Positions 1 to 64,000 of a stretch of 64,000 nt of DNA are shown here, in pieces. Origin of the DNA: an uncultured Gammaproteobacteria bacterium (lineage in GTDB: Bacteria; Patescibacteriota; Microgenomatia; CAZETR01; Amesbacteraceae); NCBI GenBank assembly GCA_964543035.1, contig CAZIVL010000001.1, positions 236,159 to 300,158 on the forward strand, written 5' to 3'. Under the pieces are notes generated by a model. It saw nothing but the letters and a program-made list of their open reading frames with translations. It made no database searches and was not told the DNA's origin. The translations under genes and the position numbers were made by a program. How positions within the stretch are numbered: the stretch's first letter is position 1; the number at the start of each line of letters is the position of its first letter.

Positions 1-1
1 T

Positions 2-1762
2 GGCCGTGCCGCCTTTGGATATCTGGCCTCAGATATTGATTGTGGATTCAAATTATTTAGGAGGGATATTCTCAAACGAGTTTCTCTTCCATCTGACGGA
101 GCAATGGTAGATACCCAGCTTTTTGCCGGAGCCAGGGCCCGGGGCATGAAAGTGGCTGAACTAGAAGTGACACATCTCCCCAGGACCGCAGGCAGTTCAA
201 CTGGAGGTAATTTCAAGGTGGCGGCCAAAGCAGGACTCGAGTTGCTCGCTTTCTGGTGGCAATTAAAGCAGGAAATCATGGTGGAGCAGGGGAGAGCAGT
301 GTTCCGCTGGGAAGCGATTTGGATCTTGCTCATTATCTTAGGTGGAGGGTTCTTGCGTCTATGGCAAATTGATCAGCACATGACTTTTTTGGGTGACGAA
401 GGTCGCGATGCCATCGTCATGCGCGAAATGGTCCTGGGAAATCATTTTCCCCTCATAGGCCCCGGCACTTCCATTGGCAACATGTACCTAGGCCCCCTCT
501 ATTACTATTTGATGGCTCCTTCTCTGGCTTTGGCAAGCGAGTCCCCTGCTGGTCCCTCGATATTTGTAGCCTTGATAGGTCTTGCCACCATTGGGCTTTT
601 GTGGTGGATTGTACGTCAATGGACGGGCAGAACTGCCGCCCTAGTTGTCTCTGCACTTTATGCCATCTCACCGACTATCATCACCTATTCCCGCTCATCA
701 TGGAATCCCAACGTCATGCCATTTTTCGCCCTTCTTACTATATATAGTGTCTGGAAGGTGAGTGCTCTTGGGTACTGGCGCTGGGCAGTCATTGGTGCTG
801 TCTCTTTCGCATTTGTGCTCAACTCTCATTATCTGGGCTTGATACTCGCTCCTGTGGTGGCCATCTTTTTGTTTTTTTCCAAAAAAAGCCCATCTTCTCC
901 CAGATATTTAGCCCTCTCAGCCGCCGCCTTTATTTTATTGATGAGCCCTCTGTTCTTCTTTGACCTCAGACACAACTGGATAAACACCAAGGCAATGACG
1001 CTATTTTTTACAGATCGTCAGACAACGGTCAATCTCAAAGCCTACAAAGCGATCCCCAATCTCTGGCCCATCTGGTTGGATTTCAATGCCAGTATGTTTG
1101 CCGCCAAAGACAGGTCCCTGGGCCTAGTTTCTGCAATCGCCGTCCCCGTTTTGCTCATAATATTTGCCCTAAAAAATTCCCAAAAGCTTCGCTCCAAAGA
1201 TTTTCTTTTGACAGTTTCGTGGCTTGGCGTGGGTCTAATAGGTCTCGGCCTGTACAAGCAGCACATTTATGACCACTACATGGGCTTTATATTTCCGGCG
1301 GTTTTTATCCTCCTGGCATACAGCCTAGATTATCTTTTGCAAAAAAAAATCACAGCCAAAATCGTGGGACTGGTCTTTGTATTTTTGTTGTTTCACAATC
1401 TTTCTCGCACTCCACTTCTGTCTGCCCCCAACCATCAGTTAGACCGGACCCGCCAGGTCGCAGAGCTAATTCACGAGGAGACAGCAGGTAGACCTTTTAA
1501 CTTGGCACTTCTGGCCAAGTCCAATTACGACGCCAGTTACAGATATTTTCTCTACCAAAACAATTCACCTCTTTTTACGGTTCATCAGCAGATCACAGAC
1601 CAGCTCTATGTCATCTGCGAGATCTCCAATTGTCAGCCCATAGGGAATCCTCTCTGGGAGATCGCCGCTTTTGGCTGGGCCAGGATTGATAGGGAATGGG
1701 AGTTCCCCTGGGGGGTCAAGGTCTATCGTCTGATACCCAATCCAGAGGGAAAAAGCTTATGA
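2..1762 (+). CDS. 5'-partial fusion protein: C-terminal part of a DPM1/GtrB/ArnC-like GT2 polyprenyl-phosphate sugar synthase fused to a polytopic GT-C-type membrane domain
   Basis: The frame is open from nt 2 with no stop. The N-terminal segment reads ...CGFKLFRRDIL...THLPRTAGSSTGGNFKV..., typical of the DPM1-like GT2 C-terminus. It continues without interruption into TM helices and a DEGRDAIVMREM...GPGTS...YY loop motif shared with the CDSs at 1759, 3206 and 19365. The first ATG is at 104, but the reading frame enters from upstream of the window. Confidence 0.6.
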   Translation, partial: GRAAFGYLASDIDCGFKLFRRDILKRVSLPSDGAMVDTQLFAGARARGMKVAELEVTHLPRTAGSSTGGNFKVAAKAGLELLAFWWQLKQEIMVEQGRAVFRWEAIWILLIILGGGFLRLWQIDQHMTFLGDEGRDAIVMREMVLGNHFPLIGPGTSIGNMYLGPLYYYLMAPSLALASESPAGPSIFVALIGLATIGLLWWIVRQWTGRTAALVVSALYAISPTIITYSRSSWNPNVMPFFALLTIYSVWKVSALGYWRWAVIGAVSFAFVLNSHYLGLILAPVVAIFLFFSKKSPSSPRYLALSAAAFILLMSPLFFFDLRHNWINTKAMTLFFTDRQTTVNLKAYKAIPNLWPIWLDFNASMFAAKDRSLGLVSAIAVPVLLIIFALKNSQKLRSKDFLLTVSWLGVGLIGLGLYKQHIYDHYMGFIFPAVFILLAYSLDYLLQKKITAKIVGLVFVFLLFHNLSRTPLLSAPNHQLDRTRQVAELIHEETAGRPFNLALLAKSNYDASYRYFLYQNNSPLFTVHQQITDQLYVICEISNCQPIGNPLWEIAAFGWARIDREWEFPWGVKVYRLIPNPEGKSL

Positions 1763-3216
1763 GACTAAAACACTGGTTTCTCGTGATTTCAGTTTTGTTA
1801 ATAGGCTTGTTTGTAAGAACTTACAAAACCCCTGAATATTTGGGATTTTGGTACGACCAAGGAAGGGACGCCCTGGTTATCTGGGATCTGATTTACAATC
1901 ACAAATTTTTTCTTATTGGTCCTACCACTGGCATCGAAGGAATCTTTCGGGGACCGTGGTACTACTGGCTCATCACCCCTTTTTACTTTTTGGGTCGGGG
2001 AGACCCTGTTTGGCCAGCCGTATTTTTGGCTTTTACCACGATAGTGGCTTCTGCCTTAAGTTTTGTGCTAGCCAAAAAAATTGCAGGGTTCAAAGCCGGA
2101 TTTCTAGCACTGGTTATCTCCTCTCTGTCTTACAACCTGGTCGGTTCCGCCCGTTGGCTATCAAACCCAACTCCGATGTTTATTATCTCAGCGAGTATTC
2201 TCTATTTTGTCTTCAAAGTAATCGATGGTCGCAAATCCGCCTACCTGCCCTTATCCTTTCTCCTCGGATTGTCGATGCAATTTGGATCAGCGGCAGAAGT
2301 ATTTTATTTTCCCGCCATCGCGGCCTTCGTGTTGATCAACAAAAAATTATGGCCAGACCTAAAGACAATCATTTTTTCATCAGTGCTCCTGATGATCCCC
2401 TTTACCCCTCAGATTATTTTTGATGTTAGGCACGAAGGCATCCTGAGTAAAAATACATCCAAATTCTTTGTGGATGATTCCAGCTTCAAACTGTCATTTA
2501 TAGATACAATTTCCGTGCGTCTGCCTTTTTATTACGATATGTTCAGCAAAAAATTATTCCCCATGGTCCAGTCATACTTTATTCCATTTGGAATACTTGC
2601 AATAGCATCGCTCATTATCAGATTCAAAAAACTATCACCTCATGAAAGTTTCTTAAGTCTATTGTTTTTTGCACCACTTGTCGGAATGTTATTTTTTCAT
2701 GGTAACGAGGGCAATGTCTATGACTACTATTTCACTGGCTACTATCTTGTATTTGTCATCTTGTTTTCCGTCAGTATTTCACAATTGTATTCAAAAAAGT
2801 TAGCCCTCGCCGTATGCCTAATTTTTTTGGGATTTTTCCTCAAACAAAATACTATCGAATTGACAAATTACATTAAAGCAGGAGAGGGGGCGTACATTAC
2901 CCTTGCTTCTGGCATTAAAGCAGTCGACTGGGTATACAAAGATGCAGCAGGTACCCCCTTCAACACCGATGCCTACGTCCCGCCGATGATCCCATATGCT
3001 TATGACTATCTGTTTTTATGGCGAGGGACCAAGGTTTTCAATACTCTTCCTACCAAAGAGTTGCTCCCTCTTCTATATACCATTCAAGAGCCGGATTCTA
3101 GGCAACAGACCTTGCTAAACTCATGGCGTACTCGTCAGTCTACATTTTCATCCATAGAATATACCTATATTGCAGGCCCTCTAATAGTCGAGCGAAGGCA
3201 ACGTCATGAAAAATAA
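1759..3216 (+). CDS. polytopic membrane glycosyltransferase, GT-C superfamily (ArnT/PMT-like, DxxRDA family paralog)
   Basis: 485 aa with multiple TM helices. N-terminal loop motif DQGRDALVIWDL...GPTTGIEG...PWYYW. ATGA start/stop overlap with the upstream CDS (ATG 1759, TGA 1760-1762). Paralog of 3206..4648 and 19365..20837. Confidence 0.7.
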   Translation: MRLKHWFLVISVLLIGLFVRTYKTPEYLGFWYDQGRDALVIWDLIYNHKFFLIGPTTGIEGIFRGPWYYWLITPFYFLGRGDPVWPAVFLAFTTIVASALSFVLAKKIAGFKAGFLALVISSLSYNLVGSARWLSNPTPMFIISASILYFVFKVIDGRKSAYLPLSFLLGLSMQFGSAAEVFYFPAIAAFVLINKKLWPDLKTIIFSSVLLMIPFTPQIIFDVRHEGILSKNTSKFFVDDSSFKLSFIDTISVRLPFYYDMFSKKLFPMVQSYFIPFGILAIASLIIRFKKLSPHESFLSLLFFAPLVGMLFFHGNEGNVYDYYFTGYYLVFVILFSVSISQLYSKKLALAVCLIFLGFFLKQNTIELTNYIKAGEGAYITLASGIKAVDWVYKDAAGTPFNTDAYVPPMIPYAYDYLFLWRGTKVFNTLPTKELLPLLYTIQEPDSRQQTLLNSWRTRQSTFSSIEYTYIAGPLIVERRQRHEK

Positions 3217-4648
3217 GTCCATACTCATCTGCATAGTCTTACTCGCCTTGTTTGCCAGGTCATATCAGCTAGTGGAGAGGTTTGCCTATGATCATGATTC
3301 CGATCTCTCAGCCTGGATTTTTAAAGACATTGTCATTGATGGACACCTAAGGCTCATTGGCCAGCAGACATCATCATTGGGTCTTTTTATAGGTCCTCTC
3401 TTTTATTACTCACTCATCCCCTTTTACCTGGCCACGAATCTAGATCCCATCGGCACCTCAGTTTATCCCATAATTGTAGGTGTAGTCGGGGTCTTGAGTC
3501 TGTATTTTGTCACAGCCAAAACTACTGATAAAAAAACTGCTTTCTTTGCAGCTCTCATTTATGCCGGCTCTTTTTCTATCAGTAACACCGAACGGCAAGT
3601 CGTACCCACTGCCTGGATATTTGTTTGGTCCATCTGGTTTATCTACTCAGTACACCTTATTTATCAAGGAAAGAAGCTTGGACTCACTATCGCTGCTGTA
3701 TTACTGTCTCTGGTCTGGCATATCCAATTAGTGCTTGTGATTGCCGCAGTTCCCATGGGTATTGCCTGGATTTCGCGGTTCAAATCGTTTAAATTCAGAG
3801 ATTTTATTTTGCCGGTAGCGCTTCTAGTTATCATCTCAACCCCCCTGATTTTATTTGAGCTGCGTCACGATTTCATTCAGTTCAGGTCTTTATTCTTTTC
3901 GTCTCAGGTGGCAGAACAAGTTTCTCGAACATTAGCCCAAAAGTCGCTACATGTTTTGTCAGTTGCGGCAAAAAATGCCAATGCCATTTTTTGGGTTCGC
4001 CCAAACAATATTCCCGACTATGTTCTCCCCTTAGTAATTCTGATGGGATCAGGGATACTTTTGGTCAGAAAAAAGATATCCCGTCAATTGGTGTTAACTT
4101 TTGTTTTGTGGTTTGCAGTATTTATTGGTTTTTTTATCTTTCATCACATCAATCTTTCTGAGTACTACATCAACAGTCTGAACATTATGTGGATTATTTT
4201 GGCGGCGCTCGTGCTATCAAGACTTGGCAAATTAGGCAGTATTCTGCTAGTTGTTTTTTTGTTTTACAACCTTTACATAATAATTACTCTCCCTATAAAT
4301 CGTAGCGGTTATCTAAACAGAGTAGCAATGGTGGACTACATAGCAAAGGATGCAAAAGAACATAAGTTTCCTTGTATCGCCATCTCGTTTATGACCAATC
4401 CCGGTTATGAACTAGGGTATAGATATTTGTTCTGGCAGAAAAAAATGCATGTCAATCGCCCAAGTAGTAATAGCCCTGTCTACACAATTGTTTTTCCCCA
4501 CGGCCGGGCCAATCGTCTGGACTATACGAGTGGTGCTCTTGGACTGGTTCTGCCAGATTATTCTCGTTATAATGAATCCGGAGTAAGAGACAGTTGTTCA
4601 GGTGAGAACTCCAACGTTACTGATCCCATGTTTGGTTTTACAAAATGA
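3206..4648 (+). CDS. polytopic membrane glycosyltransferase, GT-C superfamily (DxxRDA family paralog)
   Basis: 480 aa hydrophobic protein. Motif DHDSDLSAWIFKD...GQQTSSLGLFIGPLFYY aligns with the neighbouring paralogs. 11-nt overlap with the upstream gene. Confidence 0.65.
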   Translation: MKNKSILICIVLLALFARSYQLVERFAYDHDSDLSAWIFKDIVIDGHLRLIGQQTSSLGLFIGPLFYYSLIPFYLATNLDPIGTSVYPIIVGVVGVLSLYFVTAKTTDKKTAFFAALIYAGSFSISNTERQVVPTAWIFVWSIWFIYSVHLIYQGKKLGLTIAAVLLSLVWHIQLVLVIAAVPMGIAWISRFKSFKFRDFILPVALLVIISTPLILFELRHDFIQFRSLFFSSQVAEQVSRTLAQKSLHVLSVAAKNANAIFWVRPNNIPDYVLPLVILMGSGILLVRKKISRQLVLTFVLWFAVFIGFFIFHHINLSEYYINSLNIMWIILAALVLSRLGKLGSILLVVFLFYNLYIIITLPINRSGYLNRVAMVDYIAKDAKEHKFPCIAISFMTNPGYELGYRYLFWQKKMHVNRPSSNSPVYTIVFPHGRANRLDYTSGALGLVLPDYSRYNESGVRDSCSGENSNVTDPMFGFTK

Positions 4649-5394
4649 CACCCTACTTATCCGTCATCATCCCCTCATACAACGAAGAAGACAACCTAAA
4701 TAGAGGTACACTCGATGTTGTCATTGCCTACTTGGAAAAACAGCCGTATCCCTGGGAAGTGATCCTTGTAAACGATGGCTCTACTGATTCCACAGCCCAG
4801 ATGTTGTCTGACTTCTCAAAATTTCAGAAGCATGTTCGCTTTATAGACAATCCTCATCAAGGCAAAGCCCAAACTGTTATTACTGGGGTTCTGGCGGCCG
4901 AGGGAGAAATCATTCTTTTTACAGACATGGACCAGGCTACTCCCATAACCGAGTTCGACAAATTTTTACCCAAGATAGAAGAAGGTCATGACATCATTAT
5001 TGGTTCTAGGGCCAACCGTGAAGGAGCTCCCTTGTTTAGAAAGATCCTGGCCTTTGGTATGGTGACGCTTCGAACGCTTATCCTCAATCTTCCCGTCCGG
5101 GATTCCCAGTGTGGCTTCAAAGCCTTTACTCGCGATGCAGCCGTCAAGATTTTTACAAAGATGAAAGAGCTGCGACCGTACAAGGTAATCGAGGGTCCGG
5201 CAGTAGACCCTGGTTTTGATGTGGAAATGATCTATCTCGGTCGCAAGCTGGGTTACAAGATTGTCGAAGTTCCCGTATCCTGGCGCCATCAAGAAAGTAG
5301 AAGAGTGAGCTTTATAAAAGATGCCAAAGCCGGCCTCATGGGACTTTTAGTTGTCCGCCTCCGCTCCCTCACCAACGCCTATAAGCTCAGATAA
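4645..5394 (+). CDS. GT2 glycosyltransferase, DPM1/GtrB/ArnC-like polyprenyl-phosphate sugar synthase
   Basis: N-terminus LSVIIPSYNEEDNL, then VILVNDGSTDST, then DMDQATP (DxD) and QCGFKAF. ATGA overlap at 4645-4648. Confidence 0.8.
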   Translation: MTPYLSVIIPSYNEEDNLNRGTLDVVIAYLEKQPYPWEVILVNDGSTDSTAQMLSDFSKFQKHVRFIDNPHQGKAQTVITGVLAAEGEIILFTDMDQATPITEFDKFLPKIEEGHDIIIGSRANREGAPLFRKILAFGMVTLRTLILNLPVRDSQCGFKAFTRDAAVKIFTKMKELRPYKVIEGPAVDPGFDVEMIYLGRKLGYKIVEVPVSWRHQESRRVSFIKDAKAGLMGLLVVRLRSLTNAYKLR

Positions 5395-5400
5395 GAGATT

Positions 5401-6153
5401 ATGAGTCCAAAACTGTCCATCGTTATCCCGGCTTACAATGAAGCAAAAAGCTTTCGATCTGGCATGCTGGACTCGGGCCTAGATTATCTCAAGTCGGTCA
5501 ATTATTCTTACGAAGTATTGTTTATAAACGATGGCTCGACCGACGACACGAAAGAACTTCTCGAGGGTCTCGCAAAAAAAGACAAACATTTCAAAGTCAT
5601 CACCATAAATCACGGAGGCAAAGCCAGTGCCGTCACGGCTGGAGTTCTGGCGGCCCAAGGCGAAATAGTATTATTTACCGACTTTGATCAATCCACTCCT
5701 CTGTATCAGGCAGAATCTTTTTTGAGATCTCATGATCTGGGGTCAGATGTCGTGATTGGGGTTAGGGGTGGGGGAGTAAGCACCAAGCAAGACACCTGGG
5801 TCAGAAAAGTCAGAAGTGCAATCTTTGTCACCCTTGTTCAGATTATTGCCCTGCCAGGAATCATTGACACTCAATGTGGCTTCAAGTCCTTCAAAAACGG
5901 TCTTGCCAAAAAAATATTTTCCAGTCTCAAAGTAAGCTTGCCTACTGGTGTAGTAACGGGAGGCTATATGGGGGCCTTTGATGTCGAAGTTCTCTTTTTG
6001 GCTCGCAAATACGGAGCAAATATTGCCCAGATCCCAGTCACCTGGATCAAATATCCCTCAGACAGATTAAATATCTGGAAGGAACCACTCCAAATGCTCA
6101 TCGATACAATCAAGGTCCGCCTCTGGGGTATACTAAGAAAGTACGATGCTTAA
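5401..6153 (+). CDS. GT2 glycosyltransferase, DPM1/GtrB-like (tandem paralog of 4645..5394)
   Basis: LSIVIPAYNEAKS, VLFINDGSTDDT, TDFDQSTP, QCGFKSF. Tandem duplicate of the preceding gene. Confidence 0.8.
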   Translation: MSPKLSIVIPAYNEAKSFRSGMLDSGLDYLKSVNYSYEVLFINDGSTDDTKELLEGLAKKDKHFKVITINHGGKASAVTAGVLAAQGEIVLFTDFDQSTPLYQAESFLRSHDLGSDVVIGVRGGGVSTKQDTWVRKVRSAIFVTLVQIIALPGIIDTQCGFKSFKNGLAKKIFSSLKVSLPTGVVTGGYMGAFDVEVLFLARKYGANIAQIPVTWIKYPSDRLNIWKEPLQMLIDTIKVRLWGILRKYDA

Positions 6154-7642
6154 GAAGTCTATTTTTATTTGTTTCCTGATCGCAGCAGCAGCAATCTTTT
6201 TACGTCTATACAACGTGGGTTTATGGCCTGTTTTTGCTGATGAATCCATCTATGTACGCTGGTCCCAGGTCATGCGGGCCGAAAGCACCCTCAGATTTCT
6301 TCCACTTTCCGATGGTAAACAGCCTCTGTTTATGTGGGCGACCATCCCCTTTTTCAAAATTATTTCCGATCCACTAGTGGCCGCCCGTTTTTTGTCAGCT
6401 CTTACCGGAATTTTTACAACTGCAGGCATAGCCCTTCTTTCTTGGCTAACTCTAAAAAATCTTCGCATCACATTCTGGACAGCCGCGATCTGGGCGACTG
6501 TTCCCTACTCAGTTTTTTTTAGTCGCATGGCTTTGGTAGATAGCATGCTCTGTATGTTTATCGTATGGGGATTGAGCCTAAGCGTTCTATCTATTCAAAA
6601 ACAGCGCTTAGATATGGCCATGATAGCCGGATTCTTTTTTGGGTTCGCGTGGCTCACAAAATCTCCCGCCACCATTGCCCTGATGTTATTACCTTCAGTA
6701 CTAATTTTTATCCCTCACAAAAATCTAAAAACTATTCTGTATTCACTATTCTATATTCTTACCCCAATCTTAATTGCCTTTGGCATGTACAACATCTTGC
6801 GCTTAGGCCCTGAGTTTCATCAGATTGCTTTGCGAAATGCCGATTATGTCTTTACTCTGCCTGAGATTCTAAAACACCCCCAAGATCCATTACTCCCTCA
6901 CCTTAAAGATAGTGTCACGTTTTATTTATATCTCCTCACACCTTTTGGTGTTTTATTGTCTTTGTGGGGTATATTGGCTGGGGGCAAATCGCACGTCTGG
7001 ACCAAGCTATTTTTTGGGCTTTGGTTTTTGCTACCCATCATTGCACTATCAGCCGTAGCCCGTGCTTTTACCGCCCGATATATTCTCTTTACAGCGCCTT
7101 TTGCCGTGATTCTGGCTGCTCACGCCGTGGAGCATATAGGCCAGCACACCAAAAGACACTTACTCTCAGCCCTGACTGGAGCCTTGATCATAATTCCTTC
7201 TCTTTGGATTGATCATCTGATGCTGACAAATCCTGCGAATATGCCCATGGCCAGGATTGAGCGCTCCGGGTATCTAGAAGAGTGGACTGCCGGGTTCGGG
7301 CTCAAAGAAGTATCTGCTCGCATTCAAACAGCGGCCGAAAAACGTCCAGTTATAGTGGGGTCTGAGGGTTTTTTTGGCACTCCATTTGACGGACTCCAAA
7401 TGTATCTCAACGGTGTACCAAATGTTCGAGTAATTGGAGTCGGAGTCTGGATAGACTCAGTCCACGAAAAGTTAATCAACGCCTCGGTCGAAAACCAGAT
7501 ATTTTTAGTGGTCAACTCCAGTAGGTTCCATCACGAAAAACCAGAAGATTTGGGACTCAAACTTTTGGCCAGCTACCCAAAGGCTGTTCGCCCAGATGGT
7601 ACCCAGGAATATTTGTTGTTTTTTGAATACATACCAAAATAA
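6146..7642 (+). CDS. ArnT/PMT-like GT-C membrane glycosyltransferase (GT83/GT39-like)
   Basis: 498 aa polytopic protein. N-terminal ADESIYVRWSQVMRAE...GKQPLFMW resembles the ArnT DE-motif loop. It follows two Und-P-sugar synthase-like GT2 genes, an ArnC-ArnT-like arrangement. Confidence 0.7.
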   Translation: MLKKSIFICFLIAAAAIFLRLYNVGLWPVFADESIYVRWSQVMRAESTLRFLPLSDGKQPLFMWATIPFFKIISDPLVAARFLSALTGIFTTAGIALLSWLTLKNLRITFWTAAIWATVPYSVFFSRMALVDSMLCMFIVWGLSLSVLSIQKQRLDMAMIAGFFFGFAWLTKSPATIALMLLPSVLIFIPHKNLKTILYSLFYILTPILIAFGMYNILRLGPEFHQIALRNADYVFTLPEILKHPQDPLLPHLKDSVTFYLYLLTPFGVLLSLWGILAGGKSHVWTKLFFGLWFLLPIIALSAVARAFTARYILFTAPFAVILAAHAVEHIGQHTKRHLLSALTGALIIIPSLWIDHLMLTNPANMPMARIERSGYLEEWTAGFGLKEVSARIQTAAEKRPVIVGSEGFFGTPFDGLQMYLNGVPNVRVIGVGVWIDSVHEKLINASVENQIFLVVNSSRFHHEKPEDLGLKLLASYPKAVRPDGTQEYLLFFEYIPK

Positions 7643-7647
7643 TACAA

Positions 7648-7677
7648 TGTCATCCTGAGTGTAAGCGAAGGATCCAG
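7648..7677. repeat. degenerate, internally deleted copy of the palindromic element (tgtcatcctgag...aagcgaa..ggatcca) in the 5' leader of the 7683 CDS
   Basis: Shares the left terminal repeat tgtcatcc(t/c)ga, the aagcgaa core and ggatcc with the full copies at 8167..8225 and 40495..40564. It lacks the right terminal repeat. Confidence 0.35.
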
Positions 7678-7682
7678 TCTTT

Positions 7683-9395
7683 ATGAAAAAAGACCTTTTA
7701 ATTTTATTAATTCTTATCATCCCCAGCTTTGCAATTTTGTTGCAAAAGGGTTATTTCTCCATGCACGATGATCTTCAGTCCATGCGCCAGTACCAGCAAG
7801 ACTTGTGTTTTGCAGACGGCCAGATCCCCTGTCGTTGGGTGCCGGATATGGGTTATGGTTACGGCTACCCTTTGTTCAATTTTTACCCCCCACTTCCATA
7901 TCTCTTAGGACAACCGTTACGTCTTTTAGATATCTCTTACATCGACATTGTAAAGATTGTGGGAATTATGGGTTGGGTCAGTTCAGCAGTCTTCATGTAT
8001 CTTTTGGGGCGAGAGTTTTGGGGGCGAAGAGGGGGATTAGTCTCGGCAGTCTTTTATACATATGCTCCTTATCATTCGGTTGATTTTTATGTCCGGGGAG
8101 CCATGAATGAGTTTTGGGCCCTAGTCTTCTACCCCGCCATTTTTTATAGCACTTATCGCCTCATATTGTCATCCCGACCAAGCGAAAGCGCGTGGAGGGA
8201 TCCCTCGACCCGGCTCGGGATGTCAAGCGTGAACGTGAAGTGGATTGTATTCACGTCTCTCTCCGTCACAGGTCTCATGCTTTCTCACAACCCCATGCTC
8301 ATGATCTTCGCCCCGGTTCTCATCGGCTGGTGCCTGCTCTGGCTGATAAAGTTTAAAACCATTCAACCATTTGGCCATTTATCCATTGCGGCCATATGGT
8401 CCGCAGGCCTGGCCGCCTTCTTCACTCTTCCGGTCGTTTTTGAGCAGCAGTTTGTCAGCATCTGGACACTCACCTCAGGATACTTCAATTATCTGGCTCA
8501 CTTTTTGGACATCAAGCAGATTTTTATAAATATCAATTGGGGTTATGGATCATCTGAGCTGGGACCTACTGACAGCATGTCATTTGCCATTGGTTACTTG
8601 CACTGGATAGTGCCATTGGTAATCTTGATTTTTTCCCTTACAAAAAAACTTCGGCCATATATAGCCATAATTCTTTATTCCATATTCATAATTCTTGTTT
8701 CTCTATTTATGTCACATTCAAAATCGACGTTTTTATGGCAGCATCTAAGACCCCTGGAGTTGCTACAGTTCCCCTGGCGTTTTCTGACTTTGACCATTTT
8801 TGGAGCCTCGTTTGCTGCAGGAGCCATTGCTCCAGCCGTAAACAAAAAATTATTGCTCACAGCACTTATAACCTCAGTCATAATACTAAATGGTAATTAC
8901 TTTCGTCCCAGGGATTGGTATCCAGATATGACTGACCAAGCAAAGTTTTCCGGCAAGTCGTGGCAACTTCTTGTTACCTCTGGCATCTTTGATTACTTAC
9001 CCATCTGGGCACCATTCCCCCCGGCAGACCCAGCCGGCGCTGACTTAAACATAGTTCAAGGCGAAGGGGAGTATACCCGAGTTCTAAAATCATCCAATAA
9101 GCAGGTTTATAAAGTCGATGTTATTTTGGACTCAGCCACAATTGAACTGCAGACATATTACTTTCCCGGTTGGCGGGCATATGTAGATGGAGTAGAACAG
9201 CAGATTGACCCCACTCGCGACCCTCTTTTGGGGCGCATCCAGGTCGACTTGTCTTCTGGATCCCACCAAGTTGAGATCCGGTTTACAAACACCCCGATTC
9301 GTCTCCTTGCAAACTCCCTATCTGTCATCTCCTGGGCGGCAATGGTTGGTATAATAATTGTATGGATGTGGAGGAGATCTCTTCTGAAGAGTTAA
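7683..9395 (+). CDS. YfhO-like polytopic membrane protein (GT-C-like), short-form family B
   Basis: 570 aa with many TM helices. N-terminal periplasmic motif MHDD...CRWVPDMGYGYGYPLFNFY is shared with 35412..37031. C-terminal YFPGWRAYVDG...terminal TM signature is shared with the 767-aa YfhO-like protein at 20783..23086. Confidence 0.6.
   Translation: MKKDLLILLILIIPSFAILLQKGYFSMHDDLQSMRQYQQDLCFADGQIPCRWVPDMGYGYGYPLFNFYPPLPYLLGQPLRLLDISYIDIVKIVGIMGWVSSAVFMYLLGREFWGRRGGLVSAVFYTYAPYHSVDFYVRGAMNEFWALVFYPAIFYSTYRLILSSRPSESAWRDPSTRLGMSSVNVKWIVFTSLSVTGLMLSHNPMLMIFAPVLIGWCLLWLIKFKTIQPFGHLSIAAIWSAGLAAFFTLPVVFEQQFVSIWTLTSGYFNYLAHFLDIKQIFININWGYGSSELGPTDSMSFAIGYLHWIVPLVILIFSLTKKLRPYIAIILYSIFIILVSLFMSHSKSTFLWQHLRPLELLQFPWRFLTLTIFGASFAAGAIAPAVNKKLLLTALITSVIILNGNYFRPRDWYPDMTDQAKFSGKSWQLLVTSGIFDYLPIWAPFPPADPAGADLNIVQGEGEYTRVLKSSNKQVYKVDVILDSATIELQTYYFPGWRAYVDGVEQQIDPTRDPLLGRIQVDLSSGSHQVEIRFTNTPIRLLANSLSVISWAAMVGIIIVWMWRRSLLKS
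8167..8225. repeat. GC-rich palindromic mini-element, copy 1, inserted in-frame in the 7683 CDS (encodes ...SAWRDPSTRLGMS...)
   Basis: Terminal inverted repeats tgtcatcccga at 8167-8177 and tcgggatgtca at 8215-8225. Internal 12-nt perfect palindrome gagggatccctc at 8195-8206. About 60% GC in a roughly 40% GC gene. The host protein carries a roughly 22-aa insertion relative to its paralog 35412 at this site. Confidence 0.6.
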
Positions 9396-10819
9396 GGGTC
9401 GTAAAATCACGAGCAGTCCGCGGCATGGCGACACTTACGGGTGGGGGATTGATCCTGACCTTCATCTCAGGTATCGGGGTATTGCTCCTGACTACTTATC
9501 TGGGACCAAAAGAATTTGGCCTCTACGCCTTGATAGGCAGTATTATTGTAATCTTAAGCTACTTTTCAGACATTGGTTTGGCGGCCTCTCTTATCCAAAA
9601 AAAAGAAAGTCCCACCAAGTCCGATCTCCAAACGACATTTACCATTCAGCAAACTCTAGTGTTACTAGGTATCGCCGTAGCCCTTATATTGTCTCCCGCA
9701 ATCAGAGCTTATTACTCCCTTGGTTTGCCTGAGTACTATCTCTACCTGTCTCTTCTTCTTAGCTTCTTTCTCTCTTCACTCAAATCTATTCCTTCGGTCA
9801 TGCTCGAGAGATCACTGCGTTTTGACCGTATTATGTTAGTTCGAATTGCCGAGTCTTTGACATTCAATGTCACCGCTGTGGTTCTGGCTATCCAAGGCAT
9901 GGGTCTTATGTCCTATGTCCCGGCCGTCATTGCTCAAGGAATAGTGGGACTAGTGCTCATTTGGCTATTTCATCCTTGGCCAGTAGGTCTGGCTTTCTCC
10001 AGAGCCAGTCTGCACAAACTATTGCACTTTGGAGTGCCCTATCAGACAAATTCTCTCTTGGCAGTTGCCAAAGACCAGGTGGTAAATCTCTTTTTGTGGA
10101 AGATAGTAGGGCCCGTCGGCATGGGTCTGGCAAATTGGGGTTTTTATTATAGTCAAATGCCCCAAAGACTGATCATGGACAATGCTACTCGGGTCGCCTT
10201 TCCTGCCCTTTCTCGTCTGCAGGATCATCCTCAGGAGTTCAAAGCGGCCACCGAAAAATTATTACTATTTGTGTGTTTAGTAGTATTTCCCACACTAGTG
10301 GGAATCAGTCTACTGTGGTCTCACTTGGCATACTTGGTTCCCAAATGGTACAAATGGCAACCGGCACTTATCCCACTGTATCTTTATTGCTTTAGCGCCG
10401 CCATTTCCTGTCTGTCTACTCCTCTGACAAACACTCTATATGCAGCAGGTAAAGCAAAGATTGTGACCGGACTCATGGTTATGTGGCTGGTTTTAGAGTG
10501 GCTGCTCAAGCCCACTATGGCCGCAAGTTTTGGCTATCTCGGCGTGGCTTACGCCACAGCCATTATTTCATTTTCTTCTCTAGTGCCCTTTTTTATCGCT
10601 CAAAGAATTATTCGCTTTAACATACTAAAGAGCCTATTTACTCCTGTCGTATCTACACTAATCATGATTATATTTGCAGTATGGTCGCATTCTTTGGGGG
10701 TAATACCTTCAGTCACAATTGCCACACTTGCCTATATCAGTGCCGTCGCCCTGTTTGGTGGAAAGAAATTATATGCCCAAGTTAGGCCATTCTACGAACA
10801 CTTCCGTGCAAAAATATAA
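9362..10819 (+). CDS. Wzx-like oligosaccharide/polysaccharide flippase (MOP superfamily)
   Basis: 485 aa with about 12-14 TM helices. N-terminus ...VKSRAVRG.ATL.GGG..L...I.G.GVLLLTTYLGPKEFGLYA matches the Wzx/Polysacc_synt N-terminal signature. Confidence 0.7.
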   Translation: MDVEEISSEELRVVKSRAVRGMATLTGGGLILTFISGIGVLLLTTYLGPKEFGLYALIGSIIVILSYFSDIGLAASLIQKKESPTKSDLQTTFTIQQTLVLLGIAVALILSPAIRAYYSLGLPEYYLYLSLLLSFFLSSLKSIPSVMLERSLRFDRIMLVRIAESLTFNVTAVVLAIQGMGLMSYVPAVIAQGIVGLVLIWLFHPWPVGLAFSRASLHKLLHFGVPYQTNSLLAVAKDQVVNLFLWKIVGPVGMGLANWGFYYSQMPQRLIMDNATRVAFPALSRLQDHPQEFKAATEKLLLFVCLVVFPTLVGISLLWSHLAYLVPKWYKWQPALIPLYLYCFSAAISCLSTPLTNTLYAAGKAKIVTGLMVMWLVLEWLLKPTMAASFGYLGVAYATAIISFSSLVPFFIAQRIIRFNILKSLFTPVVSTLIMIIFAVWSHSLGVIPSVTIATLAYISAVALFGGKKLYAQVRPFYEHFRAKI

Positions 10820-12416
10820 ACTTTGGTTACTTCTTTTTATTGGTACCATTTGTTGGTCGGCGACAATGGTAAAAAGCGGATTGATTTACGACTACGGTAT
10901 GGGTTTTTGGGGCGCCAATGGTCACGATGGCATTTGGCATATATCTCTTATCAAGTCGCTATCCCAGGGCTCAATGCAAATGCCTATTTTTGCAGGCGAG
11001 GGTATCAAAAATTATCATATTGGCTTTGATCTATTAGTAGCTGCTCTTCATACCGTTTCTCGCATTCCTGTTGTAACCTTGTACTTTCAGATACTGCCAC
11101 CACTGTTTGCATTCGCAATTGGACTTCTTACTTATCTTCTTACAAAAAATATTTGGTCGGTATTCTTTGTATATTTTGGCGGTTCATGGGCCTGGCTGTT
11201 CGGCCGAGGCGAGTCCACCTTTTGGTCTCAGCAAGCTATATCAACTCTTATCAATCCTCCACTGGCCCTTTCTCTTATATTGTTACTAGTAGGACTTATT
11301 TTAATTAGGTCAAACAAAGAGTTATTGGCAACCCTCTTTTTTGTAATTGCCGGTTTTGTAAAAGTATATGCCGGATTACTGGCCCTTGCAGCATTGTTAG
11401 TAGTAGGTCTTATAAAAGACCGTAAGTTTATCAAGATTTTTATCTTTACCCTTATTTTTTCGGCTGCCATGTATCTTCCCCTAAATCGCAATTCCACAAG
11501 TCTTTTGGTCTGGCAACCGGGTTGGTTCCTCGAGACCATGATGGGGCTCTCAGATCGTCTAAACTGGCCGAGATTTTATTCCGCCATGACCAATTACCGC
11601 TTGGCGGACAATTGGCCAAAAGCGGTCTTGGCATACACAGTCGCATTTTTAATCTTTTGGTTTGGCAATATGGGCACCCGAGGCATAAAAGAAATAAGTG
11701 TTTTAAAAGACTTAAAAAACATCAGAAATATTTCTTCCGAACATCTATTTATATGGACAATAATCATAGCCGGGGGAATAGTTCCCATGTTTTTTTTGCA
11801 AAAAGGCACTCCCTGGAACACTATTCAATTCTTTTACTACTCACTATTTTTTTCATCAGTTCTTGCGGGTCTTTCAGTAGAGTATCTGTTGTCAAAAATT
11901 AAAAATTCCAAATTCATAATTTTAGCCTCAGTACTCATAGTAGTTCTCACCATTCCCACGACAATCATTAGTCTCAAAGATATTTACTTGCCAGGCAGAC
12001 CTCCCGCCATGATTAGCACTCGGGAGTTAGAGGCTCTTAACTTTTTGGCTACTCTCCCCAAAGGCACAGTCCTTACACCGCCTGTTGTGGTCAATCCTTA
12101 TGCCAAAGCTCCCAGACCACTGTATCTATATGAGTCTACTGCGTACGTTTCCGCCATTTCAGGCCAACCTGTCTTTATGGAAGATGAGGTCAATCTGAAC
12201 ATTACAGATTATGCATGGGAAACCCGGAAAAGTGATGTAAAGTCATTATTTGAACAAACCGATAAAGAAAAAGCTAAAAAATTTGTGAATGATAACAACA
12301 TAAGTTATGTTTATCTTCCTCGAATCCATGAGACTAGACCATATCTCAGCGATACACAGATGGGGATGAAAAACATATTTGAAAATTCCGAAGCAGCCAT
12401 TTGGCAACGACAATGA
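10773..12416 (+). CDS. polytopic membrane protein with C-terminal soluble domain; function unknown (possible GT-C-like)
   Basis: The ORF is open from a TTG at 10719. The first ATG is at 10773, preceded by GGTGGAAAG. Motifs include IYDYGMGFWGANGHDGIWHIS. The roughly 400-aa hydrophobic region is followed by a roughly 130-aa hydrophilic tail. Confidence 0.5.
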   Translation: MPKLGHSTNTSVQKYKLWLLLFIGTICWSATMVKSGLIYDYGMGFWGANGHDGIWHISLIKSLSQGSMQMPIFAGEGIKNYHIGFDLLVAALHTVSRIPVVTLYFQILPPLFAFAIGLLTYLLTKNIWSVFFVYFGGSWAWLFGRGESTFWSQQAISTLINPPLALSLILLLVGLILIRSNKELLATLFFVIAGFVKVYAGLLALAALLVVGLIKDRKFIKIFIFTLIFSAAMYLPLNRNSTSLLVWQPGWFLETMMGLSDRLNWPRFYSAMTNYRLADNWPKAVLAYTVAFLIFWFGNMGTRGIKEISVLKDLKNIRNISSEHLFIWTIIIAGGIVPMFFLQKGTPWNTIQFFYYSLFFSSVLAGLSVEYLLSKIKNSKFIILASVLIVVLTIPTTIISLKDIYLPGRPPAMISTRELEALNFLATLPKGTVLTPPVVVNPYAKAPRPLYLYESTAYVSAISGQPVFMEDEVNLNITDYAWETRKSDVKSLFEQTDKEKAKKFVNDNNISYVYLPRIHETRPYLSDTQMGMKNIFENSEAAIWQRQ

Positions 12417-13021
12417 AAATAAAATTAATATTCCTACTTATTCTTTTTACTAGCCCTGGCTTTTGGCAAGTTTTTTTTCAGCCTCAAGCGTTTTTTTCAC
12501 AAGTTATACAATTCCCCAAGTACGTCTCCCAGACAGTCACAGCCAAGATCAAAAGCACCGAATACAGTACAAGATTACAAGAGATGCGCTGGGGCGGGCG
12601 GGCGTTGCATAGGGAAGACACAATTTCAAAAATTTTATACTTTCGTCACATTGTCATTCTCAACGAAATGTTTGAATTTATTCAAAACGCATCCCCTAAG
12701 TTTTTTTTCTTGGCTGGAGACGGCAGCAATTTCTCTCCCAGGCGGATTGAGCCCATTTCCTCTATTCTATTTCCTTTTTGGATCATAGGGATCACCACTC
12801 TTATCAGGGAAGGCAAAAAAAAGGTTGGGTGGTTATTCTTGTTATTTTGTTTCATAGGATACATATCAGGTCACAAAAATCTTGTTTTCCTTTTCCCATT
12901 ATTTTTGTTACAGATATATATCTGCTCAGTAGGAGTAAGTCTTTTTGGCAAGAAGACATTAGCCGTTACCTTCGTTTACGGTGTATATATCTCTCTTATG
13001 AATTTATGGCTAAATATTTAG
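12413..13021 (+). CDS. truncated PMT_2 paralog fragment (internal segment only), possibly a gene remnant
   Basis: 202 aa. ATGA overlap at 12413-12416. FEFIQNASPKFFFLAGDGSNFSPRRIEP...LFPFWIIGITTLIREGKKK aligns to the mid-region of the full-length PMT_2 proteins (for example ERYLNHFSPRYLFFEGDWSNLRH...HIPEIIFILVGLVYLLKK in 38571). It lacks the N-terminal DE/TGRDEWG catalytic loop and the C-terminal domain. Confidence 0.5.
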   Translation: MKIKLIFLLILFTSPGFWQVFFQPQAFFSQVIQFPKYVSQTVTAKIKSTEYSTRLQEMRWGGRALHREDTISKILYFRHIVILNEMFEFIQNASPKFFFLAGDGSNFSPRRIEPISSILFPFWIIGITTLIREGKKKVGWLFLLFCFIGYISGHKNLVFLFPLFLLQIYICSVGVSLFGKKTLAVTFVYGVYISLMNLWLNI

Positions 13022-14613
13022 TTCTCATTTTTGGGTTTGCTTTGCTTTTCCGTTTTTGGCAGATCACGACATATCCTGTCTCCCTAACCATGGACGAAGT
13101 AGCCATTGGTTACGGCAGTTACTCTCTTTTGCAAACAGGTCGTGACGAATGGGGAGCTCCCGTACCCCTCGTTTTCAAATCAGTGGGCGACTACAAGCCA
13201 CCCATCAATTTTTATCTTGTTGTCTCATCCATAAAATTATTTGGTCTTACCGAGTTTGCCGTTCGTTTTCCAGTCGCGCTTATTGGCTCATTGACATCAA
13301 TTTTGTTTGTGGTCTTTCTAAGGAGGCTTGGTCTTTCAAAATCAGCAAGTTTGTTTGGAGGACTTTGGCTTGCAATTCTTCCCTGGCACGTTCACCACTC
13401 ACGTTATGGCTTGGAAGCAATCACCGCTCTGTTCTTTTTATTAGCAGGTTGCGCTGCCTGGTGGACAGCCACAGCAAAGAAATCATATTTTTACTTAGGG
13501 TTATCAATTGTCTCTTTTGGTATCTCTGTCTGGGCATATCATTCAAATCGACTTTTTGTGCCCTTGTTAGTACTCTTTTTGGTTATTTCACAATTCAAGC
13601 ACGTTAGATACTTTTTGCTGTTCAACAGCAAAAAGTTGGTAATTTGTCTATTGTTGTTCGCTTCATTGGCTGGACCGTTTTTGCATTTGGCATTGACATC
13701 AGAAGCAATAAAACAGCGAGCTGCCATGACATCGATCTTGAGAGACAGCGGTCTTTTAAGAAGTCTGCATCAGGGAAAATATGCAAATATTTATGAACGT
13801 ATATTTGATCATGACTGGTATCTTATTTTTCATCATTGGGTGGGAAAGTACACAGATTATTTTGATTTGAGATTCTGGTTTTGGAAAGGACTCTCACTTT
13901 CTCCTCCGGGATATCCAGACTCAGGACTACTTTATGTTCTTGATCTACCCCTGTTTGCTTTTGGAGTTTGGGTTTTGGTCAAAAGCAAAAATAAATTACT
14001 TCAATCTTTGACCATTTTTTGGTTTTTTGTGGGTCCTTTGGCCTCGTCGTTTACTATGAACGACCAGCACACGCTTCGCACACTAGTCTGGTTGCCATTT
14101 TTTGGTATCGTGGTTGCTTCCGGGGCTGATTATCTAAAAAAGCGTTTTAGGCCTGTAATTCTACTGTATTTTGTAACACTCCTCATAAACGTAGCCTATA
14201 TTAAAGATCTCTATACTACGGCTCTCCCTTTCTATTTTTCAGAGTATTGGCAGTATGGATTCAAGCAAGCTGCTCTATACGGATGCGAACATCGGGATGA
14301 GTATAACCGGGTCGTCATTTCTCCCACGTTTGGCAGCTTGGGTCCTCTTACGACTGGAATTCCGGATTACTATGTCCTGTTTTACTGTCAGTACCCCCCA
14401 GAAAAGTACATGTTCACCAAAAAAATAGACAAATTTGAGATCGGTCGAGTTGATTGGCGGGATCAGCTTCAAAGAGGGGGTAGAGCTCTTCTAATATCTG
14501 CAAAATGGGACTATCCCGAAGTCACAGCCCCAGAAGAGTACGTGGTCAAACGAGTAGATTATTTCAACGAGTCTCCCGGCCTGTACTTTGTAGACACTGG
14601 TCTTGTGCGCTAA
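13006..14613 (+). CDS. PMT_2/GT39-like GT-C membrane glycosyltransferase (undecaprenyl-phosphate-sugar dependent)
   Basis: The ORF track opens at 12778, but the conserved N-terminus MAKYLVLIFGFALLFRFWQI...LTMDEVAIGYGSYSLLQTGRDEWG...SVGDYKPP begins at ATG 13006. 535 aa. The C-terminal YWQYGFKQA...YNRV region matches the paralogs. Confidence 0.75.
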   Translation: MAKYLVLIFGFALLFRFWQITTYPVSLTMDEVAIGYGSYSLLQTGRDEWGAPVPLVFKSVGDYKPPINFYLVVSSIKLFGLTEFAVRFPVALIGSLTSILFVVFLRRLGLSKSASLFGGLWLAILPWHVHHSRYGLEAITALFFLLAGCAAWWTATAKKSYFYLGLSIVSFGISVWAYHSNRLFVPLLVLFLVISQFKHVRYFLLFNSKKLVICLLLFASLAGPFLHLALTSEAIKQRAAMTSILRDSGLLRSLHQGKYANIYERIFDHDWYLIFHHWVGKYTDYFDLRFWFWKGLSLSPPGYPDSGLLYVLDLPLFAFGVWVLVKSKNKLLQSLTIFWFFVGPLASSFTMNDQHTLRTLVWLPFFGIVVASGADYLKKRFRPVILLYFVTLLINVAYIKDLYTTALPFYFSEYWQYGFKQAALYGCEHRDEYNRVVISPTFGSLGPLTTGIPDYYVLFYCQYPPEKYMFTKKIDKFEIGRVDWRDQLQRGGRALLISAKWDYPEVTAPEEYVVKRVDYFNESPGLYFVDTGLVR

Positions 14614-14626
14614 AATAGAACTACAC

Positions 14627-15538
14627 ATGCTCTCGGTTGTAATTACCACATGGAATGAGGAGAAAGCCCTGCCCAGAGCCGTGGCTTCAGTCAAAAAGTT
14701 GGCAGGTGAGATCGTCGTGGTCGACACAGAAAGCACGGACGACACAGTAAAGATCGCTCGTGAGCTGGGTTGCAAGGTCTTTACTCACAAAAATACAGGC
14801 ATAGTTGAGCCAGTCCGCAACTTCTCTATTTCCAAAGCTCGCGGGGACTGGATTTTGATACTAGACGCCGACGAAGAGATACCGAGCGTTTTACTAGAAA
14901 AGATCAAAAATATCGTTACAAGCTCTGAATCAGCCGATTTCTACCGCATCCCAAGGAAAAATATGATCTTTGGCAAATGGATTCAGAGCAGTCATTGGTG
15001 GCCGGATTATGTATACAGATTGTTCAAAAAGGGCCATGTGAGCTGGGAAGATACCATTCATAGTGTTCCGTTTACCAAAGGAAGGGGAGCTGATCTAAAT
15101 GCTGATTCCGAAACAGCCATAATTCATCACCACTATGTAACCATAGGTCAGTATGTAGATAGGCTAAATCGCTACACCGATCATCAGCTCAAACATCTTC
15201 AAAAAGAAGGATACAACTTTTCATGGACTCATTTAATTGACAAGCCGTTCTCTGAATTTATTCGTCAGTACTTTGCCAGAGGGGGATACAAAGACGGATT
15301 GCATGGTCTGTCTCTGTCTGCCCTCCAGGCATTTTCAGAATTGGTTTTATATCTCAAAGCCTGGGAGGCATCAAGTTTTCTACCCAAAACGATTACCCCG
15401 ATTCAAGTATCAGAACAAATCTTTGCAAAAAAGTCAGAGTTTCTATGGTGGAGCATGGATGCTCGTATAAAAGAGTCGAGCTGGATAGGAAAAATTTATT
15501 ACCGATTACTTCGCAGGCTGACGGTTCATGCAAATTAG
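14627..15538 (+). CDS. GT2 glycosyltransferase
   Basis: MLSVVITTWNEEKAL...EIVVVDTESTDDT...LDADEE. First ATG after the upstream stop at 14611-14613. Confidence 0.75.
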   Translation: MLSVVITTWNEEKALPRAVASVKKLAGEIVVVDTESTDDTVKIARELGCKVFTHKNTGIVEPVRNFSISKARGDWILILDADEEIPSVLLEKIKNIVTSSESADFYRIPRKNMIFGKWIQSSHWWPDYVYRLFKKGHVSWEDTIHSVPFTKGRGADLNADSETAIIHHHYVTIGQYVDRLNRYTDHQLKHLQKEGYNFSWTHLIDKPFSEFIRQYFARGGYKDGLHGLSLSALQAFSELVLYLKAWEASSFLPKTITPIQVSEQIFAKKSEFLWWSMDARIKESSWIGKIYYRLLRRLTVHAN

Positions 15539-16433
15539 CATCGTCGTTCTCAATTGGAATGGTGAGAAGTATGTTGACGACTGCTTACAATCGATCTCCA
15601 ATCTAAAAAGGGGAGAGCACGACCTAAATGTAATTGTAGTGGACAACGCTTCTACCGATTCTTCTCCTCAGCTCATTACCACCAGGTATCCAAAATTTTT
15701 ATTTCTGCCAACAGGAAAAAACTTAGGATATGCAGAGGGCAACAATGTCGGAATTCGAAAAGCTCTTGAGACGCAGGCGGATTTTGTTTGGATCGTAAAT
15801 CCGGATATCAAGCTTGAGCCCGGGGCTCTCCTGGCTTTTTTGGATGCTGCCAATGATCATCCCAGACATGGTATTTTTGGATCAAAAATTTATTTTTATC
15901 CGGGTTACGAATTTCACAAGGAGAGGTATCAAAAAAAAGATTTGGGACACGTCATTTGGTACGCAGGAGGTATCATGGACTGGAAAAACCTGATTGCCAT
16001 ACATCGCGGGGTCGATGAGGTCGACACCGGACAATATGATGAAGAAAAAGATACAGACTTTATAACCGGAGCCTCGATGTTTATCAGGCGGCAGACGCTT
16101 ATAGATGTGGGGTTGTTCGAAGCCAAATTTTTCTTATATTTTGAAGAAAACGACTTTTGCCAAAATGCGCAAAAGATAGGTTGGCACTTGCTGTTCGTTC
16201 CCGGCAGCATCGTCTGGCACAAAAATGCCCAAGCCACGGGCTCGGGGTCTCCCCTCCAGGACTATTACATAGCCCGAAATAGAATGTTATTTGGTATGCG
16301 TCATGCGCCGTTACACACCAAACTAGCTCTCATTCGTGAATCATTAACCCTTCTGTACTCCGGACGTCCCTGGCAAAAAATAGGCATCAAAGATTTTTAT
16401 CTCGGTCATTTCGGCAAGGGATCATATGCTTAG
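15528..16433 (+). CDS. GT2 glycosyltransferase (rhamnosyltransferase-like)
   Basis: ISIVVLNWNGEKYV...VIVVDNASTDSS...LGYAEGNN...FEENDFC. Confidence 0.75.
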   Translation: MQISIVVLNWNGEKYVDDCLQSISNLKRGEHDLNVIVVDNASTDSSPQLITTRYPKFLFLPTGKNLGYAEGNNVGIRKALETQADFVWIVNPDIKLEPGALLAFLDAANDHPRHGIFGSKIYFYPGYEFHKERYQKKDLGHVIWYAGGIMDWKNLIAIHRGVDEVDTGQYDEEKDTDFITGASMFIRRQTLIDVGLFEAKFFLYFEENDFCQNAQKIGWHLLFVPGSIVWHKNAQATGSGSPLQDYYIARNRMLFGMRHAPLHTKLALIRESLTLLYSGRPWQKIGIKDFYLGHFGKGSYA

Positions 16434-17166
16434 CGTCATCGTCATCACAAAAAACGAAGAAGCCATGATTGGTGATTGTCTGGAATCGGTTAAGAATCTG
16501 GCCGATGAAATCATAGTAGTTGATTCAGGCAACACTGATAAGACCAATGAAATTGCCAAAAAATACAAAGCCAAGATTGTCAAAGCGGATCCAAATTCAG
16601 GCTATGCCAATTTTAGAAATGTAGGCCTCAAGGAGGCCACAGGAGATTGGATTTTTTATCTCGATGCCGACGAACGAGCTACTCCTGAATTAGTAGAAGA
16701 GATACCGACACTTTCCCCCGGTGTATATCAAATACCCCGAAAAAATATCTATTTAGGAAAAGAAATGCGCTACGGCGGTTGGGGCAATGATCTGGTTATT
16801 CGTCTGTTCAAAAAAGATCTTCTCGAAGGATACCGTGGGGATCTGCATGAGCAACCAAAGTACCAAGGCTCACTACTCACTACCCACAACGGCATCACCC
16901 ACTACTCCCACAGAGATCTAGCCTCTATGCTCCAAAAGACCATCCTATTTACCGATTACGAGGCCAGACTCAGACTTGCAGCAGACCATCCTCCAGTAGT
17001 TTGGTGGCGGTTTTTAAGAGTCATGTTTTCCGAATTTTGGCTTAGATTTGTCCGTCTTTCAGCCTGGCGGGACGGAACAGAAGGGATAATAGACGGCATA
17101 TTTCAAGTATTTAACATGTTTATTATTTACGCTAGATTATGGGAGCTCCAGCAAGAAAAGCATTAG
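16426..17166 (+). CDS. GT2 glycosyltransferase (paralog of 14627 and 41850)
   Basis: MLSVIVITKNEEAMI...EIIVVDSGNTDKT...LDADER. Confidence 0.75.
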   Translation: MLSVIVITKNEEAMIGDCLESVKNLADEIIVVDSGNTDKTNEIAKKYKAKIVKADPNSGYANFRNVGLKEATGDWIFYLDADERATPELVEEIPTLSPGVYQIPRKNIYLGKEMRYGGWGNDLVIRLFKKDLLEGYRGDLHEQPKYQGSLLTTHNGITHYSHRDLASMLQKTILFTDYEARLRLAADHPPVVWWRFLRVMFSEFWLRFVRLSAWRDGTEGIIDGIFQVFNMFIIYARLWELQQEKH

Positions 17167-18191
17167 TGCACAATCCCTATTGGGATTCTCTGGGCGGGGG
17201 AGAGCGCTACGTAGCTTGTTTTATTAAGCTACTGTTAGATCAAGGTTGGCAGACAGACCTGGATTGGCCAGAAGATATTTCAGACCAGATTCAAGAGCGC
17301 TTCAATATCGATATTTCAAAATCTACTTACAACCCACAACCCATTACTCACAACTATGACCTAGTATTCTGGGTCTCCGACGGCAGTCTTCCCACCTCAT
17401 TTGCAAAAAAAACTATCGTTCATCTTCAAGTGCCATTTCAGTCAGTGGGCGGCAAGTCCTGGAAAAATCTTATAAAATCTAGATTTTACACATTTGTTTC
17501 CAATTCCAACTTTACCAAACAGATTGTCGATTCCGAGTTTGCCATCAATTCCCAGGTAATATATCCACCGGTAAGTGTAGAAAATTTTACACCGAGAAAA
17601 TTGAAGGCAAAAAATATTGTTTACGTAGGCCGTTTTTCAAATCTCACACAATCAAAAGGTCACGACATATTGATCTCCGAGTTCAAAAAGATTCACTCAT
17701 CTCTTCCTGGTTGGAAGCTAATTTTGCTTGGGGGTACGACCATGGGGGCGACCCCAGAATATATTCAGAGTCTAAAAAGTTTGGCACAGGGACTGCCTGT
17801 GGAATTTGTTTTTGACCCTCATTTTTCCGAGATCAAAAAAAATCTAGAAAATGCAAAAATTTTTTGGTCAGCGGCAGGTTTTTCAGAGAATAATTTATTA
17901 CCTCCCGCTCGTCAGGAGCACTTTGGAATCTCACTAGTCGAAGCAATGGCAGCCGGCTGTGTCCCCATAGTTCCAAACAGAGGCGGCCATCCAGAGATTG
18001 TGGATAATGGCATAAATGGGTTTTTGTATGACTCGTTGTCTGAATTTTCGCAGTTAACACTACAACTAACAACTAACATCCGAAGGAGCCCGCAGGCCGA
18101 ACAACTTACGACCATGTCGCAAGCTGCAGTTGAAAAGAGTAAGATGTTTTCGGAAAAGCAGTTTAATAAAAGATATTTAGAACTCATATGA
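17139..18191 (+). CDS. GT4 (GT-B fold) glycosyltransferase
   Basis: C-terminal EHFGISLVEAMAAGCVPIV...GGHPEIV, the canonical GT4 EX7E region. Confidence 0.75.
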   Translation: MGAPARKALVHNPYWDSLGGGERYVACFIKLLLDQGWQTDLDWPEDISDQIQERFNIDISKSTYNPQPITHNYDLVFWVSDGSLPTSFAKKTIVHLQVPFQSVGGKSWKNLIKSRFYTFVSNSNFTKQIVDSEFAINSQVIYPPVSVENFTPRKLKAKNIVYVGRFSNLTQSKGHDILISEFKKIHSSLPGWKLILLGGTTMGATPEYIQSLKSLAQGLPVEFVFDPHFSEIKKNLENAKIFWSAAGFSENNLLPPARQEHFGISLVEAMAAGCVPIVPNRGGHPEIVDNGINGFLYDSLSEFSQLTLQLTTNIRRSPQAEQLTTMSQAAVEKSKMFSEKQFNKRYLELI

Positions 18192-19372
18192 AAAAAATTG
18201 GCTTTTGGTTGATAGTAGCTCTGGTTCTTCGTCTCGTATTGTCAGGGGCAGCCCTCCATCCCGACGTCAGAGGTCACAACTTAGCTGGATATCTGATAGC
18301 TCAAAAAGGACAGTTGTTTTCTTTTTACGATTACTTAAGTCGCCAACCCAGAGCTGATCCTTGGGTAATGCTATATAGAGACGATTTGTTTATATATCCA
18401 CCCTTGGCTTATATAGTTCACGGGATATCAAACTTCCTTCTTTATCCTTTATACCCCCAAGAGCTTTTTTTGACTCTGATTACAGATATTGGCCAGACCA
18501 TGGGCAGTCCCGATCTACCTAGACTACTGATTTTTCTCAAGTTGCCATATCTGATTGCCGATATTCTCTGCCTTATTGTCCTAAGACAGATAGTCGCCCA
18601 AAAGCACAAGTTTTTGGCCACCCTACTCTGGCTATTCAACCCTATCACGATCTACGCCTCCTATATGATTGGTCAATTTGACATCTTTATTGCTCTATTT
18701 ATATTATTGGCCCTCCTCTTTTCCCAATCAAAAAATCAGTGGATAAGCGCTGTGTTTTTGGGGTTTGCAGCCAGTTTCAAGCCTTTTCCATTATTTTTAA
18801 TGCCATTTCTTCCTGGGTCAAAACCAAAAAACATTATCATAGGAGTTGTAACCTATATTCTTCTTATGTCGCCTTATTTAGGGTCAGTGGGCTACAGACA
18901 ATACGCACTCCTGGCTCCTCAGACAGACAAATTAATCTACGCCAAGGTTATGGTTTCAGGTAGTCAGTATCTCCCTCTATTTTTCCTCGGACTATTTATT
19001 CTCTTCTGGTTCAACTATTTTCGCCCCCAGATTATGAATACCCATGTTTGGTTTGCCAGTGTCGGACTGCTCTTTTATTCTCTCACTCATTATCATCCCC
19101 AGTGGTTTGTCTGGATAGCTCCGGCCTTAGTTCTCATGTTTGCCGAAAATTCCAGAACTAGGCTACCCCAACTAGGAATGCTCGCCACATACATATTGAT
19201 TGTATTGCTATTTGAACCCAGTCTAAATTTTGGATTATTCAATATCGATTTTTCACTTTTTGCTTTTATAAGTCGCTTCTATCCGGCAGATCAACTGGCA
19301 TCACTAGCCAGAGCCTTCTTCGCCGCCAGTGCCTTCTTTGCCGTAGGGGAGAGCCGCAGCCAGCATGCATAA
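18188..19372 (+). CDS. DUF2029/GT87-like polytopic membrane glycosyltransferase
   Basis: 394 aa. ATGA overlap at the start. Motifs YPPLAYIVHG, FNPITIYASYMIGQFD and HYHPQWFVW are shared with the paralog at 32101..33294. Confidence 0.55.
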   Translation: MKKIGFWLIVALVLRLVLSGAALHPDVRGHNLAGYLIAQKGQLFSFYDYLSRQPRADPWVMLYRDDLFIYPPLAYIVHGISNFLLYPLYPQELFLTLITDIGQTMGSPDLPRLLIFLKLPYLIADILCLIVLRQIVAQKHKFLATLLWLFNPITIYASYMIGQFDIFIALFILLALLFSQSKNQWISAVFLGFAASFKPFPLFLMPFLPGSKPKNIIIGVVTYILLMSPYLGSVGYRQYALLAPQTDKLIYAKVMVSGSQYLPLFFLGLFILFWFNYFRPQIMNTHVWFASVGLLFYSLTHYHPQWFVWIAPALVLMFAENSRTRLPQLGMLATYILIVLLFEPSLNFGLFNIDFSLFAFISRFYPADQLASLARAFFAASAFFAVGESRSQHA

Positions 19373-20837
19373 GTTAATCATTATCTTTTTAGTAGCTTGG
19401 CTAGTTAGATTTTCTTATATCCAGGCTAGAGCTATTACCTTCAGTTTTGACCAGGCCAGGGATGCCTATACGGCGGGAGAAATACTTAAGGGTGATCTCA
19501 AGATCCAAGGTCCACCCACGTCCACTCGAGATTTTTTCCACGGAGTTTTATTTTATTATTTGTTGGCAATCGGTTACGGCATTGGGTCTGGCAGTCCATT
19601 GGTAGCGGCCAGTTGGATGGCCGCCATTAGTAGTTTGGGGGTTATTCCCATCTATTTTCTTACCAAAAAAATCACCGGGCGTGAGCTTGATTCAATTTTG
19701 GCTGCTTTTCTTTTTGCCGTGTCGTATGAGCAGACCCAATACGCGACCTATCTTAGCAACACGCTTATTGCCTCCGCCACAGTGCCCGTCCTATACCTCG
19801 GTCTTTATCTCTGGCATCAGAACAAAAAAGTGGGCCCTATTCTTGCTGGTCTCGGATGGGGACTGTCTATCCAATCTAATTTTTTTCTTCTTTATCATCT
19901 TCCGGTCATATTACTACTTTCAATATTTAAGATTTTACCTCTATCCAAAAAAAATCTTCTAACCTTCTCAATACCTGTACTCTTGTGCATTTCCACATTT
20001 ATTATTTCTGAAGCCAAGTTTGGTTTTCCAAGTAGGATAGGAGTTCAAAATCTTTTGACACGCAGGGAGTACACCACCCAAAAAGTGGGTCTTCCACGCT
20101 TAATAAACACCTATAAAGATCAGTTTATTCTCCTGATTGCCAACAATCTCAATCCCGGTCAATCAAAAATAGCGATAGGTGTATTTGTGGTGGCCCTTCT
20201 GGGTCTATTGATTCAAATTAAAAGAGATCGAGGTCTTTTGATTTTGCTTTTAGGTTTGTTTTCGTCTATTCCAGCCCTATTTTTCGGCGGTGTCAGTACC
20301 CCTTACATCAATGTGGGTTTGGGGTCATTGATAATTATAGTCTTGGCCGTCTCATATCAAAGATTTTTTATGCCACTTGTCTTTTTGCTTGCCTGTTTCC
20401 AACTATCGTATCTCTCTACAAATTTACATCGTGGTCAATCGATTTTTTCTATTCAAAAAGACATGCTCTTAAGTCGTGAGCTTGAAGCCATAGACTATAT
20501 GTACCATGAAAGCCGGGGTCGACCGTTTTCGATCAACTCAATCACTGCCCCTTTGTACATCAATACCACTTGGTCCTATTTGTTCAATTGGTATGGCAAG
20601 TCAAAATACGGTTTTGTACCGTACTGGCATGGCCACTCCCAAGCTGGATCTCTAGGTGACAATCTAAAAACTCCACCCAAAGACATAGAACGCACTTTTA
20701 TGATTATCGAACCTTCTCAAGGTTTGCCTCAAGATATTATTAATCAGATCCTAGAAGAGGAAAAAGGTTATTCTACTTTTAATCACGAGCGAAAGTTTGG
20801 CGAGATTACCATCCAAAACCGCTCAGGTAAGATGTAA
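19365..20837 (+). CDS. polytopic membrane glycosyltransferase, GT-C superfamily (DxxRDA family paralog)
   Basis: 490 aa. FDQARDAYTAGEIL...QGPPTSTRDFFHGVLFYY aligns with 1759, 3206 and the C-terminal domain of the first CDS. Confidence 0.65.
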   Translation: MHKLIIIFLVAWLVRFSYIQARAITFSFDQARDAYTAGEILKGDLKIQGPPTSTRDFFHGVLFYYLLAIGYGIGSGSPLVAASWMAAISSLGVIPIYFLTKKITGRELDSILAAFLFAVSYEQTQYATYLSNTLIASATVPVLYLGLYLWHQNKKVGPILAGLGWGLSIQSNFFLLYHLPVILLLSIFKILPLSKKNLLTFSIPVLLCISTFIISEAKFGFPSRIGVQNLLTRREYTTQKVGLPRLINTYKDQFILLIANNLNPGQSKIAIGVFVVALLGLLIQIKRDRGLLILLLGLFSSIPALFFGGVSTPYINVGLGSLIIIVLAVSYQRFFMPLVFLLACFQLSYLSTNLHRGQSIFSIQKDMLLSRELEAIDYMYHESRGRPFSINSITAPLYINTTWSYLFNWYGKSKYGFVPYWHGHSQAGSLGDNLKTPPKDIERTFMIIEPSQGLPQDIINQILEEEKGYSTFNHERKFGEITIQNRSGKM

Positions 20838-23086
20838 GCAGTGGTCACGCTCAGACCCAAGAGTGTAACAACAAGACCCACAGCAAAGCTTATTGGCACA
20901 AAATAAAATACCACTGCAGATTTCCCTTCATCAATTTTTACCCCCAAGAACCCATATTCATCTTCTATGATGTCGCTTTTTTTGCCATTTACTTTTGCAC
21001 TCCATCCCGGATAGTTGGGAACCATTGAGCGCAAGGCTGTCTTTTCCATAGTCTCTGCTACTAGCTCTATCTTATTTGGTAAATAATTAACTATTGCGAT
21101 TGATCCGCTATCAGTGGCAACTCGTCCTTCACTTAAAAATCCGTGATCAGAAACACTGTCAAACCCTTTTGTGGCCAGACTAAATCTAGACTTAGGATTT
21201 TTATTTTTAAATATCTTAACCTCACCCTCAGTCAGTACCTTTTCATAGTTGGGATCACGGGTTATGACATCTATTTCATCCCGAGTTGCCAAATAATCTA
21301 CTGCAAATTCATCCAAGACCAATGTTCTAGGATCCGAAAGAGATACCATCTTAGTAAATACTGGTTTTTGACCTGAGCCTTTTTCGATAGCGTAAATCAA
21401 GCCAGATATATATTTGTCGAAGGAGACCGCTTGATACCCAGCAATAGTTTCCCACCCATACACACCTCCTATATTTGCCGGAAGTAGTTGGTCCGTCATG
21501 CTGACGACTCTCGCAGGATACTTATGATTTGTTAGTAATTCAGTTACTTTTGTCTTTGGAAAAAATGAGCTCAAAGTAAAGCTGCCATTTTGTATTCCAA
21601 ACTGTCTGGACAAATCAAATCCGTTCAAAAGTACTAGAAGCGACAATGATAAATAGACTAATTTGGAGTGTTTTAGCTTTAATGCAGATATCCCCAGGAC
21701 CAAGCCAAAAATCAAAAGTCCAGTCGGCACAATCATAGATCTCAGTCCCGTCACGACGTTTGCAGGGGTCGTATCAAAAAGATATTTTGTAAACAACGAT
21801 CCGGGAAAATGTAAGTTAAAAAAAGCGACCCCGATTGCCACCAGGCTAAAAAGACCAAACATTCCGACTCCACCTATGACACGTTGTTTCTTTATGATTG
21901 CGTCTATACCTATCGCAGAAAGCACCGCCAGACCTAAGTCAACCAACGCATAAGCTCTCGTCGGAGTAATTGTAGACACAAAAGGTATTTGATTTTCAAA
22001 AATAAGATCAGTCAGCCAGTTATTTGTAGCCATAATCAAGCCTATGCCCACTACCCCCATCCAAAAAAATTTGTCTTTTTGCTTCGACCACATTCCCACT
22101 ATTGCCAACATTAGACCGACAACTCCTATATAAAATGAATACTCGTGATAATAAGAGGGTCCGCCAAAATAATTCCAATTTCCCGGATTTCCATAATAGT
22201 TGGGAAACCAAAAATACAGCAAGTGGTGAAGTGGAGAAGTGATATTTTCAACCACTCCATCAAAATTAGAAGCCCGGTGACTGTTCATAATAAATTCTAT
22301 CGAAGGAATAAGTTGAACCCCAGTAATCATAATTCCAAGTCCAATCCCCAAAACACATCTTCTTAAGGAAACCTTTTTATATGCTGCATATAACCCAATT
22401 ACTGCCACCATGTATATCCATAGCTGCAAATGAGCAGCGGTTCCTGCAATCCCAATTCCAAGTGCAGTCAATGCAACTGATTTTCTGGAAGTTTTATTCA
22501 TGTAATTTATTCCGGTCATAGCCAGTGTGCTCCAAGCAAGTGTATGAAGAGCTGAATTAATATAAAAAAACCCTGCTGCAAAACCTCCGATTCCCCAAGT
22601 TATTGATCCCATAAATGATGCGAGAGTTGACAGTTTGCAACTTCTCAAAAATATATACACAAAAAAAACCATACTAAATATCTGTAGCATCCCCAACATT
22701 GCCCAGGCTTTCGCAAATTCCCATATCCAAAACAAAATATTCCCCACAAAAAAAGCTCCCGTCAAAAAATCTGCGGCCAGTGGAGTTCCTGAGAACTGAG
22801 TAGTATTCCAGAGGGGGACAACCCCCTTTTTCCATTGTTCTATAGCCAAATATTTGAAAGGAATGACTTGTCTTACAGAGTCAAACTGGTGTAAATTTTT
22901 TACATGAAAGGGAAACAATTCCCCCTCAAAAGCAATGTCCACCCATGGCATGTAATATCCAGTCAGCATGTCAGCATTTGTCGGCCACTTGTTATGGAGT
23001 AAGCCACGACCAAATACCGATAAGCACACGATAAGTCCCAAAATTACCCCAATGCCTAAATCCTTTTTCAAGAGCATACCAGCCAT
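20783..23086 (-). CDS. YfhO family polytopic membrane protein (GT-C-like)
   Basis: 767 aa with more than 12 TM helices. N-terminal loop ...WNTTQFSGTPLAADF resembles the YfhO WNPxxFSGxP motif. C-terminal YPGWSAKVNGK...terminal TM. Its 3' end overlaps the convergent 19365 CDS by 55 nt. Confidence 0.7.
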   Translation of the reverse strand: MAGMLLKKDLGIGVILGLIVCLSVFGRGLLHNKWPTNADMLTGYYMPWVDIAFEGELFPFHVKNLHQFDSVRQVIPFKYLAIEQWKKGVVPLWNTTQFSGTPLAADFLTGAFFVGNILFWIWEFAKAWAMLGMLQIFSMVFFVYIFLRSCKLSTLASFMGSITWGIGGFAAGFFYINSALHTLAWSTLAMTGINYMNKTSRKSVALTALGIGIAGTAAHLQLWIYMVAVIGLYAAYKKVSLRRCVLGIGLGIMITGVQLIPSIEFIMNSHRASNFDGVVENITSPLHHLLYFWFPNYYGNPGNWNYFGGPSYYHEYSFYIGVVGLMLAIVGMWSKQKDKFFWMGVVGIGLIMATNNWLTDLIFENQIPFVSTITPTRAYALVDLGLAVLSAIGIDAIIKKQRVIGGVGMFGLFSLVAIGVAFFNLHFPGSLFTKYLFDTTPANVVTGLRSMIVPTGLLIFGLVLGISALKLKHSKLVYLSLSLLVLLNGFDLSRQFGIQNGSFTLSSFFPKTKVTELLTNHKYPARVVSMTDQLLPANIGGVYGWETIAGYQAVSFDKYISGLIYAIEKGSGQKPVFTKMVSLSDPRTLVLDEFAVDYLATRDEIDVITRDPNYEKVLTEGEVKIFKNKNPKSRFSLATKGFDSVSDHGFLSEGRVATDSGSIAIVNYLPNKIELVAETMEKTALRSMVPNYPGWSAKVNGKKSDIIEDEYGFLGVKIDEGKSAVVFYFVPISFAVGLVVTLLGLSVTTAYILPERFWMVISPNFRS

Positions 23087-23102
23087 GTTAAACTATTTTT
23101 AA

Positions 23103-23912
23103 ATGCAACTCTACAAATTTAGCACTTCTGTCGTCATACCAGCCTACAACGGCCTGGAACATCTAAAAAGAAATCTACCTCATGTGCTCAAGTTGGGAGC
23201 AGATCAGGTCATAGTGGTCGATGATGCAAGTACAGATGGTACATCTTCATATTTACAGTCAAATTTTCCCCAAGTTACATTAGTAATTCATCCAAAAAAC
23301 ATCAGGTTTACCAAGTCGGTCAACGATGGGTTCTCACATGCGACTGGAGATATCGTGATACTTCTAAATCAGGATGTCACGCCACAGATAGACCTTATCA
23401 AAAAAACCTTGCCTCATTTTGAAGACCCTCTATTGTTTGCCGTCACATTTGCAGAAGTGGACCGTTCCTGGGCGGACGGGTTGTGGGAACGCGGATTTCT
23501 GGAATTTAAAAATGGGATTCGTGATGGACAAGTCCATGACTCGCTCTGGGCATCGGGTGGCAGTGCGGCCTTTCGAAAAACTTATTGGGACCAGCTGAAA
23601 GGATTTGACCCCATCTTTACCCCCGGATATTTTGAAGATGTGGATCTAGGGCTCAGAGCTCACAAGGCTGGATACAAAATTATTTGGGACCCAAAGTGTA
23701 AGGTCGATCATTTGACCGAAACTGCTTTCAAAAAAGCCTTTGAACCTACCTATTTGGCCCGAGTCAAAGACAGGAACTATCTACTGGCCATGTGGAAAAA
23801 TTTACCCGCAGGACAGTTGGGATCACATCTGTCCACTCTGATAAAACGAATTATTTCTCATCCCGGGTTTATTATTCCCACACTCTGGGCTATATGGAAA
23901 AGATTAGTGTAA
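23103..23912 (+). CDS. GT2 glycosyltransferase
   Basis: TSVVIPAYNGLEHL...VIVVDDASTDGT...LNQDV. Only 16 nt separate it from the divergent 20783..23086 start. Confidence 0.75.
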   Translation: MQLYKFSTSVVIPAYNGLEHLKRNLPHVLKLGADQVIVVDDASTDGTSSYLQSNFPQVTLVIHPKNIRFTKSVNDGFSHATGDIVILLNQDVTPQIDLIKKTLPHFEDPLLFAVTFAEVDRSWADGLWERGFLEFKNGIRDGQVHDSLWASGGSAAFRKTYWDQLKGFDPIFTPGYFEDVDLGLRAHKAGYKIIWDPKCKVDHLTETAFKKAFEPTYLARVKDRNYLLAMWKNLPAGQLGSHLSTLIKRIISHPGFIIPTLWAIWKRLV

Positions 23913-24649
23913 TTATTGTCAGCTGGAATGTATTGGACTCACTTAAGCGCTGTCTGGCATCCCTAAAAGCCACCGGTTATCCACATCTTGAGATCATAGT
24001 TATAGACAACGCCTCGACAGACGGATCGGACAAACTAGCAACGATAAAAAATTCTGAAAACATCGGTTTCCCCAAAGCTGTAAATATGGGACTCAAAAAA
24101 GCCACAGGGGAATATTTAGTACTTCTGAATCCAGACACCATTCTTCCCAAAGATTTTTTTACAAAATCACTTGAGTTTCTAAAAAGTCACCCAGATGCAG
24201 GTCTTGTGGGGCCACAATTTGAAAACCAGGCCTCTATCTATAATGAGCCTAGTGTATTAAATGCAATCCGCGAATATTGGTTAGGTCAAAAAGACACTTA
24301 CGAAAAATATTTGCTACCCGCTGTCACAACTGTCGACTGTGTGACATTCGCTTGTGTGATTTTCCCCAGATCGACATTAGAAAGAATTGGTTTTTTGACC
24401 GAAAAAGTATTCATGTATTACGAGGATTTAGATTACTGTCGAAGAGTTAGGGCTGCGGGTCTTAAAGTCTATTATGATCCTGAAATTGTAATTTCCCACG
24501 AACACGGGTCGAGTGCCAAGAGTAATCCCAAAGTAAACAATTACTTAATTGCATCCAGCAAGTGGTACAACGGGTTAATAAAATACTATTTATTAACCTT
24601 TATTCTCTGGTCTGGTCAAAAGATAAAATATTTATTACAACTGAGGTAA
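23894..24649 (+). CDS. GT2 glycosyltransferase
   Basis: The conserved N-terminus MEKISVIIVSWNVLDSL starts at ATG 23894 (the ORF track opens at 23792). IIVIDNASTDGS, LLNPDT, YYEDLDYC. Confidence 0.7.
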   Translation: MEKISVIIVSWNVLDSLKRCLASLKATGYPHLEIIVIDNASTDGSDKLATIKNSENIGFPKAVNMGLKKATGEYLVLLNPDTILPKDFFTKSLEFLKSHPDAGLVGPQFENQASIYNEPSVLNAIREYWLGQKDTYEKYLLPAVTTVDCVTFACVIFPRSTLERIGFLTEKVFMYYEDLDYCRRVRAAGLKVYYDPEIVISHEHGSSAKSNPKVNNYLIASSKWYNGLIKYYLLTFILWSGQKIKYLLQLR

Positions 24650-24661
24650 TATTGAAAAAAA

Positions 24662-25189
24662 ATGGATAGTCAACCAGAATTGTCACCTGCAGAATTAAAG
24701 GCCAAAGATGAGGCATGGAACGCTATCGTCAGAGAGAAGTGGGCACGGAGGATTTTGAAAGGCGCCGCCCAACCCTGGTTTTCAGACGCACAGATGTCGA
24801 TACGTGATGATGGATCTTTGAAAGTTGACAGTATCTCACACACAACAATTGTCGAGCCAGATCAAACTGACAAAGATGCAGCTGAATATTTAAGGAGAGG
24901 CGAAGGTCTTGGCTGGCATGCAGCACTTTATTCGTTAAACTCAATACAGTTCGGAATTTTGATGGAACAATTTTTCGGATCAAATGCAGAACTTTCGCCC
25001 CAAAAGAAGAAAGACCTTGCAGAAGTAGTAGAAATGGAAAGGATTATTAATGCTCGGCATTCATCCGCTCATGACAAAGCGGTAACCAATTTATATAGTC
25101 CAGCCATGGCAAAACGAAACTTGTTTAGACAAGTCATAAGTAAAGCAGCTGACTATTATGCAAAACAAGTTACAGACTTAGGATCCTAG
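24662..25189 (+). CDS. hypothetical soluble protein
   Basis: 175 aa hydrophilic ORF with no recognisable motif. It shares a palindromic CTAG stop with the convergent cupin gene. Confidence 0.45.
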   Translation: MDSQPELSPAELKAKDEAWNAIVREKWARRILKGAAQPWFSDAQMSIRDDGSLKVDSISHTTIVEPDQTDKDAAEYLRRGEGLGWHAALYSLNSIQFGILMEQFFGSNAELSPQKKKDLAEVVEMERIINARHSSAHDKAVTNLYSPAMAKRNLFRQVISKAADYYAKQVTDLGS

Positions 25190-25545
25190 ATACTCTCTTC
25201 AGTAGCAGTAAGTGTTTTGTCCTCTGAATTTCCTGTATTTACGGTGCCTTTTGGTTCTATCAATACTATGTGCACTTCGTCAGGAGCTTCCGGCTTGTGT
25301 TCAATTCCGTGGGGGATTATCAGCATGTCTCCTTCATTTAGTTCTTCAGTCTTATCTCTAAAATGAATTAGTAGCTTTCCTTTAAGCACATAAAATAGTT
25401 CGTCTTCAACTTCATGTTTATGCCATACAAATTCTCCTTTGAGTTTAACGACTTGAACCTTGTCGTCATTCAATTCTCCTACAATCTTCGGACTCCAATA
25501 CTCTTCAAATTGAGCCAATTTCTGTCTGAAGTTTACTACAGGCAT
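25186..25545 (-). CDS. cupin domain protein
   Basis: 119 aa. WHKHEVEDELFYVLKG...GDMLIIPHGIEHKPE, a cupin_2 His/Glu metal-site pattern. Confidence 0.65.
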   Translation of the reverse strand: MPVVNFRQKLAQFEEYWSPKIVGELNDDKVQVVKLKGEFVWHKHEVEDELFYVLKGKLLIHFRDKTEELNEGDMLIIPHGIEHKPEAPDEVHIVLIEPKGTVNTGNSEDKTLTATEESI

Positions 25546-25557
25546 GTCAAAATCTTA

Positions 25558-26418
25558 TCACAACCCGTTCCTCACAAGTTTTTGCAAAGCTTTTCGGTGG
25601 GCGCCGGACCACGGTCTAACTAGACATCCACCTATTAATACTATCCGAAGAATGTCTTTAGGAATCCAGCGTTTCCAGGATACAAACTCGCCCCAGATGG
25701 CCCCAAAGTTATCCGACTGACTGGCTCTTCCAATATGAGTTGCCTGGGCGGTTGGGGTATACCAAACTTCATATCCCATTTTTTTAATTCTATTTAGCCA
25801 TTCCACCTCTTCTCCATACATAAAAAATCCCTCATCAAAACCACGAGTTTTTTCAAATACCTCTTTTTTTAGAAGAATAAATGCCCCCATAACCCAATCA
25901 ACAAGTCTCGTATTTTCATATCTGGCTACATCTCGAATATGAATCGAATCAACAAATTTTCGAACAACCGGGAGGTTGTCAATAAAAAGCATCAGCTGAA
26001 GAACGCGTCTTAAGCTGGGAAAAAATCCCCAAGATGACTGGATAGATCCATCGGGGTTCAACAGTTTGCAGCCCAGGACATCTTTTTGTAAATCCAAACA
26101 CCTTTTGATAGTGTATGGATCCACAAAGCAGTCGCTGTTCAAAAGTAAGATATATTTTCCCAAAGCCCGACTCATCCCCAGATTGTTCCCTCTCGCAAAA
26201 CCCAAGTTCTCTTTTGACTCAATCAGTTTTACTTGAGGAAAGTGTTTCTTGATGATCTCCACCGATTCGTCTTTTGAGTCGTTATCTACCACAATCGTCT
26301 CAAAAAACACGTCTTTTGAGGTGTACAAATGCTCCAAACATTTTTGAGTGACTTTAGCCGTGTTATATGACAAAATGACCACAGATACGTCTATGTCAGC
26401 TCTCGATTTGTCCGTCAT
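25558..26418 (-). CDS. GT2 glycosyltransferase
   Basis: DVSVVILSYNTAKV...TIVVDNDSKDES...LNSDC...EEVEW. Confidence 0.75.
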   Translation of the reverse strand: MTDKSRADIDVSVVILSYNTAKVTQKCLEHLYTSKDVFFETIVVDNDSKDESVEIIKKHFPQVKLIESKENLGFARGNNLGMSRALGKYILLLNSDCFVDPYTIKRCLDLQKDVLGCKLLNPDGSIQSSWGFFPSLRRVLQLMLFIDNLPVVRKFVDSIHIRDVARYENTRLVDWVMGAFILLKKEVFEKTRGFDEGFFMYGEEVEWLNRIKKMGYEVWYTPTAQATHIGRASQSDNFGAIWGEFVSWKRWIPKDILRIVLIGGCLVRPWSGAHRKALQKLVRNGL

Positions 26419-27349
26419 CGTCCCAGTTTACAACGAAGCCGGTAGTGCAGTCGAGCTGGATAGCCAGCTCCAGACGGTTCTTTCAGAGTTAGATCTCAAA
26501 TCTGAGATCATTTATGTCAACGACGGCAGCACGGATTCCACCGCCCAGATTCTCCGCTCTCATGTAACAGATCTCAAGGATCACACTCCAGTGCATTTGA
26601 TTTCACTTACCCGAAACCAAGGTCAGACTGCGGCCATTAGCGCCGGCCTTGATGCCGCCAGTGGCAAGCTCATAGCCTTTTTAGATGGCGATCTCCAAAA
26701 TCACCCTAGCGATATTCCAAAGCTCATTGCCAGCCTAGATAAGGACACAGACGCTGTTTTTGGCTGGCGAAAGAACAGATCGGATAGACTCGACCGAGTA
26801 ATTGCCTCCCGGATTGCAAACTTTTTGACCGATATCCTGTTTTCCATAAATATCCGTGATCTGGGTTGCTCACTGCGCATTGTCCGTCGCGAGAGCCTCG
26901 AGGGTCTAAGGTTGTACGGTGAAAATCACCGCCTTCTCTCACTCCTTCTGGCTCTCCGGGGAGTTCGTTACAAGCAAATCGAAGTAGGCCATAGTCCAAG
27001 GATTCACGACCATTCAAAATATGGCTATTCTCGGGTCATCAAGCTGATAGTAGATCTTATTACCACCAAGTTCTTGCATTCCTACGCCACCAAACCAGCC
27101 TACATTTTTGGCACTTGGGGCCTTATCTGTTTGGGACTAGCCATCCCAGCTCTACTCCAAGTTATCTACAAGAAGCTGTTTTTAGGAGTCTATGTCCATC
27201 TCAATCCCATGTTCATTATCTTTATTTTCTTGAGTCTTGTAGGTGTTCAGCTAGTTTTGATGGGGCTTCTGGCTGAGCTTCTAGTTCGAGTTTACTTCGA
27301 GTCACGTCAAAAACCGATCTATGAAATTAACAAATCCGAAAAGCTCTAA
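26393..27349 (+). CDS. GT2 polyprenyl-phosphate sugar synthase (DPM1/GtrB-like) with C-terminal TM helices
   Basis: MSALDLSVIVPVYNEAGS...IIYVNDGSTDST...LDGDLQN, followed by two C-terminal TM helices. Start alternatives are 26375 (ATG) and 26408 (TTG). Every alternative overlaps the divergent 25558..26418 start codon. Confidence 0.7.
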   Translation: MSALDLSVIVPVYNEAGSAVELDSQLQTVLSELDLKSEIIYVNDGSTDSTAQILRSHVTDLKDHTPVHLISLTRNQGQTAAISAGLDAASGKLIAFLDGDLQNHPSDIPKLIASLDKDTDAVFGWRKNRSDRLDRVIASRIANFLTDILFSINIRDLGCSLRIVRRESLEGLRLYGENHRLLSLLLALRGVRYKQIEVGHSPRIHDHSKYGYSRVIKLIVDLITTKFLHSYATKPAYIFGTWGLICLGLAIPALLQVIYKKLFLGVYVHLNPMFIIFIFLSLVGVQLVLMGLLAELLVRVYFESRQKPIYEINKSEKL

Positions 27350-29188
27350 ATGTGTGGCATTACAGGAATAGTAGATTTTAAAAAGACTCAGATCCCCAAA
27401 AAAATCTTGTCTGGTATGAATGCCCAGATTGCTCACCGAGGTCCGGACTCTGACGGTTTTTATTATGATGATCACGTGGGGTTGGCCGCCAGAAGGCTCA
27501 GCATCATCGATCTCGTAACTGGAGACCAGCCCATCTTCAATGAGGATAAGTCGGTTGCAATCGTCTTCAATGGAGAAATTTACAATTATCAGTCACTTCA
27601 CGCTGGTCTCGCAAAATTAGGCCACAAATTCAAGACCAAGTCGGATACCGAGACTCTGGTTCACGCCTACGAAGAATATGGGTATGAAATGCTCTCAAAA
27701 TTAAACGGCATGTTTGCCTTTGCTATCTGGGATAAGAAAAAAGCCAAAGTATTTATAGGTCGCGATCACGCTGGCATCAAGCCTCTCTATTATTTTGTAA
27801 ATGGTCCCCAACTTATTTTTGGTTCCGAATTAAAAACTATTCTTGCCTTCCCAGGAGTCCCAAGACGTTTGAATTCCGAGAGCTTTGATCTTTACTCTTT
27901 CTTTGGATATATCCCGGGAAGCAAATCAATCTTTTCAGATATCCACAAGCTCCCAGCAGGTCACTATCTGACCTTTGATTCCACGGGTCTTCAGATCAAA
28001 AAATATTATGATCTCGAAAATCTAATTGCACCTGATACCCACGATCTTGACGTGCTTTTTGACAATTCCCTCAGGCTGCAGTCAATTGCCGATGTTCCTC
28101 TGGGAGTTCTTTTGAGTGGGGGAATAGATTCATCTCTGATTGCCTACTATCTGACTCGTCAAAAACACAATGTCAAAAGTTTCTCTATCTCATTTTCCGA
28201 AAGCTCATTTGATGAAAGTTCCTATGCGAGACTAATATCGAAACAGCTGGGAACAACTCATTTCGAAGAAGAATTTACATCCTCAAAAATGCTGGATATT
28301 TTTACAGACATTACCGAAAAAATGGATGAACCATTGGCAGATCCTTCCTTATTCCCCACTTACGCCGTGAGCAAATTAGCCAAAAAACATGTGAAAGTTG
28401 CACTATCAGGCGATGGTGGTGACGAATTGTTTGCAGGCTATCCTACATACCAAGGTCATTTTCTAGCAAGCCTCATTCCAAAGCTTCCAAGTTCAGTCAT
28501 TAGATCATTGGTTACGTCTCTCAAGCAGTTCAACTCTTCTACCCAAAATTATCCGACTCTCGAAGTGCTGTTAAACGGTATATCGGGATTAGACAAGAGC
28601 CCTATCGAGCGCCATCTAAACTGGATGAGCAATCAGTCATTAGGACTTACCAAAATAGGCAATTTACCTGCACTAATGCAAATACCTTTCGATCCAAAAC
28701 AGATGCTCAGATCTATCCTCAAGCTTGATTTTCAGACCTATCTAGAAGGGGATTTACTCGTCAAATCAGATCGGGCCTCCATGTTCAATTCACTAGAGCT
28801 CAGAGTGCCATTTTTGGATCAGGATATTATCAAATATGCTTACACGACCGACTCTTCTCACGCCGACTTTTTTACGACCAAAAAGCAGTTGCGATCACTT
28901 CTCTCCCAGAAACTCCCTTCTCAAATACTAGATAGGGGCAGTACTTTCATGGGTCTAAAACTTTTTCGCAAAAAAGGCTTTGGAATACCACTTTATAAGT
29001 GGATGACCACAGATCTCAGACCTCTAGTCGACCAGCATCTAGAGAATCCAGACCTAGATGATTTGTTTGATATGCCCACCGTAAACAGATTATGGCAGCG
29101 GACCTTGTCCAGGCTTGGAAACCACAGTAAACTGGTCTGGATGGTTGTAATGTTTTCTGCTTGGCACAAAAACTGGCTACGCTCATGA
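27350..29188 (+). CDS. asparagine synthase (glutamine-hydrolysing) family amidotransferase, AsnB-like
   Basis: MCGITGIV N-terminal nucleophile Cys2. GATase_7 region RGPDS...RRLSIIDL. Synthetase region SGGIDSS (PP-loop). 612 aa. The ATG immediately follows the upstream TAA. Confidence 0.85.
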   Translation: MCGITGIVDFKKTQIPKKILSGMNAQIAHRGPDSDGFYYDDHVGLAARRLSIIDLVTGDQPIFNEDKSVAIVFNGEIYNYQSLHAGLAKLGHKFKTKSDTETLVHAYEEYGYEMLSKLNGMFAFAIWDKKKAKVFIGRDHAGIKPLYYFVNGPQLIFGSELKTILAFPGVPRRLNSESFDLYSFFGYIPGSKSIFSDIHKLPAGHYLTFDSTGLQIKKYYDLENLIAPDTHDLDVLFDNSLRLQSIADVPLGVLLSGGIDSSLIAYYLTRQKHNVKSFSISFSESSFDESSYARLISKQLGTTHFEEEFTSSKMLDIFTDITEKMDEPLADPSLFPTYAVSKLAKKHVKVALSGDGGDELFAGYPTYQGHFLASLIPKLPSSVIRSLVTSLKQFNSSTQNYPTLEVLLNGISGLDKSPIERHLNWMSNQSLGLTKIGNLPALMQIPFDPKQMLRSILKLDFQTYLEGDLLVKSDRASMFNSLELRVPFLDQDIIKYAYTTDSSHADFFTTKKQLRSLLSQKLPSQILDRGSTFMGLKLFRKKGFGIPLYKWMTTDLRPLVDQHLENPDLDDLFDMPTVNRLWQRTLSRLGNHSKLVWMVVMFSAWHKNWLRS

Positions 29189-30825
29189 AAAAACACACAC
29201 TACTACTGCTCTCGGTCCTGCTTCTGGTTGGATTTTTTCTAAGACTTTTCAGATTGTCTGCGGCCCCAGTTGAAATGTTTGGTGACGAGATTGATGTTGG
29301 TATCCAAAGCTATTCACTCCTCATTACTGGAAAGGATTATTTGGGACATCCTCTTCCCTTGTCCATCGCCTCCTTTTCTGAGTCCAGACTACCATTTTTG
29401 ATGTATTTCACGGTTCCTTTTGTAAAAATATTTGGCCTTACCGAACTAGGATTGCGACTGCCCATGATCGTGATCGGATTGCTTCTGATTATCGAGCTTT
29501 ACGTGTTGGCAAGCAGATTGTTTGGGGAAAAGATAGGCATTCTCGCGGCCTTTTTGTATACCATCTCCCCGTGGGCCATTCACTTTTCTAGATGGACCAA
29601 TGACAACGTGGGCATACTCTTGTTCGTGCTCCCCGCCATCTATCTCTTTCTCAAAAGAAACTATCTTTGGGCCATCCCTCTTCTTGCCCTTGCCTTCTAT
29701 ACCTATTCAGTGGCCACAGTGTTTATCCCACTCATGGGTCTGATCTTACTACTTGTGACGGTGCCTCTAAAAGAGATCTTGAACAAAAATATTATTTTAG
29801 GCGGCATTTTCGCCCTGATTATCTTGATTCCTTATGGGGTCACGGTAGTGTCTGCTGTGGGTTCAAATAGGTTTTCTCAGATTTCCATATTTGGGGACTC
29901 CACTCTTCTTCACGACCTTTTGACAAGACGGTCTCAGTCAGGCTCAGAGCTAACTCGTTACTTTAGAAACAGACCGTTATTTTACTTTCACGAATTCACA
30001 AACAGTTATCTGCGATCTTTTTCTACCGAATTTCTTTTTTTCAACGGAGATCCCATTCTTCGCCATTCCCCAGGTGGTATGGGGATGCTTTATCTGTTTG
30101 AGATCATAACAATCCCCGTGGGCCTCTCCTGGATGGTCCTAAATTGGCGCTCAAAGGCAGTCAGGCTTCTTCTGTTGTGGTTGCTTATAAGTCCGGTGTC
30201 ATCAGCTCTCACCAAAGATGGGGGAAATCATGCCGGTAGGCTGATTGTCATGTTGCCACCACTGCTTTTAGTTTCGGCTCTGGGTTTGCGGGTTATTTTG
30301 AAAAAAAGATTACTTTCTATTCTAGTTATAAGTGGGGCTGTATATTGCTTCTCATTTTTCATGTATCGCTACCACGTCGAATGGCCTCAAGATAGTTGGC
30401 GATTTTGGCAATTTGGCTTCAAAGAGGCATACACTTATGTCAAGTCTATCGATCCCAAGCCTACCCGTATCTTTTTCAACTCGACCTATGAGACTGCTTT
30501 GCCTAGGTTTATGTTTTGGTTTGCTTATGATCCTGCCAGATTCCAATCCCAAGTGACTAGACTTTCTTATCAAGATGACATCGTAGCGGGCTTTGATGGC
30601 TTCGCGCTAGAAAACAAATATTACTTTGGTACCATAAATATGGGTATTAGAGAAAGTGGGTTTTTAGCACTCATGCGACCTGGGGACATATATGTAGCCA
30701 GCTTCAGAGATGAGATTGGCACAGACGATTGGACCACGGGACCAATTGATGGGCTAAATGTAGACAAAATAATTTATAGTCCGACCGGAGAGAGACTGTT
30801 TGCCATTCTTTCCACTGCCAAATGA
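29185..30825 (+). CDS. PMT_2/GT39-like GT-C membrane glycosyltransferase
   Basis: ATGA overlap at 29185-29188. MKKHTLLLLSVLLLVGFFLRL...FGDEIDVGIQSYSLLITGKDYLGHPLPL. Confidence 0.7.
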   Translation: MKKHTLLLLSVLLLVGFFLRLFRLSAAPVEMFGDEIDVGIQSYSLLITGKDYLGHPLPLSIASFSESRLPFLMYFTVPFVKIFGLTELGLRLPMIVIGLLLIIELYVLASRLFGEKIGILAAFLYTISPWAIHFSRWTNDNVGILLFVLPAIYLFLKRNYLWAIPLLALAFYTYSVATVFIPLMGLILLLVTVPLKEILNKNIILGGIFALIILIPYGVTVVSAVGSNRFSQISIFGDSTLLHDLLTRRSQSGSELTRYFRNRPLFYFHEFTNSYLRSFSTEFLFFNGDPILRHSPGGMGMLYLFEIITIPVGLSWMVLNWRSKAVRLLLLWLLISPVSSALTKDGGNHAGRLIVMLPPLLLVSALGLRVILKKRLLSILVISGAVYCFSFFMYRYHVEWPQDSWRFWQFGFKEAYTYVKSIDPKPTRIFFNSTYETALPRFMFWFAYDPARFQSQVTRLSYQDDIVAGFDGFALENKYYFGTINMGIRESGFLALMRPGDIYVASFRDEIGTDDWTTGPIDGLNVDKIIYSPTGERLFAILSTAK

Positions 30826-32117
30826 AAAAACTTTTTTTACCAATCCTACTTTTAGCCGGACTGATTTTCCGTTTGATCATCAGTGTTCAAATTTACAGTG
30901 GGGATATAAATAATCACATTTCCTGGGGCAAAGACATTTTGGAGTTTGGCCCGAGCGGTGTATACACTCGCGATTTTGCGTCACCATACAATACGTTGAC
31001 TCCCACTTATCCTCCTATCCCCCTTTTATTTTTTACCATTTCTAAAGCAGCGTTTGATTGGGCAGATAAAACAGTTTGGGATCTAAATTTTAGTGTTCCC
31101 ATATTTCCCTCAAATCTAGTCTTCTTCTTTGAAGATCAAGATACCATGCCAGCGTTCTATAAAGTCTGGGCAATAGCGTCAGACATAGTTATTGCCTACC
31201 TAGTTTTCCAGATAGCAAAAAAACATTTTTCAGACAAATCTAGATGGCCTTACGTTTTTTCAATACTCGTTTTATTTAATCCAGCCTTCTTTTATAACAG
31301 TGCATATTGGGGCCAGATAGAGGCTTTACCCATAATGTTTTTGATACTGGGGTTATATATTTTTTATCAAAAAAGACCAGTCTTGAGCAGTCTGTGTTTT
31401 ATGTTGGCTTTCCTGTCCAAACAGTCATCAATTATTTTTATCCCCATCCTTGCTCTTATGTTTCTTGTCTCGACAGACAAAATCAATATTTTGAAAGGTG
31501 TGATCCTCAGCCTGGTCGTTTTTTGGATTTCCTTTTTGCCTTTTATGAAACCAGCCGATACTCTAGCATTTCCAATTACTACTTATCTCGAAAAGATAAA
31601 ATCAGGCTCAGGCTCAGACTATGTCACAGATCACGCCTTCAACTTCTGGGCAATTCTGACTGGTTTAGGAAAGATCCCCGATGGTCGGATTTTTGAAGGA
31701 GGAATACCTTACCGAGGATGGGGATTAGTGTTTTTTGGTATCGCCTTAATCTTTGTTTTTGCCCCATTACTTAGAAAGAAGATTACTCCTCCCCAGATCT
31801 TTGGTAGTCTTAGCCTGATTAGCATTTCCGCATTTATGTTTCTGACTCGCATGCACGGTCGTTACCTTCAGCCGGCCTTGGCATTTCTTTTACTTTATTG
31901 CATTCATAGGAAAAAAATTCTTCCTGTTTTTATCTATTTATCAATTTTTTACTTTTTAAATCTTTATCACAATTGGTGGGCTCCTCGCATTCCATCCCTA
32001 GTAGATTTTATCTCAAAACAATTAACCATAGATCTATTTATAATAGGGGCAATGATCGGCTTCTCCATAATCTTAGTGGATTATTTCAGATTGTCATACC
32101 ATGAAAAGAACGGTTAA
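30822..32117 (+). CDS. polytopic membrane glycosyltransferase-like protein (GT-C; DUF2029/mannosyltransferase-like)
   Basis: 431 aa. ATGA overlap. DINNHISWGKDILEFG...YPPIPLLFF plus about 10 TM helices. Confidence 0.5.
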   Translation: MKKLFLPILLLAGLIFRLIISVQIYSGDINNHISWGKDILEFGPSGVYTRDFASPYNTLTPTYPPIPLLFFTISKAAFDWADKTVWDLNFSVPIFPSNLVFFFEDQDTMPAFYKVWAIASDIVIAYLVFQIAKKHFSDKSRWPYVFSILVLFNPAFFYNSAYWGQIEALPIMFLILGLYIFYQKRPVLSSLCFMLAFLSKQSSIIFIPILALMFLVSTDKINILKGVILSLVVFWISFLPFMKPADTLAFPITTYLEKIKSGSGSDYVTDHAFNFWAILTGLGKIPDGRIFEGGIPYRGWGLVFFGIALIFVFAPLLRKKITPPQIFGSLSLISISAFMFLTRMHGRYLQPALAFLLLYCIHRKKILPVFIYLSIFYFLNLYHNWWAPRIPSLVDFISKQLTIDLFIIGAMIGFSIILVDYFRLSYHEKNG

Positions 32118-33294
32118 TATTACCTTATTTGCTCTTTTTTTCTATCTTTTTATATCCCCATTCTTTTTTCATCCTGATCTCAAGATCATTTATCACCACT
32201 CCCAATTTCTAACATCCGGAGTAATCAACATTTATAGTTTTTTAAACACACATCCAGAGCACGCTACTCTAGGTCAATTTGTTTATCCCCCCCTGACATA
32301 TCTCGTGTTTGGTACTATTTTTCCAATTGTTCGACTCCTGGCCGGTACTGACTTTGTTAGCTGGCTTGCCCAGGGCAACACCGCCGTTACCACCATTTAT
32401 ATTTTTAGATATCAATTTTTGCTCAAGCTTCCATTAATACTTCTTCATGTTGCCACGGGCTGGTTAATTTCTAAGTTATTTTCGGATTCCAAAGATAAGA
32501 GGATTGCTTTGGCTATCTGGTTTTTTAACCCAATTAGTATTTATGTTGTAGGCATTATTGGCCAATTTGACATTATCCCGGTGTTTTTTTCAGTTCTCTC
32601 ATTAGTTCTTTTTCCCAAAAGGCCATATCTGGCAGCAATTTGCTTGGGCCTGGGAGGAAGCTTAAAAACCTATCCCTTACTTTTGTTACCATTCTTGGGG
32701 ATTGCGGCTTTTTCGTCTTGGCCCAAAAGACTAAGTGTCATGGCGACAGGACTTCTTCCCTACATTCTTCTCATTGCCCCATTTTTGAAGGATCCTAGTT
32801 TTGTTGATAGTGTCTTAGTTTCAGGTTTGTCTCAAAGGCTCTTCCACATGAGCCTCACCACAGGTTTTGACAAATCTATTCTGATTATTCCCGGGGTAAT
32901 AAGTATAATTTTGTTTTATTTTATAAGCCAGGCTGACAAAAAGCCCCTCCTATCAGGATCCTATGCGGCAGTACTCTTGATAGCTTTGGCCGGTTCTCAT
33001 TTTCATCCTCAGTGGACACTTTGGGTGATGCCTTTTGTGACTATCTACCTAGTAAAAAAGCGCGAGTTATGGCCACTGGTTGTATTTTCTGTGGCCTGGA
33101 TTGCAGTTCTTTTGCTTTTTCCAGACAACTTTTTGACTTGGGGAGTAGTCAGTCCGCTTGATCCCCAAGCCTTCAATCTGCCGGCCATTAGCTCAATCTT
33201 GTCTCCCACCCTTCCTTGGGCAAATCTGGCCCAGACCTTCTTTGCTGCTATTTCGCTCTGGATTGCTTACAAATCTATCTCAAAGCATGAATAA
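32101..33294 (+). CDS. DUF2029/GT87-like polytopic membrane glycosyltransferase (paralog of 18188..19372)
   Basis: YPPLTYLVFG, FNPISIYVVGIIGQFD and HFHPQWTLW match 18188..19372. Confidence 0.55.
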   Translation: MKRTVNITLFALFFYLFISPFFFHPDLKIIYHHSQFLTSGVINIYSFLNTHPEHATLGQFVYPPLTYLVFGTIFPIVRLLAGTDFVSWLAQGNTAVTTIYIFRYQFLLKLPLILLHVATGWLISKLFSDSKDKRIALAIWFFNPISIYVVGIIGQFDIIPVFFSVLSLVLFPKRPYLAAICLGLGGSLKTYPLLLLPFLGIAAFSSWPKRLSVMATGLLPYILLIAPFLKDPSFVDSVLVSGLSQRLFHMSLTTGFDKSILIIPGVISIILFYFISQADKKPLLSGSYAAVLLIALAGSHFHPQWTLWVMPFVTIYLVKKRELWPLVVFSVAWIAVLLLFPDNFLTWGVVSPLDPQAFNLPAISSILSPTLPWANLAQTFFAAISLWIAYKSISKHE

Positions 33295-33838
33295 GCTATT
33301 ATATTTATTACCGCTTATTTTTGTCATTGGAGCTCAAAGCTTGGTCTCACTATTCATAAAAAATAAAATTGATTATTCTATAGACGGATCCCTAGCATAC
33401 CCCCTCGAAAAGCCTATGCAAACCAGCTATGCTCCTACACACGCGGGTCTAAACATAATTGTCTTGCGTCTAAAAAACCCCGCTCTTGCCGATGAAAACA
33501 AGTACACATTGAAGCTTTTAAGTGGGAGCGATACTGTGATCAAATCGATCGATTTTGACGCCAGAAATGTGGGAGATCCCGCCGACCTTAAACTTCAGTT
33601 TGATCCATTGGTAAATTCCCAAGAGATTCGGTCCATAAGGCTCGAGCCTGTGGGAACATCTGGAAAATTACACGTATACATTGACGAGAAGGACCGAATC
33701 TCTTTCACTTCTTATTACCGTCGCTCTGGGTTCTCGTTATCATGGCCAGTCTTAAAAGATATTCCCTTCTTTGTCGCCTGGGCGATAGTACTTACGACCA
33801 TTTTTTATTTTAGTACCAAATGGCAAAAACAATCTTAG
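33287..33838 (+). CDS. small bitopic membrane protein, unknown function
   Basis: 183 aa. N-terminal TM or signal sequence (MNKLLYLLPLIFVIGA), a roughly 130-aa hydrophilic domain, then a C-terminal TM. The ORF track lists a longer out-of-context start at 33158. ATG 33287 overlaps the upstream stop (atgaataa). Confidence 0.5.
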   Translation: MNKLLYLLPLIFVIGAQSLVSLFIKNKIDYSIDGSLAYPLEKPMQTSYAPTHAGLNIIVLRLKNPALADENKYTLKLLSGSDTVIKSIDFDARNVGDPADLKLQFDPLVNSQEIRSIRLEPVGTSGKLHVYIDEKDRISFTSYYRRSGFSLSWPVLKDIPFFVAWAIVLTTIFYFSTKWQKQS

Positions 33839-35415
33839 TTCTCATCTTGATTTTAGCAGCTGGGTTACGCACCGTCGGGCTTTCCTCGCATCCGCCTGGG
33901 TTTACACCAGACGAAGCTGGCCTAGGCTACAATGCCTATTCGCTACTTCTTACGGGTCGAGATGAATGGGGAACGGTCTGGTGGCAGCTCCCAGTTACAA
34001 ATCTTCAATCATTTGGAGATTATAAGTTGCCACTATATTCATTCTTGGCAGTTCCCACCATCAAGATATTTGGCCTCAATGAATTTGCCGTCCGGCTCCC
34101 AAATGCCATTTTGGGAACCTTATCGATTCTAGCCGTGTTCCTGTTGGGTTCTCGCATCGGAGGTTCTCGCATCGGACTTTTGTCTGCCACTCTTATGGCT
34201 ATTTCACCATGGTCAATCCAAATGTCCAGAGGAGCGTTCGAGGCGAATCTCGTCTCTCTTTTTGTTCCTCTAGCAATTTATGCATATTTGTCTTCTCGTT
34301 TTATTCAGTCAGCTATTTTTTTTGTTTTAGGAGTTTATACTTACCATTCCGCCAAGATCCTTACCCCTTTGATATTGGTTGCGCTGTTTGTTTACAAACC
34401 AACCAAAAAAATTGCCTTTTTTATGATACTGGGTGTGTTATTGATACCTGCTTTGATTTCTCAAATTGGCCTTGGGGGGAGCAGGTCGTCTGACCTTCTT
34501 ATTTTTAAACCCACCGACAATTGGGAGTATGTGTCTGCCCGCAGGTTTGCAGCCCGTAGTTTCGGAGTTCCGGATACAATCGCCAGGGTATTTTCAAACA
34601 AACTTACCTATGTCGCCACCACTTGGTTTGAGAACTATGCGTCATACCTATCTCCCCAATTTTTATTTACAAATGGTCCATCCGAGGGCACCTACGGCAT
34701 GCTGAGAGGAAGGGGAGTCCTCTATAGATTAGACCTGATCGCAATTTGTATATTCGTAGCTATTTTGATAAAAAATCCCACTCGAAAAAATATTTTATTG
34801 ACGACCCTCATTTTTTTAAGTTTCTTGCCTGCTTCTTTGACCAAAGGAGCGGGATTGGCCGCAAATCGGACAGTCATCGCTTTACCTTTCATTGCGATCG
34901 CGTTGGCGATTGGAGTAGGCAAGTTATCTATGGCACTAAAACCAGCCATTTATATCGTCATGGCTCTATACTGCTTGAGCTTGGTATATTTTGCTTACGA
35001 TTACGTCTATTTTGCAAAGACTAACATGGGCCAAGACATGCACATAGGCAAAAAAGAGTTGTTTGAAAGAACTATGCCCATAGCAGCCGGTTTCAACCAA
35101 ATAAAATTTAGTCGTACTCTTTCCAATCCCCATATTTTCTTTGCCTTTTTCACAGCGACTCCACCCACAGAATACCAAAAAGCAATCGCTCCCTATAAGA
35201 ATCTGAAAAATCATGGAGTAAATTTTGTAGATCAACTGTCCGACTACTCAATTGGCAAATATCATTTTGGTGACTCCCTTGTGGAAAAACCAGTTTCCCA
35301 GCCGACCTTGTTTGTAGGCAAGCCAGATCAATTTGATTCTATATCAGGAGAGTATTTTCATATTGATTATCCCAATGGCACCGAAGCTTACCGAGTTGTA
35401 GAAAAAAAGCCATGA
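33820..35415 (+). CDS. PMT_2/GT39-like GT-C membrane glycosyltransferase
   Basis: TPDEAGLGYNAYSLLLTGRDEWG...SFGDYKLPLY. Contains the 15-nt tandem duplication (GSRIGGSRIG). Confidence 0.8.
   Translation: MAKTILVLILILAAGLRTVGLSSHPPGFTPDEAGLGYNAYSLLLTGRDEWGTVWWQLPVTNLQSFGDYKLPLYSFLAVPTIKIFGLNEFAVRLPNAILGTLSILAVFLLGSRIGGSRIGLLSATLMAISPWSIQMSRGAFEANLVSLFVPLAIYAYLSSRFIQSAIFFVLGVYTYHSAKILTPLILVALFVYKPTKKIAFFMILGVLLIPALISQIGLGGSRSSDLLIFKPTDNWEYVSARRFAARSFGVPDTIARVFSNKLTYVATTWFENYASYLSPQFLFTNGPSEGTYGMLRGRGVLYRLDLIAICIFVAILIKNPTRKNILLTTLIFLSFLPASLTKGAGLAANRTVIALPFIAIALAIGVGKLSMALKPAIYIVMALYCLSLVYFAYDYVYFAKTNMGQDMHIGKKELFERTMPIAAGFNQIKFSRTLSNPHIFFAFFTATPPTEYQKAIAPYKNLKNHGVNFVDQLSDYSIGKYHFGDSLVEKPVSQPTLFVGKPDQFDSISGEYFHIDYPNGTEAYRVVEKKP
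34147..34176 (+). repeat. perfect 15-nt tandem duplication (ggttctcgcatcgga x2) inside the 33820 CDS
   Basis: Direct read of the sequence. In-frame, producing GSRIG-GSRIG in the first periplasmic loop or TM boundary. Confidence 0.8.
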
Positions 35416-37031
35416 AAAAATTTATAGTCCTTGTTTTACTTCTGTCCTTGCCCACGTTCGGCCTCATGCTCAGGCCTGGCATCTTCACAATGCATGATTT
35501 TCATCCATTCAGACTTTTTGAGTTTAATAAATGTATACAAGATGGGATTTTTCCTTGTAGGTGGGCACCCGATGCCGAAAATGGCTATGGAGAGCCCTTG
35601 TTCAATTTTTATGGTCAATTTCCGTACTGGGTAGGGGAGTTATTTGTGCTTTCGGGCTTTGGAATTCTCACTTCCATCAAGATTACATTTATTCTTACTC
35701 TTGTCTTATCCGGATTGGCCATGTATTGGGTGGCATCCAGATATTCAAATTACAAACTCGGCCTACTCGCCTCGCTTTTGTATGTATACGCGCCCTACCG
35801 AGCAGTAGACGTCTGGGTTCGAGGGGCTTTGGGAGAGGCTTTCGCATTTATTCTTTATCCTCTGATTTTTTATTTCTTGGACCAAGCCATCACTGTCCGG
35901 AAATCCAAATACTTTATTCTATTGGCTGTCTTCGTGGCCCTACTCATTATCACGCACAACCTTTCATTCGTGATGTTTGGTCTGGCATTGGGAGCCTGGA
36001 CAATATTCCGCATGATTTCTACTAGGAGTTGGATTGCTATCCCCAATCTATTCTTGTCCGGGATCCTGGCATTACTTTTATCCTCCTTCTATTTATTGCC
36101 AGTTGCCGTGGAGACGTCGCTTATCTCTTTGCAAAGCGCCACCACCGAAGGCTATTACAATTACCAGTTACATTACACGAGTCTTAAGCAGCTTTTTTGG
36201 TCCAGATTTTGGGGCTATGGGGCGTCAGTTTGGAGTGATGGCGACGGCATGAGTTTTTCTGCCGGCCAAATTCAGGCCACAGTATTAGGGGCAGCCCTAA
36301 TCGCCTCCATCATAAGAAGAAATCAGAAAGGTGTGATTCTTTCTCTTTTGGGTGTGCTTTGTTTGTTTATGACCCACGGCAAATCAGAGATTATCTGGAA
36401 ACTCTTGCCCCCTCTGACTTATATTCAGTTTCCCTGGCGTTTTCTGGCTCCCGCCGCCTTCTTCTCTACTCTGGCAGCAGCTACTTCTTTTCATGGTCTT
36501 CGCATCCCCAAAACAATCTTGGCTACAGTCATTATTCTTGTAATTATGACCAATGTAGATTTTTTCCGCCCCGATATCTGGCATGTAACAGACGATGTCA
36601 CATTTTTTTCCGGAAAAAATATGGAATATCAGATGCAAGCCCACAAAGACTTCTGGCCAAAGACGGCAGGTCCTCCTCCTCAATCTCTAGCTCCTACTGA
36701 GGCAGAATTTACTCAAGGATCAGGTATCGTGAAGCAGATCTCAAAAAGATCAGCTTCCATGGTATACGATATCAATATATTTAATGGGCCTTCTACGGTC
36801 GTTTTTCCCGTCGTGTTTTTTCCGGGATGGACTAGTCTTGTAGACGGTGTACAGCAACCAGTATATCCAGATCCCAGTACCGGACATATGGCGATTGATC
36901 TACCAGCAGGGGAGTGGACCGTCGAGCTAAAATTTATAGATACCTGGCCTAGGACGCTTGGCAATGTCATAAGTGCCGGAGCCTTGCTAGGCGTGATCAG
37001 CTTTGTAATTCTAAAGTATGAAAAAAAATAA
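35412..37031 (+). CDS. YfhO-like polytopic membrane protein (GT-C-like), short-form family B (paralog of 7683..9395)
   Basis: MHDFHP...CRWAPDAENGYGEPLFNFY. C-terminal FFPGWTSLVDG. ATGA overlap at the start. Confidence 0.6.
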   Translation: MKKFIVLVLLLSLPTFGLMLRPGIFTMHDFHPFRLFEFNKCIQDGIFPCRWAPDAENGYGEPLFNFYGQFPYWVGELFVLSGFGILTSIKITFILTLVLSGLAMYWVASRYSNYKLGLLASLLYVYAPYRAVDVWVRGALGEAFAFILYPLIFYFLDQAITVRKSKYFILLAVFVALLIITHNLSFVMFGLALGAWTIFRMISTRSWIAIPNLFLSGILALLLSSFYLLPVAVETSLISLQSATTEGYYNYQLHYTSLKQLFWSRFWGYGASVWSDGDGMSFSAGQIQATVLGAALIASIIRRNQKGVILSLLGVLCLFMTHGKSEIIWKLLPPLTYIQFPWRFLAPAAFFSTLAAATSFHGLRIPKTILATVIILVIMTNVDFFRPDIWHVTDDVTFFSGKNMEYQMQAHKDFWPKTAGPPPQSLAPTEAEFTQGSGIVKQISKRSASMVYDINIFNGPSTVVFPVVFFPGWTSLVDGVQQPVYPDPSTGHMAIDLPAGEWTVELKFIDTWPRTLGNVISAGALLGVISFVILKYEKK

Positions 37032-38574
37032 TCTCTTACTACTGACCATTTTGATAATCACGGGTGCCGTATTGCGCTTTGCTTGGCTGGATCAGTTTCC
37101 TCCTAGTCCAAACTGGGATGAAGTATCTTTAGGGTACAACGCATATTCACTCCTTCTCACTGGTCGTGATGAGTGGGGGATGACCCTGCCCACGATTTTT
37201 AGAGCATATGGAGACTTCAAGCTTCCGGGCTACGTGTATTTTCTGACTCCAGTCATCAAAGTACTTGGTCTTTCGACGCCTGGCATCAGATTCCTCTCCG
37301 CATTAGTCGGAGTATTAAGTATTTTTCTAGTCTATTTTCTGGGAATCAGGCTCACAAAAAATAAAATCGTCGCTGGTGTGGCCGCATTCTTTATGTGTAT
37401 TTCACCCTGGAGCTTCTTTGTCTCCCGGGTCGCTCTTGAGGCCAATTTGGGGCTTTTTTTCTTCCTGTTAGGAGTAAGCTTAATTGCTTCCCAGAGATTA
37501 TTTTTGTCAATTTTGCTTTTAGGTCTCTCTGCTTGGACATACAATTCTTTTCGCATATTTACCCCTCTATTCCTAGTTTCATACGTTTTTTTGATGCGAA
37601 AGCACCTAAAAATATCTCTAATTCACTATTTATTATTCATAATTCTCTTTGTCCCCATTTTCATCCAGCTTCTCTCACCCTCGGGCCAAGCCAGATTTTA
37701 TTGGACTACCATACTTGATTCGGGTGCAATTTCTCACATCAACGAGCTTCAGAGTCGCCCAGGGGGCCGGCTTGTTTACAACAAGTTGACCTACTTCGCC
37801 TTTGTATTCACTCAAAATTATTTCCGTCACTTCTCCCCCCAAGAGCTTTTTTTGACAGGACCTACAAATTATCAATTTAGCGTTCCTGAACACGGGCTAT
37901 TTTATTTAGTGACTCTCCCATTTTTTTATCTCGGCCTCACGCAGCTACCCAGGCGAAGAGTTTTTCTGTTATGGCTGATCTTGGGTCCTTTTGCCAGCAG
38001 TGCGACACGTGACTCGCCCCACGTTTTGAGGTCCATCCCACTTTTGCCAGTATATATCTATTCTATTTCTATAGGAATGTTTTTCTTGCATCAAAAATTA
38101 AAGAAGCTTAGGATTCTTCATATTGTCACGGCAGTAAGTCTAGCGCTTGCAGTTCTTTATCTTCGCATTTACACCACGACCTATCCGAGAGACTATTCTT
38201 GGGCCTGGCAATATGGGCATGTGCAATTGGCAGAGTACCTTCAAAAAAATTATGCTAACTACGATCAAATAATTATGACAAAAAGATATGGAGAGCCTCA
38301 CGAGTTTATTAACTTTTTTCTCAAAGTGCCTCCAACAGACTTTCAAAATTCGTCATCAAAAAAATGGGACTATCACGCCAGTTGGTATTGGGTAGATGAA
38401 TTTGCAAAATTTAGGTTTGTAAACGATTGGGAATTACTAGATCAATTAAAATCCCTTGATCCATCCAAAAGATATTTAGTCATTACAAGCCCTGACAATC
38501 CGGCAAGCGGGGATCCTCTACAAGAGATATTATTTTTAGACGGCAAACCGGCATTTTTCATAAATCGACTATGA
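37018..38574 (+). CDS. PMT_2/GT39-like GT-C membrane glycosyltransferase
   Basis: NWDEVSLGYNAYSLLLTGRDEWG...AYGDFKLPGY. Confidence 0.8.
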   Translation: MKKNNLLLLTILIITGAVLRFAWLDQFPPSPNWDEVSLGYNAYSLLLTGRDEWGMTLPTIFRAYGDFKLPGYVYFLTPVIKVLGLSTPGIRFLSALVGVLSIFLVYFLGIRLTKNKIVAGVAAFFMCISPWSFFVSRVALEANLGLFFFLLGVSLIASQRLFLSILLLGLSAWTYNSFRIFTPLFLVSYVFLMRKHLKISLIHYLLFIILFVPIFIQLLSPSGQARFYWTTILDSGAISHINELQSRPGGRLVYNKLTYFAFVFTQNYFRHFSPQELFLTGPTNYQFSVPEHGLFYLVTLPFFYLGLTQLPRRRVFLLWLILGPFASSATRDSPHVLRSIPLLPVYIYSISIGMFFLHQKLKKLRILHIVTAVSLALAVLYLRIYTTTYPRDYSWAWQYGHVQLAEYLQKNYANYDQIIMTKRYGEPHEFINFFLKVPPTDFQNSSSKKWDYHASWYWVDEFAKFRFVNDWELLDQLKSLDPSKRYLVITSPDNPASGDPLQEILFLDGKPAFFINRL

Positions 38575-40175
38575 CAAAAAAGTTGATCATTATTTTTCTG
38601 ATTTTCAGTTTGGGTCTTGGCTTACGCTTGTTCAAGCTCGATATTCGCCCAATAGGATTTACCTGGGATGAGGCAGCTTTAGGCTACAACGCCTATTCGT
38701 TATTTTTGACTGGCCGCGATGAGTATCGAGTGATTTTCCCCGTAGTCCTCAAATCGTTCGGAGATTACAAACCAGGACTCTATGCTTATCTGACTGCTCC
38801 ATCTGTGGCTTTTATTGGTTTGAATGAGCTTGCCACTCGCTTGCCTTCAGCCGTATTAGGATCACTTTTAGTACTCACAGTTTTTCTACTTGCTGGTCTA
38901 TTATTTTCGTATCGAGTTGGCATGTTTGCGGCCATTCTACTGGCCATCAATCCCTGGGCCATTCACTTTTCCCGGGGTGCCTGGGAAGCAAATCTGAGTC
39001 TGTTTCTCACCACCCTCGCCGTCACCCTATATCTAAAATCATACAAAATTCAAAATACGAGATACATGATGCTGTCCTCACTACTCTTCGGCCTGACTTT
39101 TTGGAGTTACCAAGGGGCAAAGCTTATGACTCCTCTCGTCATACTCAGTCTTTTGGTCTTATTTAGACCAAAAAAGATAGTTGTTGTCCCCTGGATTATT
39201 TTTCTAGCAGTCATTTCTCCTGTCATTATTGGTCTCAAAGATCAATCGGGTAGATTACAGGTTTTGAGTTTGTTTAATTACACCAGGTCGCATGAATCGA
39301 TATCTAGGATACAGGATCAAGAGGGTAGTACTAGCCCAGCCTGGGTATTTTCTTTGTTTCACTCCGAGTTGCTCGATCAGACGAGAGGAATTGTGGAGAG
39401 GTATCTAAATCATTTCTCTCCCAGATATCTGTTTTTTGAAGGGGACTGGTCAAACTTAAGGCACACAACCCCTTACTATGGATATTTTCATATCCCAGAG
39501 ATTATCTTTATTTTGGTGGGACTAGTTTATTTGCTAAAAAAGCCCTCTCCTCAGTCGCTCTTAATATTCTTTTGGTTGGTGTTCTCGCCACTGGCTGCCA
39601 GTATCTCCCGGGACATTGTATCGGGTGTTCGCAGTCTGCCTATGGTCATCCCGCTTACTATTGTAGGGGCAATTGGTTTGGCAAAAATTTCTTCAAAAAA
39701 AATTATTTTCTTAAGTCTTTCTCTATCGATGCTATTTTTTGTAGTGTATTACTTAGATTTATATTATGTCCACGCCCCCCATTATTCCGCTTCTGCCTGG
39801 CTGTATCCGTACAAAAGAGCCATCCAGCTGCTAAACAACAATATCAATAGCTATGACCGCGTAATTTTTACCAACACCTTGGGTCAACCTTATATTTACA
39901 TACTTTTTTACAACCAGGTCCACCCTAAGCTTTATCAGCCCTGGGCGAAGCTTCAAGAGAGTAAATCTCAAGACGTGGGCGAAGTAGTGGCCTGGGACAA
40001 ATATTTGTTTCGAAAAGTCGACTGGCCAGCCGAAAGGGGCAGTCACTCAACCATCTTCGTGGGCAATCAGTATGAACTACCAGAACAAGATATGAATCCA
40101 GCGCATCTGGTGCGCTTAGGGGAGATAGAATATCCAAACGGTTTACATGCATTACGGATTGTTGGACTAAAATGA
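38571..40175 (+). CDS. PMT_2/GT39-like GT-C membrane glycosyltransferase
   Basis: TWDEAALGYNAYSLFLTGRDEY...SFGDYKPGLY. ATGA overlap. Confidence 0.8.
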   Translation: MTKKLIIIFLIFSLGLGLRLFKLDIRPIGFTWDEAALGYNAYSLFLTGRDEYRVIFPVVLKSFGDYKPGLYAYLTAPSVAFIGLNELATRLPSAVLGSLLVLTVFLLAGLLFSYRVGMFAAILLAINPWAIHFSRGAWEANLSLFLTTLAVTLYLKSYKIQNTRYMMLSSLLFGLTFWSYQGAKLMTPLVILSLLVLFRPKKIVVVPWIIFLAVISPVIIGLKDQSGRLQVLSLFNYTRSHESISRIQDQEGSTSPAWVFSLFHSELLDQTRGIVERYLNHFSPRYLFFEGDWSNLRHTTPYYGYFHIPEIIFILVGLVYLLKKPSPQSLLIFFWLVFSPLAASISRDIVSGVRSLPMVIPLTIVGAIGLAKISSKKIIFLSLSLSMLFFVVYYLDLYYVHAPHYSASAWLYPYKRAIQLLNNNINSYDRVIFTNTLGQPYIYILFYNQVHPKLYQPWAKLQESKSQDVGEVVAWDKYLFRKVDWPAERGSHSTIFVGNQYELPEQDMNPAHLVRLGEIEYPNGLHALRIVGLK

Positions 40176-41848
40176 AAAAAATACTGCTTATCTTTATTCT
40201 GATCTTGGCTTCAGTTTTGCGTTTGTATGATCTGACTTCTTATCCATCAGGGCTAAATGCCGACGAAGCAGCCTTGGGTTACAACGCTTACTCCATCATG
40301 CTGACCGGGCGCGATGAACATGGGCATTTTCTGCCTATCAACCTTGAATCATTTGGCGATTTCAAGCCCGCCCTTTACTCGTATCTTCTTATCCCGTTTA
40401 TCAAAGTAATGGGTCTGACTGAGCTTGCAGTCCGTCTCCCCTCAGCCATTTTTGGGATACTGGCCGTTTTGTTTATATATTTACTTACCAATCTTGTCAT
40501 CCCGACCGATCCTGAGCCTGCCGAAGGAGAGCGGAGGGATCCCTCGACTCCGCTCGGGATGACAGCTGGGCATGTAGCTGCATTACTTTTGGCAATTTCT
40601 CCTTGGCATCTCCACTTTAGCAGGGGAGCATGGGAGGTCAATGTCGCCACAACCCTTTTATTAATCGGCGTGTGGTTGTTTCTCCGTTGGGCCAGACTCA
40701 AAAATAATTGGTCCATATTTTTTTCGATCTTTTGTTTTTCATTGTCTATGTACACCTATCAATCAACCCGAATTATAGCCCCGCTTATTGGTCTAGGACT
40801 GGCAGCGATTTATTTTAAGGATCTGGCCAGCCGCCCAAAACTAATAATACTTAATTTATTATTTACTTTGATTCTATTATCCCCTCTGGCCTACAACGTA
40901 CTCACCACCGATTCAGCATCTAGATTTTCAGGTGTAGGTTTTACAGCAGACGAGGGTCCCCTCAACCGTATCAAAGAATTTCGTGGCCAACACTCAAATC
41001 CTGCAAGCATAATGGCCCGAATCCTTCACAATCGTGTAGTTATATATTCAATCCAGTTTGCAAAAAATTACCTCGACCATTTCGGAGGAAACTTCTTGTT
41101 TGTAAACGGGGACATCATCCAGAGAAATCGTATTCCAGAGACCGGCCTTCTCTATCTCACCGACTTTATATTTGTAGTTCTCGGACTAATATACTTGATA
41201 CAAAACCTGTCTGCCGGCAGGCAGGGTACTAAATACAAAATACAAGTTATTTTATTGTGGCTTCTCATAGCTCCCATTGCTGCTGCTCTCACCTTTCAGA
41301 CACCCCATGCACTGAGATCCCAAAACATGATAATTCCCATCACGATCCTTACAGCCGCGGGGATCTATTGGATTATAAAAAGATGGCAGACAATCGGGGG
41401 AGTAATTTTAGTTATTTTTTACTTATTCCAGGTGACTAGATATATTCATCAGTACTATGTCCATTATCCAAAAGAGTATCCAGCAGCCTGGGAATTTGGA
41501 TTCAAAGAGGTGGTAGCATATGCCGAGTCTAAAAAAGAAGAGTATGACCGCGTGCTTGTTACCGACAAATATGACCAGCCGTACATTTTGTTTCTGTTTT
41601 ATTCAAAATATCCACCCCACTTGTTTCAAGGACAGCACCAGCTGACAGTCAGAGACAAGTTTAACTTTTCGACTGTCAGAGACTACGACAAATACCATTT
41701 TGAGTCGACTCCCTGGGACAAAGTGCGAGATAATCACTCCAGTCTGATTATAGCCGCTCCAGAGGATATACCAGCAGAAGGGGTAAATGTCGTAAATACG
41801 ATATATTTCCCAAATGGGGAGGAAGCGTTTAAGATAGTCTCAAACTAG
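40172..41848 (+). CDS. PMT_2/GT39-like GT-C membrane glycosyltransferase carrying an in-frame palindromic element insertion
   Basis: NADEAALGYNAYSIMLTGRDEHG...SFGDFKPALY. ATGA overlap. A roughly 20-aa insertion (IPTDPEPAEGERRDPSTPLGMTAGH) relative to its five paralogs coincides with repeat copy 2. Confidence 0.8.
   Translation: MKKILLIFILILASVLRLYDLTSYPSGLNADEAALGYNAYSIMLTGRDEHGHFLPINLESFGDFKPALYSYLLIPFIKVMGLTELAVRLPSAIFGILAVLFIYLLTNLVIPTDPEPAEGERRDPSTPLGMTAGHVAALLLAISPWHLHFSRGAWEVNVATTLLLIGVWLFLRWARLKNNWSIFFSIFCFSLSMYTYQSTRIIAPLIGLGLAAIYFKDLASRPKLIILNLLFTLILLSPLAYNVLTTDSASRFSGVGFTADEGPLNRIKEFRGQHSNPASIMARILHNRVVIYSIQFAKNYLDHFGGNFLFVNGDIIQRNRIPETGLLYLTDFIFVVLGLIYLIQNLSAGRQGTKYKIQVILLWLLIAPIAAALTFQTPHALRSQNMIIPITILTAAGIYWIIKRWQTIGGVILVIFYLFQVTRYIHQYYVHYPKEYPAAWEFGFKEVVAYAESKKEEYDRVLVTDKYDQPYILFLFYSKYPPHLFQGQHQLTVRDKFNFSTVRDYDKYHFESTPWDKVRDNHSSLIIAAPEDIPAEGVNVVNTIYFPNGEEAFKIVSN
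40495..40564. repeat. GC-rich palindromic mini-element, copy 2, in-frame inside the 40172 CDS
   Basis: Perfect 11-bp terminal inverted repeats tgtcatcccga (40495-40505) and tcgggatgaca (40554-40564). Internal gagcggag..ctccgctc stem and gagggatccctc palindrome. It shares about 30 nt (ggagggatccctcgac.c.gctcgggatg) with copy 1. Confidence 0.6.
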
Positions 41849-41849
41849 A

Positions 41850-42626
41850 ATGACCAAAAAAATTCACTTGTCTATCGTACTCGCCACTCGCAATGAAGCC
41901 TCGGTTTTGGACAGATGCCTGGCCAGTGTAAAAGACATAGCAGACGAGATTGTAATAGCAGACGAACATTCTTCCGACGACACAGTAAAGATCGCCAAGT
42001 TTTACAAAGCTCGGGTGATATCAGTAGATCACAACGACAATTTTCACATTACCAAAAATATTGCCATTGATGCCGCAATTGGAAATTGGATACTCCAGCT
42101 TGACGCCGATGAGGTCGTATCTCCCGAACTGGCCAGTGAAATTTCGAAAATTACCGACAACCTACAACCAACAACATATAACGGCTTTTGGATAAACCGT
42201 CGCAACTGGTTTCTCAACCGTTTTTTGACCAAAGGTGGTCAATACCCAGACCCAACTATTAGATTATATAGACGGGACACGGGTCGGCTTCCTGCCCGTG
42301 ACGTCCACGAGCAGGCAAAAGTAGAGGGTAGTATAGGACGCCTCACACACGATCTGTTGCACTACCGAGACGTATCCTTTGAAAAATATATGGATGGTTT
42401 CAATAGGTACAGCACGTTCTTATCACAGCAGATGGCAGACAAAAAAATACCAATAAATGTGCTACAAGCAATTAACTATTTAGCCATCAAACCAGTTAGT
42501 ATCTTTTTCATGATTTATTTTCGTCACTTGGGGTTAGTGGACGGTTTTGCTGGATTTGTCTTCGCTCTATTCTCCGGCCTAATTCACGGAGTCGCTTATA
42601 TAAAACATTGGCAGAGGTCCATATGA
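41850..42626 (+). CDS. GT2 glycosyltransferase with C-terminal TM segment
   Basis: LSIVLATRNEASVL...EIVIADEHSSDDT...LDADE. Hydrophobic C-terminus. Confidence 0.7.
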   Translation: MTKKIHLSIVLATRNEASVLDRCLASVKDIADEIVIADEHSSDDTVKIAKFYKARVISVDHNDNFHITKNIAIDAAIGNWILQLDADEVVSPELASEISKITDNLQPTTYNGFWINRRNWFLNRFLTKGGQYPDPTIRLYRRDTGRLPARDVHEQAKVEGSIGRLTHDLLHYRDVSFEKYMDGFNRYSTFLSQQMADKKIPINVLQAINYLAIKPVSIFFMIYFRHLGLVDGFAGFVFALFSGLIHGVAYIKHWQRSI

Positions 42627-43603
42627 AAAAAATTGGCCTTGTCACCACACCTCTCACTTCAGGACATGCAATCCGAGGTGTAGGTTTTTATACCAAACGC
42701 CTCCTCCCACGCCTCAAAGAGCAGGCTGCTTCGCACGGCCTAGAAATAGTAGACCCGACAACTTCCAGTTTTGACTTAATTCACTATCCATATTTTGATC
42801 TATTTTCTCATACATTACCCATTCTGAAATCCAAAAAAACTGTAGTTACCATCCACGACGTTATCCCTCTGGAGTTTCCAGATCATTACCCGCCTGGATT
42901 CAAGGGTAGCCTCAACCTGTTTTTGCAAAAGCTGTCTCTTTACAATGTCGATAGAGTCATTACCGACTCTTATGCGTCTATAAAGACTATTCGGAAGTAC
43001 CTGGGAGTACCTCATGAAAAGCTAAAGCTAGTGTATCTGGCAGCAGACCCGATATTTAAAAAAGTAAAAAACCCCAAAAACAAATTTCATCTTCCCAAGA
43101 AATTTATTCTCTACGTGGGTGATATAAATTTCAACAAAAATATTCCAAATTTACTTGTAGCAGCAAAGATCACAGGTCTACCGCTTGTTATCGTGGGTAA
43201 GCAAGCGAGTGAGATGCCCAATATGGACTTAAGACACCCAGAGCTTCGCCACCTCTTGGATACAAAGTGGAGTCATGTCATACGTCTTGGCTTCGTATCC
43301 GACGAGGACTTGGTGGACATTTACAATCTGGCTACAGTGTATTGCCAGCCATCATTGTCTGAAGGATTTGGTCTGCCGGTTTTGGAAGCCCTGTCTTGTG
43401 GCACGGCAGTGGCTTGTAGCAACAGATCCTCCTTGCCAGAAATAGCAGGCGATGCCGCTACATATTTTGATCCCGAAGATCCAAACCTGATTGCAGATGC
43501 TATCCAAATGGCCAGTCCAAAAGGATCACAAGATCAGGTCAATAAATTCTCATGGGAAAAAGCAGCCGAAGAGACTCTCCTTACGTACTTAGAAGCGTTA
43601 TGA
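42623..43603 (+). CDS. GT4 (GT-B fold) glycosyltransferase
   Basis: ATGA overlap at 42623-42626. C-terminal EGFGLPVLEALSCGTAVACS. Confidence 0.7.
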   Translation: MKKIGLVTTPLTSGHAIRGVGFYTKRLLPRLKEQAASHGLEIVDPTTSSFDLIHYPYFDLFSHTLPILKSKKTVVTIHDVIPLEFPDHYPPGFKGSLNLFLQKLSLYNVDRVITDSYASIKTIRKYLGVPHEKLKLVYLAADPIFKKVKNPKNKFHLPKKFILYVGDINFNKNIPNLLVAAKITGLPLVIVGKQASEMPNMDLRHPELRHLLDTKWSHVIRLGFVSDEDLVDIYNLATVYCQPSLSEGFGLPVLEALSCGTAVACSNRSSLPEIAGDAATYFDPEDPNLIADAIQMASPKGSQDQVNKFSWEKAAEETLLTYLEAL

Positions 43604-44706
43604 ACACAAAAAGCATTTTCAAGTATTTTCTTCTGTCACAGATACTAATTATTACTATTACTCTTTTTTCTCCTCGGTTCCTAATACTTAGAGAAACATA
43701 TCTAGGTGGTGCCACCCAGACATATCAATCGAACCCTCTTATCTACTCCCGGGGTAATTTTGATGGTATTCATTACATTGCCATTGCCAAAAATAGCTAT
43801 GGCCACCTTCAGCAAGCATTTTTTCCTCTGTATCCCATGACAATTCGATACGCTAATACTTTGTTTGCAAATCCATATTTGTCGGGCATTTTCATATCAA
43901 GTATTTCATTCGTTCTTTCACTAGTAGTCTTTAAGAAATTAATTGCGCTAGATTATTCAGATCAGATCGTGCGACACACTCTTTTATCACTAATTTTTTT
44001 TCCGACCAGCTTTTTCTTTTCATTTGTCTATACCGAAGGGCTATTTTTTCTTCTGATACTTATCTCTTTATATCTTGCCAGGACAAACCGCTGGTGGCTG
44101 GCAGGAGCAGTAGGTGCATTGGCTTCTTATACTAGATTTATAGGCATTTTTCTCATCCCAGCCTTACTGGTCGAGGCCTATTTGCAAAAACGCCTTAATT
44201 TAAAAAACATTTTAGCAATAGGTTTGGTTATTGTAGGCTTAGGATTATTTATGAATTATTTGGGAGGAAGTGTAGGGGACCCTCTCGCATTTATTCATGT
44301 CCAAAAGTATTTTGGCCAGGGTCGTTCTGATTCAATTATACTTTGGCCTCAAGTGGTCTGGAGGTATCTGAAGATGGTAGCTACTGTAAATCAGTCAGAC
44401 CCTTTGTATCTGACCATTATTTTTGAGTTTGGAGTCAGCTTGTTGTTTTCAGTTCTTACATTTTTTTCAGTGCTTAGGGTCAGAGCCAGTTATGCCTTAT
44501 TTGGTTTATTGGCATATATTACTCCTACTTTGACCGGTAGTTTTACATCCATGCCGCGATATGTCTTGGTGTGTTTTTCAAGCTTCGTCTTGTTAGGACA
44601 GATATTGTCAAAACATAGATGGGCAAGACTTATTTATATTCTGTCTTCAGTTATTCTAATGGCAATTTTTCTCACCCTCTTTGTCAGAGGTTACTGGGTT
44701 GCATAA
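43600..44706 (+). CDS. polytopic membrane protein, PIG-V/GT-C mannosyltransferase-like
   Basis: ATGA overlap at 43600-43603. NFDGIHYIAIAKNSYGHLQQAFFPLYP resembles the PIG-V family fDGxHYxxIAxxGY motif. About 9 TM helices. Confidence 0.45.
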   Translation: MNTKSIFKYFLLSQILIITITLFSPRFLILRETYLGGATQTYQSNPLIYSRGNFDGIHYIAIAKNSYGHLQQAFFPLYPMTIRYANTLFANPYLSGIFISSISFVLSLVVFKKLIALDYSDQIVRHTLLSLIFFPTSFFFSFVYTEGLFFLLILISLYLARTNRWWLAGAVGALASYTRFIGIFLIPALLVEAYLQKRLNLKNILAIGLVIVGLGLFMNYLGGSVGDPLAFIHVQKYFGQGRSDSIILWPQVVWRYLKMVATVNQSDPLYLTIIFEFGVSLLFSVLTFFSVLRVRASYALFGLLAYITPTLTGSFTSMPRYVLVCFSSFVLLGQILSKHRWARLIYILSSVILMAIFLTLFVRGYWVA

Positions 44707-44735
44707 ACGCACACGCAATTATATAGTTCAGCCTA

Positions 44736-45515
44736 ATGAAGCCCTATCTATCTGTGGTTTTACCAGCATACAAACAAGAAAAACATATTGTAAAAAATGT
44801 GAGAAGGCTCAAAGAAGTCTTAGAAAAGTTAAATGTAACCTATGAAATAATTAGTGTTTCAGATGGACGTTTAGACAAAACTCAGTCTAATCTAAAAAAA
44901 GCAAAGATGCGAAATGTTATTTCAACAGGTTATGAGCAAAACAGAGGAAAAGGACAAGCAGTGAGGTTTGGTATGGCAATGGCTAGAGGAAAAATAGTTG
45001 GCTTTGTCGATTCAGGTGATCTTGATTACTCAGTTATTCCATTATTATTTGAGCATATGAAATGGTACGAAGCAGACGTGATTCTTGCTTCAAAGAGACA
45101 TCCTGCATCCAAAGTCAGTTATCCTTGGCAAAGAAGAATAATTTCATGGGTATATCAGATTATGGTAAAAATTATGTTCGGGCTAAATCTTAAAGACACA
45201 CAAGTCGGAATGAAGTTTTTTAAGAAAGAAGTTATTGAAAAAGTGCTCCCCAGAATTTTAGTAAAGGAATTTGCTTTCGACATAGAGATGTTAGCCGTCG
45301 CGAATTATCTAGGTTTCAAGAGAATTTACGAGGCTCCAGTAAAATTGTCTCTTGATTTTAACAAAGCCTCATCTGTCATCTCAAAAGGATTCGTACGTAC
45401 AGTTTTTCGCATGATTTGGGATACAATATCTGTATTCTACAGATTAAGGATTCGAAGATACTATGACGATGCAAACAAAAAAAATTGGCAACCCAATATG
45501 TATCTAGAATGGTAA
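44736..45515 (+). CDS. GT2 glycosyltransferase
   Basis: LSVVLPAYKQEKHI...EIISVSDGRLDKT...FVDSGD. Confidence 0.7.
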   Translation: MKPYLSVVLPAYKQEKHIVKNVRRLKEVLEKLNVTYEIISVSDGRLDKTQSNLKKAKMRNVISTGYEQNRGKGQAVRFGMAMARGKIVGFVDSGDLDYSVIPLLFEHMKWYEADVILASKRHPASKVSYPWQRRIISWVYQIMVKIMFGLNLKDTQVGMKFFKKEVIEKVLPRILVKEFAFDIEMLAVANYLGFKRIYEAPVKLSLDFNKASSVISKGFVRTVFRMIWDTISVFYRLRIRRYYDDANKKNWQPNMYLEW

Positions 45516-47311
45516 GACACCTAGCTATATTTGTTTTTCTTTTCATTTATTCATGTGGTTTGGCGGTGGCCAACGATCAATTTATAACGGTAGTTAATCC
45601 TGTCCGCATCTCCCATTACAACCCAGATTCGTCAGAGGGTGTTTCGGCACAATATGGGATTATTAATGAGTTTGGTCTTCCAGCCACCTGGCTTATGACT
45701 TATGACGCGCTTAGCGATCCAAAGCTTGTAAAAGTTATCAAAGGTTTTTCAAACAACCAAGAACTGGGTATATTTATGGAAATCACACCTTCTTTTGCCA
45801 AGGCCTCAGGCGTCACTTATTTCCAGTCGGGGAGCTGGCACTTTGGTTCATCAGTATTTCTGACTGGATACACAAGAGAGGACAGATTAAAGCTAATTGA
45901 CAGAATCTTTTCAAAATTCAAGGAGACATTTGACTCGTATCCGACTTCAGTTGGGGCTTGGTGGATAGACAGCGCTTCAATTAAGTATATGAAAGACAAA
46001 TATGAGATTACTGCAGTACTTGGGTGCGCAGATCAGTATGCCACCGACAATTACCAGTTATGGGGTCAGTATTGGTCTACTCCATTTTATCCCAGCCTGC
46101 ATCACGCCGGTACTCCCGCCCAAGACGTCAGTAACAAGATTGACGTTGTCAAACTTCAATGGGCGGCCCGCCATCCCCGAGACGGCTATCTAAGTAGCCT
46201 ATATAGCACCCAGGATTATTTCACTCTCCCCAAAAAAGAATCGACAGAGTACTTTTCCAGACTCTTAGATATTTATCAGAAATCCCAAAACAGATTTTCA
46301 CAAATTACAGTAGGCTTAGAGGGCGATTTTTCGCCGAACGTATATCAAGGGGAGTTTAAAAATCAAATAGCAATAGTTGCAAAAAATTCAGCAAAGAAGA
46401 CAACAATGGCAGGTTTTGCTGATTGGTATCAAATGAGTTTCCCAGAAGTCTCTCCTGAACAGACAATTGAAATTGATAACTTTATTTGGTATCAGTCGCC
46501 CTTTTATCGAGTCGGTCTAGACAAAAAGACAAACACAATAGTAGACATGCGTGTCTATTCAAAAAACATCATTGAGCCTTATGATAAATGGCCTCAAAGA
46601 GAAAAAGACTTGCGTATATACATACCATCAGTAATTGACACGCACCAATCACCAAACGAAAAATGGGAGCTTGGAAAAGCGGAAATTAAATTTTCGCCAG
46701 AATACTTAACAATTTCAAATCTTACTTTAGCTCCCCCTAAATGGGTCACAGATTCTTTGTATTTAGAAGTAAAACAGTCAAAGTCAGATACTTGGAAATT
46801 TATTCCAAAAAAAGAGTATCCATGGAGTCCAGAAGGGGCTACTATCCGGGATTGGTCACTCGAGGCAAAGCATATTCTAAAATCTCCTCGCACACTTCTA
46901 AAAACAATATTTTCAAAAGATATCCAGAAGTTGAGCCGCGAGACCTACTCCATTAGTTCTGGTGAGCTAGAAGCACTAGAAAAGCTTCGCCTAATGGAAT
47001 CAGGAAAAGTATTGGTATACGATCACGAATGTCTTCAATGTAGCTGGTTTGGATTGTATCGTCCAGCAGTCTTTGCAAACACCAGAAGATATGTAAAAGA
47101 CTATTCCCAAAAGCCAATTGTATATAACAAATCAATTGTGGAGGCCCAAGATAGGGTGGCCTCAAAAAAAGAGCTTCAAGCTCTTAAAGTAAAATATATA
47201 TATTTAGTAAAATATGCCGATTATCAAGAAATTTTGCCTTTCTCTCCAGGCGATCTGGGCGTGGAAGTTATTTTTGAAAATGCCTATGTCAAAATCTGGC
47301 AAGTAATATGA
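45509..47311 (+). CDS. secreted/extracytoplasmic protein of unknown function (possibly a carbohydrate-processing hydrolase or deacetylase-like fold)
   Basis: About 600 aa. N-terminal signal-like segment (MVRHLAIFVFLFIYSCGLAVA), then a hydrophilic Trp/Tyr-rich domain. No firm motif match. Start coordinates are +/-1 uncertain because the printed line at 45481 disagrees by one base with the ORF track. Confidence 0.4.
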   Translation: MVRHLAIFVFLFIYSCGLAVANDQFITVVNPVRISHYNPDSSEGVSAQYGIINEFGLPATWLMTYDALSDPKLVKVIKGFSNNQELGIFMEITPSFAKASGVTYFQSGSWHFGSSVFLTGYTREDRLKLIDRIFSKFKETFDSYPTSVGAWWIDSASIKYMKDKYEITAVLGCADQYATDNYQLWGQYWSTPFYPSLHHAGTPAQDVSNKIDVVKLQWAARHPRDGYLSSLYSTQDYFTLPKKESTEYFSRLLDIYQKSQNRFSQITVGLEGDFSPNVYQGEFKNQIAIVAKNSAKKTTMAGFADWYQMSFPEVSPEQTIEIDNFIWYQSPFYRVGLDKKTNTIVDMRVYSKNIIEPYDKWPQREKDLRIYIPSVIDTHQSPNEKWELGKAEIKFSPEYLTISNLTLAPPKWVTDSLYLEVKQSKSDTWKFIPKKEYPWSPEGATIRDWSLEAKHILKSPRTLLKTIFSKDIQKLSRETYSISSGELEALEKLRLMESGKVLVYDHECLQCSWFGLYRPAVFANTRRYVKDYSQKPIVYNKSIVEAQDRVASKKELQALKVKYIYLVKYADYQEILPFSPGDLGVEVIFENAYVKIWQVI

Positions 47312-48417
47312 ATATTTTGATCTTAAGCTGGAGAGGACCTGGGCATCCTTTATCAGGTGGTGCGGAGCAGGTGATATGGAAGTATGCCAATCACTGGAAA
47401 AAAAATGGGCACGACATCACCCTCGTGACCTCAAGTTATACAGGAGCAATTCCAAATGAAGTTTTGTCCGGAATCTCGATAATTCGAAAAGCCGATCAAT
47501 ATTTTGGGGTAAAAATATGGACATTCTTTTGGTATTTATTTTTTCCTCACCCCAAGTTTGATCTAGTTATAGATGAATTTCATGGAATCCCGTTTTTTAC
47601 ACCTCTTTATGTTCGTACAAAGAAGCTTGGGCTGATTCACGAATTAGCCAGAGATGTTTGGGCATTAAATCCCTTGCCAAAACCTTTCAATCTTATTCCA
47701 GCAATAATTGGAAAATACACAGAGCCATGGATATTTAAGCTTTTGTACATAAAAACACCGTTTTTGACAGTTTCAGTATCTACTCAGTCTGACTTGAAGA
47801 GTCTGGGTGTTCAAGACGTGACCGTAATAAACAACGGAGTAACTGTACCAAGTACAATAAAACACTATCCAAAAGAAAAAGAATTCACATTAATATTTTT
47901 ATCGGCGTTGGCAGAAGACAAAGGAGTGGAGGATGCGATTCGAGCCTTTATGATTGTAAAAAATAACATTCCAAACACAAAGTTATGGATAGTGGGCAAT
48001 GGCTCTAAATCTTATATAGAAAAACTAAAATCAATTTCAACAAATCCTATATACTTCGGATATGTAACGGATGAGAAAAAATTTGAGTTGTTGTCACGCT
48101 CGCATGTGCTCATTTTTCCCTCAGTACACGAGGGTTGGGGACTCGTGACCGTGGAGGCGGGGCATGTTGGAGTGCCGACTGTGGCATATAATGTGGCAGG
48201 TGTTCGTGACTCAGTCAGACATGGGAATACAGGGCTGTTAGTAAAAAGATACGATATCCAGGGGCTTGCCACCGCATGTCAAAAACTGGCAAAAGACAAA
48301 AAGTTATACTCAAAACTATCCCAGGGCTCAAAAAAATGGTCAAACAACTTTTCATGGACCAAATCAACTTCTCAAAGTCTAAAGTTTATTACCAAGTTAG
48401 TGTATGAGACAAACTAA
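47308..48417 (+). CDS. GT4 (GT-B fold) glycosyltransferase
   Basis: ATGA overlap. N-terminal ILSWRGPGHPLSGGAEQ. C-terminal EGWGLVTVEAGHVGVPTVA. Confidence 0.75.
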   Translation: MNILILSWRGPGHPLSGGAEQVIWKYANHWKKNGHDITLVTSSYTGAIPNEVLSGISIIRKADQYFGVKIWTFFWYLFFPHPKFDLVIDEFHGIPFFTPLYVRTKKLGLIHELARDVWALNPLPKPFNLIPAIIGKYTEPWIFKLLYIKTPFLTVSVSTQSDLKSLGVQDVTVINNGVTVPSTIKHYPKEKEFTLIFLSALAEDKGVEDAIRAFMIVKNNIPNTKLWIVGNGSKSYIEKLKSISTNPIYFGYVTDEKKFELLSRSHVLIFPSVHEGWGLVTVEAGHVGVPTVAYNVAGVRDSVRHGNTGLLVKRYDIQGLATACQKLAKDKKLYSKLSQGSKKWSNNFSWTKSTSQSLKFITKLVYETN

Positions 48418-49174
48418 AGCAGATAAAGTAATCATTGTGACAGGGGCTGGATCAGGACTTGGGCAGTCTGTAGCAAATAAGTTAATCAGCATGGGCTATT
48501 TAGTCTATGGGACTTACCATACACGAAAACCAGTTGAGCCCAAATTTATTCCAATAAAATTAGATATTACAAACTTTTCACATTGCGAAAAAGTAATTAA
48601 TCTAATTATCAAAAAACATCATCATGTGGATGTCCTGATCAATTGCGCAGCTCTTACTCTAACAGGTCCGACTCTGTCATTTTCATACATTGATTTTGAA
48701 AACTCTTTGCGCACAAATATTCTCGGTCCGTTTAGTTTAATAAAGATTAGCAGACCCAGACTGGTGATCAATGTCACATCCCTAAACGGGTTTTTGTCGC
48801 TGCCAAACTTCGGGGTATACAGTGCTTCAAAGCATGGCCTACAAGCACTTGGCATGGCTCTGCGTTACGAGCTTTATGGATCGACTCAGATGGTAAACGT
48901 AGCCCCTGGGGCATTTGCAGGCATGAGTCCGTTAAGTACAAAACGTCCTCTATCTCATACACCAGCAAGAAAAAAATTTCCTATTCTCAACTTTCTCCTC
49001 CCCATCACGTCCCATGAAGCTGTCGTAAACAAGATTTGCTCTCTGGTAGGTACAAAACACGTTCCCTCCCAGGTCTTGATAGGTCCAGATGCCCATATTA
49101 CATACTGGGTTCAAAAGCTTCTTCCTCAGTCTATCTTCGATAAATTAATGCTATTAATATGGAGCAAAAAATGA
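48404..49174 (+). CDS. short-chain dehydrogenase/reductase (SDR)
   Basis: VIIVTGAGSGLGQSVA (TGxxxGxG Rossmann motif) and YSASKHGLQAL (YxxxK catalytic motif). Confidence 0.8.
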   Translation: MRQTKADKVIIVTGAGSGLGQSVANKLISMGYLVYGTYHTRKPVEPKFIPIKLDITNFSHCEKVINLIIKKHHHVDVLINCAALTLTGPTLSFSYIDFENSLRTNILGPFSLIKISRPRLVINVTSLNGFLSLPNFGVYSASKHGLQALGMALRYELYGSTQMVNVAPGAFAGMSPLSTKRPLSHTPARKKFPILNFLLPITSHEAVVNKICSLVGTKHVPSQVLIGPDAHITYWVQKLLPQSIFDKLMLLIWSKK

Positions 49175-50187
49175 AATACCTTCCTTCTATATCAATAGTG
49201 ATTGCAACCTACGATGGGTGCGCAAAGACCTTAGAAAAGTGCCTAAAAATAATCAGATCACAGAATTATCCCCAAAAAAGTATTGAGATTATCTTGGGAG
49301 ACGGGGGACCCAGGTATCAGTCAGCAAAAATTGGTCAAAATTACAAAGTAAAATCTATTAAAATTCCCCATAAAATCCAAAATGCAGAATTTAACCGCGG
49401 CTCAGCCCTAGCTGCAGCCAAAAATGAATTAGTCTTGATCCTCGACCACGACAATTTCTTTCCTAATAAAAATTGGATACAAGACGCTGTCGCTCCATTT
49501 GAAACGTATCCTAGGCTAGTTGCTGCTCAGTCGTATAAATATTACTACGATCGAAGCCTCTCGCTACTAGACAGGTATTTTGCCTTATTTGGTGCCAGCG
49601 AACCACTACCGGTTTATCTAAAAAAATCAGACAAGCTTCAGCAGCATATCACCAGCTGGAATTTGGGGGGCAGCATAGTGTTTGAGAACGACAGATACTA
49701 CATTATAAGTTTTCCAAATAATCCGAGGAAGTTTTTAACAATTGGTTCAAATGGTTGTCTAATTCGTAAGAATTTGTTACTAAAGTATGCGGATATTAGG
49801 CCAGATCATCACTACCCGATAGATGTGATAGTTGACATTGTATCTCACGGATACGACCAGTTTGCCTTTATAAAAAATGCAATTATTCATCAGACAGGGT
49901 ACTCAGGTTTTTGGTCATTTTTAAAACGCAGATACAAGTTTGTTGTCGATTATCACTTCAAACAACATTCCAATCGCAGATATAGTGTTGTAATGCCAGG
50001 AGACGAAATAAACGTCATCAGATTTGCAATATACAGTATGACTTTAATAGGCCCTGTATTTCATTCTCTGGTTGGATTTTGGCATATTCATGATGTAGCC
50101 TGGTTTTTACATGTACCAATGTGTATTTTTACGACAATTATTTATGCGATACCTACAGTAAAAAGTTGGCTCAAACTGAAGTCTTAA
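49171..50187 (+). CDS. GT2-like glycosyltransferase
   Basis: ATGA overlap. GGAG sits 6 nt upstream of the ATG. SISIVIATYDGCAKTLEKCL...IEIILGDGG...ILDHDN. Confidence 0.6.
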   Translation: MKYLPSISIVIATYDGCAKTLEKCLKIIRSQNYPQKSIEIILGDGGPRYQSAKIGQNYKVKSIKIPHKIQNAEFNRGSALAAAKNELVLILDHDNFFPNKNWIQDAVAPFETYPRLVAAQSYKYYYDRSLSLLDRYFALFGASEPLPVYLKKSDKLQQHITSWNLGGSIVFENDRYYIISFPNNPRKFLTIGSNGCLIRKNLLLKYADIRPDHHYPIDVIVDIVSHGYDQFAFIKNAIIHQTGYSGFWSFLKRRYKFVVDYHFKQHSNRRYSVVMPGDEINVIRFAIYSMTLIGPVFHSLVGFWHIHDVAWFLHVPMCIFTTIIYAIPTVKSWLKLKS

Positions 50188-51272
50188 TTACTTGTATATC
50201 CTTTGCCCCTAACATAGGTGGACTAGAAACCCATCTACTGGACCTAACGTCGGGACTAGTAGAAAAGAACTACAAGTGTCATGTATTGACATACATGCCA
50301 ATCACAACCAAAGTCAAAGCAGCTATTTTTGAAAAGCATCCAGGGCTGACCATCTACAGGATACCTTGGATCGGCGGGTTGTTTTACAAACTTACTCATC
50401 TGGCATTTCTTGAATTTATCTACCTTTCTCCAGGGCTCTTTTTTGCTTTGCCGATTCTTCTGATGGGGCCAGCCAGAAATATAAATACAATTCACTCACA
50501 TGGGTTAATAGCAGGCTTTGTATCTGTTTTTTGGGGAAAAGTATTTAGAAAAAGAGTGTTAACGACCACGCATAGTATGTACAATTTTCCCCAAAAAGGT
50601 CTTTATAGACAGTTTGCTTCTTTAATATTCAGGATAAGTGATCACACACTGTGTCTCTCAAAAAAATCATACCAGGAGATTACTTCCTTGGGAGTTACAA
50701 AAAATAGAGCGTCGGTATTCACTTACTGGATAGACCTTAACAAGTTCTCACCCGTTTCTAATGCCAAAGGAAAATTAAAAATAAAGTTTAACTTCGCAGT
50801 TCTTTTTGTAGGCAGACTGGTAGAGGAAAAAGGGATAAAAGAGTTACTAGAGGCCTCAAAATTATGGTCAGCAAAAATTAAGTTGTTAATTGCAGGCACT
50901 GGACCCATGGAAGCCAGTATTCCTAAGTCCAGTTATCTTGGCCCAATAAGAAACGATTTACTTCCTGCATATTTCAGCGCAGCAGACATAACTATTGTGC
51001 CTTCTACTCACGATGAAGGATTCGGAAGGGTAATTTTAGAGTCGCTAGCCTGCGGTACCCCTGTAATCGCAGCCAACAGGGGTGCGATCCCAGAAGCGTT
51101 AAACGAGTCTGTTGGAAAATTGATCAATATTTCACCAAAAAATATTGCAAGTACGATAAACTACTTCTTTACACACCGTTCGGAACTTGCTAAATTAGCG
51201 CGAAAGTGTCGCCCATTTGCAATTTCGCGATATAGCTCAACAAATTTATTTTCTATCACAAAGTTTTATTAA
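50166..51272 (+). CDS. GT4 (GT-B fold) glycosyltransferase (start uncertain)
   Basis: EGFGRVILESLACGTPVIAANRGAIPE. The ORF is open from 50121 and would overlap the upstream CDS by 66 nt. An in-frame TTG at 50166 is an alternative start. Confidence 0.65.
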   Translation: MAQTEVLITCISFAPNIGGLETHLLDLTSGLVEKNYKCHVLTYMPITTKVKAAIFEKHPGLTIYRIPWIGGLFYKLTHLAFLEFIYLSPGLFFALPILLMGPARNINTIHSHGLIAGFVSVFWGKVFRKRVLTTTHSMYNFPQKGLYRQFASLIFRISDHTLCLSKKSYQEITSLGVTKNRASVFTYWIDLNKFSPVSNAKGKLKIKFNFAVLFVGRLVEEKGIKELLEASKLWSAKIKLLIAGTGPMEASIPKSSYLGPIRNDLLPAYFSAADITIVPSTHDEGFGRVILESLACGTPVIAANRGAIPEALNESVGKLINISPKNIASTINYFFTHRSELAKLARKCRPFAISRYSSTNLFSITKFY

Positions 51273-52112
51273 ATGACAGATCGTCAAAATCAAAAATTAG
51301 AGCAACTTCTTGCCAACACCGGGGACATCGCTCTAAAAAGAAGAGCTCGAAGGATAATTCAAGAAATTGACCCAAAGCCAGGAGACAAGATTCTTGATGT
51401 TGGATGTGGCGATGGATATTATTTGTATTTGTTGTCAAATTTGGGTGTGCGTCTTTCCTTGGTAGGTACGGATTTGGATTCGGCAGGGATGGCCAGTGGT
51501 AAGAAAAATCTTAAAGGAAAACGTATTCGCTTTATTGAAGCAGATCTTATGAAGCCACTTCCATTCAAAAAGAATTACTTTGACAAAGTTGTCATGTCTG
51601 AAGTAGCAGAACACTTGCCCAACGACCTTACCGGTCTGAAAAATGTTCAAAAGAGTCTAAAACCTGGTGGAGTTCTCTGTCTTTCCGTGCCAAACAAAAA
51701 TTATCCCTTGCTCTGGGACCCGGTCAATTGGTTTCTAGAAAGAATTACCGGAAGACACATTGTTTCTGGTTTTTGGGCTGGTCTTTGGAATCAGCATTTA
51801 CGGTTATACACACCCATTCAAATAAGTGATGTTGTCAGGCGAGCAGGTTTTAAAATTTCTTGTCTTGAAAGTCTTACTTTTTGGTCTTTGCCCTTCAATC
51901 ACAATCTCATAAACTTTGGGGCCAGAAGGTTACATGGAGGAGCTCTGTCAAAAGCAGATTCAGACGCCATAAATAAGTTTAAACCCGCAAAAAGCAGGCC
52001 GTGGTACATAGAATTATTTTTTAGGGTATCTCAAGCAATAGACAGCCTGAATGATATTTGGACACCTAGCCCAGATTGGGGTGTGGGTGTATTTATCAAG
52101 GCAATAAAATGA
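51273..52112 (+). CDS. class I SAM-dependent methyltransferase
   Basis: ILDVGCGDGYY (motif I) ... VVMSEVAEHL. The ATG directly follows the upstream TAA. Confidence 0.75.
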   Translation: MTDRQNQKLEQLLANTGDIALKRRARRIIQEIDPKPGDKILDVGCGDGYYLYLLSNLGVRLSLVGTDLDSAGMASGKKNLKGKRIRFIEADLMKPLPFKKNYFDKVVMSEVAEHLPNDLTGLKNVQKSLKPGGVLCLSVPNKNYPLLWDPVNWFLERITGRHIVSGFWAGLWNQHLRLYTPIQISDVVRRAGFKISCLESLTFWSLPFNHNLINFGARRLHGGALSKADSDAINKFKPAKSRPWYIELFFRVSQAIDSLNDIWTPSPDWGVGVFIKAIK

Positions 52113-52833
52113 TAAGAACATCATTATCAGTAATTCTTCCCGCCTACAATGAAGAGGAAAACATCTCGTTCATAATTAAAAACGTCGAGGAATATCTAAA
52201 AAAAAAATTAAGGATTTTGAAATAATTGTTGTTGATGACGGCAGCACGGACAATACATCTGTCAAAGTAAAAAAACTTATATCTAGTAGATCGTATCTTC
52301 GTCTGATTAGCTATACTCCAAATAAGGGCTATGGTCATGCACTGCGAACAGGTTTTTTAAGTGCAAGAAAATCATTAGTGTTCTACACAGATTCTGATAG
52401 TCAATTTGATATTTCTGATTTAGACATTGTCCTGCCGATGGCCAATTATTACGATATTGTGGCCGGATACAGGCTAAATCGACAAGATCCATTGATGCGG
52501 ATATTTATAGCATTCGTCTACAATCGTTTAATAAAATTAACATTAGGCTTGTCTATCAGAGACGTCGATTGTTCTTTTAAAATATATAATCGAAAAGTAT
52601 TTGAGTCAATTACAATGACCTCTGATACTGGTCTAATAGATGCGGAGGTTTTAATCAAAGCGAAAAAAAAAGGGTTTTCTATAACGCAAGTAGGAGTGCG
52701 TCATTTTCCGAGAGTAAGGGGAAAAACAATGTACGAAGTAGGACAAAGAAATCACTTTTTTGCATTTGTCCGTCCTCAAGTTATTATTGATTTACTTTAC
52801 GAAATATTTAAGCTAAAAAAGGAAGTTTTATGA
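52109..52833 (+). pseudogene. GT2 polyprenyl-phosphate sugar synthase (DPM1/GtrB-like) disrupted by a frameshift in an A10 homopolymer (52198-52207)
   Basis: Frame 0 from ATG 52109 reads MIRTSLSVILPAYNEEENISFIIKNVEEYLKKK and then stops at 52223. Frame +2 is open from 52180 and reads ...KKKIKDFEIIVVDDGSTDNT...YTDSDSQFD...CSFKIY to 52833. One extra A (A11) would restore YLKKKIKDFEIIVVDDGS. The ORF track lists only the 3' fragment (52378..52833). Confidence 0.7.
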
Positions 52834-53804
52834 AAAAGTTTTCCTTAGTTTCAATTATTGTTCCTCTTTACGTAATAGAGAAAAGATTTTTTATTGATTT
52901 GCATCGATTTGCCAGTCTTGATTATCCAAATTTTGAAATACTAATAGTTACTGACAAAAAAGTAGTGTTTCCAAAAATTAAAAAACTTAATATACGTCTA
53001 ATTATCACTGGACACACAAAAACAGGTCCTGCAGAAAAAAGAGATATAGCAATTGCAAAGGCCAGAGGAGAAATCTGTGCATTTATTGATGACGATGCTT
53101 ACCCAAGACCCGATTGGCTGTCGAGAGCAATGCTTATTATGAACAAATATAAAGTGTCTGCAGTCTGTGGGCCTGGTGTTACTCCTCCAGAAGATGATTA
53201 TTGGAGGCAAATGACAGGAATCGTATATAGTTCATTTTTCTGTGGGGGCCATGCTCAATACAGATTTGTACAACAATCCGCTCGGTATGTGTATGATTAT
53301 CCTGCCTATAATTTGTTGGTTAGAACGAAAGCGCTAAAATCAGTAGGAGGATATGGAAATCATTTTTACGGGGGTGAAGACACATTTTTGTGTCTTAAGC
53401 TAATTCGTCTTGGTCACCAGATTCGTTACGATCCATCAATTGTAGTATTTCATCACAGAAGACCTTTATACATAAGTTATCTAAAGCAAATTGCAAATAT
53501 TGGTTTACATAGAGGATACTTTGCCAGAGTCTTTAAGAAGACTTCGGCCTATCCTGGGTATTTTCTTCCATCCGTTCTTTTTTTAGGTCTTAGCGCTCTA
53601 ATAATTACCTCTTTTTTTATTGAAATGTCACGAATCACACTTGCAATTTTATTTCCTACAATGTTGCTACTTGCCATGATAAGCGTGATAAAAAAGACCT
53701 CTATTTTAAACTCGTTTATTGTGGCCTGGGGAATTATATTTACTCACGTTGCCTATGGGGCAAGTTTTATTAGAGGCTACCTTACTTCAAAACTAATCCA
53801 CTAG
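52830..53804 (+). CDS. GT2 glycosyltransferase with C-terminal TM helices
   Basis: ATGA overlap. VSIIVPLY...ILIVTDKK...FIDDDAYP. Two or three C-terminal TM helices. Confidence 0.7.
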   Translation: MKKFSLVSIIVPLYVIEKRFFIDLHRFASLDYPNFEILIVTDKKVVFPKIKKLNIRLIITGHTKTGPAEKRDIAIAKARGEICAFIDDDAYPRPDWLSRAMLIMNKYKVSAVCGPGVTPPEDDYWRQMTGIVYSSFFCGGHAQYRFVQQSARYVYDYPAYNLLVRTKALKSVGGYGNHFYGGEDTFLCLKLIRLGHQIRYDPSIVVFHHRRPLYISYLKQIANIGLHRGYFARVFKKTSAYPGYFLPSVLFLGLSALIITSFFIEMSRITLAILFPTMLLLAMISVIKKTSILNSFIVAWGIIFTHVAYGASFIRGYLTSKLIH

Positions 53805-54832
53805 ATACTCAGCATTTTCCTAATCATTCTTATGCCTGTTGGATTTGTCATAGACTTGATTACCAGCAAATCAGTAAGCACAAGAGCAGTTATTGGTTCC
53901 CACAAATAAGCACTATCGCGATGTCTTACAGACAGATAAATTGATTTAATCAATTCTGGAACAAATAAATTGGCGTATATTATCCAATACACAATTTTTA
54001 ACAAATCCTGACTATTGTCAGTCCTAAACCACACAAACCGTTTGCGTTCCAAAGTAGAAAAGAAATTTCCTTCAAGGTTTCTAAGTCTCTTTTTTATAAA
54101 ATGAACAAAGTTAGACGCGTGATAATGCCTAATTTTGGCATCAGGCACAAATGCGTAAAATTGGTGTCCTTCTTCAACCATTATTTGCAATGAGTCAAGG
54201 TCATAAAAAGCAACGTCGTTCTTAATACTAGTGCTTAAAAGAAGTTTTCTTCTGTACATAATACGTCCTGAAGGAGGGACCTTGTGAGGTTCAAAACGAC
54301 ATAAAAAATAAGTCTCTTTGTCATCTACAATAGTTTCTTCAATGTCAGTCGAAAAAAATTTTAATACAGGGTCTCGTTGGGTATTGTCATATGATAGATA
54401 TCTCAAAAATGAGCTACTTTCCTTGGGCAGTCCATCTATTGCATACTCTCTTGTCAGAGAGCCAGTTATTGTGGGGTTCTGAACCAGGGGAGCAACAAGT
54501 TTCTTTAAAAAATCTTTATCGCATATTTCCATATCGGCGTCCATCCAATACACAAGGTCACCTTTGGCCATATGTAACCCAAGCCCTTTGTTGTATTCGG
54601 TTCGATAATACACTGGATGAGTTATTTTGCTTCTATCGATTGTTATCACCTTAGCGCCAAACTCTCGCAATAGTTGAGGAGAGTTATCAGTAGATTCGTC
54701 ATCTACAGCAATGTATTCAATCTTTTTTTTTGGATACGATTGTGCGGTAAGCGATGGCAATAATCTTGATAAATTAGTCGACTCGTTAAAAACAAAAAAG
54801 AGTATGGAAATGGTGGGGTATTGGACGGTCAC
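53801..54832 (-). CDS. GT2 glycosyltransferase
   Basis: ISILFFVFNESTNLSRLLPSL...EYIAVDDESTDNS...WMDADME. Confidence 0.7.
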   Translation of the reverse strand: MTVQYPTISILFFVFNESTNLSRLLPSLTAQSYPKKKIEYIAVDDESTDNSPQLLREFGAKVITIDRSKITHPVYYRTEYNKGLGLHMAKGDLVYWMDADMEICDKDFLKKLVAPLVQNPTITGSLTREYAIDGLPKESSSFLRYLSYDNTQRDPVLKFFSTDIEETIVDDKETYFLCRFEPHKVPPSGRIMYRRKLLLSTSIKNDVAFYDLDSLQIMVEEGHQFYAFVPDAKIRHYHASNFVHFIKKRLRNLEGNFFSTLERKRFVWFRTDNSQDLLKIVYWIIYANLFVPELIKSIYLSVRHRDSAYLWEPITALVLTDLLVIKSMTNPTGIRMIRKMLSI

Positions 54833-55695
54833 AGAAACTTTCTTATCAAAGTGCGAATTTTTTGAGATACCTTTGAAGTAATTAAAGGATACAATATTTT
54901 ATTTCTCAGTTCTCCTGGTCTAGCTTTAAACAAAGTGTTGTGAAACTCTTCGTCTTCTCCGGGAGCTGGTGCGTTGCTGTAATAATAAGCCGCCAACGAT
55001 TTACGAGTTACCCCATCGGGAAGGTCCATTTTTGCATAGCCATGATGACTATATTTGTCTGTCGCAAAGATCAGACATCTATTAAAAATCGGTGCAACAC
55101 TTTTTTCACACTTTGTCATGTCTTTGTCCCACATTTCCAAATTTCCTCCATATTTACTTTTCCAATTTTTGTTTAGATAGATCAAAATATTTAATCGGCG
55201 ATACTTTCCTGTCACTGGGTGTTTGTTAAAATCCGCGTGTATATCCAAAAAACTTCCTGACGAACCTTGGTGAAGGCCGCCACCCGCCAGATCCTGATCA
55301 GGTAGGACAGGATCAATGCCAGAAATACTAGCCACAATTTTTCGAAATTCTGGACTCATAAGCTCACGAAATACTTGCCTAAATATTGGAGACATTTTTG
55401 TAGTGTCTGAAAGTTGATTTTTTTTCTCTGCCACCCCGCTAAAAGCACTGCTCATCTGCATTTGGGCCACCGTAGGAAACTCCAAATACATTTTTTCTGA
55501 GGCTCTTTTTTTAAAAAAATTCTCAATTACTAAATGAGGGTAGGGTTTAGCATTTTTAAATGACTTTGAATATTTACTTAAGTTAGCTTTGATATTTTTT
55601 AGATTTATTGCACTTTCCATTTGAAAAATTATACTACGATTCGTTTTTTTGGGCCATAACATGAATTTGAATCCAACCTTTGCCCCTGTGCTCAC
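54829..55695 (-). CDS. 2OG-Fe(II) oxygenase, prolyl-4-hydroxylase-like (start uncertain; ATGs at 55695, 55662, 55620)
   Basis: HQGSSGSFLDIHAD (HxD), a second His in SHHGY, and RKS (RxS 2-oxoglutarate-binding motif). N-terminal PYPHLVIENFF typical of P4H-like 2OG oxygenases. Confidence 0.65.
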   Translation of the reverse strand: MSTGAKVGFKFMLWPKKTNRSIIFQMESAINLKNIKANLSKYSKSFKNAKPYPHLVIENFFKKRASEKMYLEFPTVAQMQMSSAFSGVAEKKNQLSDTTKMSPIFRQVFRELMSPEFRKIVASISGIDPVLPDQDLAGGGLHQGSSGSFLDIHADFNKHPVTGKYRRLNILIYLNKNWKSKYGGNLEMWDKDMTKCEKSVAPIFNRCLIFATDKYSHHGYAKMDLPDGVTRKSLAAYYYSNAPAPGEDEEFHNTLFKARPGELRNKILYPLITSKVSQKIRTLIRKFL

Positions 55696-56320
55696 TTTCT
55701 ACTTTGTCTTTTAAAAATAAAATTTCGCCTCTTTGGCCCAAAAAATGTTTTCGTATCAAGCTCAATATGTCTGCTACAAATGTCCAGATACCTCCAGAAT
55801 ATACTATGTCTTTTATTTCAAAACCTGATTTGACAAGAAAGTCTCTAATTTTTGCTTCAGAGTAATGTCTGTGACCTAAAAACCACCACGCTGGGTCTCC
55901 CAAGACACACAACAAGTTGTCGGTAACTGTAGATAAGCAAAAAATTCCCTTAGGAGATAGTACTCTCCATACCTCTTTCAGCGCCAAAAGCTCACTATTT
56001 TTTGGCAAGTGCTCAATCACATCCCACATAGTTACTACTTGAAATTTATGGTTATCAAACGGCAAACTTAAAGCAGATCCTACGACGAAATTTCCAATTT
56101 TTCGTGTCTTGGCATACTTTACAGCCTGTTCATTTGGATCAATTCCCCATACCTGTTTTGCGCCCTTGCTTATACAAGATAGCCACTGGCCTGTCCAACA
56201 CCCAATGTCTAGTACAGTTTTTCCTTTGACAATTTTTTGTGTAATTCTCGCTTCAAAACGGTGATGCAAGGACGGTAAGACATCATACAAAAAATTTACC
56301 CGCCTATCTTCCCTAATCAT
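55634..56320 (-). CDS. class I SAM-dependent methyltransferase
   Basis: VLDIGCWTGQW (motif I) ... VVTMWDVIEHL. Confidence 0.7.
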   Translation of the reverse strand: MIREDRRVNFLYDVLPSLHHRFEARITQKIVKGKTVLDIGCWTGQWLSCISKGAKQVWGIDPNEQAVKYAKTRKIGNFVVGSALSLPFDNHKFQVVTMWDVIEHLPKNSELLALKEVWRVLSPKGIFCLSTVTDNLLCVLGDPAWWFLGHRHYSEAKIRDFLVKSGFEIKDIVYSGGIWTFVADILSLIRKHFLGQRGEILFLKDKVESEHRGKGWIQIHVMAQKNES

Positions 56321-56330
56321 AGCTCGCGCT

Positions 56331-56359
56331 AGTATATAATTAAATATTGCCAGTCACAA
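56331..56359 (-). promoter_or_regulatory. candidate sigma70-like promoter for the minus-strand operon (TTGTGA-17-TATACT on the minus strand) in a 38-nt divergent intergenic region
   Basis: Minus-strand -35 is the revcomp of 56354-56359. Minus-strand -10 is the revcomp of 56331-56336, 10 nt upstream of the 56320 start codon. The same region carries TATATAAT on the plus strand upstream of the 56359 start. Confidence 0.35.
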
Positions 56360-58308
56360 TGCAAAATAAAAAAAATCCCCTACTGCTTATTCTGCTTGTA
56401 ATAGTTCTTACTGTAGTTGGAAATTGGTATAGTCCCATGGCGCAGTTGGCAGGAGGGGAGGAGGGATTCACAGTATTCAATCACCAATCGATCATAAGTC
56501 AGATTTATCCCTGGCAGAAAGTGGGCACTGGAGCCCCTCTTCCTTTTTACATTACAAAAGCAGTTCCAGTACTCCTAAACAAGCTCCTTCTGGGAGCAGG
56601 TCTTGAGCTATATAAGTCTCAAATGATTTTTATGTTTTTGATGTTGTCCTCTGGAGTCTTGGGAATGTTTTTTCTTGCAAGACACCTATTTTCAAGTCAC
56701 TCAGATCAAGATGGGATTTCGTTTCTTTCCGCTCTTTTTTACTTGTTCAATCTATTTACACTTTCCCAGGTTTTTAACAGATTAATTTTAGCAGGAATAT
56801 TTTTGTGGGCATATTTACCTATTTGGTTGTATCTATGGGACAAACTACTTATTGATCCAAAGGTAAAAAAATGGCTGATTTTTTTGGGAAGTAGCTTGCT
56901 GTATTCTATGGTTTTCCACCATTTGGCCAACATATTGACACTGTGGACGGTTGCAGGGGTTTGGGCAGTCGCGAGAATCATTCAGAACAGGAGTCGCTTT
57001 CGTTTGATTGCCATCACTTCGCTTTTTGCTCTACTTATGTGGTTATTGGTAAATCTCTGGTTTGTAGTGCCTTATGTCAGCCTGGTGTCCCAAGCAACCC
57101 AGGCCGTGCAGGGTCAGGCTTACAATCTCGATCAGCTTAGTGGGCTAAGTACATTTTATAAAAACGATCAGGTTCTAACTCTCAGACAAAAACACGTTTT
57201 TGGGCCAAATTCTCATTTATTTTCTTTTTATTCACATTCAGCAATAAAAATTATCAGTCTGGTCATACTTGCTGTAATGCTATTCGGTTTTTGGAAGACA
57301 AAACTGTCAGCCTACAAATTCCCTCTGACACTACTTGCGGTATTGGGTTGGTATATCAGTAAAGGGACAAATTTTCCTGGAGGATACACCTTTTTTAAAG
57401 TGTTGTTATACGTATTTCCTCCAGCTCAAGTATGGAGGAATTCTTATGAAAAATTTGGTCTGGTGTGGGTTCTGACCTATTCAATATTTTTTGCATCCGG
57501 AGTTTTTTTGATCGCAAAAAGATTAAAACCATCTTTAGCAAAATTGTGGATAATTGGGATATCTGTAGTTTCTTTTGGTCTTCTTTCATGGCCCCTCTGG
57601 ACAGGAAGGTTATTTTCTGACTCTCAGTTTGTGCATATTCCTGAGTATTTCTTTTCTGCAAACAACTATCTTTCTTCTCTACCAGAGAAAGGAAGAATTC
57701 TAATGCTTCCTCTTCATCAAAACGATAGCGTCCGCTTCAAGTGGGGGTACATTGGCACAGAGCCTAGTGAATTTCTATTTGATCTTCCCACCGTTTCACG
57801 TCCAAGCGGCAACCCGACTTTCGATAAAAAATACAAAACTCTTTACGAAGCATTTGTGTCTGGAGGGGATTATTCAAGTATTTTGGATGAGATGGGAATT
57901 AAGTTTATTGTCATTAGAAACGATATAGATTTGACTTGGGAAAAAGCAAGTTCTTCTGCTCAGGTAAAACAGATCTTAGAAGCCAATTCACGCGTAGTTC
58001 CACTGAAAGCTTTTGGCGAGCTAGAAATATATAAATACGAAAGCCCAGAAGACCCCCAAATAAGATTAATAGGGGGAGGATCAGTTCGTGCAAGTGTCGA
58101 GAACTCTGGATATTTAAAATATATAGTTCATATATCTGAGGCATCAGAACCCTTCACACTAGTTTTGAAAAATACCCACAACCCACATTGGCAGGCCATC
58201 ATTGATGGAAAAAATATTTCAAAAAACTCTCTTTCATTGGGATACGCAAACGGTTGGGACGTCACAAAACTTGGAAATTATGAAATAAATATTGTTTTCA
58301 AAATATGA
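56359..58308 (+). CDS. large polytopic membrane protein, YfhO-like or GT-C-like (family uncertain)
   Basis: The ORF is open from a TTG at 56347 and the first ATG is at 56359 (MQNKKNPLLLIL). About 650 aa with more than 12 TM helices. C-terminal NPHWQAIIDGKNI...NGW resembles the PGW...DG motif of the YfhO-like proteins in this window. Confidence 0.5.
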   Translation: MQNKKNPLLLILLVIVLTVVGNWYSPMAQLAGGEEGFTVFNHQSIISQIYPWQKVGTGAPLPFYITKAVPVLLNKLLLGAGLELYKSQMIFMFLMLSSGVLGMFFLARHLFSSHSDQDGISFLSALFYLFNLFTLSQVFNRLILAGIFLWAYLPIWLYLWDKLLIDPKVKKWLIFLGSSLLYSMVFHHLANILTLWTVAGVWAVARIIQNRSRFRLIAITSLFALLMWLLVNLWFVVPYVSLVSQATQAVQGQAYNLDQLSGLSTFYKNDQVLTLRQKHVFGPNSHLFSFYSHSAIKIISLVILAVMLFGFWKTKLSAYKFPLTLLAVLGWYISKGTNFPGGYTFFKVLLYVFPPAQVWRNSYEKFGLVWVLTYSIFFASGVFLIAKRLKPSLAKLWIIGISVVSFGLLSWPLWTGRLFSDSQFVHIPEYFFSANNYLSSLPEKGRILMLPLHQNDSVRFKWGYIGTEPSEFLFDLPTVSRPSGNPTFDKKYKTLYEAFVSGGDYSSILDEMGIKFIVIRNDIDLTWEKASSSAQVKQILEANSRVVPLKAFGELEIYKYESPEDPQIRLIGGGSVRASVENSGYLKYIVHISEASEPFTLVLKNTHNPHWQAIIDGKNISKNSLSLGYANGWDVTKLGNYEINIVFKI

Positions 58309-59666
58309 TCAAAAAAAAGTCTCTGACATTCATATTTTTAATGATTTGTTTTTTGACTGTGATTCTACGCTGGCAAAGTTGGTGGACTCCGATAAATAGA
58401 GACGAGGGCGGTTATGCATACGTTGCTTCCGAGCTAAATACTTCAGAATTTGTCCCTTACAGAGATGCTTTTGAACATAAACCGCCAATGATCAACTGGA
58501 TATATAGATTGGGTTTCAATATTATGGGCGAAAACCAGTTTGCAGTTAGATCTTTGGGTTTCTTTGCATCCATTGCAACTTCGTTTATTTTCTTTTTGAT
58601 TGTCAGACGAGTTGGTCCAACGCTTATTTTGGTGTTCTTTTCAAACACATTGTTTCTTTCTGGTAGTGGTAGTAATGTTGAAATATTTTTGTCTCCCCTC
58701 CTATTGCTCGCTTACTTATTTATTACCAAAAATCGAGCTTTTTTTGCAGGCTTGATACTTGGTATTGCGTTTGTACTTAAGCCCGTTGCCGGGACTAATA
58801 TTCTGTTTGCTTATTTACTTGTCAAAAAAAGAGTAATGTTTACTGCAGGATGGCTCGCAGCCCCAGTCGCACTGATGCTATACCAGTTAAACACGCCTGG
58901 ATTTATAGATTTTATTAACGCAGTCGTAGGATATAACACACTCTATGTTCAATCTGGATTTTCTACTCTAAATAACAATGATAACTTTTTTAGATTTTTA
59001 GTATTTCCAGATCCTGTATTGGTAGTAATCTGTGTAGGATTAGTCATTTTGATTTTAAAAAATACTTCTCTTATTCGCCTTTCTCCCAGGCAGTTAATTT
59101 GGTTGTTGGCTACTTTTTTAGGAGCAAAAGTACTATCTCGGGAGGCTGAGCACTATTATTACCCGCTATTGGCCTCACTGGGTCTCGTGTTTGTAGAATT
59201 TCCATTCTCCAAGCTAAAGAAATTGATGATCATCTCTCTCGCATTATATTTCTTTATTCATGTTAGATTTGTTTTTACCTCTCCCAAAACTGCACTCTTA
59301 TCTGTCATGGGTCACACCACCATTCAGAGTTATCATGCTCGCGAGATTGGCATCAAGGCCAAGTCAGTGGCACTTGATGGAGATGTAGCTCATGTATCTT
59401 TGGTAGGGGAGCCTCAGATACTTTTCTACTCCGGTTTACCGTCAGCAAACAGGTGTTTTAACACGTTTTGTTTAGGTTTTTATGTTGATGCTCCCAAATA
59501 TATTCTTTCTTCATTAGACAAAAAACCTGTTGTAGTTGTGGCATACCCAGGTCTAATTCCAGGATTTGAAGACAAATTGAAGACAATGGGGTATTATTCT
59601 GATCTGACTACTTATTTTGCACCCGTGTATTGGCGTCCAGATGCAGCAAAAAAACTAGGTTTATGA
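58305..59666 (+). CDS. ArnT-like GT-C membrane glycosyltransferase (GT83-like)
   Basis: ATGA overlap. INRDEGGYAYVASEL...VPYRDAFEHKPPMINW closely resembles the ArnT DE-motif loop (DEARYAEIAREM...YFEKPP). Confidence 0.7.
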   Translation: MIKKKSLTFIFLMICFLTVILRWQSWWTPINRDEGGYAYVASELNTSEFVPYRDAFEHKPPMINWIYRLGFNIMGENQFAVRSLGFFASIATSFIFFLIVRRVGPTLILVFFSNTLFLSGSGSNVEIFLSPLLLLAYLFITKNRAFFAGLILGIAFVLKPVAGTNILFAYLLVKKRVMFTAGWLAAPVALMLYQLNTPGFIDFINAVVGYNTLYVQSGFSTLNNNDNFFRFLVFPDPVLVVICVGLVILILKNTSLIRLSPRQLIWLLATFLGAKVLSREAEHYYYPLLASLGLVFVEFPFSKLKKLMIISLALYFFIHVRFVFTSPKTALLSVMGHTTIQSYHAREIGIKAKSVALDGDVAHVSLVGEPQILFYSGLPSANRCFNTFCLGFYVDAPKYILSSLDKKPVVVVAYPGLIPGFEDKLKTMGYYSDLTTYFAPVYWRPDAAKKLGL

Positions 59667-60592
59667 ACACATTATCAAAATGCCGTGTATGTGACTCAAA
59701 AGAAGTCGCGCTTGTATGCAAATTTAAGGAATTAGATTATTTTAGGTGCAGAAATTGTGACCTCGTGTTTCTGAATAATCCGCCTTCCTCAAAATTCTAC
59801 AAAGAGCTCTATTCCTACTCAGCATCAAAAATGACTGACCCTGAGAGACATAACCCCTTGCTAAATATTGTTATGAGTCTCCCTTTTTCATCAATCTTTT
59901 TAAATTACATGGGAAAAGGAATTGACCAGCTTAGAGCGAGCGCTGTGTGTGATCTCTCGATCAAGAAGTCTGTTCTCGATATAGGCTGTGGAGGTGGCAA
60001 CTTTATTGCTGGCCTTGAATCTCTTGGTTGGAAAGTGGCGGGCACCGAAATGGGTAGGCATCTAGTAGAAGCATCCTCTACAAAATTAAAATCAGGTAAA
60101 GTATACATGGGAAAAGTAGATCAGATAAATTTCAAAGCCAATAAGTTTGGAGTAGTCACACTTTGGCATGTATTTGAGCATATTTTTGAAATTGGACCCA
60201 CATTAAAATCAATATCAAAAATTATTGATAAGTCGGGTACCTTAGTGATAGAGGTGCCTCATTCAAACTCACTCAACTTTAGGGTCTTTAACAAACACTG
60301 GTCACTTCTTATGCCCCCTCAGCATCTTCATTTCTGGTCCAAAAAGTCTTTTGCCACATATCTAAAAAAATTTGGATTTAGAGTATCAAATGTAGAATAC
60401 CCTCTTCATTTTCCGTTTGTCTTCTCATCTAGTCTAATAAAAGTATCACCACTTCTTATTATTTTTTTGCCTTTATGGATTCCATTATCAATTACGATGA
60501 CGCTTATTATGTCATTTCTTCGCCAGGGAGACGTAATTCGTATTTATGCAGTTTTAGATTTTGACAAGAGAAAACTTCCGATGGCCATGTAG
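59663..60592 (+). CDS. class I SAM-dependent methyltransferase with N-terminal C4 zinc-ribbon
   Basis: ATGA overlap at 59663-59666. CRVCDSKEV...CRNCDLVF (CxxC...CxxC), then VLDIGCGGGNF (motif I). Hydrophobic C-terminal tail. Confidence 0.7.
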   Translation: MNTLSKCRVCDSKEVALVCKFKELDYFRCRNCDLVFLNNPPSSKFYKELYSYSASKMTDPERHNPLLNIVMSLPFSSIFLNYMGKGIDQLRASAVCDLSIKKSVLDIGCGGGNFIAGLESLGWKVAGTEMGRHLVEASSTKLKSGKVYMGKVDQINFKANKFGVVTLWHVFEHIFEIGPTLKSISKIIDKSGTLVIEVPHSNSLNFRVFNKHWSLLMPPQHLHFWSKKSFATYLKKFGFRVSNVEYPLHFPFVFSSSLIKVSPLLIIFLPLWIPLSITMTLIMSFLRQGDVIRIYAVLDFDKRKLPMAM

Positions 60593-62301
60593 TCCAGTCC
60601 TGTGTCATAAAAACATTTTATTGCTTCTTCTGGATTTCCCACAATTGGTTGACCTCTGATATTAAAAGAAGTGTTTAGTATTACTGGAACTTTGGTCAAT
60701 TTCCCAAACTCTTCTACTAGTTTGTAATACATGGGATTGTGTTTAAGTGAAATCCTTTGAGGTCTAGCAGTTCCATCTACATGAACGACAGCAGGAATTT
60801 CTTTGGCCCTTTTTTCAGGAACATCAAATGAAATAATCATAAAATCAGGTTTAGGGGTAGGAGACTCAAGATACATCTCCACTCCTTTATCTGTCATCGA
60901 GGGACAAAACGGTCTAAATGGCTCTCGATATTTTACCCTTGAGTTAATTATATCCTTGTTCTCGGCCTTTCGAGGGTCCATAAGGATTGATCTGTTGCCT
61001 AGCGCTCTCGGACCTGATTCCATCTTTCCTTGAAACCAGCCTACAATTTTTCCTTTTGCAAGAAGCGATGCCGTGTCTTTAATTAACTTAGAAGTACTTG
61101 TGTACTTTGTGTATTTTATTTGTCTTGTCTTGAGGGCGGATTCAATCTCAGCATCAGAAAATTCCGTGCCCCAATATGCGTGCTCAATCTTACGGCCAGG
61201 TACTTTTCGAGGAGCAGGATAATTATGATACGCCCACAATGCCGCTCCTACCCCAAGTCCTCCATCCCCAGCATCGGGAAAAACATACATATCCTCCAAA
61301 AGACCTGCTTCCCAAATTCTCTGATTCATCTTTACATTCAAAAAGACTCCTCCGCCCGCGGCCAGCTTTTTTACACCAAGCTTTTTAATCCATGGCAACA
61401 AGAAGTTTAACATCTGCTCTTCCAGGACCCTCTGCGCTTCAGCCGCAATATCTTCTCTGCCATATCTATCAACTAGTTTTTTTACTTGCTCACTCTGGGG
61501 GTAATGCCAATGATCAACTCCATTAGCGTGCCAGCTCGAATACGCACCGAAGTTATATGGTTTAACTAGCTTGCCATCTTTATATTTCGGAACAATGTCG
61601 TCTAGTAGTCCACGAGTTTTTGTGGTCTTTCCATAAGGGGCCAGGCCCATCACTTTTCCTTCACCTTCGTTTATTTGCCAGCCTAGAGCCTCTGTCACAA
61701 TACTGTAAAAAAATCCCAACGATCCAGATCTCCCTATTTTTAACACTGGAGTCAATTCGCCATTCTCGCCAATCCACAAAGTTTGTGATAAAGCATATCC
61801 ACTTCCATCCGATGTCACAACTAAACATCTGTCTTTAAAACCCGATCCATAATACGCAGCGGCAGCGTGTGAAAGATGATGACTTACTTGAATGACCTTG
61901 GCGTCTTTTGATAATAAGTATTTCTTCTGATAAATAGGAAATTCCTGTTTTGAAAAAATTTTAGCCTTGTTAACTAAATTGTGTAAATTGCGTACCACAA
62001 AATCTACATAGTAGTCGACCTGATTTGGGAAGTCTTTTTCAATTTCCAACACTTCTGTCTCGGGGTTACCAAACAACATTCTTATTTCTGGAATCTCAGT
62101 TAGCTCTGGTACCACAACCAAATCCAAGTCTTTAGAAGAAATACCAGTAGTCTTCAAACACGTCTCAAGAGATTTCACTGGCAAGGATACACAATGTTTA
62201 ATGTTTACCAGTCTTTCTTCTTGGATATTAAAAGAAACTTTTCCGTCCTGAACAAGAGCCACACTAGAATCGTGTCCTCGGTGAATTCCTAATATATTCA
62301 T
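60544..62301 (-). CDS. carbamoyltransferase, NodU/CmcH/TobZ family
   Basis: 585 aa. N-terminal MNILGIHRGHDSSVALV (Kae1/HypF-like carbamoyltransferase N domain) and a C-terminal YrdC-like region. Its 3' end overlaps the convergent methyltransferase gene by 49 nt. Confidence 0.8.
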   Translation of the reverse strand: MNILGIHRGHDSSVALVQDGKVSFNIQEERLVNIKHCVSLPVKSLETCLKTTGISSKDLDLVVVPELTEIPEIRMLFGNPETEVLEIEKDFPNQVDYYVDFVVRNLHNLVNKAKIFSKQEFPIYQKKYLLSKDAKVIQVSHHLSHAAAAYYGSGFKDRCLVVTSDGSGYALSQTLWIGENGELTPVLKIGRSGSLGFFYSIVTEALGWQINEGEGKVMGLAPYGKTTKTRGLLDDIVPKYKDGKLVKPYNFGAYSSWHANGVDHWHYPQSEQVKKLVDRYGREDIAAEAQRVLEEQMLNFLLPWIKKLGVKKLAAGGGVFLNVKMNQRIWEAGLLEDMYVFPDAGDGGLGVGAALWAYHNYPAPRKVPGRKIEHAYWGTEFSDAEIESALKTRQIKYTKYTSTSKLIKDTASLLAKGKIVGWFQGKMESGPRALGNRSILMDPRKAENKDIINSRVKYREPFRPFCPSMTDKGVEMYLESPTPKPDFMIISFDVPEKRAKEIPAVVHVDGTARPQRISLKHNPMYYKLVEEFGKLTKVPVILNTSFNIRGQPIVGNPEEAIKCFYDTGLDYMAIGSFLLSKSKTA

Positions 62302-62338
62302 ATTTCTTAAAAGTTGGGTGATTTATATCACACGCTTG

Positions 62339-62368
62339 TTGCCTATTACAAGAAGATGTATGTATACT
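62339..62368 (+). promoter_or_regulatory. candidate sigma70-like promoter TTGCCT-18-TATACT, 7 nt upstream of the 62376 ATG (leaderless configuration)
   Basis: -35 at 62339-62344 and -10 at 62363-62368, in the 74-nt divergent intergenic region between the carbamoyltransferase start (62301) and the plus-strand membrane-protein ORF. Confidence 0.4.
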
Positions 62369-62375
62369 GCGCAAA

Positions 62376-64000
62376 ATGATTCAATATTTTATTTTGACTA
62401 TTTTGGTTTTTTTTGCGAACTGGAAAAGTCTTGGTCTGACACTTTATGCCGATGATTGGATAGTAATAGTCAAGTTTTTTTATACATTTGGTCCCGGAAA
62501 ATACTTTCCTTACTGGCGCATTGACACATGGTTTGCAGATTACGGCTTCCAAAACTTAATGGCTATCGCTTGGCTGATTTTTAAAGAAAATTCTATTTAT
62601 TATTACATTTTAAACCTGCTTACAAAATCTTTGGCAGCAACCAGTTTGTATTTTTTAATAAAGAGGGCATTTAACCAAAAAATTGCATGGGCAGCAGCTT
62701 TCTTTTTTTGCGTATTTAATATTGGCACAGAGACCACTGACTGGGTCTATAATTTTAATACATACATAGGAATTGCCATTGCATTGAGAGGTATCGATTT
62801 TTACTTATTCTCAAGTGGTATTAGTAGGATTGTGTTTGGTTGGGGTTTGATGTTATTAGGATATGGGGTTGTACCGATCAGATTGTATGTTATTCCAGTT
62901 TTGCTTCCGATTGCTGAGTTGATTAGATCTGTACATATGAAACTTCCAGTCAAGCAAATTATTGCACTATCTTTGGCTGCAACACTTTCTATAGTTGCTA
63001 TGAAGCACACATTTCCTTTTTTAGGTGCAATTAATAAACCAGCAATAATTGGAGGATGGAAGTCAGCCCAGGTCTTTATGGAAACTGGGCGTTGGGATTT
63101 TTGGTTGTATCCTTTTACAAACCTAGGAAAAATGGTGCTGCCCGTTGGACCAACTGAATTAGGTGATCTCGGATGGGCGGTGAGACCTATATCAAAATAC
63201 ATTTTGTACGGGGGTGGCATGGTACTTGTAGGTGCATATGTATTATTTAGATCAAAAATTAATTTATTTTTGTCACTATCTTTAGCGATTGGGATATCAA
63301 TAGCATTAAAGATTTTTATTAAGTACCAAGGAGACTGGGGTCTAAACAATTTTTCTTATTTTTTCTGGACATACTTAGGAATAATCATTACTGTTGTTTT
63401 ACTTCATCAATTGTGGAAGCATTACAAGTCCAATAACACCAATTTGTTGCTTCTGTTCATATTTACATCAGCTTCAATTTTTACATTTATTCTTCCTCAG
63501 CAAAATAATCCATCGTTTATTTTTGAATCGTTTCACAGATATTTAGCCTTTCCAGCTATTGGTATTTCTATACTTTTGTCAGTTGTTATTTTCAGGTCAA
63601 AAACTTTATTGAGCACAGCAGTGCTTACATTAGTTGTTGGATCACACTTTATAGCATCAAATTCATACTTTGATCGCTTACTAGTGGCTCGTAGCCCCGA
63701 AAAAAACACATTACTATTTGCTGAAATAAGAAGACTAGTTCCAGAGTTACCAAATGACTTACCCACAGTCTTTTATTTTGAGTATCCTGAGCCACAGGTT
63801 TATTACAATTTATTATATTCAAGTTTTGGTTATCACATGCAACTACTCTATGGTCAAAAACTTGATGAGTCATTAGTCGCATCTAGCGTCAGGACAATAC
63901 CCGATCTTGTATCAACAGTTGAAACTCGCAAAATACCTATCGATCATGTCTATGCTTTGAGCTGGAAAAACAATCAGTTTGTAGACATATCAAGCCAGAT
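62376..64000 (+). CDS. 3'-partial polytopic membrane protein (at least 541 aa, runs off window), putative GT-C-like; absent from the ORF track
   Basis: I translated the plus strand by hand from ATG 62376. No stop occurs through nt 63998. The sequence is highly hydrophobic and Trp/Tyr/Phe-rich (MIQYFILTILVFFANWKSLGLTLYADDWIVIVKFFYTFGPGKYFPYWRIDTW...). The minus-strand ORFs listed here (62346, 62801, 63533, 63649) are short antisense artefacts. Confidence 0.65.
   Translation, partial: MIQYFILTILVFFANWKSLGLTLYADDWIVIVKFFYTFGPGKYFPYWRIDTWFADYGFQNLMAIAWLIFKENSIYYYILNLLTKSLAATSLYFLIKRAFNQKIAWAAAFFFCVFNIGTETTDWVYNFNTYIGIAIALRGIDFYLFSSGISRIVFGWGLMLLGYGVVPIRLYVIPVLLPIAELIRSVHMKLPVKQIIALSLAATLSIVAMKHTFPFLGAINKPAIIGGWKSAQVFMETGRWDFWLYPFTNLGKMVLPVGPTELGDLGWAVRPISKYILYGGGMVLVGAYVLFRSKINLFLSLSLAIGISIALKIFIKYQGDWGLNNFSYFFWTYLGIIITVVLLHQLWKHYKSNNTNLLLLFIFTSASIFTFILPQQNNPSFIFESFHRYLAFPAIGISILLSVVIFRSKTLLSTAVLTLVVGSHFIASNSYFDRLLVARSPEKNTLLFAEIRRLVPELPNDLPTVFYFEYPEPQVYYNLLYSSFGYHMQLLYGQKLDESLVASSVRTIPDLVSTVETRKIPIDHVYALSWKNNQFVDISSQ

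Follow-up and report, generated by a model that had tools for sequence, protein, structure and literature searches.

Tandem GT-C glycosyltransferase genes in a conserved block of Microgenomates may serve one envelope glycoconjugate pathway

Five tandem genes, G1–G5, within a 64-kb stretch of DNA (the whole of which is called the window here) encode, as supported by family, alignment and modelling results, GT-C-fold enzymes: four PMT_2/ArnT-like paralogs and one YfhO-like protein. We consider it somewhat probable (about 0.55) that all five are active glycosyltransferases performing non-redundant transfers in one long-conserved envelope glycoconjugate pathway. Judged by sequence comparison, G1, G3, G4 and G5 are old paralogs within an uncharacterized PMT_2/ArnT-like subfamily that occurs throughout the Microgenomates, a class of ultra-small CPR/Patescibacteria, and the block to which they belong probably builds a surface sugar structure.

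A first-pass annotation of the same DNA had reported five consecutive GT-C genes with overlaps at their junctions. This was borne out by the ORF listing, in which all five run in tandem on the plus strand and begin with ATG:

33820..35415, +, G1, 531 aa; GT-C glycosyltransferase of a PMT_2-like Microgenomates subfamily, orthogroup G1
35412..37031, +, G2, 539 aa; YfhO/PTPS_related-type GT-C glycosyltransferase
37018..38574, +, G3, 518 aa; GT-C glycosyltransferase, orthogroup G3
38571..40175, +, G4, 534 aa; GT-C glycosyltransferase, orthogroup G4
40172..41848, +, G5, 558 aa; GT-C glycosyltransferase, orthogroup G5, with a 22-aa in-frame insert

The G1/G2, G2/G3, G3/G4 and G4/G5 overlaps measure 4 (ATGA), 14, 4 and 4 nt, respectively, and the stop of a small upstream gene at 33838 gives a 19-nt overlap with G1. 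These overlaps had been singled out as a feature of the array. However, overlaps occur at 36 of the window's 45 same-strand junctions (exactly 4 nt at 12 of them), so that overlapping starts and stops are the norm of the window and no peculiarity of G1–G5.

G1 and G4 matched Pfam PMT_2 (33.3 bits vs. a cut-off of 26.1, 7e-8, and 40.4 bits, respectively), the sole Pfam match of G3 was PF02366 (PMT; 22.9 bits vs. a cut-off of 22.7), and G5 reached PMT_2 at 18.5 bits, under the cut-off. G5 was placed in the PMT_2-like family because it is 33% identical to G4 (E 1e-91), and for no other reason. The earlier description of the array as four PMT_2 genes plus one YfhO-like gene is supported, with uneven backing from Pfam. 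Pairwise BLASTP alignments among G1, G3, G4 and G5 covered the full length at 29–33% identity (E 1e-48 to 1e-91; 31% for G3 against each of the others), a similarity that on these scores is far above chance. Two further loci of the window hold members of this group:

29185..30825, +, further PMT_2-like subfamily paralog, 546 aa; Pfam PMT_2 1.1e-12; 30–31% identical to G1 and G3–G5
12413..14613, +, small membrane protein (12413–13021) and sixth subfamily paralog (13006–14613)

The product of the 12413 gene, previously read as a PMT_2 fragment, gave no Pfam match, and its similarity to G3 was weak (E 0.006) and lay in the middle part of that protein. Five other genomes have a homolog directly 5′ of the 13006 ortholog, and for this reason it looks more like a conserved membrane protein of approximately 200 aa than like a decayed fragment.

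The N-terminal loop motif described in the first-pass annotation proved real: D31, E32, G36, Y40, S41, T45, G46 and D48 (G1 numbering, with the DE motif at residues 31–32) are invariant in the six window paralogs. Further, the same paralogs show no variation at the DE pair just past TM1, the second D in the catalytic loop EL1, D65, R90, R135, R228 and R354 (G4 numbering), positions that are at least 95% conserved across the four orthogroups. Each of G1–G5 aligned over its full length to orthologs in dozens of genomes; all are intact and none is a pseudogene.

Structure models, made for G4 and G2, showed a predicted GT-C fold in both. The solved structure nearest to the PMT_2-like subfamily was found at E 2.4e-4 by sequence profile, while in structure comparisons ArnT, STT3, Pmt4 and ALG12 lay at roughly equal distance. 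A GT39/protein-mannosyltransferase label is not supported, in view of this equidistance and of the missing MIR domain. The best NCBIfam match of G4 (E 3e-15, residues 6–374), G1, G5 and the 29185 and 13006 proteins was TIGR03663 (Agl23), but no score exceeded 56 bits, far from the 126 bits that the family requires.

G2 matched Pfam PTPS_related (50.8 bits, 1.2e-13) and YfhO (37.1 bits, 1.7e-9), each over its own cut-off, and thus resembles, also in its modelled GT-C fold, the YfhO-type enzymes of teichoic acid glycosylation in Bacillus and Listeria. It differs from them in its length of 539 aa, in a YfhO match restricted to profile positions 63–382 of 835, and in having its own β-sandwich domain at the C-terminus, with one last TM helix behind it (AF2 model, pLDDT 91.7). 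Foldseek matches of this model included AftD, AglB, STT3 and AftA; by sequence, G2 had no match in the PDB. The window carries one paralog of G2:

7683..9395, +, G2 paralog, YfhO/AftD-like GT-C, 570 aa; 33% identical to G2 (E 3.5e-96)

G1 and G3 are both present in 58 genomes; of these, 26 have G2 in the slot between them (22 have G2 alone) and 23 have nothing there. Homologs of the 7683 gene occupy this slot in some genomes. The 12413–13006 pair lies there in L028, L052 and L054; L070 and L081 have it between G3 and G4.

Four genes follow the array:

41850..42626, +, GT2 glycosyltransferase, 258 aa; Pfam Glycos_transf_2 4e-19; two C-terminal TM segments (204–245)
42623..43603, +, cytoplasmic GT4 (GT-B fold) glycosyltransferase; Pfam Glycos_transf_1 1.4e-24; start set from the L001 gene call
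43600..44706, +, small GT-C-like membrane protein, 368 aa, ~10–12 TM segments; conserved 3′ of GT4
44736..45515, +, soluble DPM1/GtrB-like GT2, 259 aa; PDB matches GtrB 5ekp (3e-10) and DPMS 5mlz (2.4e-7 over residues 5–206)

The order G3-G4-G5-GT2-GT4-GT-C is kept in 81 other genomes, with loci from Amesbacteria, Woesebacteria, Shapirobacteria, Daviesbacteria and Blackburnbacteria. Among 80 loci taken as best matches to G4, a sample biased towards block-bearing genomes, G3 lay immediately 5′ of G4 in 73/78 and G5 immediately 3′ in 74/76; GT2 came next after G5 in 66/71, G5-GT2-GT4 were consecutive in 54/66 and G5-GT2-GT4-GT-C in 42/64. G1, G3, G4 and G5 share 29–33% identity with each other vs. 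40–63% with the orthologs at matching positions in the nearest relatives (L003, L005 and L007); overall, positional orthologs of G1 ranged from 31 to 50% and orthologs of G5 from 40 to 70%. In a tree of 20 sampled genomes, each of the four was monophyletic with one member per genome (18 members in the G1 clade, 21 in the G3 clade). Best hits together with this single neighbor-joining tree, computed without bootstrap support, showed one-to-one orthology of G1 and G3–G5. Across the class, with at least five Microgenomates candidate phyla represented, the block has a fixed gene order in which the G1–G3 slot alone varies. It is thus no hypervariable expansion, nor one specific to a lineage. The expansion previously proposed for this organism does not agree with paralogs this old, and one-per-genome clades and a fixed order suit fixed, non-redundant steps of one pathway better than the proposed decoration of many different surface targets. 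Conserved order could also stem from a protein complex or simply from the tight gene packing of these small genomes, in a window where same-strand junctions overlap so widely.

Divergence between the paralogs is greatest away from the catalytic loop. For the middle extracytoplasmic region (226–309) and the C-terminal domain (428–534), identity was 0.39–0.53 within orthogroups and 0.24–0.26 between them, as compared with 0.66–0.70 and 0.52 in EL1. In line with the earlier claim that the C-terminal domains diverge more, the window paralogs are 59% identical in the N-terminal loop vs. 26% in the C-terminal domain. Such divergence fits differing acceptor specificities, as had been suggested, and because these two regions differ between paralogs and are conserved within orthogroups, we infer non-redundant extracytoplasmic transfers. 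With a polyprenyl-phosphate-linked sugar as donor, G1–G5 would act on the outer side of the cytoplasmic membrane and transfer the sugar onto an acceptor there, each paralog, with a specificity of its own, serving a separate acceptor position or linkage of one conserved envelope glycoconjugate as the common product. Their putative partners would be the downstream GT2, GT4, small GT-C and DPM1-like GT2 and, within the island, an ArnC-like sugar-carrier synthase, a Wzx-type flippase and many cytoplasmic GT2/GT4 enzymes.

The block sits in an island that spans the 64-kb window. Approximately 20 GT-C-like genes occupy 48% of its bases, so that eight PMT_2 loci within 30 kb, as formerly counted, was too low a figure. 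Further genes upstream of G1 include:

26348..27349, +, ArnC/GtrB-type polyprenyl-phosphate glycosyltransferase, 333 aa; two C-terminal TM segments
30822..32117, +, GT87/EpsG-like GT-C membrane protein, 431 aa, 10 TM segments
32101..33294, +, GT87/EpsG-like GT-C membrane protein, 397 aa, 10 TM segments
33287..33838, +, small protein adjoining G1, 183 aa, with a TM segment at either end

The 26348 protein matched ArnC (2e-44) and GtrB (4e-30) of the PDB over its full length, and NCBIfam PRK10714 at 176 bits, below the cut-off. Its gene appears to be the clearest donor synthase of the island and lends support to the earlier suggestion of Und-P-linked sugars. The 44736 GT2, whose best-hit homolog lies downstream in most loci, resembles polyprenyl-phosphate hexose synthases and is a candidate donor synthase; the solved chains nearest to the 41850 GT2 were GmaR and SunS, not GtrB or ArnC. 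The window copy of the 43600 protein gave no Pfam match and an NCBIfam AZOBR_p60025 match under the threshold, while its orthologs have a recorded Mannosyl_trans2 (PF04188) match (weak in L003 and L004, unmarked in L005). Orthologs of the 29185 gene and homologs of the 30822 gene, the latter with weak GT87 and EpsG matches, lie 5′ of G1 in many loci; the 32101 protein is 28% identical to that of a GT87-like gene at 18188. The 33287 protein matched no family in Pfam-type and NCBIfam profile searches, and has homologs at 27–35% identity in five genomes (L012, L018, L030, L051, L077). The window also contains a Wzx-like flippase gene at 9362 (Polysacc_synt_3, 5.5e-45), an AftD-like gene at 56347, and GT2 and GT4 genes of Leloir type that are co-linear with G1–G5. 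The scanned ORFs of the window yielded neither an initiating phosphoglycosyltransferase nor a flippase of GtrA type, nor did the window show an identifiable MATE flippase.

The closest comparison for the proposed pathway is provided by mycobacterial PimE, MptA-C, EmbA-C and AftA-D and the ER-lumenal ALG3/9/12/6/8/10 enzymes, serial GT-Cs that act extracytoplasmically on one lipid- or wall-linked glycan with polyprenyl-phosphate sugars as donors. AftD, AftA, AftB, EmbC, ALG9 and ALG12 were among the structural matches of the modelled proteins; however, there is no sequence-level orthology, and those genes are mostly scattered, in contrast with the tight array of close family members found here. 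ArnT (GT83; Und-P-L-Ara4N:lipid A transferase; PDB 5EZM/5F15) is a single enzyme, whereas the window has four to six paralogs in a row that are 12–13% identical to it, and G1–G5 do not match the NCBIfam ArnT equivalog. CPR bacteria are thought to have no outer membrane, and lipid A is therefore probably not the acceptor. Unlike the protein O-mannosyltransferases (GT39; Pmt1/2/4, bacterial Pmt), the window paralogs have no MIR domain and are co-operonic with Leloir-type glycosyltransferases; most PMT chains aligned in Foldseek over ~250–260 N-terminal residues only, and a protein acceptor is only putative. Three-component systems (GtrA/GtrB/GtrX; GT136, PMC11127046) share the logic of a GT2-made polyprenyl-phosphate sugar that is flipped and transferred outside by a GT-C, and both a candidate synthase and GT-Cs are present in the window. 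Those modules contain one GT-C and are typically accessory or variable, and the window has at least four GT-C paralogs in a series fixed across the class and no identified GtrA-type or MATE flippase.

The four ArnT-like paralogs RgtA-D of Rhizobium each add GalA to a different LPS position. Together with the paralog-specific divergence of the extracytoplasmic regions, the PMT/PMT_2 matches and a DE loop motif typical of protein O-mannosyltransferases, this precedent makes it possible, although clearly less probable than one shared pathway, that each paralog independently modifies a different surface target, either proteins, in a PMT-like manner, or polymers. Three-component systems, which decorate finished glycans (PMC11127046), point the same way. 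Such decorators are usually scattered and variable, yet one slot alone varies in the block, and G3-G4-G5 are co-retained in strict co-linearity with a cytoplasmic GT2, a GT4 and another GT-C across the class; the lack of a MIR domain and the equal structural closeness of ArnT, STT3 and ALG12 also argue against this reading.

PMTs act as dimers, and EmbA-EmbB is a heterodimer; solved structures of both were among the structural matches. One-to-one co-retention in fixed order, and coupled overlaps that would favor matched expression levels, might thus reflect a hetero-oligomeric GT-C complex in which some subunits mainly bind the acceptor or act as scaffold. This appears unlikely, as all four orthogroups have kept the motif of the acidic loop along with the conserved arginines, so that none looks like a dead subunit, and overlaps pervade the window. 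Slightly more doubtful still is that one or more paralogs are translocators of lipid-linked sugars rather than transferases. For archaeal Agl23, translocation of lipid-linked glycans has been reported in a liposome system (PMC11182771), TIGR03663 is the recurrent best NCBIfam match, and a GtrA-type flippase was not seen; however, the TIGR03663 scores fall far short of the cut-off and may reflect mere shared GT-C ancestry, and all orthogroups strictly keep the catalytic DE motif. Similar-sized tandem genes and the weak Pfam scores of G3 and G5 could be read as a recent lineage-specific or hypervariable duplication partly decayed to pseudogenes, a reading effectively refuted by paralogs only ~30% identical, by closer orthologs in the same order in distant genomes, and by five intact ORFs.

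A GC-rich palindromic element was also observed, in frame, within G5 and within the gene at 7683:

40495..40563, +, palindromic element copy 1, in frame in G5; encoded insert IPTDPEPAEGERRDPSTPLGMT
8167..8224, +, palindromic element copy 2, in frame in the 7683 gene; repeat families D7 and D13

The G5 copy contains a perfect 10-bp inverted repeat (GTCATCCCGA...TCGGGATGAC), which was matched in 0 of 100 shuffles. Its insert is missing from all five paralogs, and the closest G5 orthologs carry either no insert or a different one at the same site. Similarly, the 8167 element is missing from eight relatives of the 7683 protein.

The array consists of five consecutive genes, as the first-pass annotation had claimed, and all five were recovered as + strand open reading frames (ORFs) by mechanical ORF listing:

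33820-35415, + strand: G1, 531 aa
35412-37031, + strand: G2, 539 aa
37018-38574, + strand: G3, 518 aa
38571-40175, + strand: G4, 534 aa
40172-41848, + strand: G5, 558 aa

Successive genes overlap by 4 (ATGA), 14, 4 and 4 nt, and the small gene upstream of G1 ends at 33838, 19 nt inside G1. Such overlaps had been put forward as a mark of the array; however, they are the rule throughout the window, where an overlap occurs at 36 of 45 same-strand junctions (exactly 4 nt in 12), and therefore the array is not singled out by them. A promoter and terminator scan of the 28-46 kb region was uninformative on operon boundaries, with counts not beyond the shuffled level (42 vs. 37.6 and 18 vs. 16.5). G1, G3, G4 and G5 are pairwise 29-33% identical over their full length (E values from 1e-48 to 1e-91), and two further window genes, at 29185 and 13006, belong to the same subfamily. 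The N-terminal loop motif described earlier was found again in the alignment of these six paralogs, where D31, E32, G36, Y40, S41, T45, G46 and D48 are invariant. G2 is unrelated to the other four at this identity level, its paralog being the gene at 7683 (33% identity, E 3.5e-96).

The conservation of the array was analyzed among its relatives. G4 shares 45-74% identity with its best homologs, of which those with a named source belong to Candidatus Amesbacteria, the Microgenomates group and the Patescibacteria group. At least 456 related stretches were detected in a one-genome-per-species scan, and the best 80 loci, which were used here, come from Amesbacteria, Woesebacteria, Shapirobacteria, Daviesbacteria, Blackburnbacteria and further Microgenomates. 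Many third-party MAG records carrying the block (among them L009, L012, L013, L017 and L018) are titled ‘uncultured Gammaproteobacteria bacterium’, which, given their gene content, appears to be a placeholder or a labelling error.

Synteny was counted over 81 non-redundant loci. G3 adjoins G4 upstream in 73 of 78 loci and G5 adjoins it downstream in 74 of 76; a 258-aa GT2 gene comes next after G5 (66/71), followed by a GT4 gene (54/66) and, after the latter, by a small GT-C gene (42/64). In three relatives, genes in the same position were 40-63% identical to the window gene and about 30% to the other paralogs. The phylogeny of the paralogs, a check proposed with the first-pass annotation, was computed by neighbour joining from 114 proteins of the subfamily, those of the window and of 20 genomes: G1 (18 members), G3 (21), G4 (21) and G5 (21) formed separate clades, with one member per genome each. 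The slot between G1 and G3 was occupied as follows in a census of 58 genomes with both genes:

Occupancy of the G1-G3 slot
empty: 23 genomes
G2 alone: 22 genomes
G2 and another gene: 4 genomes
the 12401/12413 and 13006 pair: 3 genomes
two 7683-like genes: 2 genomes

Synteny, orthogroup clades and slot census together indicate that the array is no expansion restricted to this organism, as had been supposed, since the paralogs are ancient, of fixed order over the 81 loci and present once per genome. Nor is the locus hypervariable among relatives: the order is kept and only the G1-G3 slot varies. Judged from these comparisons, the array is an ancient fixed block with a single variable cassette position, and the order of its core has been kept across at least five candidate phyla. 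A recent duplication, or a set of pseudogenes, was ruled out by the block order, by the clades and by positional orthologs that are closer than paralogs, and its probability is practically nil. Since the relatives are either identical (L001, L002) or share at most 74% protein identity, synonymous sites are probably saturated; in place of dN/dS, the evidence taken for purifying selection was that about 80 genomes have intact orthologs of full length.

The PMT_2 label was upheld by profile searches for two of the four paralogs only. Against PMT_2 (PF13231, cut-off 26.1 bits), G1 (33.3) and G4 (40.4) scored above the threshold but G5 (18.5) scored below it, while G3, without a PMT_2 match, was recognized by PF02366 alone (22.9 bits vs. 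a cut-off of 22.7, a margin of 0.2). G2 matched PTPS_related (PF10131) with 50.8 bits (cut-off 26.4) and YfhO (PF09586) with 37.1 bits (cut-off 28.5), the latter spanning just profile positions 63-382 of 835. In G1, G3, G4 and G5 the first extracytoplasmic loop opens, just behind TM1, with an acidic DE motif (residues 31-34), which is at least 95% conserved in each of the four orthogroups; where these paralogs have their acidic motif, G2 has an invariant D29.

Narrower families were also considered. No Pfam match to the MIR domain was obtained in the array proteins, and the loop region 222-309 in the G4 model is helical, without a beta-trefoil. Bacterial Pmts also lack MIR, and its absence therefore excludes the eukaryotic PMT type only. 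The window encodes no candidate substrate protein for protein O-mannosylation. ArnT proper (GT83) was rejected on the NCBIfam equivalog PRK13279 (cut-off 567 bits), which gave no match with G1-G5 and 21.6 bits with the 13006 paralog. Oligosaccharyltransferases (STT3/PglB/AglB) were discarded as well: the WWDYG motif is absent from G1-G5 and the other paralogs, and the archaeo_STT3 model reached 17-23 bits vs. a cut-off of 450. Scores for TIGR03663 (Agl23; cut-off 126.25 bits) were 56.1 for G4, 26.4 for G1 and 17.7 for G5. By these tests, strict-sense membership in the GT39, ArnT, OST or Agl23 families is not supported.

Structure predictions were made for G4 and G2. For G4, an AlphaFold model based on 72 homologs (pLDDT 93, pTM 0.92) shows a multi-helix membrane core and an alpha/beta C-terminal domain of about 105 residues. 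Its multi-pass core is superposable on solved GT-C enzymes (GT-C_A class), with which Foldseek concurs for G4, and the sole solved relative of G4 by sequence profile is ArnT (E 2.4e-4). In the G2 model (45 homologs, pLDDT 91.7), the GT-C core is accompanied by a beta-sandwich domain (residues ~432-508) and a last TM helix; the structural matches of G2 were AftD, AglB, STT3 and AftA, and a search of the PDB by sequence gave no match for it. All five array proteins are thereby predicted to have the GT-C fold.

The regions in which the paralogs differ were located by comparing identity within and between orthogroups (G4 numbering):

Identity by protein region
23-70, EL1 loop: within orthogroups 0.66-0.70, between 0.52
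226-309, middle extracytoplasmic region: within 0.46-0.53, between 0.24
428-534, C-terminal domain: within 0.39-0.51, between 0.26

The C-terminal domain thus diverges more than EL1, as had been stated, but the middle region diverges at least as much. D33, E34, D50, D65, R90, R135, R228 and R354, among other residues, are at least 95% conserved in all four groups. Shared machinery for catalysis and donor binding, joined to outer regions specific to each orthogroup, is the pattern expected if these enzymes were to perform the same chemistry on different acceptors, and the proposal of diversified acceptor specificity is supported by the conserved EL1 as opposed to the orthogroup-specific outer regions.

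The window as a whole is a single large glycosylation island, whose genes lie almost exclusively on the + strand and cover 98% of the sequence. About 20 GT-C-type genes (PMT_2-, YfhO-, GT87-, PIG-V- and AftD-like ones counted) occupy 48% of the 64 kb, together with at least 14 GT2 and 4 GT4 genes, a Wzx-type flippase (9362), an asparagine-synthase/AsnB-like amidotransferase (27350) and methyltransferases. Further genes are the following:

26348: gene matching ArnC (2e-44) and GtrB (4e-30) over its full length, with two C-terminal TM segments
44736: DPM1-like GT2 with GtrB and archaeal DPMS catalytic-domain matches, kept downstream of the block
54829, - strand: 2OG-Fe(II) oxygenase
60544, - strand: carbamoyltransferase

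The products of 26348 and 44736 are plausible candidate donor synthases. The gene at 12413-13021 had been taken for a PMT_2 fragment, which was not borne out: it has no family match and matches only the middle of G3 weakly (E 0.006). Since homologs of its product (32-37% identity) lie directly upstream of the 13006 ortholog in five genomes (L028, L052, L054, L070, L081), it looks like a conserved small partner gene for a membrane protein of about 200 aa rather than a decayed copy. No significant Pfam or (where scanned) NCBIfam match was obtained for five ORFs (10719-12416, 45485-47311, 24662-25189, 52378-52833 and 62801-63349), among which a sub-threshold DUF3863 match of the 45485 ORF (E 0.004) was the sole one. 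The 10719 gene encodes about 9 TM segments; the 45485 product has one N-terminal TM segment and a C-terminus weakly related to 10719, and its gene is kept downstream of the block in many genomes.

GT-C enzymes use a polyprenyl-phosphate sugar as donor and react on the outer face of the membrane. From this general knowledge and the context genes, such a donor is plausible for the array enzymes, which may work like ArnT- or PMT-type GT-C transferases. In our main reading (probability about 0.55), a glycan would be begun in the cytoplasm and flipped across the membrane, after which several GT-C enzymes, each with a step of its own, would lengthen or branch it on the outer side; the acceptor could be a lipid-linked glycan, a wall polymer or a protein. 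This route is suggested because genes for cytoplasmic GT2 and GT4 enzymes run co-linear with those for the GT-C enzymes, because a Wzx-type flippase lies in the same island and because the four paralogs are retained one-to-one. The first-pass annotation, whose observation was confirmed and whose interpretation was right in part only, had instead seen independent decorators, each with a different target. The divergence pattern fits such decorators, but strict co-retention fits them less well, and we regard them as rather unlikely. Co-retention also agrees with a hetero-oligomeric complex of the paralogs; yet catalytic residues are kept in all of them, which makes a complex of this kind improbable. 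A role as flippase for some paralogs, an activity reported for Agl23 (PMC11182771), would be in keeping with the sub-threshold TIGR03663 matches, but as these scores are low and the DE is strictly conserved, this is more improbable still.

Serial extracytoplasmic extension might be part of something larger, in that the block, in the order G1-(variable slot)-G3-G4-G5-GT2-GT4-GT-C-GT2, the Wzx-type flippase and the sugar-carrier synthases could form an ER-like, bacterial assembly line for a lipid-linked glycan, which we put forward tentatively. Leloir-type steps in the cytoplasm would come first, then the flip, and last a series of ordered GT-C steps on the outside. The same caution applies to the product of the assembly line, conceivably a class-specific envelope glycoconjugate that would be defining, and possibly essential, for the Microgenomates surface, with the slot giving rise to lineage differences. 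If true, the assembly line would mean that a major envelope polymer has so far gone unrecognised in a large section of the bacterial tree whose members are uncultivated.

The system resembles the three-component glycosylation modules (PMC11127046), from which it differs in having at least four serial GT-C paralogs fixed across a class; in its logic it is closer to the mycobacterial mannan/arabinan enzymes or to the ER-lumenal ALG series. With regard to the three-component scheme (GT2 synthase, GtrA/MATE and GT-C), synthase candidates are present and GT-C genes plentiful, and among the scanned window ORFs (at least 150 aa) neither GtrA nor a MATE flippase was detected, the Wzx-like MOP protein at 9362 being the only flippase. 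In an open-literature search no description of the block was found, an absence that is not proof of novelty, and the portions of PMC7143001 and PMC11665869 retrieved by term searches do not describe it; the nearest remark, in the former, credits a single Microgenomates genome with ‘29 glycosyl transferase genes’. Taken by themselves, the genes belong to a known enzyme superfamily and are unremarkable members of it; their class-wide tandem arrangement and the extreme GT-C density are noteworthy and, as far as could be found, undescribed.

Complete genomes of the relatives measure 0.6-0.9 Mb. CPR/Patescibacteria have tiny genomes and presumably live attached to other cells, so the genes that they retain are informative. 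That about half of the window is devoted to GT-C enzymes and that the core order is conserved both point towards a complex glycoconjugate of the cell surface, conserved and synthesised extracytoplasmically; to our knowledge, none of this kind has been described for these organisms. The four orthogroup definitions and the synteny signature can be used in genome surveys, and the likely specificity-setting protein regions and a defined gene set are available for heterologous reconstitution. The organisms being uncultivated, the practical importance is at present limited.

G5 carries a 22-aa insert absent from all paralogs and encoded by a GC-rich element (40495-40563) bounded by a perfect 10-bp inverted repeat. 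A second copy (8167-8224) lies in frame in the 7683 gene, so that the element, of about 55-73 bp with arms GTCATCCCGA / TCGGGATGAC and core GGAGGGATCCCTCGAC, is in frame in two GT-C genes of the window. It resembles the in-frame palindromic elements of Rickettsia; a literature search turned up no account of them from CPR genomes. The stability of the RNA fold of the window's element was not significantly above that of shuffled sequence (z -1.45). Orthologs of G5 (L007, L009, L010, L014, L019) bear differing inserts in the same loop (residues ~110-135, window ~40500-40575), e.g., ...NPSPxxGEGxxRGEV..., suggesting that this loop may be a hot spot of independent in-frame insertions. The two conserved blocks of the element have exact matches in 47 metagenome stretches (L089-L135), several with Hainich (groundwater) sample names. 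With a relaxed pattern including the right arm, 35 metagenome copies were collected besides the 2 of the window; at least one reading frame is stop-free through the element in all 37, and 22 of them lie within stop-free stretches of at least 149 codons, the longest reaching 1372 codons.

What the first reader, a model, noticed from the sequence alone, without database searches (positions are those of the whole stretch)
40495..40564. Copy 2 of the palindromic element inside a PMT_2 glycosyltransferase loop
The 11-bp terminal inverted repeats are perfect here (tgtcatcccga / tcgggatgaca). An additional 8-bp stem gagcggag/ctccgctc flanks the ggatccctcga loop. The host gene 40172..41848 has a roughly 20-aa insertion (IPTDPEPAEGERRDPSTPLGMTAGH) that is absent from all five PMT_2 paralogs in this window at the aligned position. 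The paralogs therefore act as internal controls showing that the segment is an insertion.
Basis: seen in the sequence. Interest (0 to 1): 0.65.

Follow-up and report, generated by a model that had tools for sequence, protein, structure and literature searches.

The report
Palindromic repeat inserted in glycosyltransferase loop
A 70-base GC-rich palindromic repeat of a family found in many bacterial phyla sits in frame inside a membrane glycosyltransferase gene of a tiny uncultured (Amesbacteria) bacterium and adds about 18-23 disordered residues to one loop; this is a known kind of event, but related genes have been hit again and again at that same loop.

Summary
Window 40495-40564 is a 70-nt element with perfect 11-nt inverted termini (TGTCATCCCGA/TCGGGATGACA) and an inner stem GAGCGGAG/CTCCGCTC. 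It lies in frame in gene 40172..41848. All five in-window paralogs and 89 of 120 orthologs lack an insert there.

It is an inverted pair ("dimer") of a TGTC-tagged palindromic unit. It resembles the CGTC-tagged REP superfamily of Di Nocera et al. 2013, which includes Rickettsia RPE-4/6 and Neisseria dRS3, and it is read in the same "VIP...GMT" frame as published intragenic dimers. It does not meet that family's stem and loop criteria, so I file it as a variant.

A second dimer (8167-8225) lies in frame in a different membrane-protein gene. A single unit (7649-7683) is intergenic. A sister genome lacks the copy-2 dimer and the single unit, and holds a different palindrome at the copy-1 site.

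The same termini occur in Alphaproteobacteria, Gemmatimonadota, Acidobacteriota, Chloroflexota, Bacteroidota and CPR. An AlphaFold2 model places the insert in a low-confidence coil between two transmembrane helices. Deleting it in silico restores the Pfam PMT_2 match.

The unexpected part is a hot spot. In three GT-C families, 12-26% of orthologs carry some palindromic insert at one loop, from at least three unrelated element types.

Verdict: a real feature and a variant of a known kind; moderate interest.

The parts
40495..40564 (+). Copy 2: a 70-nt inverted pair (heterodimer) of TGTC-tagged palindromic units, translated in frame as VIPTDPEPAEGERRDPSTPLGMT
   Evidence: It aligns to a 50-nt core family with an extra hairpin module. 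The covariance model scores it 71.8 bits on the + strand and 41.5 on the - strand (this copy was in the seed alignment).
40495..40505 (+). Left terminus TGTCATCCCGA: TGTC tag plus the start of the ATCCC stem
   Evidence: Perfect complement of 40554-40564. These columns are invariant or nearly so in 18 family members.
40554..40564 (+). Right terminus TCGGGATGACA
40510..40528 (+). Variable extra hairpin module (TCCT-GAGCCTGCCGA-AGGA), sitting at the family's expansion site after GACC
   Evidence: In alignment A5, eight members including both window copies carry 9-22 extra bases here. Their sequences are unrelated. Several (L217, L189, L167, both window copies) were seen by eye to be self-complementary.
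40529..40555 (+). Inner stem GAGCGGAG / CTCCGCTC around the loop GGATCCCTCGA. It contains the central palindrome GAGGGATCCCTC (40534-40545), where the two units overlap tail to tail.
   Evidence: for coordinates; six of its pairs (G37-C59 to G42-C54) were counted in 18 relatives, and 89% of cells pair, many as G-U.
40172..41848 (+). Host gene: GT-C fold (PMT_2 / GT39-like) membrane glycosyltransferase, 558 aa, intact
   Evidence: Orthologs are 55-72% identical over the full length. The protein keeps every invariant residue of 62 orthologs, including D31 and E32. AlphaFold2 gives pLDDT 86.5 and pTM 0.89. The best structural matches are PglB, AglB, ArnT, ALG9 and Pmt4.
8167..8225 (+). Copy 1: a 59-nt dimer of the same family, in frame as SSRPSESAWRDPSTRLGMSS
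   Evidence: 58.5 bits; this copy was in the seed alignment. It is absent from paralog 35412..37031. 105 of 120 orthologs have no insert at that loop.
7683..9395 (+). Host gene of copy 1: a PTPS_related/YfhO-like polytopic membrane protein, 570 aa
   Evidence: Its paralog matches PF10131 and PF09586. The insert-bearing protein matches no Pfam family.
7649..7683 (+). Single unit (monomer) GTCATCCTGAGTGTAAGCGAAGGATCCAGTCTTTA, intergenic, 6 nt after the stop at 7640-7642. Its last base is the A of the ATG at 7683.
   Evidence: These 35 nt are exactly what the sister genome lacks: L248 reads ...AATACAAT|TGAAAAAAG and starts the gene with TTG. The unit has the stem ATCCT/AGGAT and the tail CCA.

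Best explanation
**What it is.** The element is a non-autonomous palindromic repeat of the REP/RPE kind. It consists of two TGTC-tagged stem-loop units in inverted orientation whose tails overlap in GGGATCCC.
- Each unit reads TGTC-ATCCC-GA-[loop]-GA-GGGAT.
- That gives 5 Watson-Crick pairs followed by a tandem G.A.

**How it got there and why it persists.**
- The dimer entered the DNA that encodes the short loop between the third and fourth transmembrane helices of a GT-C glycosyltransferase. This happened after the split from the nearest sampled relative.
- The 50-nt core has no stop codon in 4 of 6 frames, and its translation is hydrophilic and rich in Pro and Gly.
- An insertion that keeps the frame, in a loop that tolerates extra length, therefore leaves the enzyme working and is not purged.
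- On this reading the encoded peptide is a passenger, not a domain.

**Why the same loop recurs.** The recurrence across orthologs and paralogs is best explained by protein-level tolerance acting as a filter on frequent palindrome insertions.

**Shown:** the insertion, family membership at the sequence level, recent gain or loss between sister genomes, the loop location and the intact host.

**Inferred:** mobility in trans by an unknown enzyme, neutrality of the peptide, and the extracytoplasmic side of the loop.
For: **Insertion status.**
- Paralogs lack the segment. 89 of 120 orthologs have no insert there. The closest ortholog has an empty site.

**Family.**
Hits came from Reyranella and other Alphaproteobacteria, Gemmatimonadota, Acidobacteriota, Chloroflexota, Bacteroidota and Saccharibacteria.
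- The consensus is TGTCATCCCGAGCGnAGCGAGGGATC...GATCCCTCGCTnCGCTCGGGATGACA.
- Low-GC metagenome contigs carry a 50-nt core, plus long-loop variants that align base for base with both window copies.

**Published description.**
- PMC3733652 describes CGTC/TGTC-tagged REPs: stems that begin with AT, a CCA tail, predominant dimers, intragenic copies and no associated transposase.
- Its Additional file 3 lists intragenic dimers translated as VIPAKAGIS...IPAFAGMT and VVPAKAGTS...IPASAGMT. That is the same frame as VIPTDPEP...PLGMT here.

**Recent turnover.**
- The sister genome (L248, L004) lacks the single unit and copy 2, and holds a different palindrome at the copy-1 site.
- L211 has the 50-nt element at the same codon junction as copy 1 but in the opposite orientation.

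**Tolerance.**
- The insert is coil with pLDDT about 65 between two confident helices.
- The host keeps all invariant residues. The Pfam match is restored when the insert is deleted.
- The core is open in 4 of 6 frames.

**Hot spot in three families.**
- 31/120, 15/120 and 14/120 orthologs carry an insert at one loop each.
- One of these families is a paralog only 33% identical to the host. This points to the protein position rather than a shared DNA target.
Against: - No transposase or other mobilising gene lies in the 64-kb window, and none is known for this superfamily. Mobility is inferred from distribution only.
- Only two dimers and one single unit occur in 64 kb. The genome-wide copy number is unknown.
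- No target-site duplication is visible. Neither 70 nt nor 59 nt is a multiple of 3, so each insertion must have come with a small loss of native sequence.
- The unit has 5 Watson-Crick pairs plus G.A mismatches, not the 8-9 bp stem and 4-5 nt loop of the four described CGTC families.
- The many G-U-compatible pairs and the extra hairpins seen in several members could reflect selection on a structure, which a pure passenger model does not predict.
- Covariation support for the helices is weak, because most pairs never vary.
Confidence: 0.75

Rival explanations
1. The hairpin is kept for a cis-acting function, as RNA or single-stranded DNA inside this long co-directional glycosylation operon. 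It might stabilise or process the mRNA, pause ribosomes just after the third transmembrane helix emerges, or act as a gyrase or recombination site. The peptide would then be the by-product.
For: - The RNA fold is strong: -32 kcal/mol with z = -2.7.
- Inner-stem pairs in relatives are often G-U, which pair only in RNA.
- The variable module differs in sequence between members, and several were seen by eye to be self-complementary.
- PMC3733652 argues that many REPs are transcribed and act after transcription.
- The intergenic single unit sits 6 nt after a stop codon, the typical REP position.
Against: - The sister genome and 89 of 120 orthologs do without it at this site.
- Unrelated palindromes occupy the same loop elsewhere.
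- No run of T follows the hairpin, so it is not an intrinsic terminator.
- No Rfam family matches.
- Both orientations occur within genes.
Confidence: 0.1
2. The loop is a deliberately variable, exposed surface segment. Palindromic inserts would be retained by positive (diversifying) selection because they change an extracytoplasmic loop of cell-envelope glycosylation enzymes, for example to evade phage or to interact with the host cell of these episymbionts.
For: - Three GT-C families show 12-26% of orthologs with inserts at one loop, from at least three element types.
- Parsimony on a neighbour-joining tree needs at least 22 gain or loss events.
- Native loop length also varies.
- Topology inference puts the loop on the same side as the catalytic DE motif (inference).
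Against: - There is no evidence that the loop is accessible from outside. It is short and lies next to the membrane.
- The inserts are translations of generic genome-wide repeats, not loop-specific sequences.
- The pattern is equally expected from neutral tolerance.
- No dN/dS or population data are available.
Confidence: 0.08
3. The palindromes are not mobile themselves. They would be footprints or attachment-type targets of another recombinase, in the way that IS110-type elements and Neisseria filamentous prophages use REP/dRS3 repeats. Alternatively they arise in place by hairpin-templated repair at a fragile site.
For: - REPs are known insertion targets (PMC3733652 Background; the IS110/dRS3 link is from my own knowledge).
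- The same junction is occupied by different elements, and by one element in both orientations.
- There is no target duplication.
Against: - Near-identical 50-nt cores occur at unrelated loci and in unrelated genomes, which origin in place cannot produce.
- No integrase, IS or prophage lies near either copy.
- Insert-free orthologs show no pre-existing palindrome at the site.
Confidence: 0.05
4. The segment is native loop sequence, a chance palindrome or an assembly artefact.
For: None beyond the fact that loops vary in length among GT-C enzymes.
Against: - The sequence is identical in two separate run assemblies.
- GC is 0.64 in the element against 0.42 in the rest of the gene.
- The 11-mer is enriched, with 0 of 100 shuffles matching the count.
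- Homologous copies exist in another gene and in hundreds of other genomes.
Confidence: 0.02

Closest known systems
CGTC-tagged REP superfamily (Di Nocera, De Gregorio & Rocco 2013, BMC Genomics 14:522; PMC3733652), which includes Rickettsia conorii RPE-4/RPE-6 and Neisseria dRS3
   Same: - An unpaired terminal tetranucleotide; TGTC is a listed variant of CGTC, and relatives L069 and L245 carry CGTC.
- The stem begins with A-T then T-A immediately after the tag.
- The single unit has the CCA tail.
- Units occur mainly as inverted dimers that can fold separately or as one long hairpin.
- Copies lie both downstream of genes and inside them.
- Intragenic dimers are read as VIP...GMT.
- No transposase lies nearby.
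- The distribution spans several phyla, centred on Alphaproteobacteria.
   Different: - The unit stem has 5 Watson-Crick pairs plus a tandem G.A and 1-2 further pairs, not 8-9 perfect pairs.
- The loop is 3-8 nt in one unit and 8-31 nt in the other, which has an expandable hairpin module. The described loops are 4-5 nt.
- The two units overlap by sharing GGGATCCC rather than being separated by a spacer.
- The host is a CPR (Amesbacteria) genome. I did not check which phyla the paper lists.
- I could not see the paper's Figure 2 consensus sequences, so assignment to CGTC-1 to CGTC-4 is untested.
Rickettsia palindromic elements inserted in frame in protein genes (RPE-1 and others; Ogata et al. 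2000 and 2002, as cited in PMC3733652)
   Same: - A palindromic repeat is inserted in frame in genes for evidently functional proteins.
- It adds a hydrophilic segment at a site compatible with the fold.
- The same element family is also found between genes.
   Different: - RPE-1 is longer (about 100-150 nt, from my own knowledge) and restricted to Rickettsia.
- No sequence comparison with RPE consensus sequences was possible here.
- As far as I could find, repeated use of one loop across orthologs and paralogs by unrelated elements has not been described for RPEs.
GTAG-tagged REPs and their RAYT (IS200/IS605-like tyrosine transposase) genes
   Same: - Short GC-rich palindromic units, often paired.
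- Occasionally intragenic.
- Thought to be mobilised in trans as single-stranded hairpins, without target duplication.
   Different: - There is no GTAG tag.
- There is no RAYT gene in the window.
- CGTC-type repeats have no known transposase.
Bacterial MITEs (Correia/NEMIS, RUP, ERIC, Nezha)
   Same: - Terminal inverted repeats, small size and no coding capacity.
- They can sit in or next to genes.
   Different: - MITEs derive from an IS with matching ends and make target-site duplications.
- No duplication is seen at the one cleanly resolved junction, and no parent IS is known.

Membership tests
CGTC-tagged REP superfamily (PMC3733652) | Unpaired terminal tetranucleotide CGTC (TGTC or CCTC accepted variants) | tested here: met
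   TGTC lies at both outer ends of copy 2 and at the left end of copy 1 (right end GACA changed to GTCA). Close relatives L069 and L245 carry CGTC. The paper states that the tag is changed to TGTC in many repeats.
CGTC-tagged REP superfamily (PMC3733652) | Stem starts with complementary A and T in positions 1 and 2 directly after the tag | tested here: met
   ATCCC...GGGAT in both dimers and ATCCT...AGGAT in the single unit; the C-to-T change is matched by a G-to-A change.
CGTC-tagged REP superfamily (PMC3733652) | Stem of 8-9 base pairs | tested here: not met
   There are only 5 Watson-Crick pairs, then G.A/A.G, then 1-2 pairs (sequence inspection). Nine stacked positions result only if the tandem G.A is counted.
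CGTC-tagged REP superfamily (PMC3733652) | Loop of 4-5 nt | tested here: not met
   The apical loop is GNA (3 nt) in the Alphaproteobacteria-type unit, about 8 nt in the window's right unit, and 8-31 nt in the left unit.
CGTC-tagged REP superfamily (PMC3733652) | 3-nt unpaired tail, consensus CCA | tested here: met
   The single unit reads AGGAT-CCA-G, and so does the sister-genome unit at L004 955-985. In the dimers the tails read CCC and overlap the partner unit.
CGTC-tagged REP superfamily (PMC3733652) | Units mostly paired in inverted orientation; intragenic copies occur | tested here: met
   There are two intragenic dimers and one extragenic single unit in the window. 12 of 27 low-GC metagenome hits lie inside ORFs of 150 aa or more.
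CGTC-tagged REP superfamily (PMC3733652) | Repeated many times within a genome | tested here: inconclusive
   Three sites were found in 64 kb. Some other genomes show several copies per 8 kb (L018).
Rickettsia palindromic elements (RPE) | In-frame insertion in an otherwise intact protein gene, at a structurally permissive site | tested here: met
Rickettsia palindromic elements (RPE) | Sequence similarity to an RPE-1 to RPE-8 consensus | not tested
   No RPE consensus DNA was available. Only the encoded end motifs (VIP......GMT) match published RPE-4/CGTC dimers.
GTAG REP / RAYT system | GTAG tag and an associated RAYT transposase gene | tested here: not met
   There is no GTAG at either end. 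No transposase domain was found in the roughly 45 window ORFs scanned; a few ORFs near the 3' end were not scanned.
MITE (IS-derived) | Target-site duplication flanking terminal inverted repeats | tested here: not met
   The filled and empty sites of the single unit differ by exactly 35 nt with no duplicated bases. The flanks of the dimers share no repeat.
GT-C / PMT_2 glycosyltransferase (host protein) | Pfam PMT_2 above the gathering score, a DE motif in the first external loop, and the GT-C fold | tested here: met
   PMT_2 scores 29.1 bits (cut-off 26.1) only after the insert is removed in silico, and 18.5 bits with it. D31 and E32 are invariant. Foldseek finds PglB, AglB, ArnT, ALG9 and Pmt4 with E values from 8e-8 to 1e-5.

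The most novel reading that the evidence does not exclude
The loop between transmembrane helices 3 and 4 of Amesbacteria GT-C enzymes would be a genuinely targeted site, not merely a tolerant one. Several unrelated hairpin elements would be directed there by a shared structure- or replication-dependent mechanism, or kept there by diversifying selection on an exposed loop. The nearly invariant TGTCATCCCGA terminus shared from Alphaproteobacteria to CPR would mark a still unidentified, widely conserved enzyme that moves CGTC-type repeats.
Probability: 0.12. Interest if true: 0.7.

Novelty: new variant of a known kind. Interest (0 to 1): 0.4.

Why it matters
**What is already known.** In-frame palindromic repeats in protein genes have been known since the Rickettsia RPEs, and the CGTC repeat superfamily was catalogued in 2013. 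The basic event is therefore not new.

**What this locus adds.**
- A variant unit architecture: a short stem, a tandem G.A, and an expandable hairpin module.
- Its presence in small CPR genomes.
- A clean filled-versus-empty comparison between sister genomes.
- A natural experiment. Three related membrane-enzyme families show insertions at one loop in 12-26% of orthologs, and one of them requires at least 22 independent gain or loss events.

**Why that is useful.**
- It bears on the open question of how CGTC-type repeats move, since no transposase is known.
- It helps map which positions in GT-C enzymes accept insertions.
- It has a practical annotation consequence: the insert pushes the host below the Pfam threshold, so such genes end up annotated as hypothetical.

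Tried and rejected
- **Rfam:** no family at gathering score in the window. With the permissive threshold, only meaningless weak matches (mir-1910, lncRNA fragments) around both copies.
- **Literature search by sequence string:** nothing relevant. A search for CPR together with REP returned one unrelated preprint.
- **More copies in the window:** the covariance model with filters off finds only the two dimers. Relatives' loci L003, L004, L125-L127 and L248 have none.
- **Phage vector:** only 6 matches among 2.9 million viral contigs, so phages are not an obvious carrier.
- **Transposase in the window:** the ORFs scanned are glycosyltransferases, a flippase-like protein, methyltransferases, asparagine synthase and similar. 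A few ORFs near the 3' end were not scanned.
- **Target-site duplication or conserved target motif:** none was seen at the single unit's junction. The dimer junctions are too diverged from the empty site to resolve. The TTAC motif upstream is not adjacent to any junction.
- **Intron or intein reading:** rejected. 70 nt is too small, the frame is preserved without stops, and neither class has such a form.
- **Intrinsic terminator:** rejected, because no run of T follows the hairpin.
- **GTAG REP status of the PSP/GEG-type inserts in orthologs:** considered, because one arm in L003 contains GTAGGAGAGGGG. The structure is instead a roughly 25-nt inverted repeat, so I left it unclassified.
- **Covariation test of the long hairpin:** uninformative, because most pairs never vary.
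Full report
**1. The observation**

Window 40495-40564 reads TGTCATCCCGACCGATCCTGAGCCTGCCGAAGGAGAGCGGAGGGATCCCTCGACTCCGCTCGGGATGACA.
- The two 11-nt ends are perfect reverse complements.
- GAGCGGAG (40529-40536) and CTCCGCTC (40548-40555) flank GGATCCCTCGA. This inner stem shares two bases with the right end, so the two helices compete for them.
- The 11-mer with up to one mismatch occurs 6 times in the window against 0.75 expected. No shuffle out of 100 reaches 6.
- As single-stranded DNA or RNA the element folds better than shuffles, with z from -2.7 to -3.1 and an RNA energy of -32 kcal/mol.
- Its GC content is 0.64, against 0.42 for the rest of the gene.
- The same sequence is present in two separately assembled sequencing runs.

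**2. It is an insertion**

The element lies in frame in ORF 40172..41848 and encodes VIPTDPEPAEGERRDPSTPLGMT.
- The five closest paralogs in the window all show an 18-column gap at that point.
- Among 120 orthologs, all from Candidatus Amesbacteria or the Microgenomates group, 89 have no insert there.
- The closest ortholog (P0002, 72% identity) reads YLLTKELITDNCALITA at the site.
- The net gain is 18 codons, so about 16 nt of native loop were lost or overwritten.

The host gene is intact.
- It aligns end to end with its orthologs and keeps every invariant residue of a 62-sequence alignment, including D31 and E32.
- An AlphaFold2 model (pLDDT 86.5, pTM 0.89) shows residues 110-131 as coil with pLDDT about 65, between helices 84-109 and 132-141 with pLDDT 96 or more.
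- The fold is GT-C; the best matches are PglB, AglB, ArnT, ALG9 and Pmt4.
- With the insert, Pfam PMT_2 scores 18.5 bits and the match stops at residue 106. With the 23 codons removed it scores 29.1 bits over residues 65-217, above the 26.1 cut-off.

By topology reasoning the loop faces outward. The N-terminus is taken to be inside, the DE loop outside, helix 68-80 runs inward and helix 84-109 runs outward. This is inference, not a measurement.

**3. Other copies in the window**

- A 59-nt copy at 8167-8225 is in frame (SSRPSESAWRDPSTRLGMSS) in an unrelated polytopic membrane-protein gene, 7683..9395.
- The paralog of that gene lacks it, and 105 of its 120 orthologs have no insert at that loop.
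- A single unit, GTCATCCTGAGTGTAAGCGAAGGATCCAGTCTTTA (7649-7683), lies between the stop at 7640-7642 and the ATG at 7683.
- A covariance model built from 18 family members, which included the two window copies, finds no further dimers in the window.

**4. What family it belongs to**

*Genome scan.* A scan of one genome per species for TGTCATCCCGA-N20-50-TCGGGATG hit the 120-locus limit.
- Almost all hits share the interior TGTCATCCCGAGCGnAGCGAGGGATC...GATCCCTCGCTnCGCTCGGGATGACA.
- They come from Reyranella and other Alphaproteobacteria, Gemmatimonadota, Acidobacteriota, Chloroflexota, Bacteroidota, Saccharibacteria and others.

- In low-GC contigs it shows a 50-nt core, TGTCATCCCGACCGmAGTGGAGGGATCCCTCGrCTnCGCTCGGGATGACA.
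- It also shows longer variants.
- In alignment A5 both window copies match this core base for base. They differ only by extra bases at one expansion site after GACC.
- Eight of the 18 aligned members carry 9-22 extra bases there, of unrelated sequence; several were seen by eye to be self-complementary.

*Unit structure.* Each unit reads tag-ATCCC-GA-loop-GA-GGGAT. In the short form the two units overlap tail to tail in GGGATCCC.

*Published description.* The literature search led to Di Nocera et al. 2013 (PMC3733652).
- The paper defines CGTC-tagged REPs. The tag is often TGTC, the stem begins with AT, the tail is CCA, dimers predominate, intragenic copies are documented and no transposase is associated.
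- It assigns Rickettsia RPE-4/6 and Neisseria dRS3 to this superfamily.
- Its table of intragenic repeats lists dimers translated as VIPAKAGIS...IPAFAGMT, VVPAKAGTS...IPASAGMT and VIPWLDHGIQ...LLQTCGMT. These use the same frame and have the same end motifs as copy 2.

*Where it fits and where it does not.*
- The tag, the AT start, the tail, the pairing into dimers and the intragenic habit are all met.
- The 8-9 bp stem and the 4-5 nt loop are not met.
- I therefore file the element as a variant within, or next to, that superfamily, not as a member of CGTC-1 to CGTC-4.

**5. Evidence for recent turnover**

Contigs L248 and L004 come from one sample and carry the syntenic genes at about 72-80% protein identity.
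- There the single-unit site is empty. The two genomes differ by exactly the 35 nt, there is no duplicated base, and the gene starts with TTG instead of ATG.
- The copy-2 site is empty.
- The copy-1 site holds a different palindrome, CCCCTCTCCTAACGAAGGAGAGGGG.
- That genome has its own TGTC unit just upstream of the copy-2 ortholog, with the ATG inside the unit's loop.
- A more distant ortholog of the copy-1 host (L211) carries a pristine 50-nt element at the same codon junction (YRLIL|SSR...) but in the opposite orientation. This means either a second insertion or an inversion in place.

**6. The hot spot**

*Copy-2 host family.*
- 31 of 120 orthologs have an insert of 7 aa or more at this one loop.
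- Twenty are of a PSPxLGEGxxRGEV type. Their DNA is a different palindrome, for example TACCTCTCCCC...CCCCTCTCCTA / TAGGAGAGGGG...GGGGTGAGGTA in L003.
- Seven are of an AT-rich LEFENxLKIGNxKLKIE type, three are of other kinds, and the TGTC type occurs only in the window.
- On a neighbour-joining tree, parsimony needs at least 22 presence/absence changes. The tree is rough.

*The other two families.*
- In the copy-1 host family, 15 of 120 orthologs have inserts at its loop.
- The neighbouring paralog 38571..40175 is only 33% identical to the copy-2 host and has no insert in the window. In its family, 14 of 120 orthologs have inserts at the homologous loop.

*Reading.* The position is shared between families that are only 33% identical at protein level. 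A protein-level tolerance filter is therefore the simplest explanation. A DNA- or replication-level cause is not excluded.

**7. Mechanism**

*Best reading (0.75).* This is a non-autonomous REP/RPE-like hairpin element, moved in trans by an unknown enzyme. It survives inside genes only where the frame is kept and the extra segment falls in a permissive loop.
- The 50-nt core is open in 4 of 6 frames.
- Its translations are polar and rich in Pro and Gly, which suits a loop and not a membrane helix.

*Rivals.*
- A cis-acting RNA or DNA hairpin function. This is supported by G-U-compatible pairs and by the extra hairpins in some members. It is weakened by the element's absence from most relatives.
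- Diversifying selection on an exposed loop.
- The repeats being targets or footprints rather than mobile elements.
- Chance or artefact, which the results refute.

**8. Verdict**

The kind of event is already known, so the surprise is moderate. The CPR setting, the variant architecture, the filled/empty pairs and the recurrent loop make it a useful case rather than a new category.

Noticed in passing
window 7649-7683 (with L248 7985-8015): The intergenic single unit ends in ...CTTTA, and its last base supplies the A of the ATG of gene 7683..9395. The sister genome, which lacks the unit, starts the same gene with TTG five bases after the upstream stop.
   Followed up: yes
L004 955-985: In the sister genome a TGTC unit (TGTC-ATCCT-AAATAAAATGA-AGGAT-CCA) lies at the 5' end of the ortholog of the copy-2 host. 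The called ATG is inside its loop, giving an N-terminal extension (MKDPEK...).
   Followed up: partly
window 41206-41225: A second small GC-rich near-palindrome, CCTGTCTGCCGGCAGGCAGG (18 of 20 self-complementary), lies in the same host gene and encodes SAGRQG. Among the 120 orthologs, only the window protein and P0034 have extra residues at this position.
   Followed up: partly
L003 5250-5340; L126; L127; L248 8500-8540: Orthologs carry a different palindrome family at the same loops (arms CCCCTCTCC / GGAGAGGGG, translated PSPxLGEGxxRGEV). It is the commonest insert type in all three GT-C families, yet the window has no copy.
   Followed up: partly
L125 10300-10400 (P0012) and P0036, P0038, P0054, P0062, P0255, P0272: An AT-rich insert type (LNFENYLRFGIQNLRIE, LEFENCLKIGNCKLKIE) occupies the same loop. 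Its DNA looks like imperfect direct repeats of AATTTGArnnTTGAA rather than a palindrome.
   Followed up: no
orthologs of 40172..41848, near residue 403 of the window protein: There is a minor second insertion site: 14 of 120 orthologs have 7-21 extra residues there, some repeat-like (LKLKIKN, SLPSLKLREGMGVSY).
   Followed up: no
window 1-64000: Almost the whole window is one glycosylation island, mostly on the + strand. It holds at least 11 GT-C/PMT_2-like membrane glycosyltransferases and two PTPS_related/YfhO-like proteins. It also holds about 20 GT2/GT4 enzymes, a Polysacc_synt flippase-like protein, asparagine synthase, methyltransferases, a 2OG-Fe(II) oxygenase and an AftD-like GT-C.
   Followed up: partly
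window 7683-9395 and 40172-41848: Both insert-bearing proteins fall below all Pfam thresholds, while their insert-free paralogs or orthologs match. Short repeat inserts therefore turn recognisable enzymes into 'hypothetical proteins' in automatic annotation.
   Followed up: yes
L210 (metagenome contig, GC 0.49): Several right-half units occur in tandem, each separated by GACAAAAAG. This clustered arrangement is unlike the isolated copies seen elsewhere.
   Followed up: no

Follow-up and report, generated by a model that had tools for sequence, protein, structure and literature searches.

The 64-kb window, by which is meant the whole stretch of DNA analysed, carries a GT2 gene that starts at ATG 52109-52111 and is divided between two reading frames at a run of 10 A residues (A10), the longest homopolymer of the window at 52198-52207. 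Around this tract frame 0 reads GAA TAT CTA AAA AAA AAA TTA AGG ATT TTG AAA TAA. It had been predicted originally that two overlapping frames meet at this run, and both the coordinates and the frames were confirmed. The start codon overlaps the stop codon of the preceding methyltransferase gene (TGA 52110-52112) in an ATGA junction, and a second such junction links the gene to another GT2 gene downstream (Table 1). Both junctions were intact, in agreement with the description of the locus as a tightly packed operon with ATGA on both sides. The downstream GT2 gene carries an AAGGAAG of its own 5-11 nt ahead of its start; with A10 it loses its translational coupling to the interrupted gene.

Table 1. 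Features at and around the interrupted GT2 gene, in window coordinates.
Feature	Position	Strand	Remarks
Class-I SAM methyltransferase gene	51273..52112	+	279 aa; last gene of the conserved operon core
GT2 gene, 5' part, frame 0	52109..52225	+	Encodes MIRTSLSVILPAYNEEENISFIIKNVEEYLKKK and 5 out-of-frame codons, then TAA 52223-52225; 38 aa
Both frames open	52180..52222	+	43 nt; -1 frame open from 52180, frame-0 stop at 52223
GAGGA, Shine-Dalgarno-like pentamer (Glu-Glu codons)	52187..52191	+	Direct sequence reading
A10 homopolymer, frameshift site	52198..52207	+	Exactly 10 nt; codons 30-34 of 241
GT2 gene, 3' part, -1 frame	52207..52833	+	ATT AAG GAT TTT.. (IKDFEIIVVDDGSTD..) to TGA 52831-52833; 208 codons
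Second long tract of the GT2 gene, A9	52663..52671	+	In frame: GCG AAA AAA AAA GGG = AKKKG
9-nt runs in frame	A9 1341-1349, A9 52663-52671, T9 54723-54731		
Downstream GT2 gene	52830..53804	+	324 aa; ATG 52830 overlaps TGA 52831-52833, the second ATGA junction

As in contingency genes, the length of a homopolymer within the coding region decides the frame. With A11 or A8 the GT2 gene is in frame and with A9, A10 or A12 it is out of frame, A9 or A12 at this site giving a stop after 33-34 codons. Addition of one A yields a 241-aa protein with the normal stop; in tblastn this joined protein matched two frames at 100% identity, one with residues 1-29 and the second with residues 31-241, and the junction peptides of the joined product are ..EEYLKKKIKDFEIIVVDDGSTDNTSVK.., (K)IKDFEIIVVDDGSTDNTSVK and NVEEYLK. 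Because the two frames overlap around the tract, any shift to the -1 frame inside the overlap gives the full-length product. Re-initiation in the productive frame was rejected, as no ATG, GTG or TTG precedes GTG 52378 (residue 91), and a start at this codon would cost half of the GT-A domain. The series TTG TTG TTG ATG downstream of the premature stop lies in frame 0, not in the productive frame.

The joined gene models as an ArnC/DPMS/GtrB-like polyprenyl-phosphate glycosyltransferase. The joined protein matched PF00535 (GT2) with E=2.8e-24 over profile positions 1-167 of 168, and it aligned without a gap across the junction with 18 homologues (consensus ..KYLKKxFxxYEIIVV..); this gap-free junction is far beyond chance. 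The A11 version has the exact length of the family, and the A8 version is one residue short. At the 45 columns that were at least 95% conserved among 119 homologues there were 0 deviations, D95-x-D97, D48 and other family-invariant residues were retained, and no stop occurred within the 208 downstream codons of this gene of 33.7% GC. Perfect conservation of the gene equally fits a functional A11 gene, in which case A10 would be an artefact, or a programmed recoding site.

ArnC, GtrB and DPMS were also the best PDB sequence matches. The AF2 model of the joined protein had a pLDDT of 88 and a pTM of 0.86, and the top Foldseek matches were ArnC (TMq 0.79), PfDPMS (0.77) and GtrB (0.70), with ranks 1-21 all occupied by these three (TMq 0.61-0.79, 197-250 alignment columns). 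The alignment, fold and profile matches agree with the original prediction that A11 gives one 241-aa DPM1-like protein. ArnC, GtrB, DPMS and DPM1 share the same GT-A fold and DxD motif, followed by interface helices. ArnC, GtrB and PfDPMS, however, are of ~310-370 aa with C-terminal transmembrane helices, which are absent here: the protein stops after 241 residues, and the chains of the matched structures have 301-355. Polyprenyl-phosphate glycosyltransferases without transmembrane helices exist, for example human DPM1, and their lack therefore does not exclude the activity. A specific enzyme identity such as ArnC is not supported: the protein fell far below every NCBIfam equivalog cut-off, all 22 of 22 matches being below threshold (the best was ArnC NF007986, with 80 bits against a cut-off of 529). 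Enzymes of this class load a sugar onto a lipid carrier that serves GT-C enzymes as donor, and the product may supply sugar donors to the neighbouring GT-C enzymes.

The gene is probably accessory: although the glycan operon is otherwise conserved, the slot that it occupies is low in GC, lineage-specific and not syntenic. The operon core has the conserved order GT4-SDR-GT2-GT4-methyltransferase and is 45-62% identical to Hainich groundwater contigs, in which the methyltransferase is followed by unrelated genes in this slot. None of the loci of the closest homologues (P0002, P0003 and P0014) was syntenic, and the GC content of the gene places it in the lowest 1% of 725-nt windows. The neighbourhood is rich in GT-C genes, with at least 12 encoded alongside the GT2 gene, and other ArnC/GtrB/DPM1-like GT2 genes lie in the window at 4645-5394, 5401-6153, 26348-27349 and 44736-45515. 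The closest paralogue in the window is 34% identical, so the gene has no recent duplicate there. Promoter- and terminator-like sites occurred at chance level only.

Tract length was compared in relatives. At the homologous site ~80 distinct loci had no conserved tract: apart from a distant GT2 with an in-frame A10, the A run never exceeded 8 nt, and the site was frameshifted in 0 of the ~80 loci. No intact allele of at least 90% identity was present among 5.8 billion protein clusters, where the best full-length relative was at most 66% identical; in a scan of genome contigs the nearest homologous locus was 55% identical, and a DNA pattern with tract lengths of 7-14 gave 0 matches in JGI metagenome contigs. 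When exact copies of the 151-aa and 38-aa products were sought, two Logan contigs alone matched, both with A10. A single population was sampled (two runs with identical DNA), and its nearest relatives, at most 66% identical, are without the tract and the frameshift.

In length, frequency and conservation the tract did not exceed what would be predicted from composition and codon usage. AAA accounts for 71% of Lys codons. In synonymous shuffles, coding-strand tracts of at least 11 A were expected 0.5 times per window against 1 observed (P=0.41), and tracts of at least 9 A 3.8 times against 4 observed; the genome has a GC content of 41%, with no unusual abundance of long A tracts. A run of A11 at this site is expected by chance from KKK and codon usage. 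The original prediction had also placed long A-tracts at the first codons of many GT-C genes. Tracts are indeed found at ~6-8 gene starts, but they are of 7-8 nt and encode MKK.. rather than MKKK.., and such tracts are ordinary for membrane-protein N-termini.

RNA polymerase can slip on A or T runs once these reach 9 nt (PMC5009743, PMC4256274), and transcription insertions cluster in A/T runs, rising exponentially with run length (PMC5574713). In the A11 tract of Citrobacter rodentium tssM1 an added A restores the frame in ~20-25% of cases (PMC4256274), and poly(A) frameshifts in Blochmannia and Buchnera are rescued by transcriptional slippage with ~30% full-length transcripts (summarized in PMC3017870). 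The A10 tract exceeds 9 nt and one added A restores its frame. Heptamers of the dnaX type (A_AAA_AAA) are also present in frame 0 at 52198-52204 and 52201-52207, with a GAGG core 7 and 10 nt upstream. The presence of this GAGGA is not taken as evidence of a frameshift stimulator. Folding of the downstream sequence for a stem-loop or pseudoknot was no better than in shuffles (z = -0.02 and +0.20), no Rfam frameshift element matched at the GT2 locus, and the slippery site was not conserved among the homologues at the ~80 loci. A tract of 10 A suffices for slippage by RNA polymerase or for -1 slippage by the ribosome, so the 'OFF' state may be leaky, a possibility beyond the three alternatives originally offered, and it is probably rescued in part by one or other process.

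Homopolymer error was one of the explanations originally offered for the interruption. The genome would then truly be A11 and the gene intact, with the homopolymer under-called by one base; length errors rise with run length, A10 is the longest run of the window, and the GT2 gene is without any other defect. However, A10 with 100% identical flanks was recovered in Logan contigs from runs SRR16481186 (92.6 kb) and SRR16481187 (3.1 kb), and the deposited contig had 0 mismatches over 3.1-5.5 kb to these two assemblies, which derive from separate runs and a different assembler; the three assemblies, perhaps from one population or sample series, exclude random assembly error but not systematic platform bias. 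No contig break was seen at the tract, and the window's remaining A/T runs of 7-9 nt (~100, three of them of 9 nt) all lie within uninterrupted ORFs, so the data are not generally noisy at homopolymers. No other split genes were found in the window, and the ORF pairs 12401/12778, 23103/23792 and 32101/33158 were rejected as candidates, being separate genes. With the same A10 in two independent assemblies and the ~100 runs uninterrupted, a consensus error is unlikely; A10 is most likely the true consensus of the sampled population, and we hold an artefact to be quite improbable. An old pseudogene, or a decaying redundant paralogue no longer used, is scarcely credible. The other ArnC/GtrB/DPM1-like GT2 genes of the window could supply donors, and the gene does occupy a variable slot of low GC. 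Against this reading, the closest paralogue is too distant to be a recent duplicate, a search for further downstream inactivating mutations, as in a simple pseudogene, found none in the GT2 gene, 0 of the 45 conserved columns are changed, 208 codons remain open in a gene of 34% GC, and the ATGA junctions are intact on both sides. These data largely refute an 'old' pseudogene, and they uphold the original view that the gene is unlikely to be long dead. A gene rescued by transcriptional slippage would be expected to stay under purifying selection with no further lesion, in line with the 0 of 45 changed columns and the frame open to the normal stop, but a very recent mutation would look no different.

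An intact gene with an early tract (within the first 34 of 241 codons) would also be expected of an evolved contingency locus, in which selection keeps an A11/A10 ON/OFF switch of one lipid-linked sugar donor. Surface-glycan glycosyltransferases are a classic phase-variable class (background in PMC9176279 and PMC2831843), the gene sits within a variable cassette of the glycan locus, and with translational coupling lost the downstream GT2 might be expressed less as well. We consider such a locus unlikely, and it is equally doubtful that the population uses it to vary one branch of a surface glycan, be it in defence against phage, in attachment to hosts or otherwise. All three of the three assemblies have A10, and at the consensus level no tract-length polymorphism was found among the window and two Logan assemblies, the protein clusters (no intact allele among 5.8 billion) and the JGI contigs (no variant). 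The tract is absent from homologues, its length is fully explained by KKK and codon usage, and there is no family of such tracts interrupting other genes in the window. The phase-variable switch of the original prediction is conceivable, but with no length variant, an unconserved tract and no codon-usage excess it gained no positive support. A literature search, judged mostly by title, found no report of a homopolymer-switched CPR glycosyltransferase. It is improbable that A10/A11 works as a stochastic switch, or as a 'dimmer' set by slippage, for a lipid-linked sugar donor of this Patescibacteria/Microgenomates-type bacterium, varying one branch of the surface glycans made by its many neighbouring GT-C enzymes. 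Programmed recoding would make the out-of-frame A10 the selected normal state, a fixed full-length fraction being produced by slippage or dnaX-like -1 frameshifting. The two in-frame heptamers with GAGG(A) 7 and 10 nt upstream, the frame-0 stop 5 codons downstream, a run long enough (at least 9 A) for RNA-polymerase slippage and the intact GT2 gene are all compatible with it. Yet the tract and frameshift occur in no homologue, neither downstream RNA structure (z -0.02 and +0.20) nor an Rfam match was found, no function is plausible for the 38-aa product of frame 0 and GAGGA is simply two Glu codons. We regard programmed recoding as very unlikely, and there is correspondingly little likelihood that it sets a low expression level or gives two products.

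The account that we favour, with moderate confidence, is that slippage recently shortened A11 to A10 in an accessory gene, which would be OFF at the DNA level, revertible and probably leaky. One A would have been lost by a slipped-strand event from an ancestral A11 (CT-A AAA AAA AAA A-TT, Leu-Lys-Lys-Lys-Ile), leaving at the DNA level a 38-aa product and no start codon able to rescue the catalytic domain. As the tract is 10 A long, three routes could restore the frame: RNA polymerase might slip backward and add one A to the mRNA, the ribosome might slip by -1 on either in-frame A_AAA_AAA heptamer, or replication slippage might return the tract to A11. From these routes we infer a young, incidental, leaky and reversible knock-down, neither an evolved switch nor a dead gene.

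If the frameshift is real and leaky, the gene should not be discarded as a pseudogene in annotation. The product would feed lipid-linked sugar to some of the at least 12 GT-C enzymes, so the state of the gene changes the predicted surface glycan; the glycan affected is that of the cell surface of an uncultured, ultrasmall bacterium of groundwater type, and CPR surfaces mediate host attachment and phage exposure. If the reads held a mixture of A10 and A11, the locus would offer an inexpensive first opportunity to test whether CPR bacteria vary the glycosylation of their surfaces by phase variation, and a switch, if true, would give the Candidate Phyla Radiation its first described case of surface glycosylation phase-varied through a homopolymer. 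At present there is one slippage frameshift, unreplicated and of a kind that is well known; nothing shows an evolved on/off switch, and the frameshift is real but ordinary.

The locus can be compared with several known systems. In phase-variable glycosyltransferases of Campylobacter, Neisseria, Haemophilus, Helicobacter and Pasteurella a 5' homopolymer sets ON or OFF, as here (for example PMC9176279 and PMC2831843). Such loci have tract-length polymorphism within and between strains, which was not found for the GT2 tract, and there are usually many tracts per genome, often of poly-G/C and longer than chance, which is not so here. The -1 frameshifting of dnaX likewise uses an A-rich heptamer (A_AAA_AAG in dnaX, A_AAA_AAA here) with an SD-like GAGG 7-10 nt upstream. 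In dnaX a hairpin lies downstream, whereas the GT2 site is without stem-loop, conservation or Rfam match, and the shifted product of dnaX is the short one, whereas here the -1 frame is the productive one.

In tssM1, as in the GT2 gene, a poly-A run stands just before a premature stop, and an added A restores the full-length product with no RNA structure needed (PMC4256274). Both tssM1 products are functional, their ratio matters and a second species has the slippery site (PMC4256274); in contrast, the 38-aa short product here is almost certainly useless. Several of the endosymbiont frameshifts are shared by different populations and species, and their mRNA heterogeneity has been measured (PMC3017870), whereas the present case concerns one gene in the DNA of one population, with no conservation, in a genome of 41% GC with no excess of long A tracts. 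The poly(A) genes of Buchnera and Blochmannia resemble it in that one base has been inserted or deleted within an A run of ~10-11 nt of a gene that is otherwise intact, and in both settings the genome is small and AT-leaning and the frame would be restored if RNA polymerase put in an extra A.

Direct reading of the frames agreed with the original prediction on the two frames, the A10 tract and the ATGA junctions at both ends of the gene. The ATG of the interrupted GT2 gene (52109) shares an ATGA with the stop codon of the upstream methyltransferase gene, and frame 0 (...GAA TAT CTA AAA AAA AAA TTA AGG ATT TTG AAA TAA) terminates at 52223-52225 to give a 38-codon product. The -1 frame stays open between 52180 and a TGA at 52831-52833, which shares a second ATGA with the ATG of the following GT2 gene. 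The tract (52198-52207) is the longest homopolymer in the 64 kb window. One additional A generates a protein of 241 aa and the removal of two a protein of 240 aa; A9 or A12 leads to a near-immediate stop (CTA AAA AAA AAT TAA). The single 241-aa protein anticipated for an 11-A tract was borne out: residues 1-29 and 31-241 were matched by tblastn in one frame and the other, both at 100% identity, and the A11 version aligned with 18 homologues without a gap over the junction (consensus KYLKKxFxxYEIIVV). This gap-free alignment suggests that the ancestral tract was A11-equivalent (CTA AAA AAA AAA ATT) and has since become one A shorter. The first start codon in the productive (-1) frame is found only at residue 91, which leaves no route to a truncated enzyme. 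The gene contains a second long tract, an in-frame A9 at 52663-52671 (AKKKG), and both of the KKK tripeptides encoded entirely by AAA, from a total of six in the window genes, are located within it.

The joined protein matched the Pfam model Glycos_transf_2 across its whole length (E=2.8e-24), and its closest solved relatives by sequence were, in order, ArnC, chondroitin synthase (N-terminal GT2 domain only), GtrB (sll0501) and Pyrococcus DPMS. The top NCBIfam matches were ArnC, dolichyl-phosphate hexose transferase and PgfS, all far under the equivalog cut-offs. An AlphaFold2 model (pLDDT 88) was structurally most similar to ArnC (TMq 0.79), DPMS (0.77) and GtrB (0.70), with other GT2 enzymes ranking lower; the C-terminal transmembrane helices of these three are missing from the protein. 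It was filed as a predicted short polyprenyl-phosphate glycosyltransferase, the matches assigning no donor sugar, and the earlier label of Und-P-sugar synthase holds at that level. The surroundings fit this identity, as nearly the entire 64 kb window (104-62301) is one glycan-assembly island with at least 12 genes above the cut-offs of GT-C-type Pfam families (PMT_2/PMT, YfhO, GT-C_AftD), about five weaker matches, four to five ArnC/GtrB/DPM1-like GT2 genes, several GT2 and GT4 genes and methyltransferases. Homologues were named from Patescibacteria/Microgenomates, e.g. Levybacteria and Woesebacteria. A 570-aa ORF (7683-9395) had no Pfam match; its full-length identity to a YfhO/PTPS_related-like 539-aa protein (35412-37031) is 33%, which makes it a diverged paralogue of a GT-C-like membrane protein.

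Features of the glycan island and of the region around the interrupted GT2 gene (window coordinates)
Feature	Position	Strand	Details
Wzx-like flippase	9362-10819		
AsnB, asparagine synthase	27350-29188		
GT4	47308		upstream of interrupted GT2
SDR	48404		upstream of interrupted GT2
GT2	49159		upstream of interrupted GT2
GT4	50121		upstream of interrupted GT2
Methyltransferase	51273		upstream of interrupted GT2
Blocks collinear with Hainich contigs L125/L126	47308-52112 and 56347-58308		L125/L126 1-4349 and 7131-7849; 31-62% identity
Convergent three-gene unit	53801-56320	minus	GT2 343 aa, 2OG-Fe(II) oxygenase 288 aa, methyltransferase 228 aa
Carbamoyltransferase	60544-62301	minus	

The core from GT4 to methyltransferase, together with an AftD-like GT-C gene further downstream, is collinear with Hainich groundwater contigs (45-62% protein identity for the core). 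In these relatives, unrelated genes fill the slot directly after the methyltransferase (a GT2-GT4 fusion of 678 aa, a GT4-methyltransferase of 558 aa, or a GT4), and the nearest homologues of the interrupted gene reside in quite different gene neighbourhoods. Its GC content (33.7%) is the lowest of the region and ranks in the bottom 1% among windows of 725 nt; the four following genes (52830-56320) range from 36 to 39%, against a window mean of 41.2%. The unrelated slot genes, non-syntenic homologues and low GC therefore mark the interrupted gene as accessory and its cassette as variable, and 52109-56320 was possibly acquired. Variable cassettes are common places for gene gain, loss and inactivation. 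The convergent unit is placed between the interrupted operon and the AftD-like gene, and the presence of an oxygenase among glycan genes is a hint of a modified sugar.

The tract was originally proposed to be a phase-variable switch, a homopolymer error or the mark of a decaying paralogue. It does set the frame, yet an evolved ON/OFF switch is unlikely, as four tests lent it no support. All known copies of the locus are A10; no intact allele was found in a set of 5.8 billion protein clusters and no tract-length variant in JGI metagenome contigs. When tract length was compared in relatives, as had been suggested, none of ~80 distinct homologous loci was frameshifted and the A run was 8 nt or shorter in all but one. 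The exception, a distant GT2 on metagenome contig L117 (31% identity by tblastn), has an in-frame A10 (ATT AAA AAA AAA ATT AAG GAT) that encodes the same IKKKIKD peptide; a long A tract at the site is therefore able to stay in frame. AAA accounts for 71% of Lys codons, and in 500 synonymous shuffles of the window genes the expected numbers of coding-strand A tracts were close to those observed (A>=11, 1 observed and 0.5 expected; A>=9, 4 and 3.8). Tract length is a chance outcome of KKK and flanking codons, and the window holds no further gene with a break at a tract. Across all long ORFs, T runs on the coding strand were strongly depleted relative to shuffles (T>=8, 5 observed and 15.4 expected; T>=9, 0 and 5.0) and A runs were not (A>=8, 18 and 14.3), A7 being enriched (62 and 40.8); avoidance of U-tract termination, avoidance of slippage and codon-pair effects are possibilities for the T runs.

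For A10 to be a sequencing artefact, the longest tract alone would have to be systematically called one base short, and this is improbable. Two Logan contigs encode the 151-aa downstream product. They come from independent assemblies of separate runs, one of SRR16481186 (92.6 kb) and the other of SRR16481187 (3.1 kb), and match the window at 100% identity over 5.5 kb and 3.1 kb respectively; both carry A10, and no contig breaks at the tract. The ~100 other A/T runs of 7-9 nt all lie within uninterrupted ORFs, and overlapping ORF pairs checked as possible split genes were separate genes, therefore the window data are not generally noisy at homopolymers. Programmed -1 frameshifting is very improbable: the site holds two in-frame A_AAA_AAA heptamers and an upstream GAGGA (GAGG core 7 and 10 nt away), but there is no significant downstream RNA structure (z = -0.02 and +0.20), no Rfam match and no conservation of the site among homologous loci. 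An old pseudogene is hardly credible. No deviation was found at 45 columns conserved in at least 95% of 119 homologues (other family members average 0.9), the 208 codons downstream of the tract are free of stops in a gene of 34% GC, and both ATGA junctions are intact; no further inactivating mutation thus accompanies A10. The nearest paralogue within the window is only 34% identical, which argues against a decaying paralogue. There is no sign of decay, and the lesion appears to be young or tolerated.

On balance, these data favour, with some reservation, a genuine and recent slipped-strand deletion from A11 to A10 with a leaky, reversible knock-down. The gene would be OFF at the DNA level, yielding the 38-aa product. 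Because the frame-0 stop lies ~600 nt ahead of the next gene, ribosomes would halt that far short of the 324-aa GT2 and translational coupling would be lost; the 324-aa GT2 has its own upstream AAGGAAG. Bacterial RNA polymerase slips on runs of 10 A, and rescue of the frame would need exactly one additional A in the mRNA. A -1 ribosomal slip on A_AAA_AAA would give an identical protein, and replication slippage may restore A11. Given these three routes, a leaky and reversible state would be expected, not a null. mRNAs with extra bases arise from runs of 9 A or T (PMC5009743), and transcript insertions cluster in A/T runs, rising exponentially with run length (PMC5574713).

Among the few papers in the literature searched that mention both the Candidate Phyla Radiation and phase variation, none deals by its title with a homopolymer-switched glycosyltransferase, and one describes a hypervariable repeat protein instead of such a switch, so a demonstrated A10/A11 mixture would be mildly novel for this group. 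The A10 locus is a further case of a well-known type of event in which a glycosyltransferase gene is frameshifted at a homopolymer. It differs from contingency loci in polymorphism, tract excess and conservation, the defining features tested, and from dnaX-type sites in structure and conservation. The closest mechanistic precedents are the frameshifted poly(A) genes of the endosymbionts Blochmannia and Buchnera, with ~30% full-length transcripts (PMC3017870), and tssM1 of C. rodentium, where A added at an A11 tract restores the frame in ~20-25% (PMC4256274).
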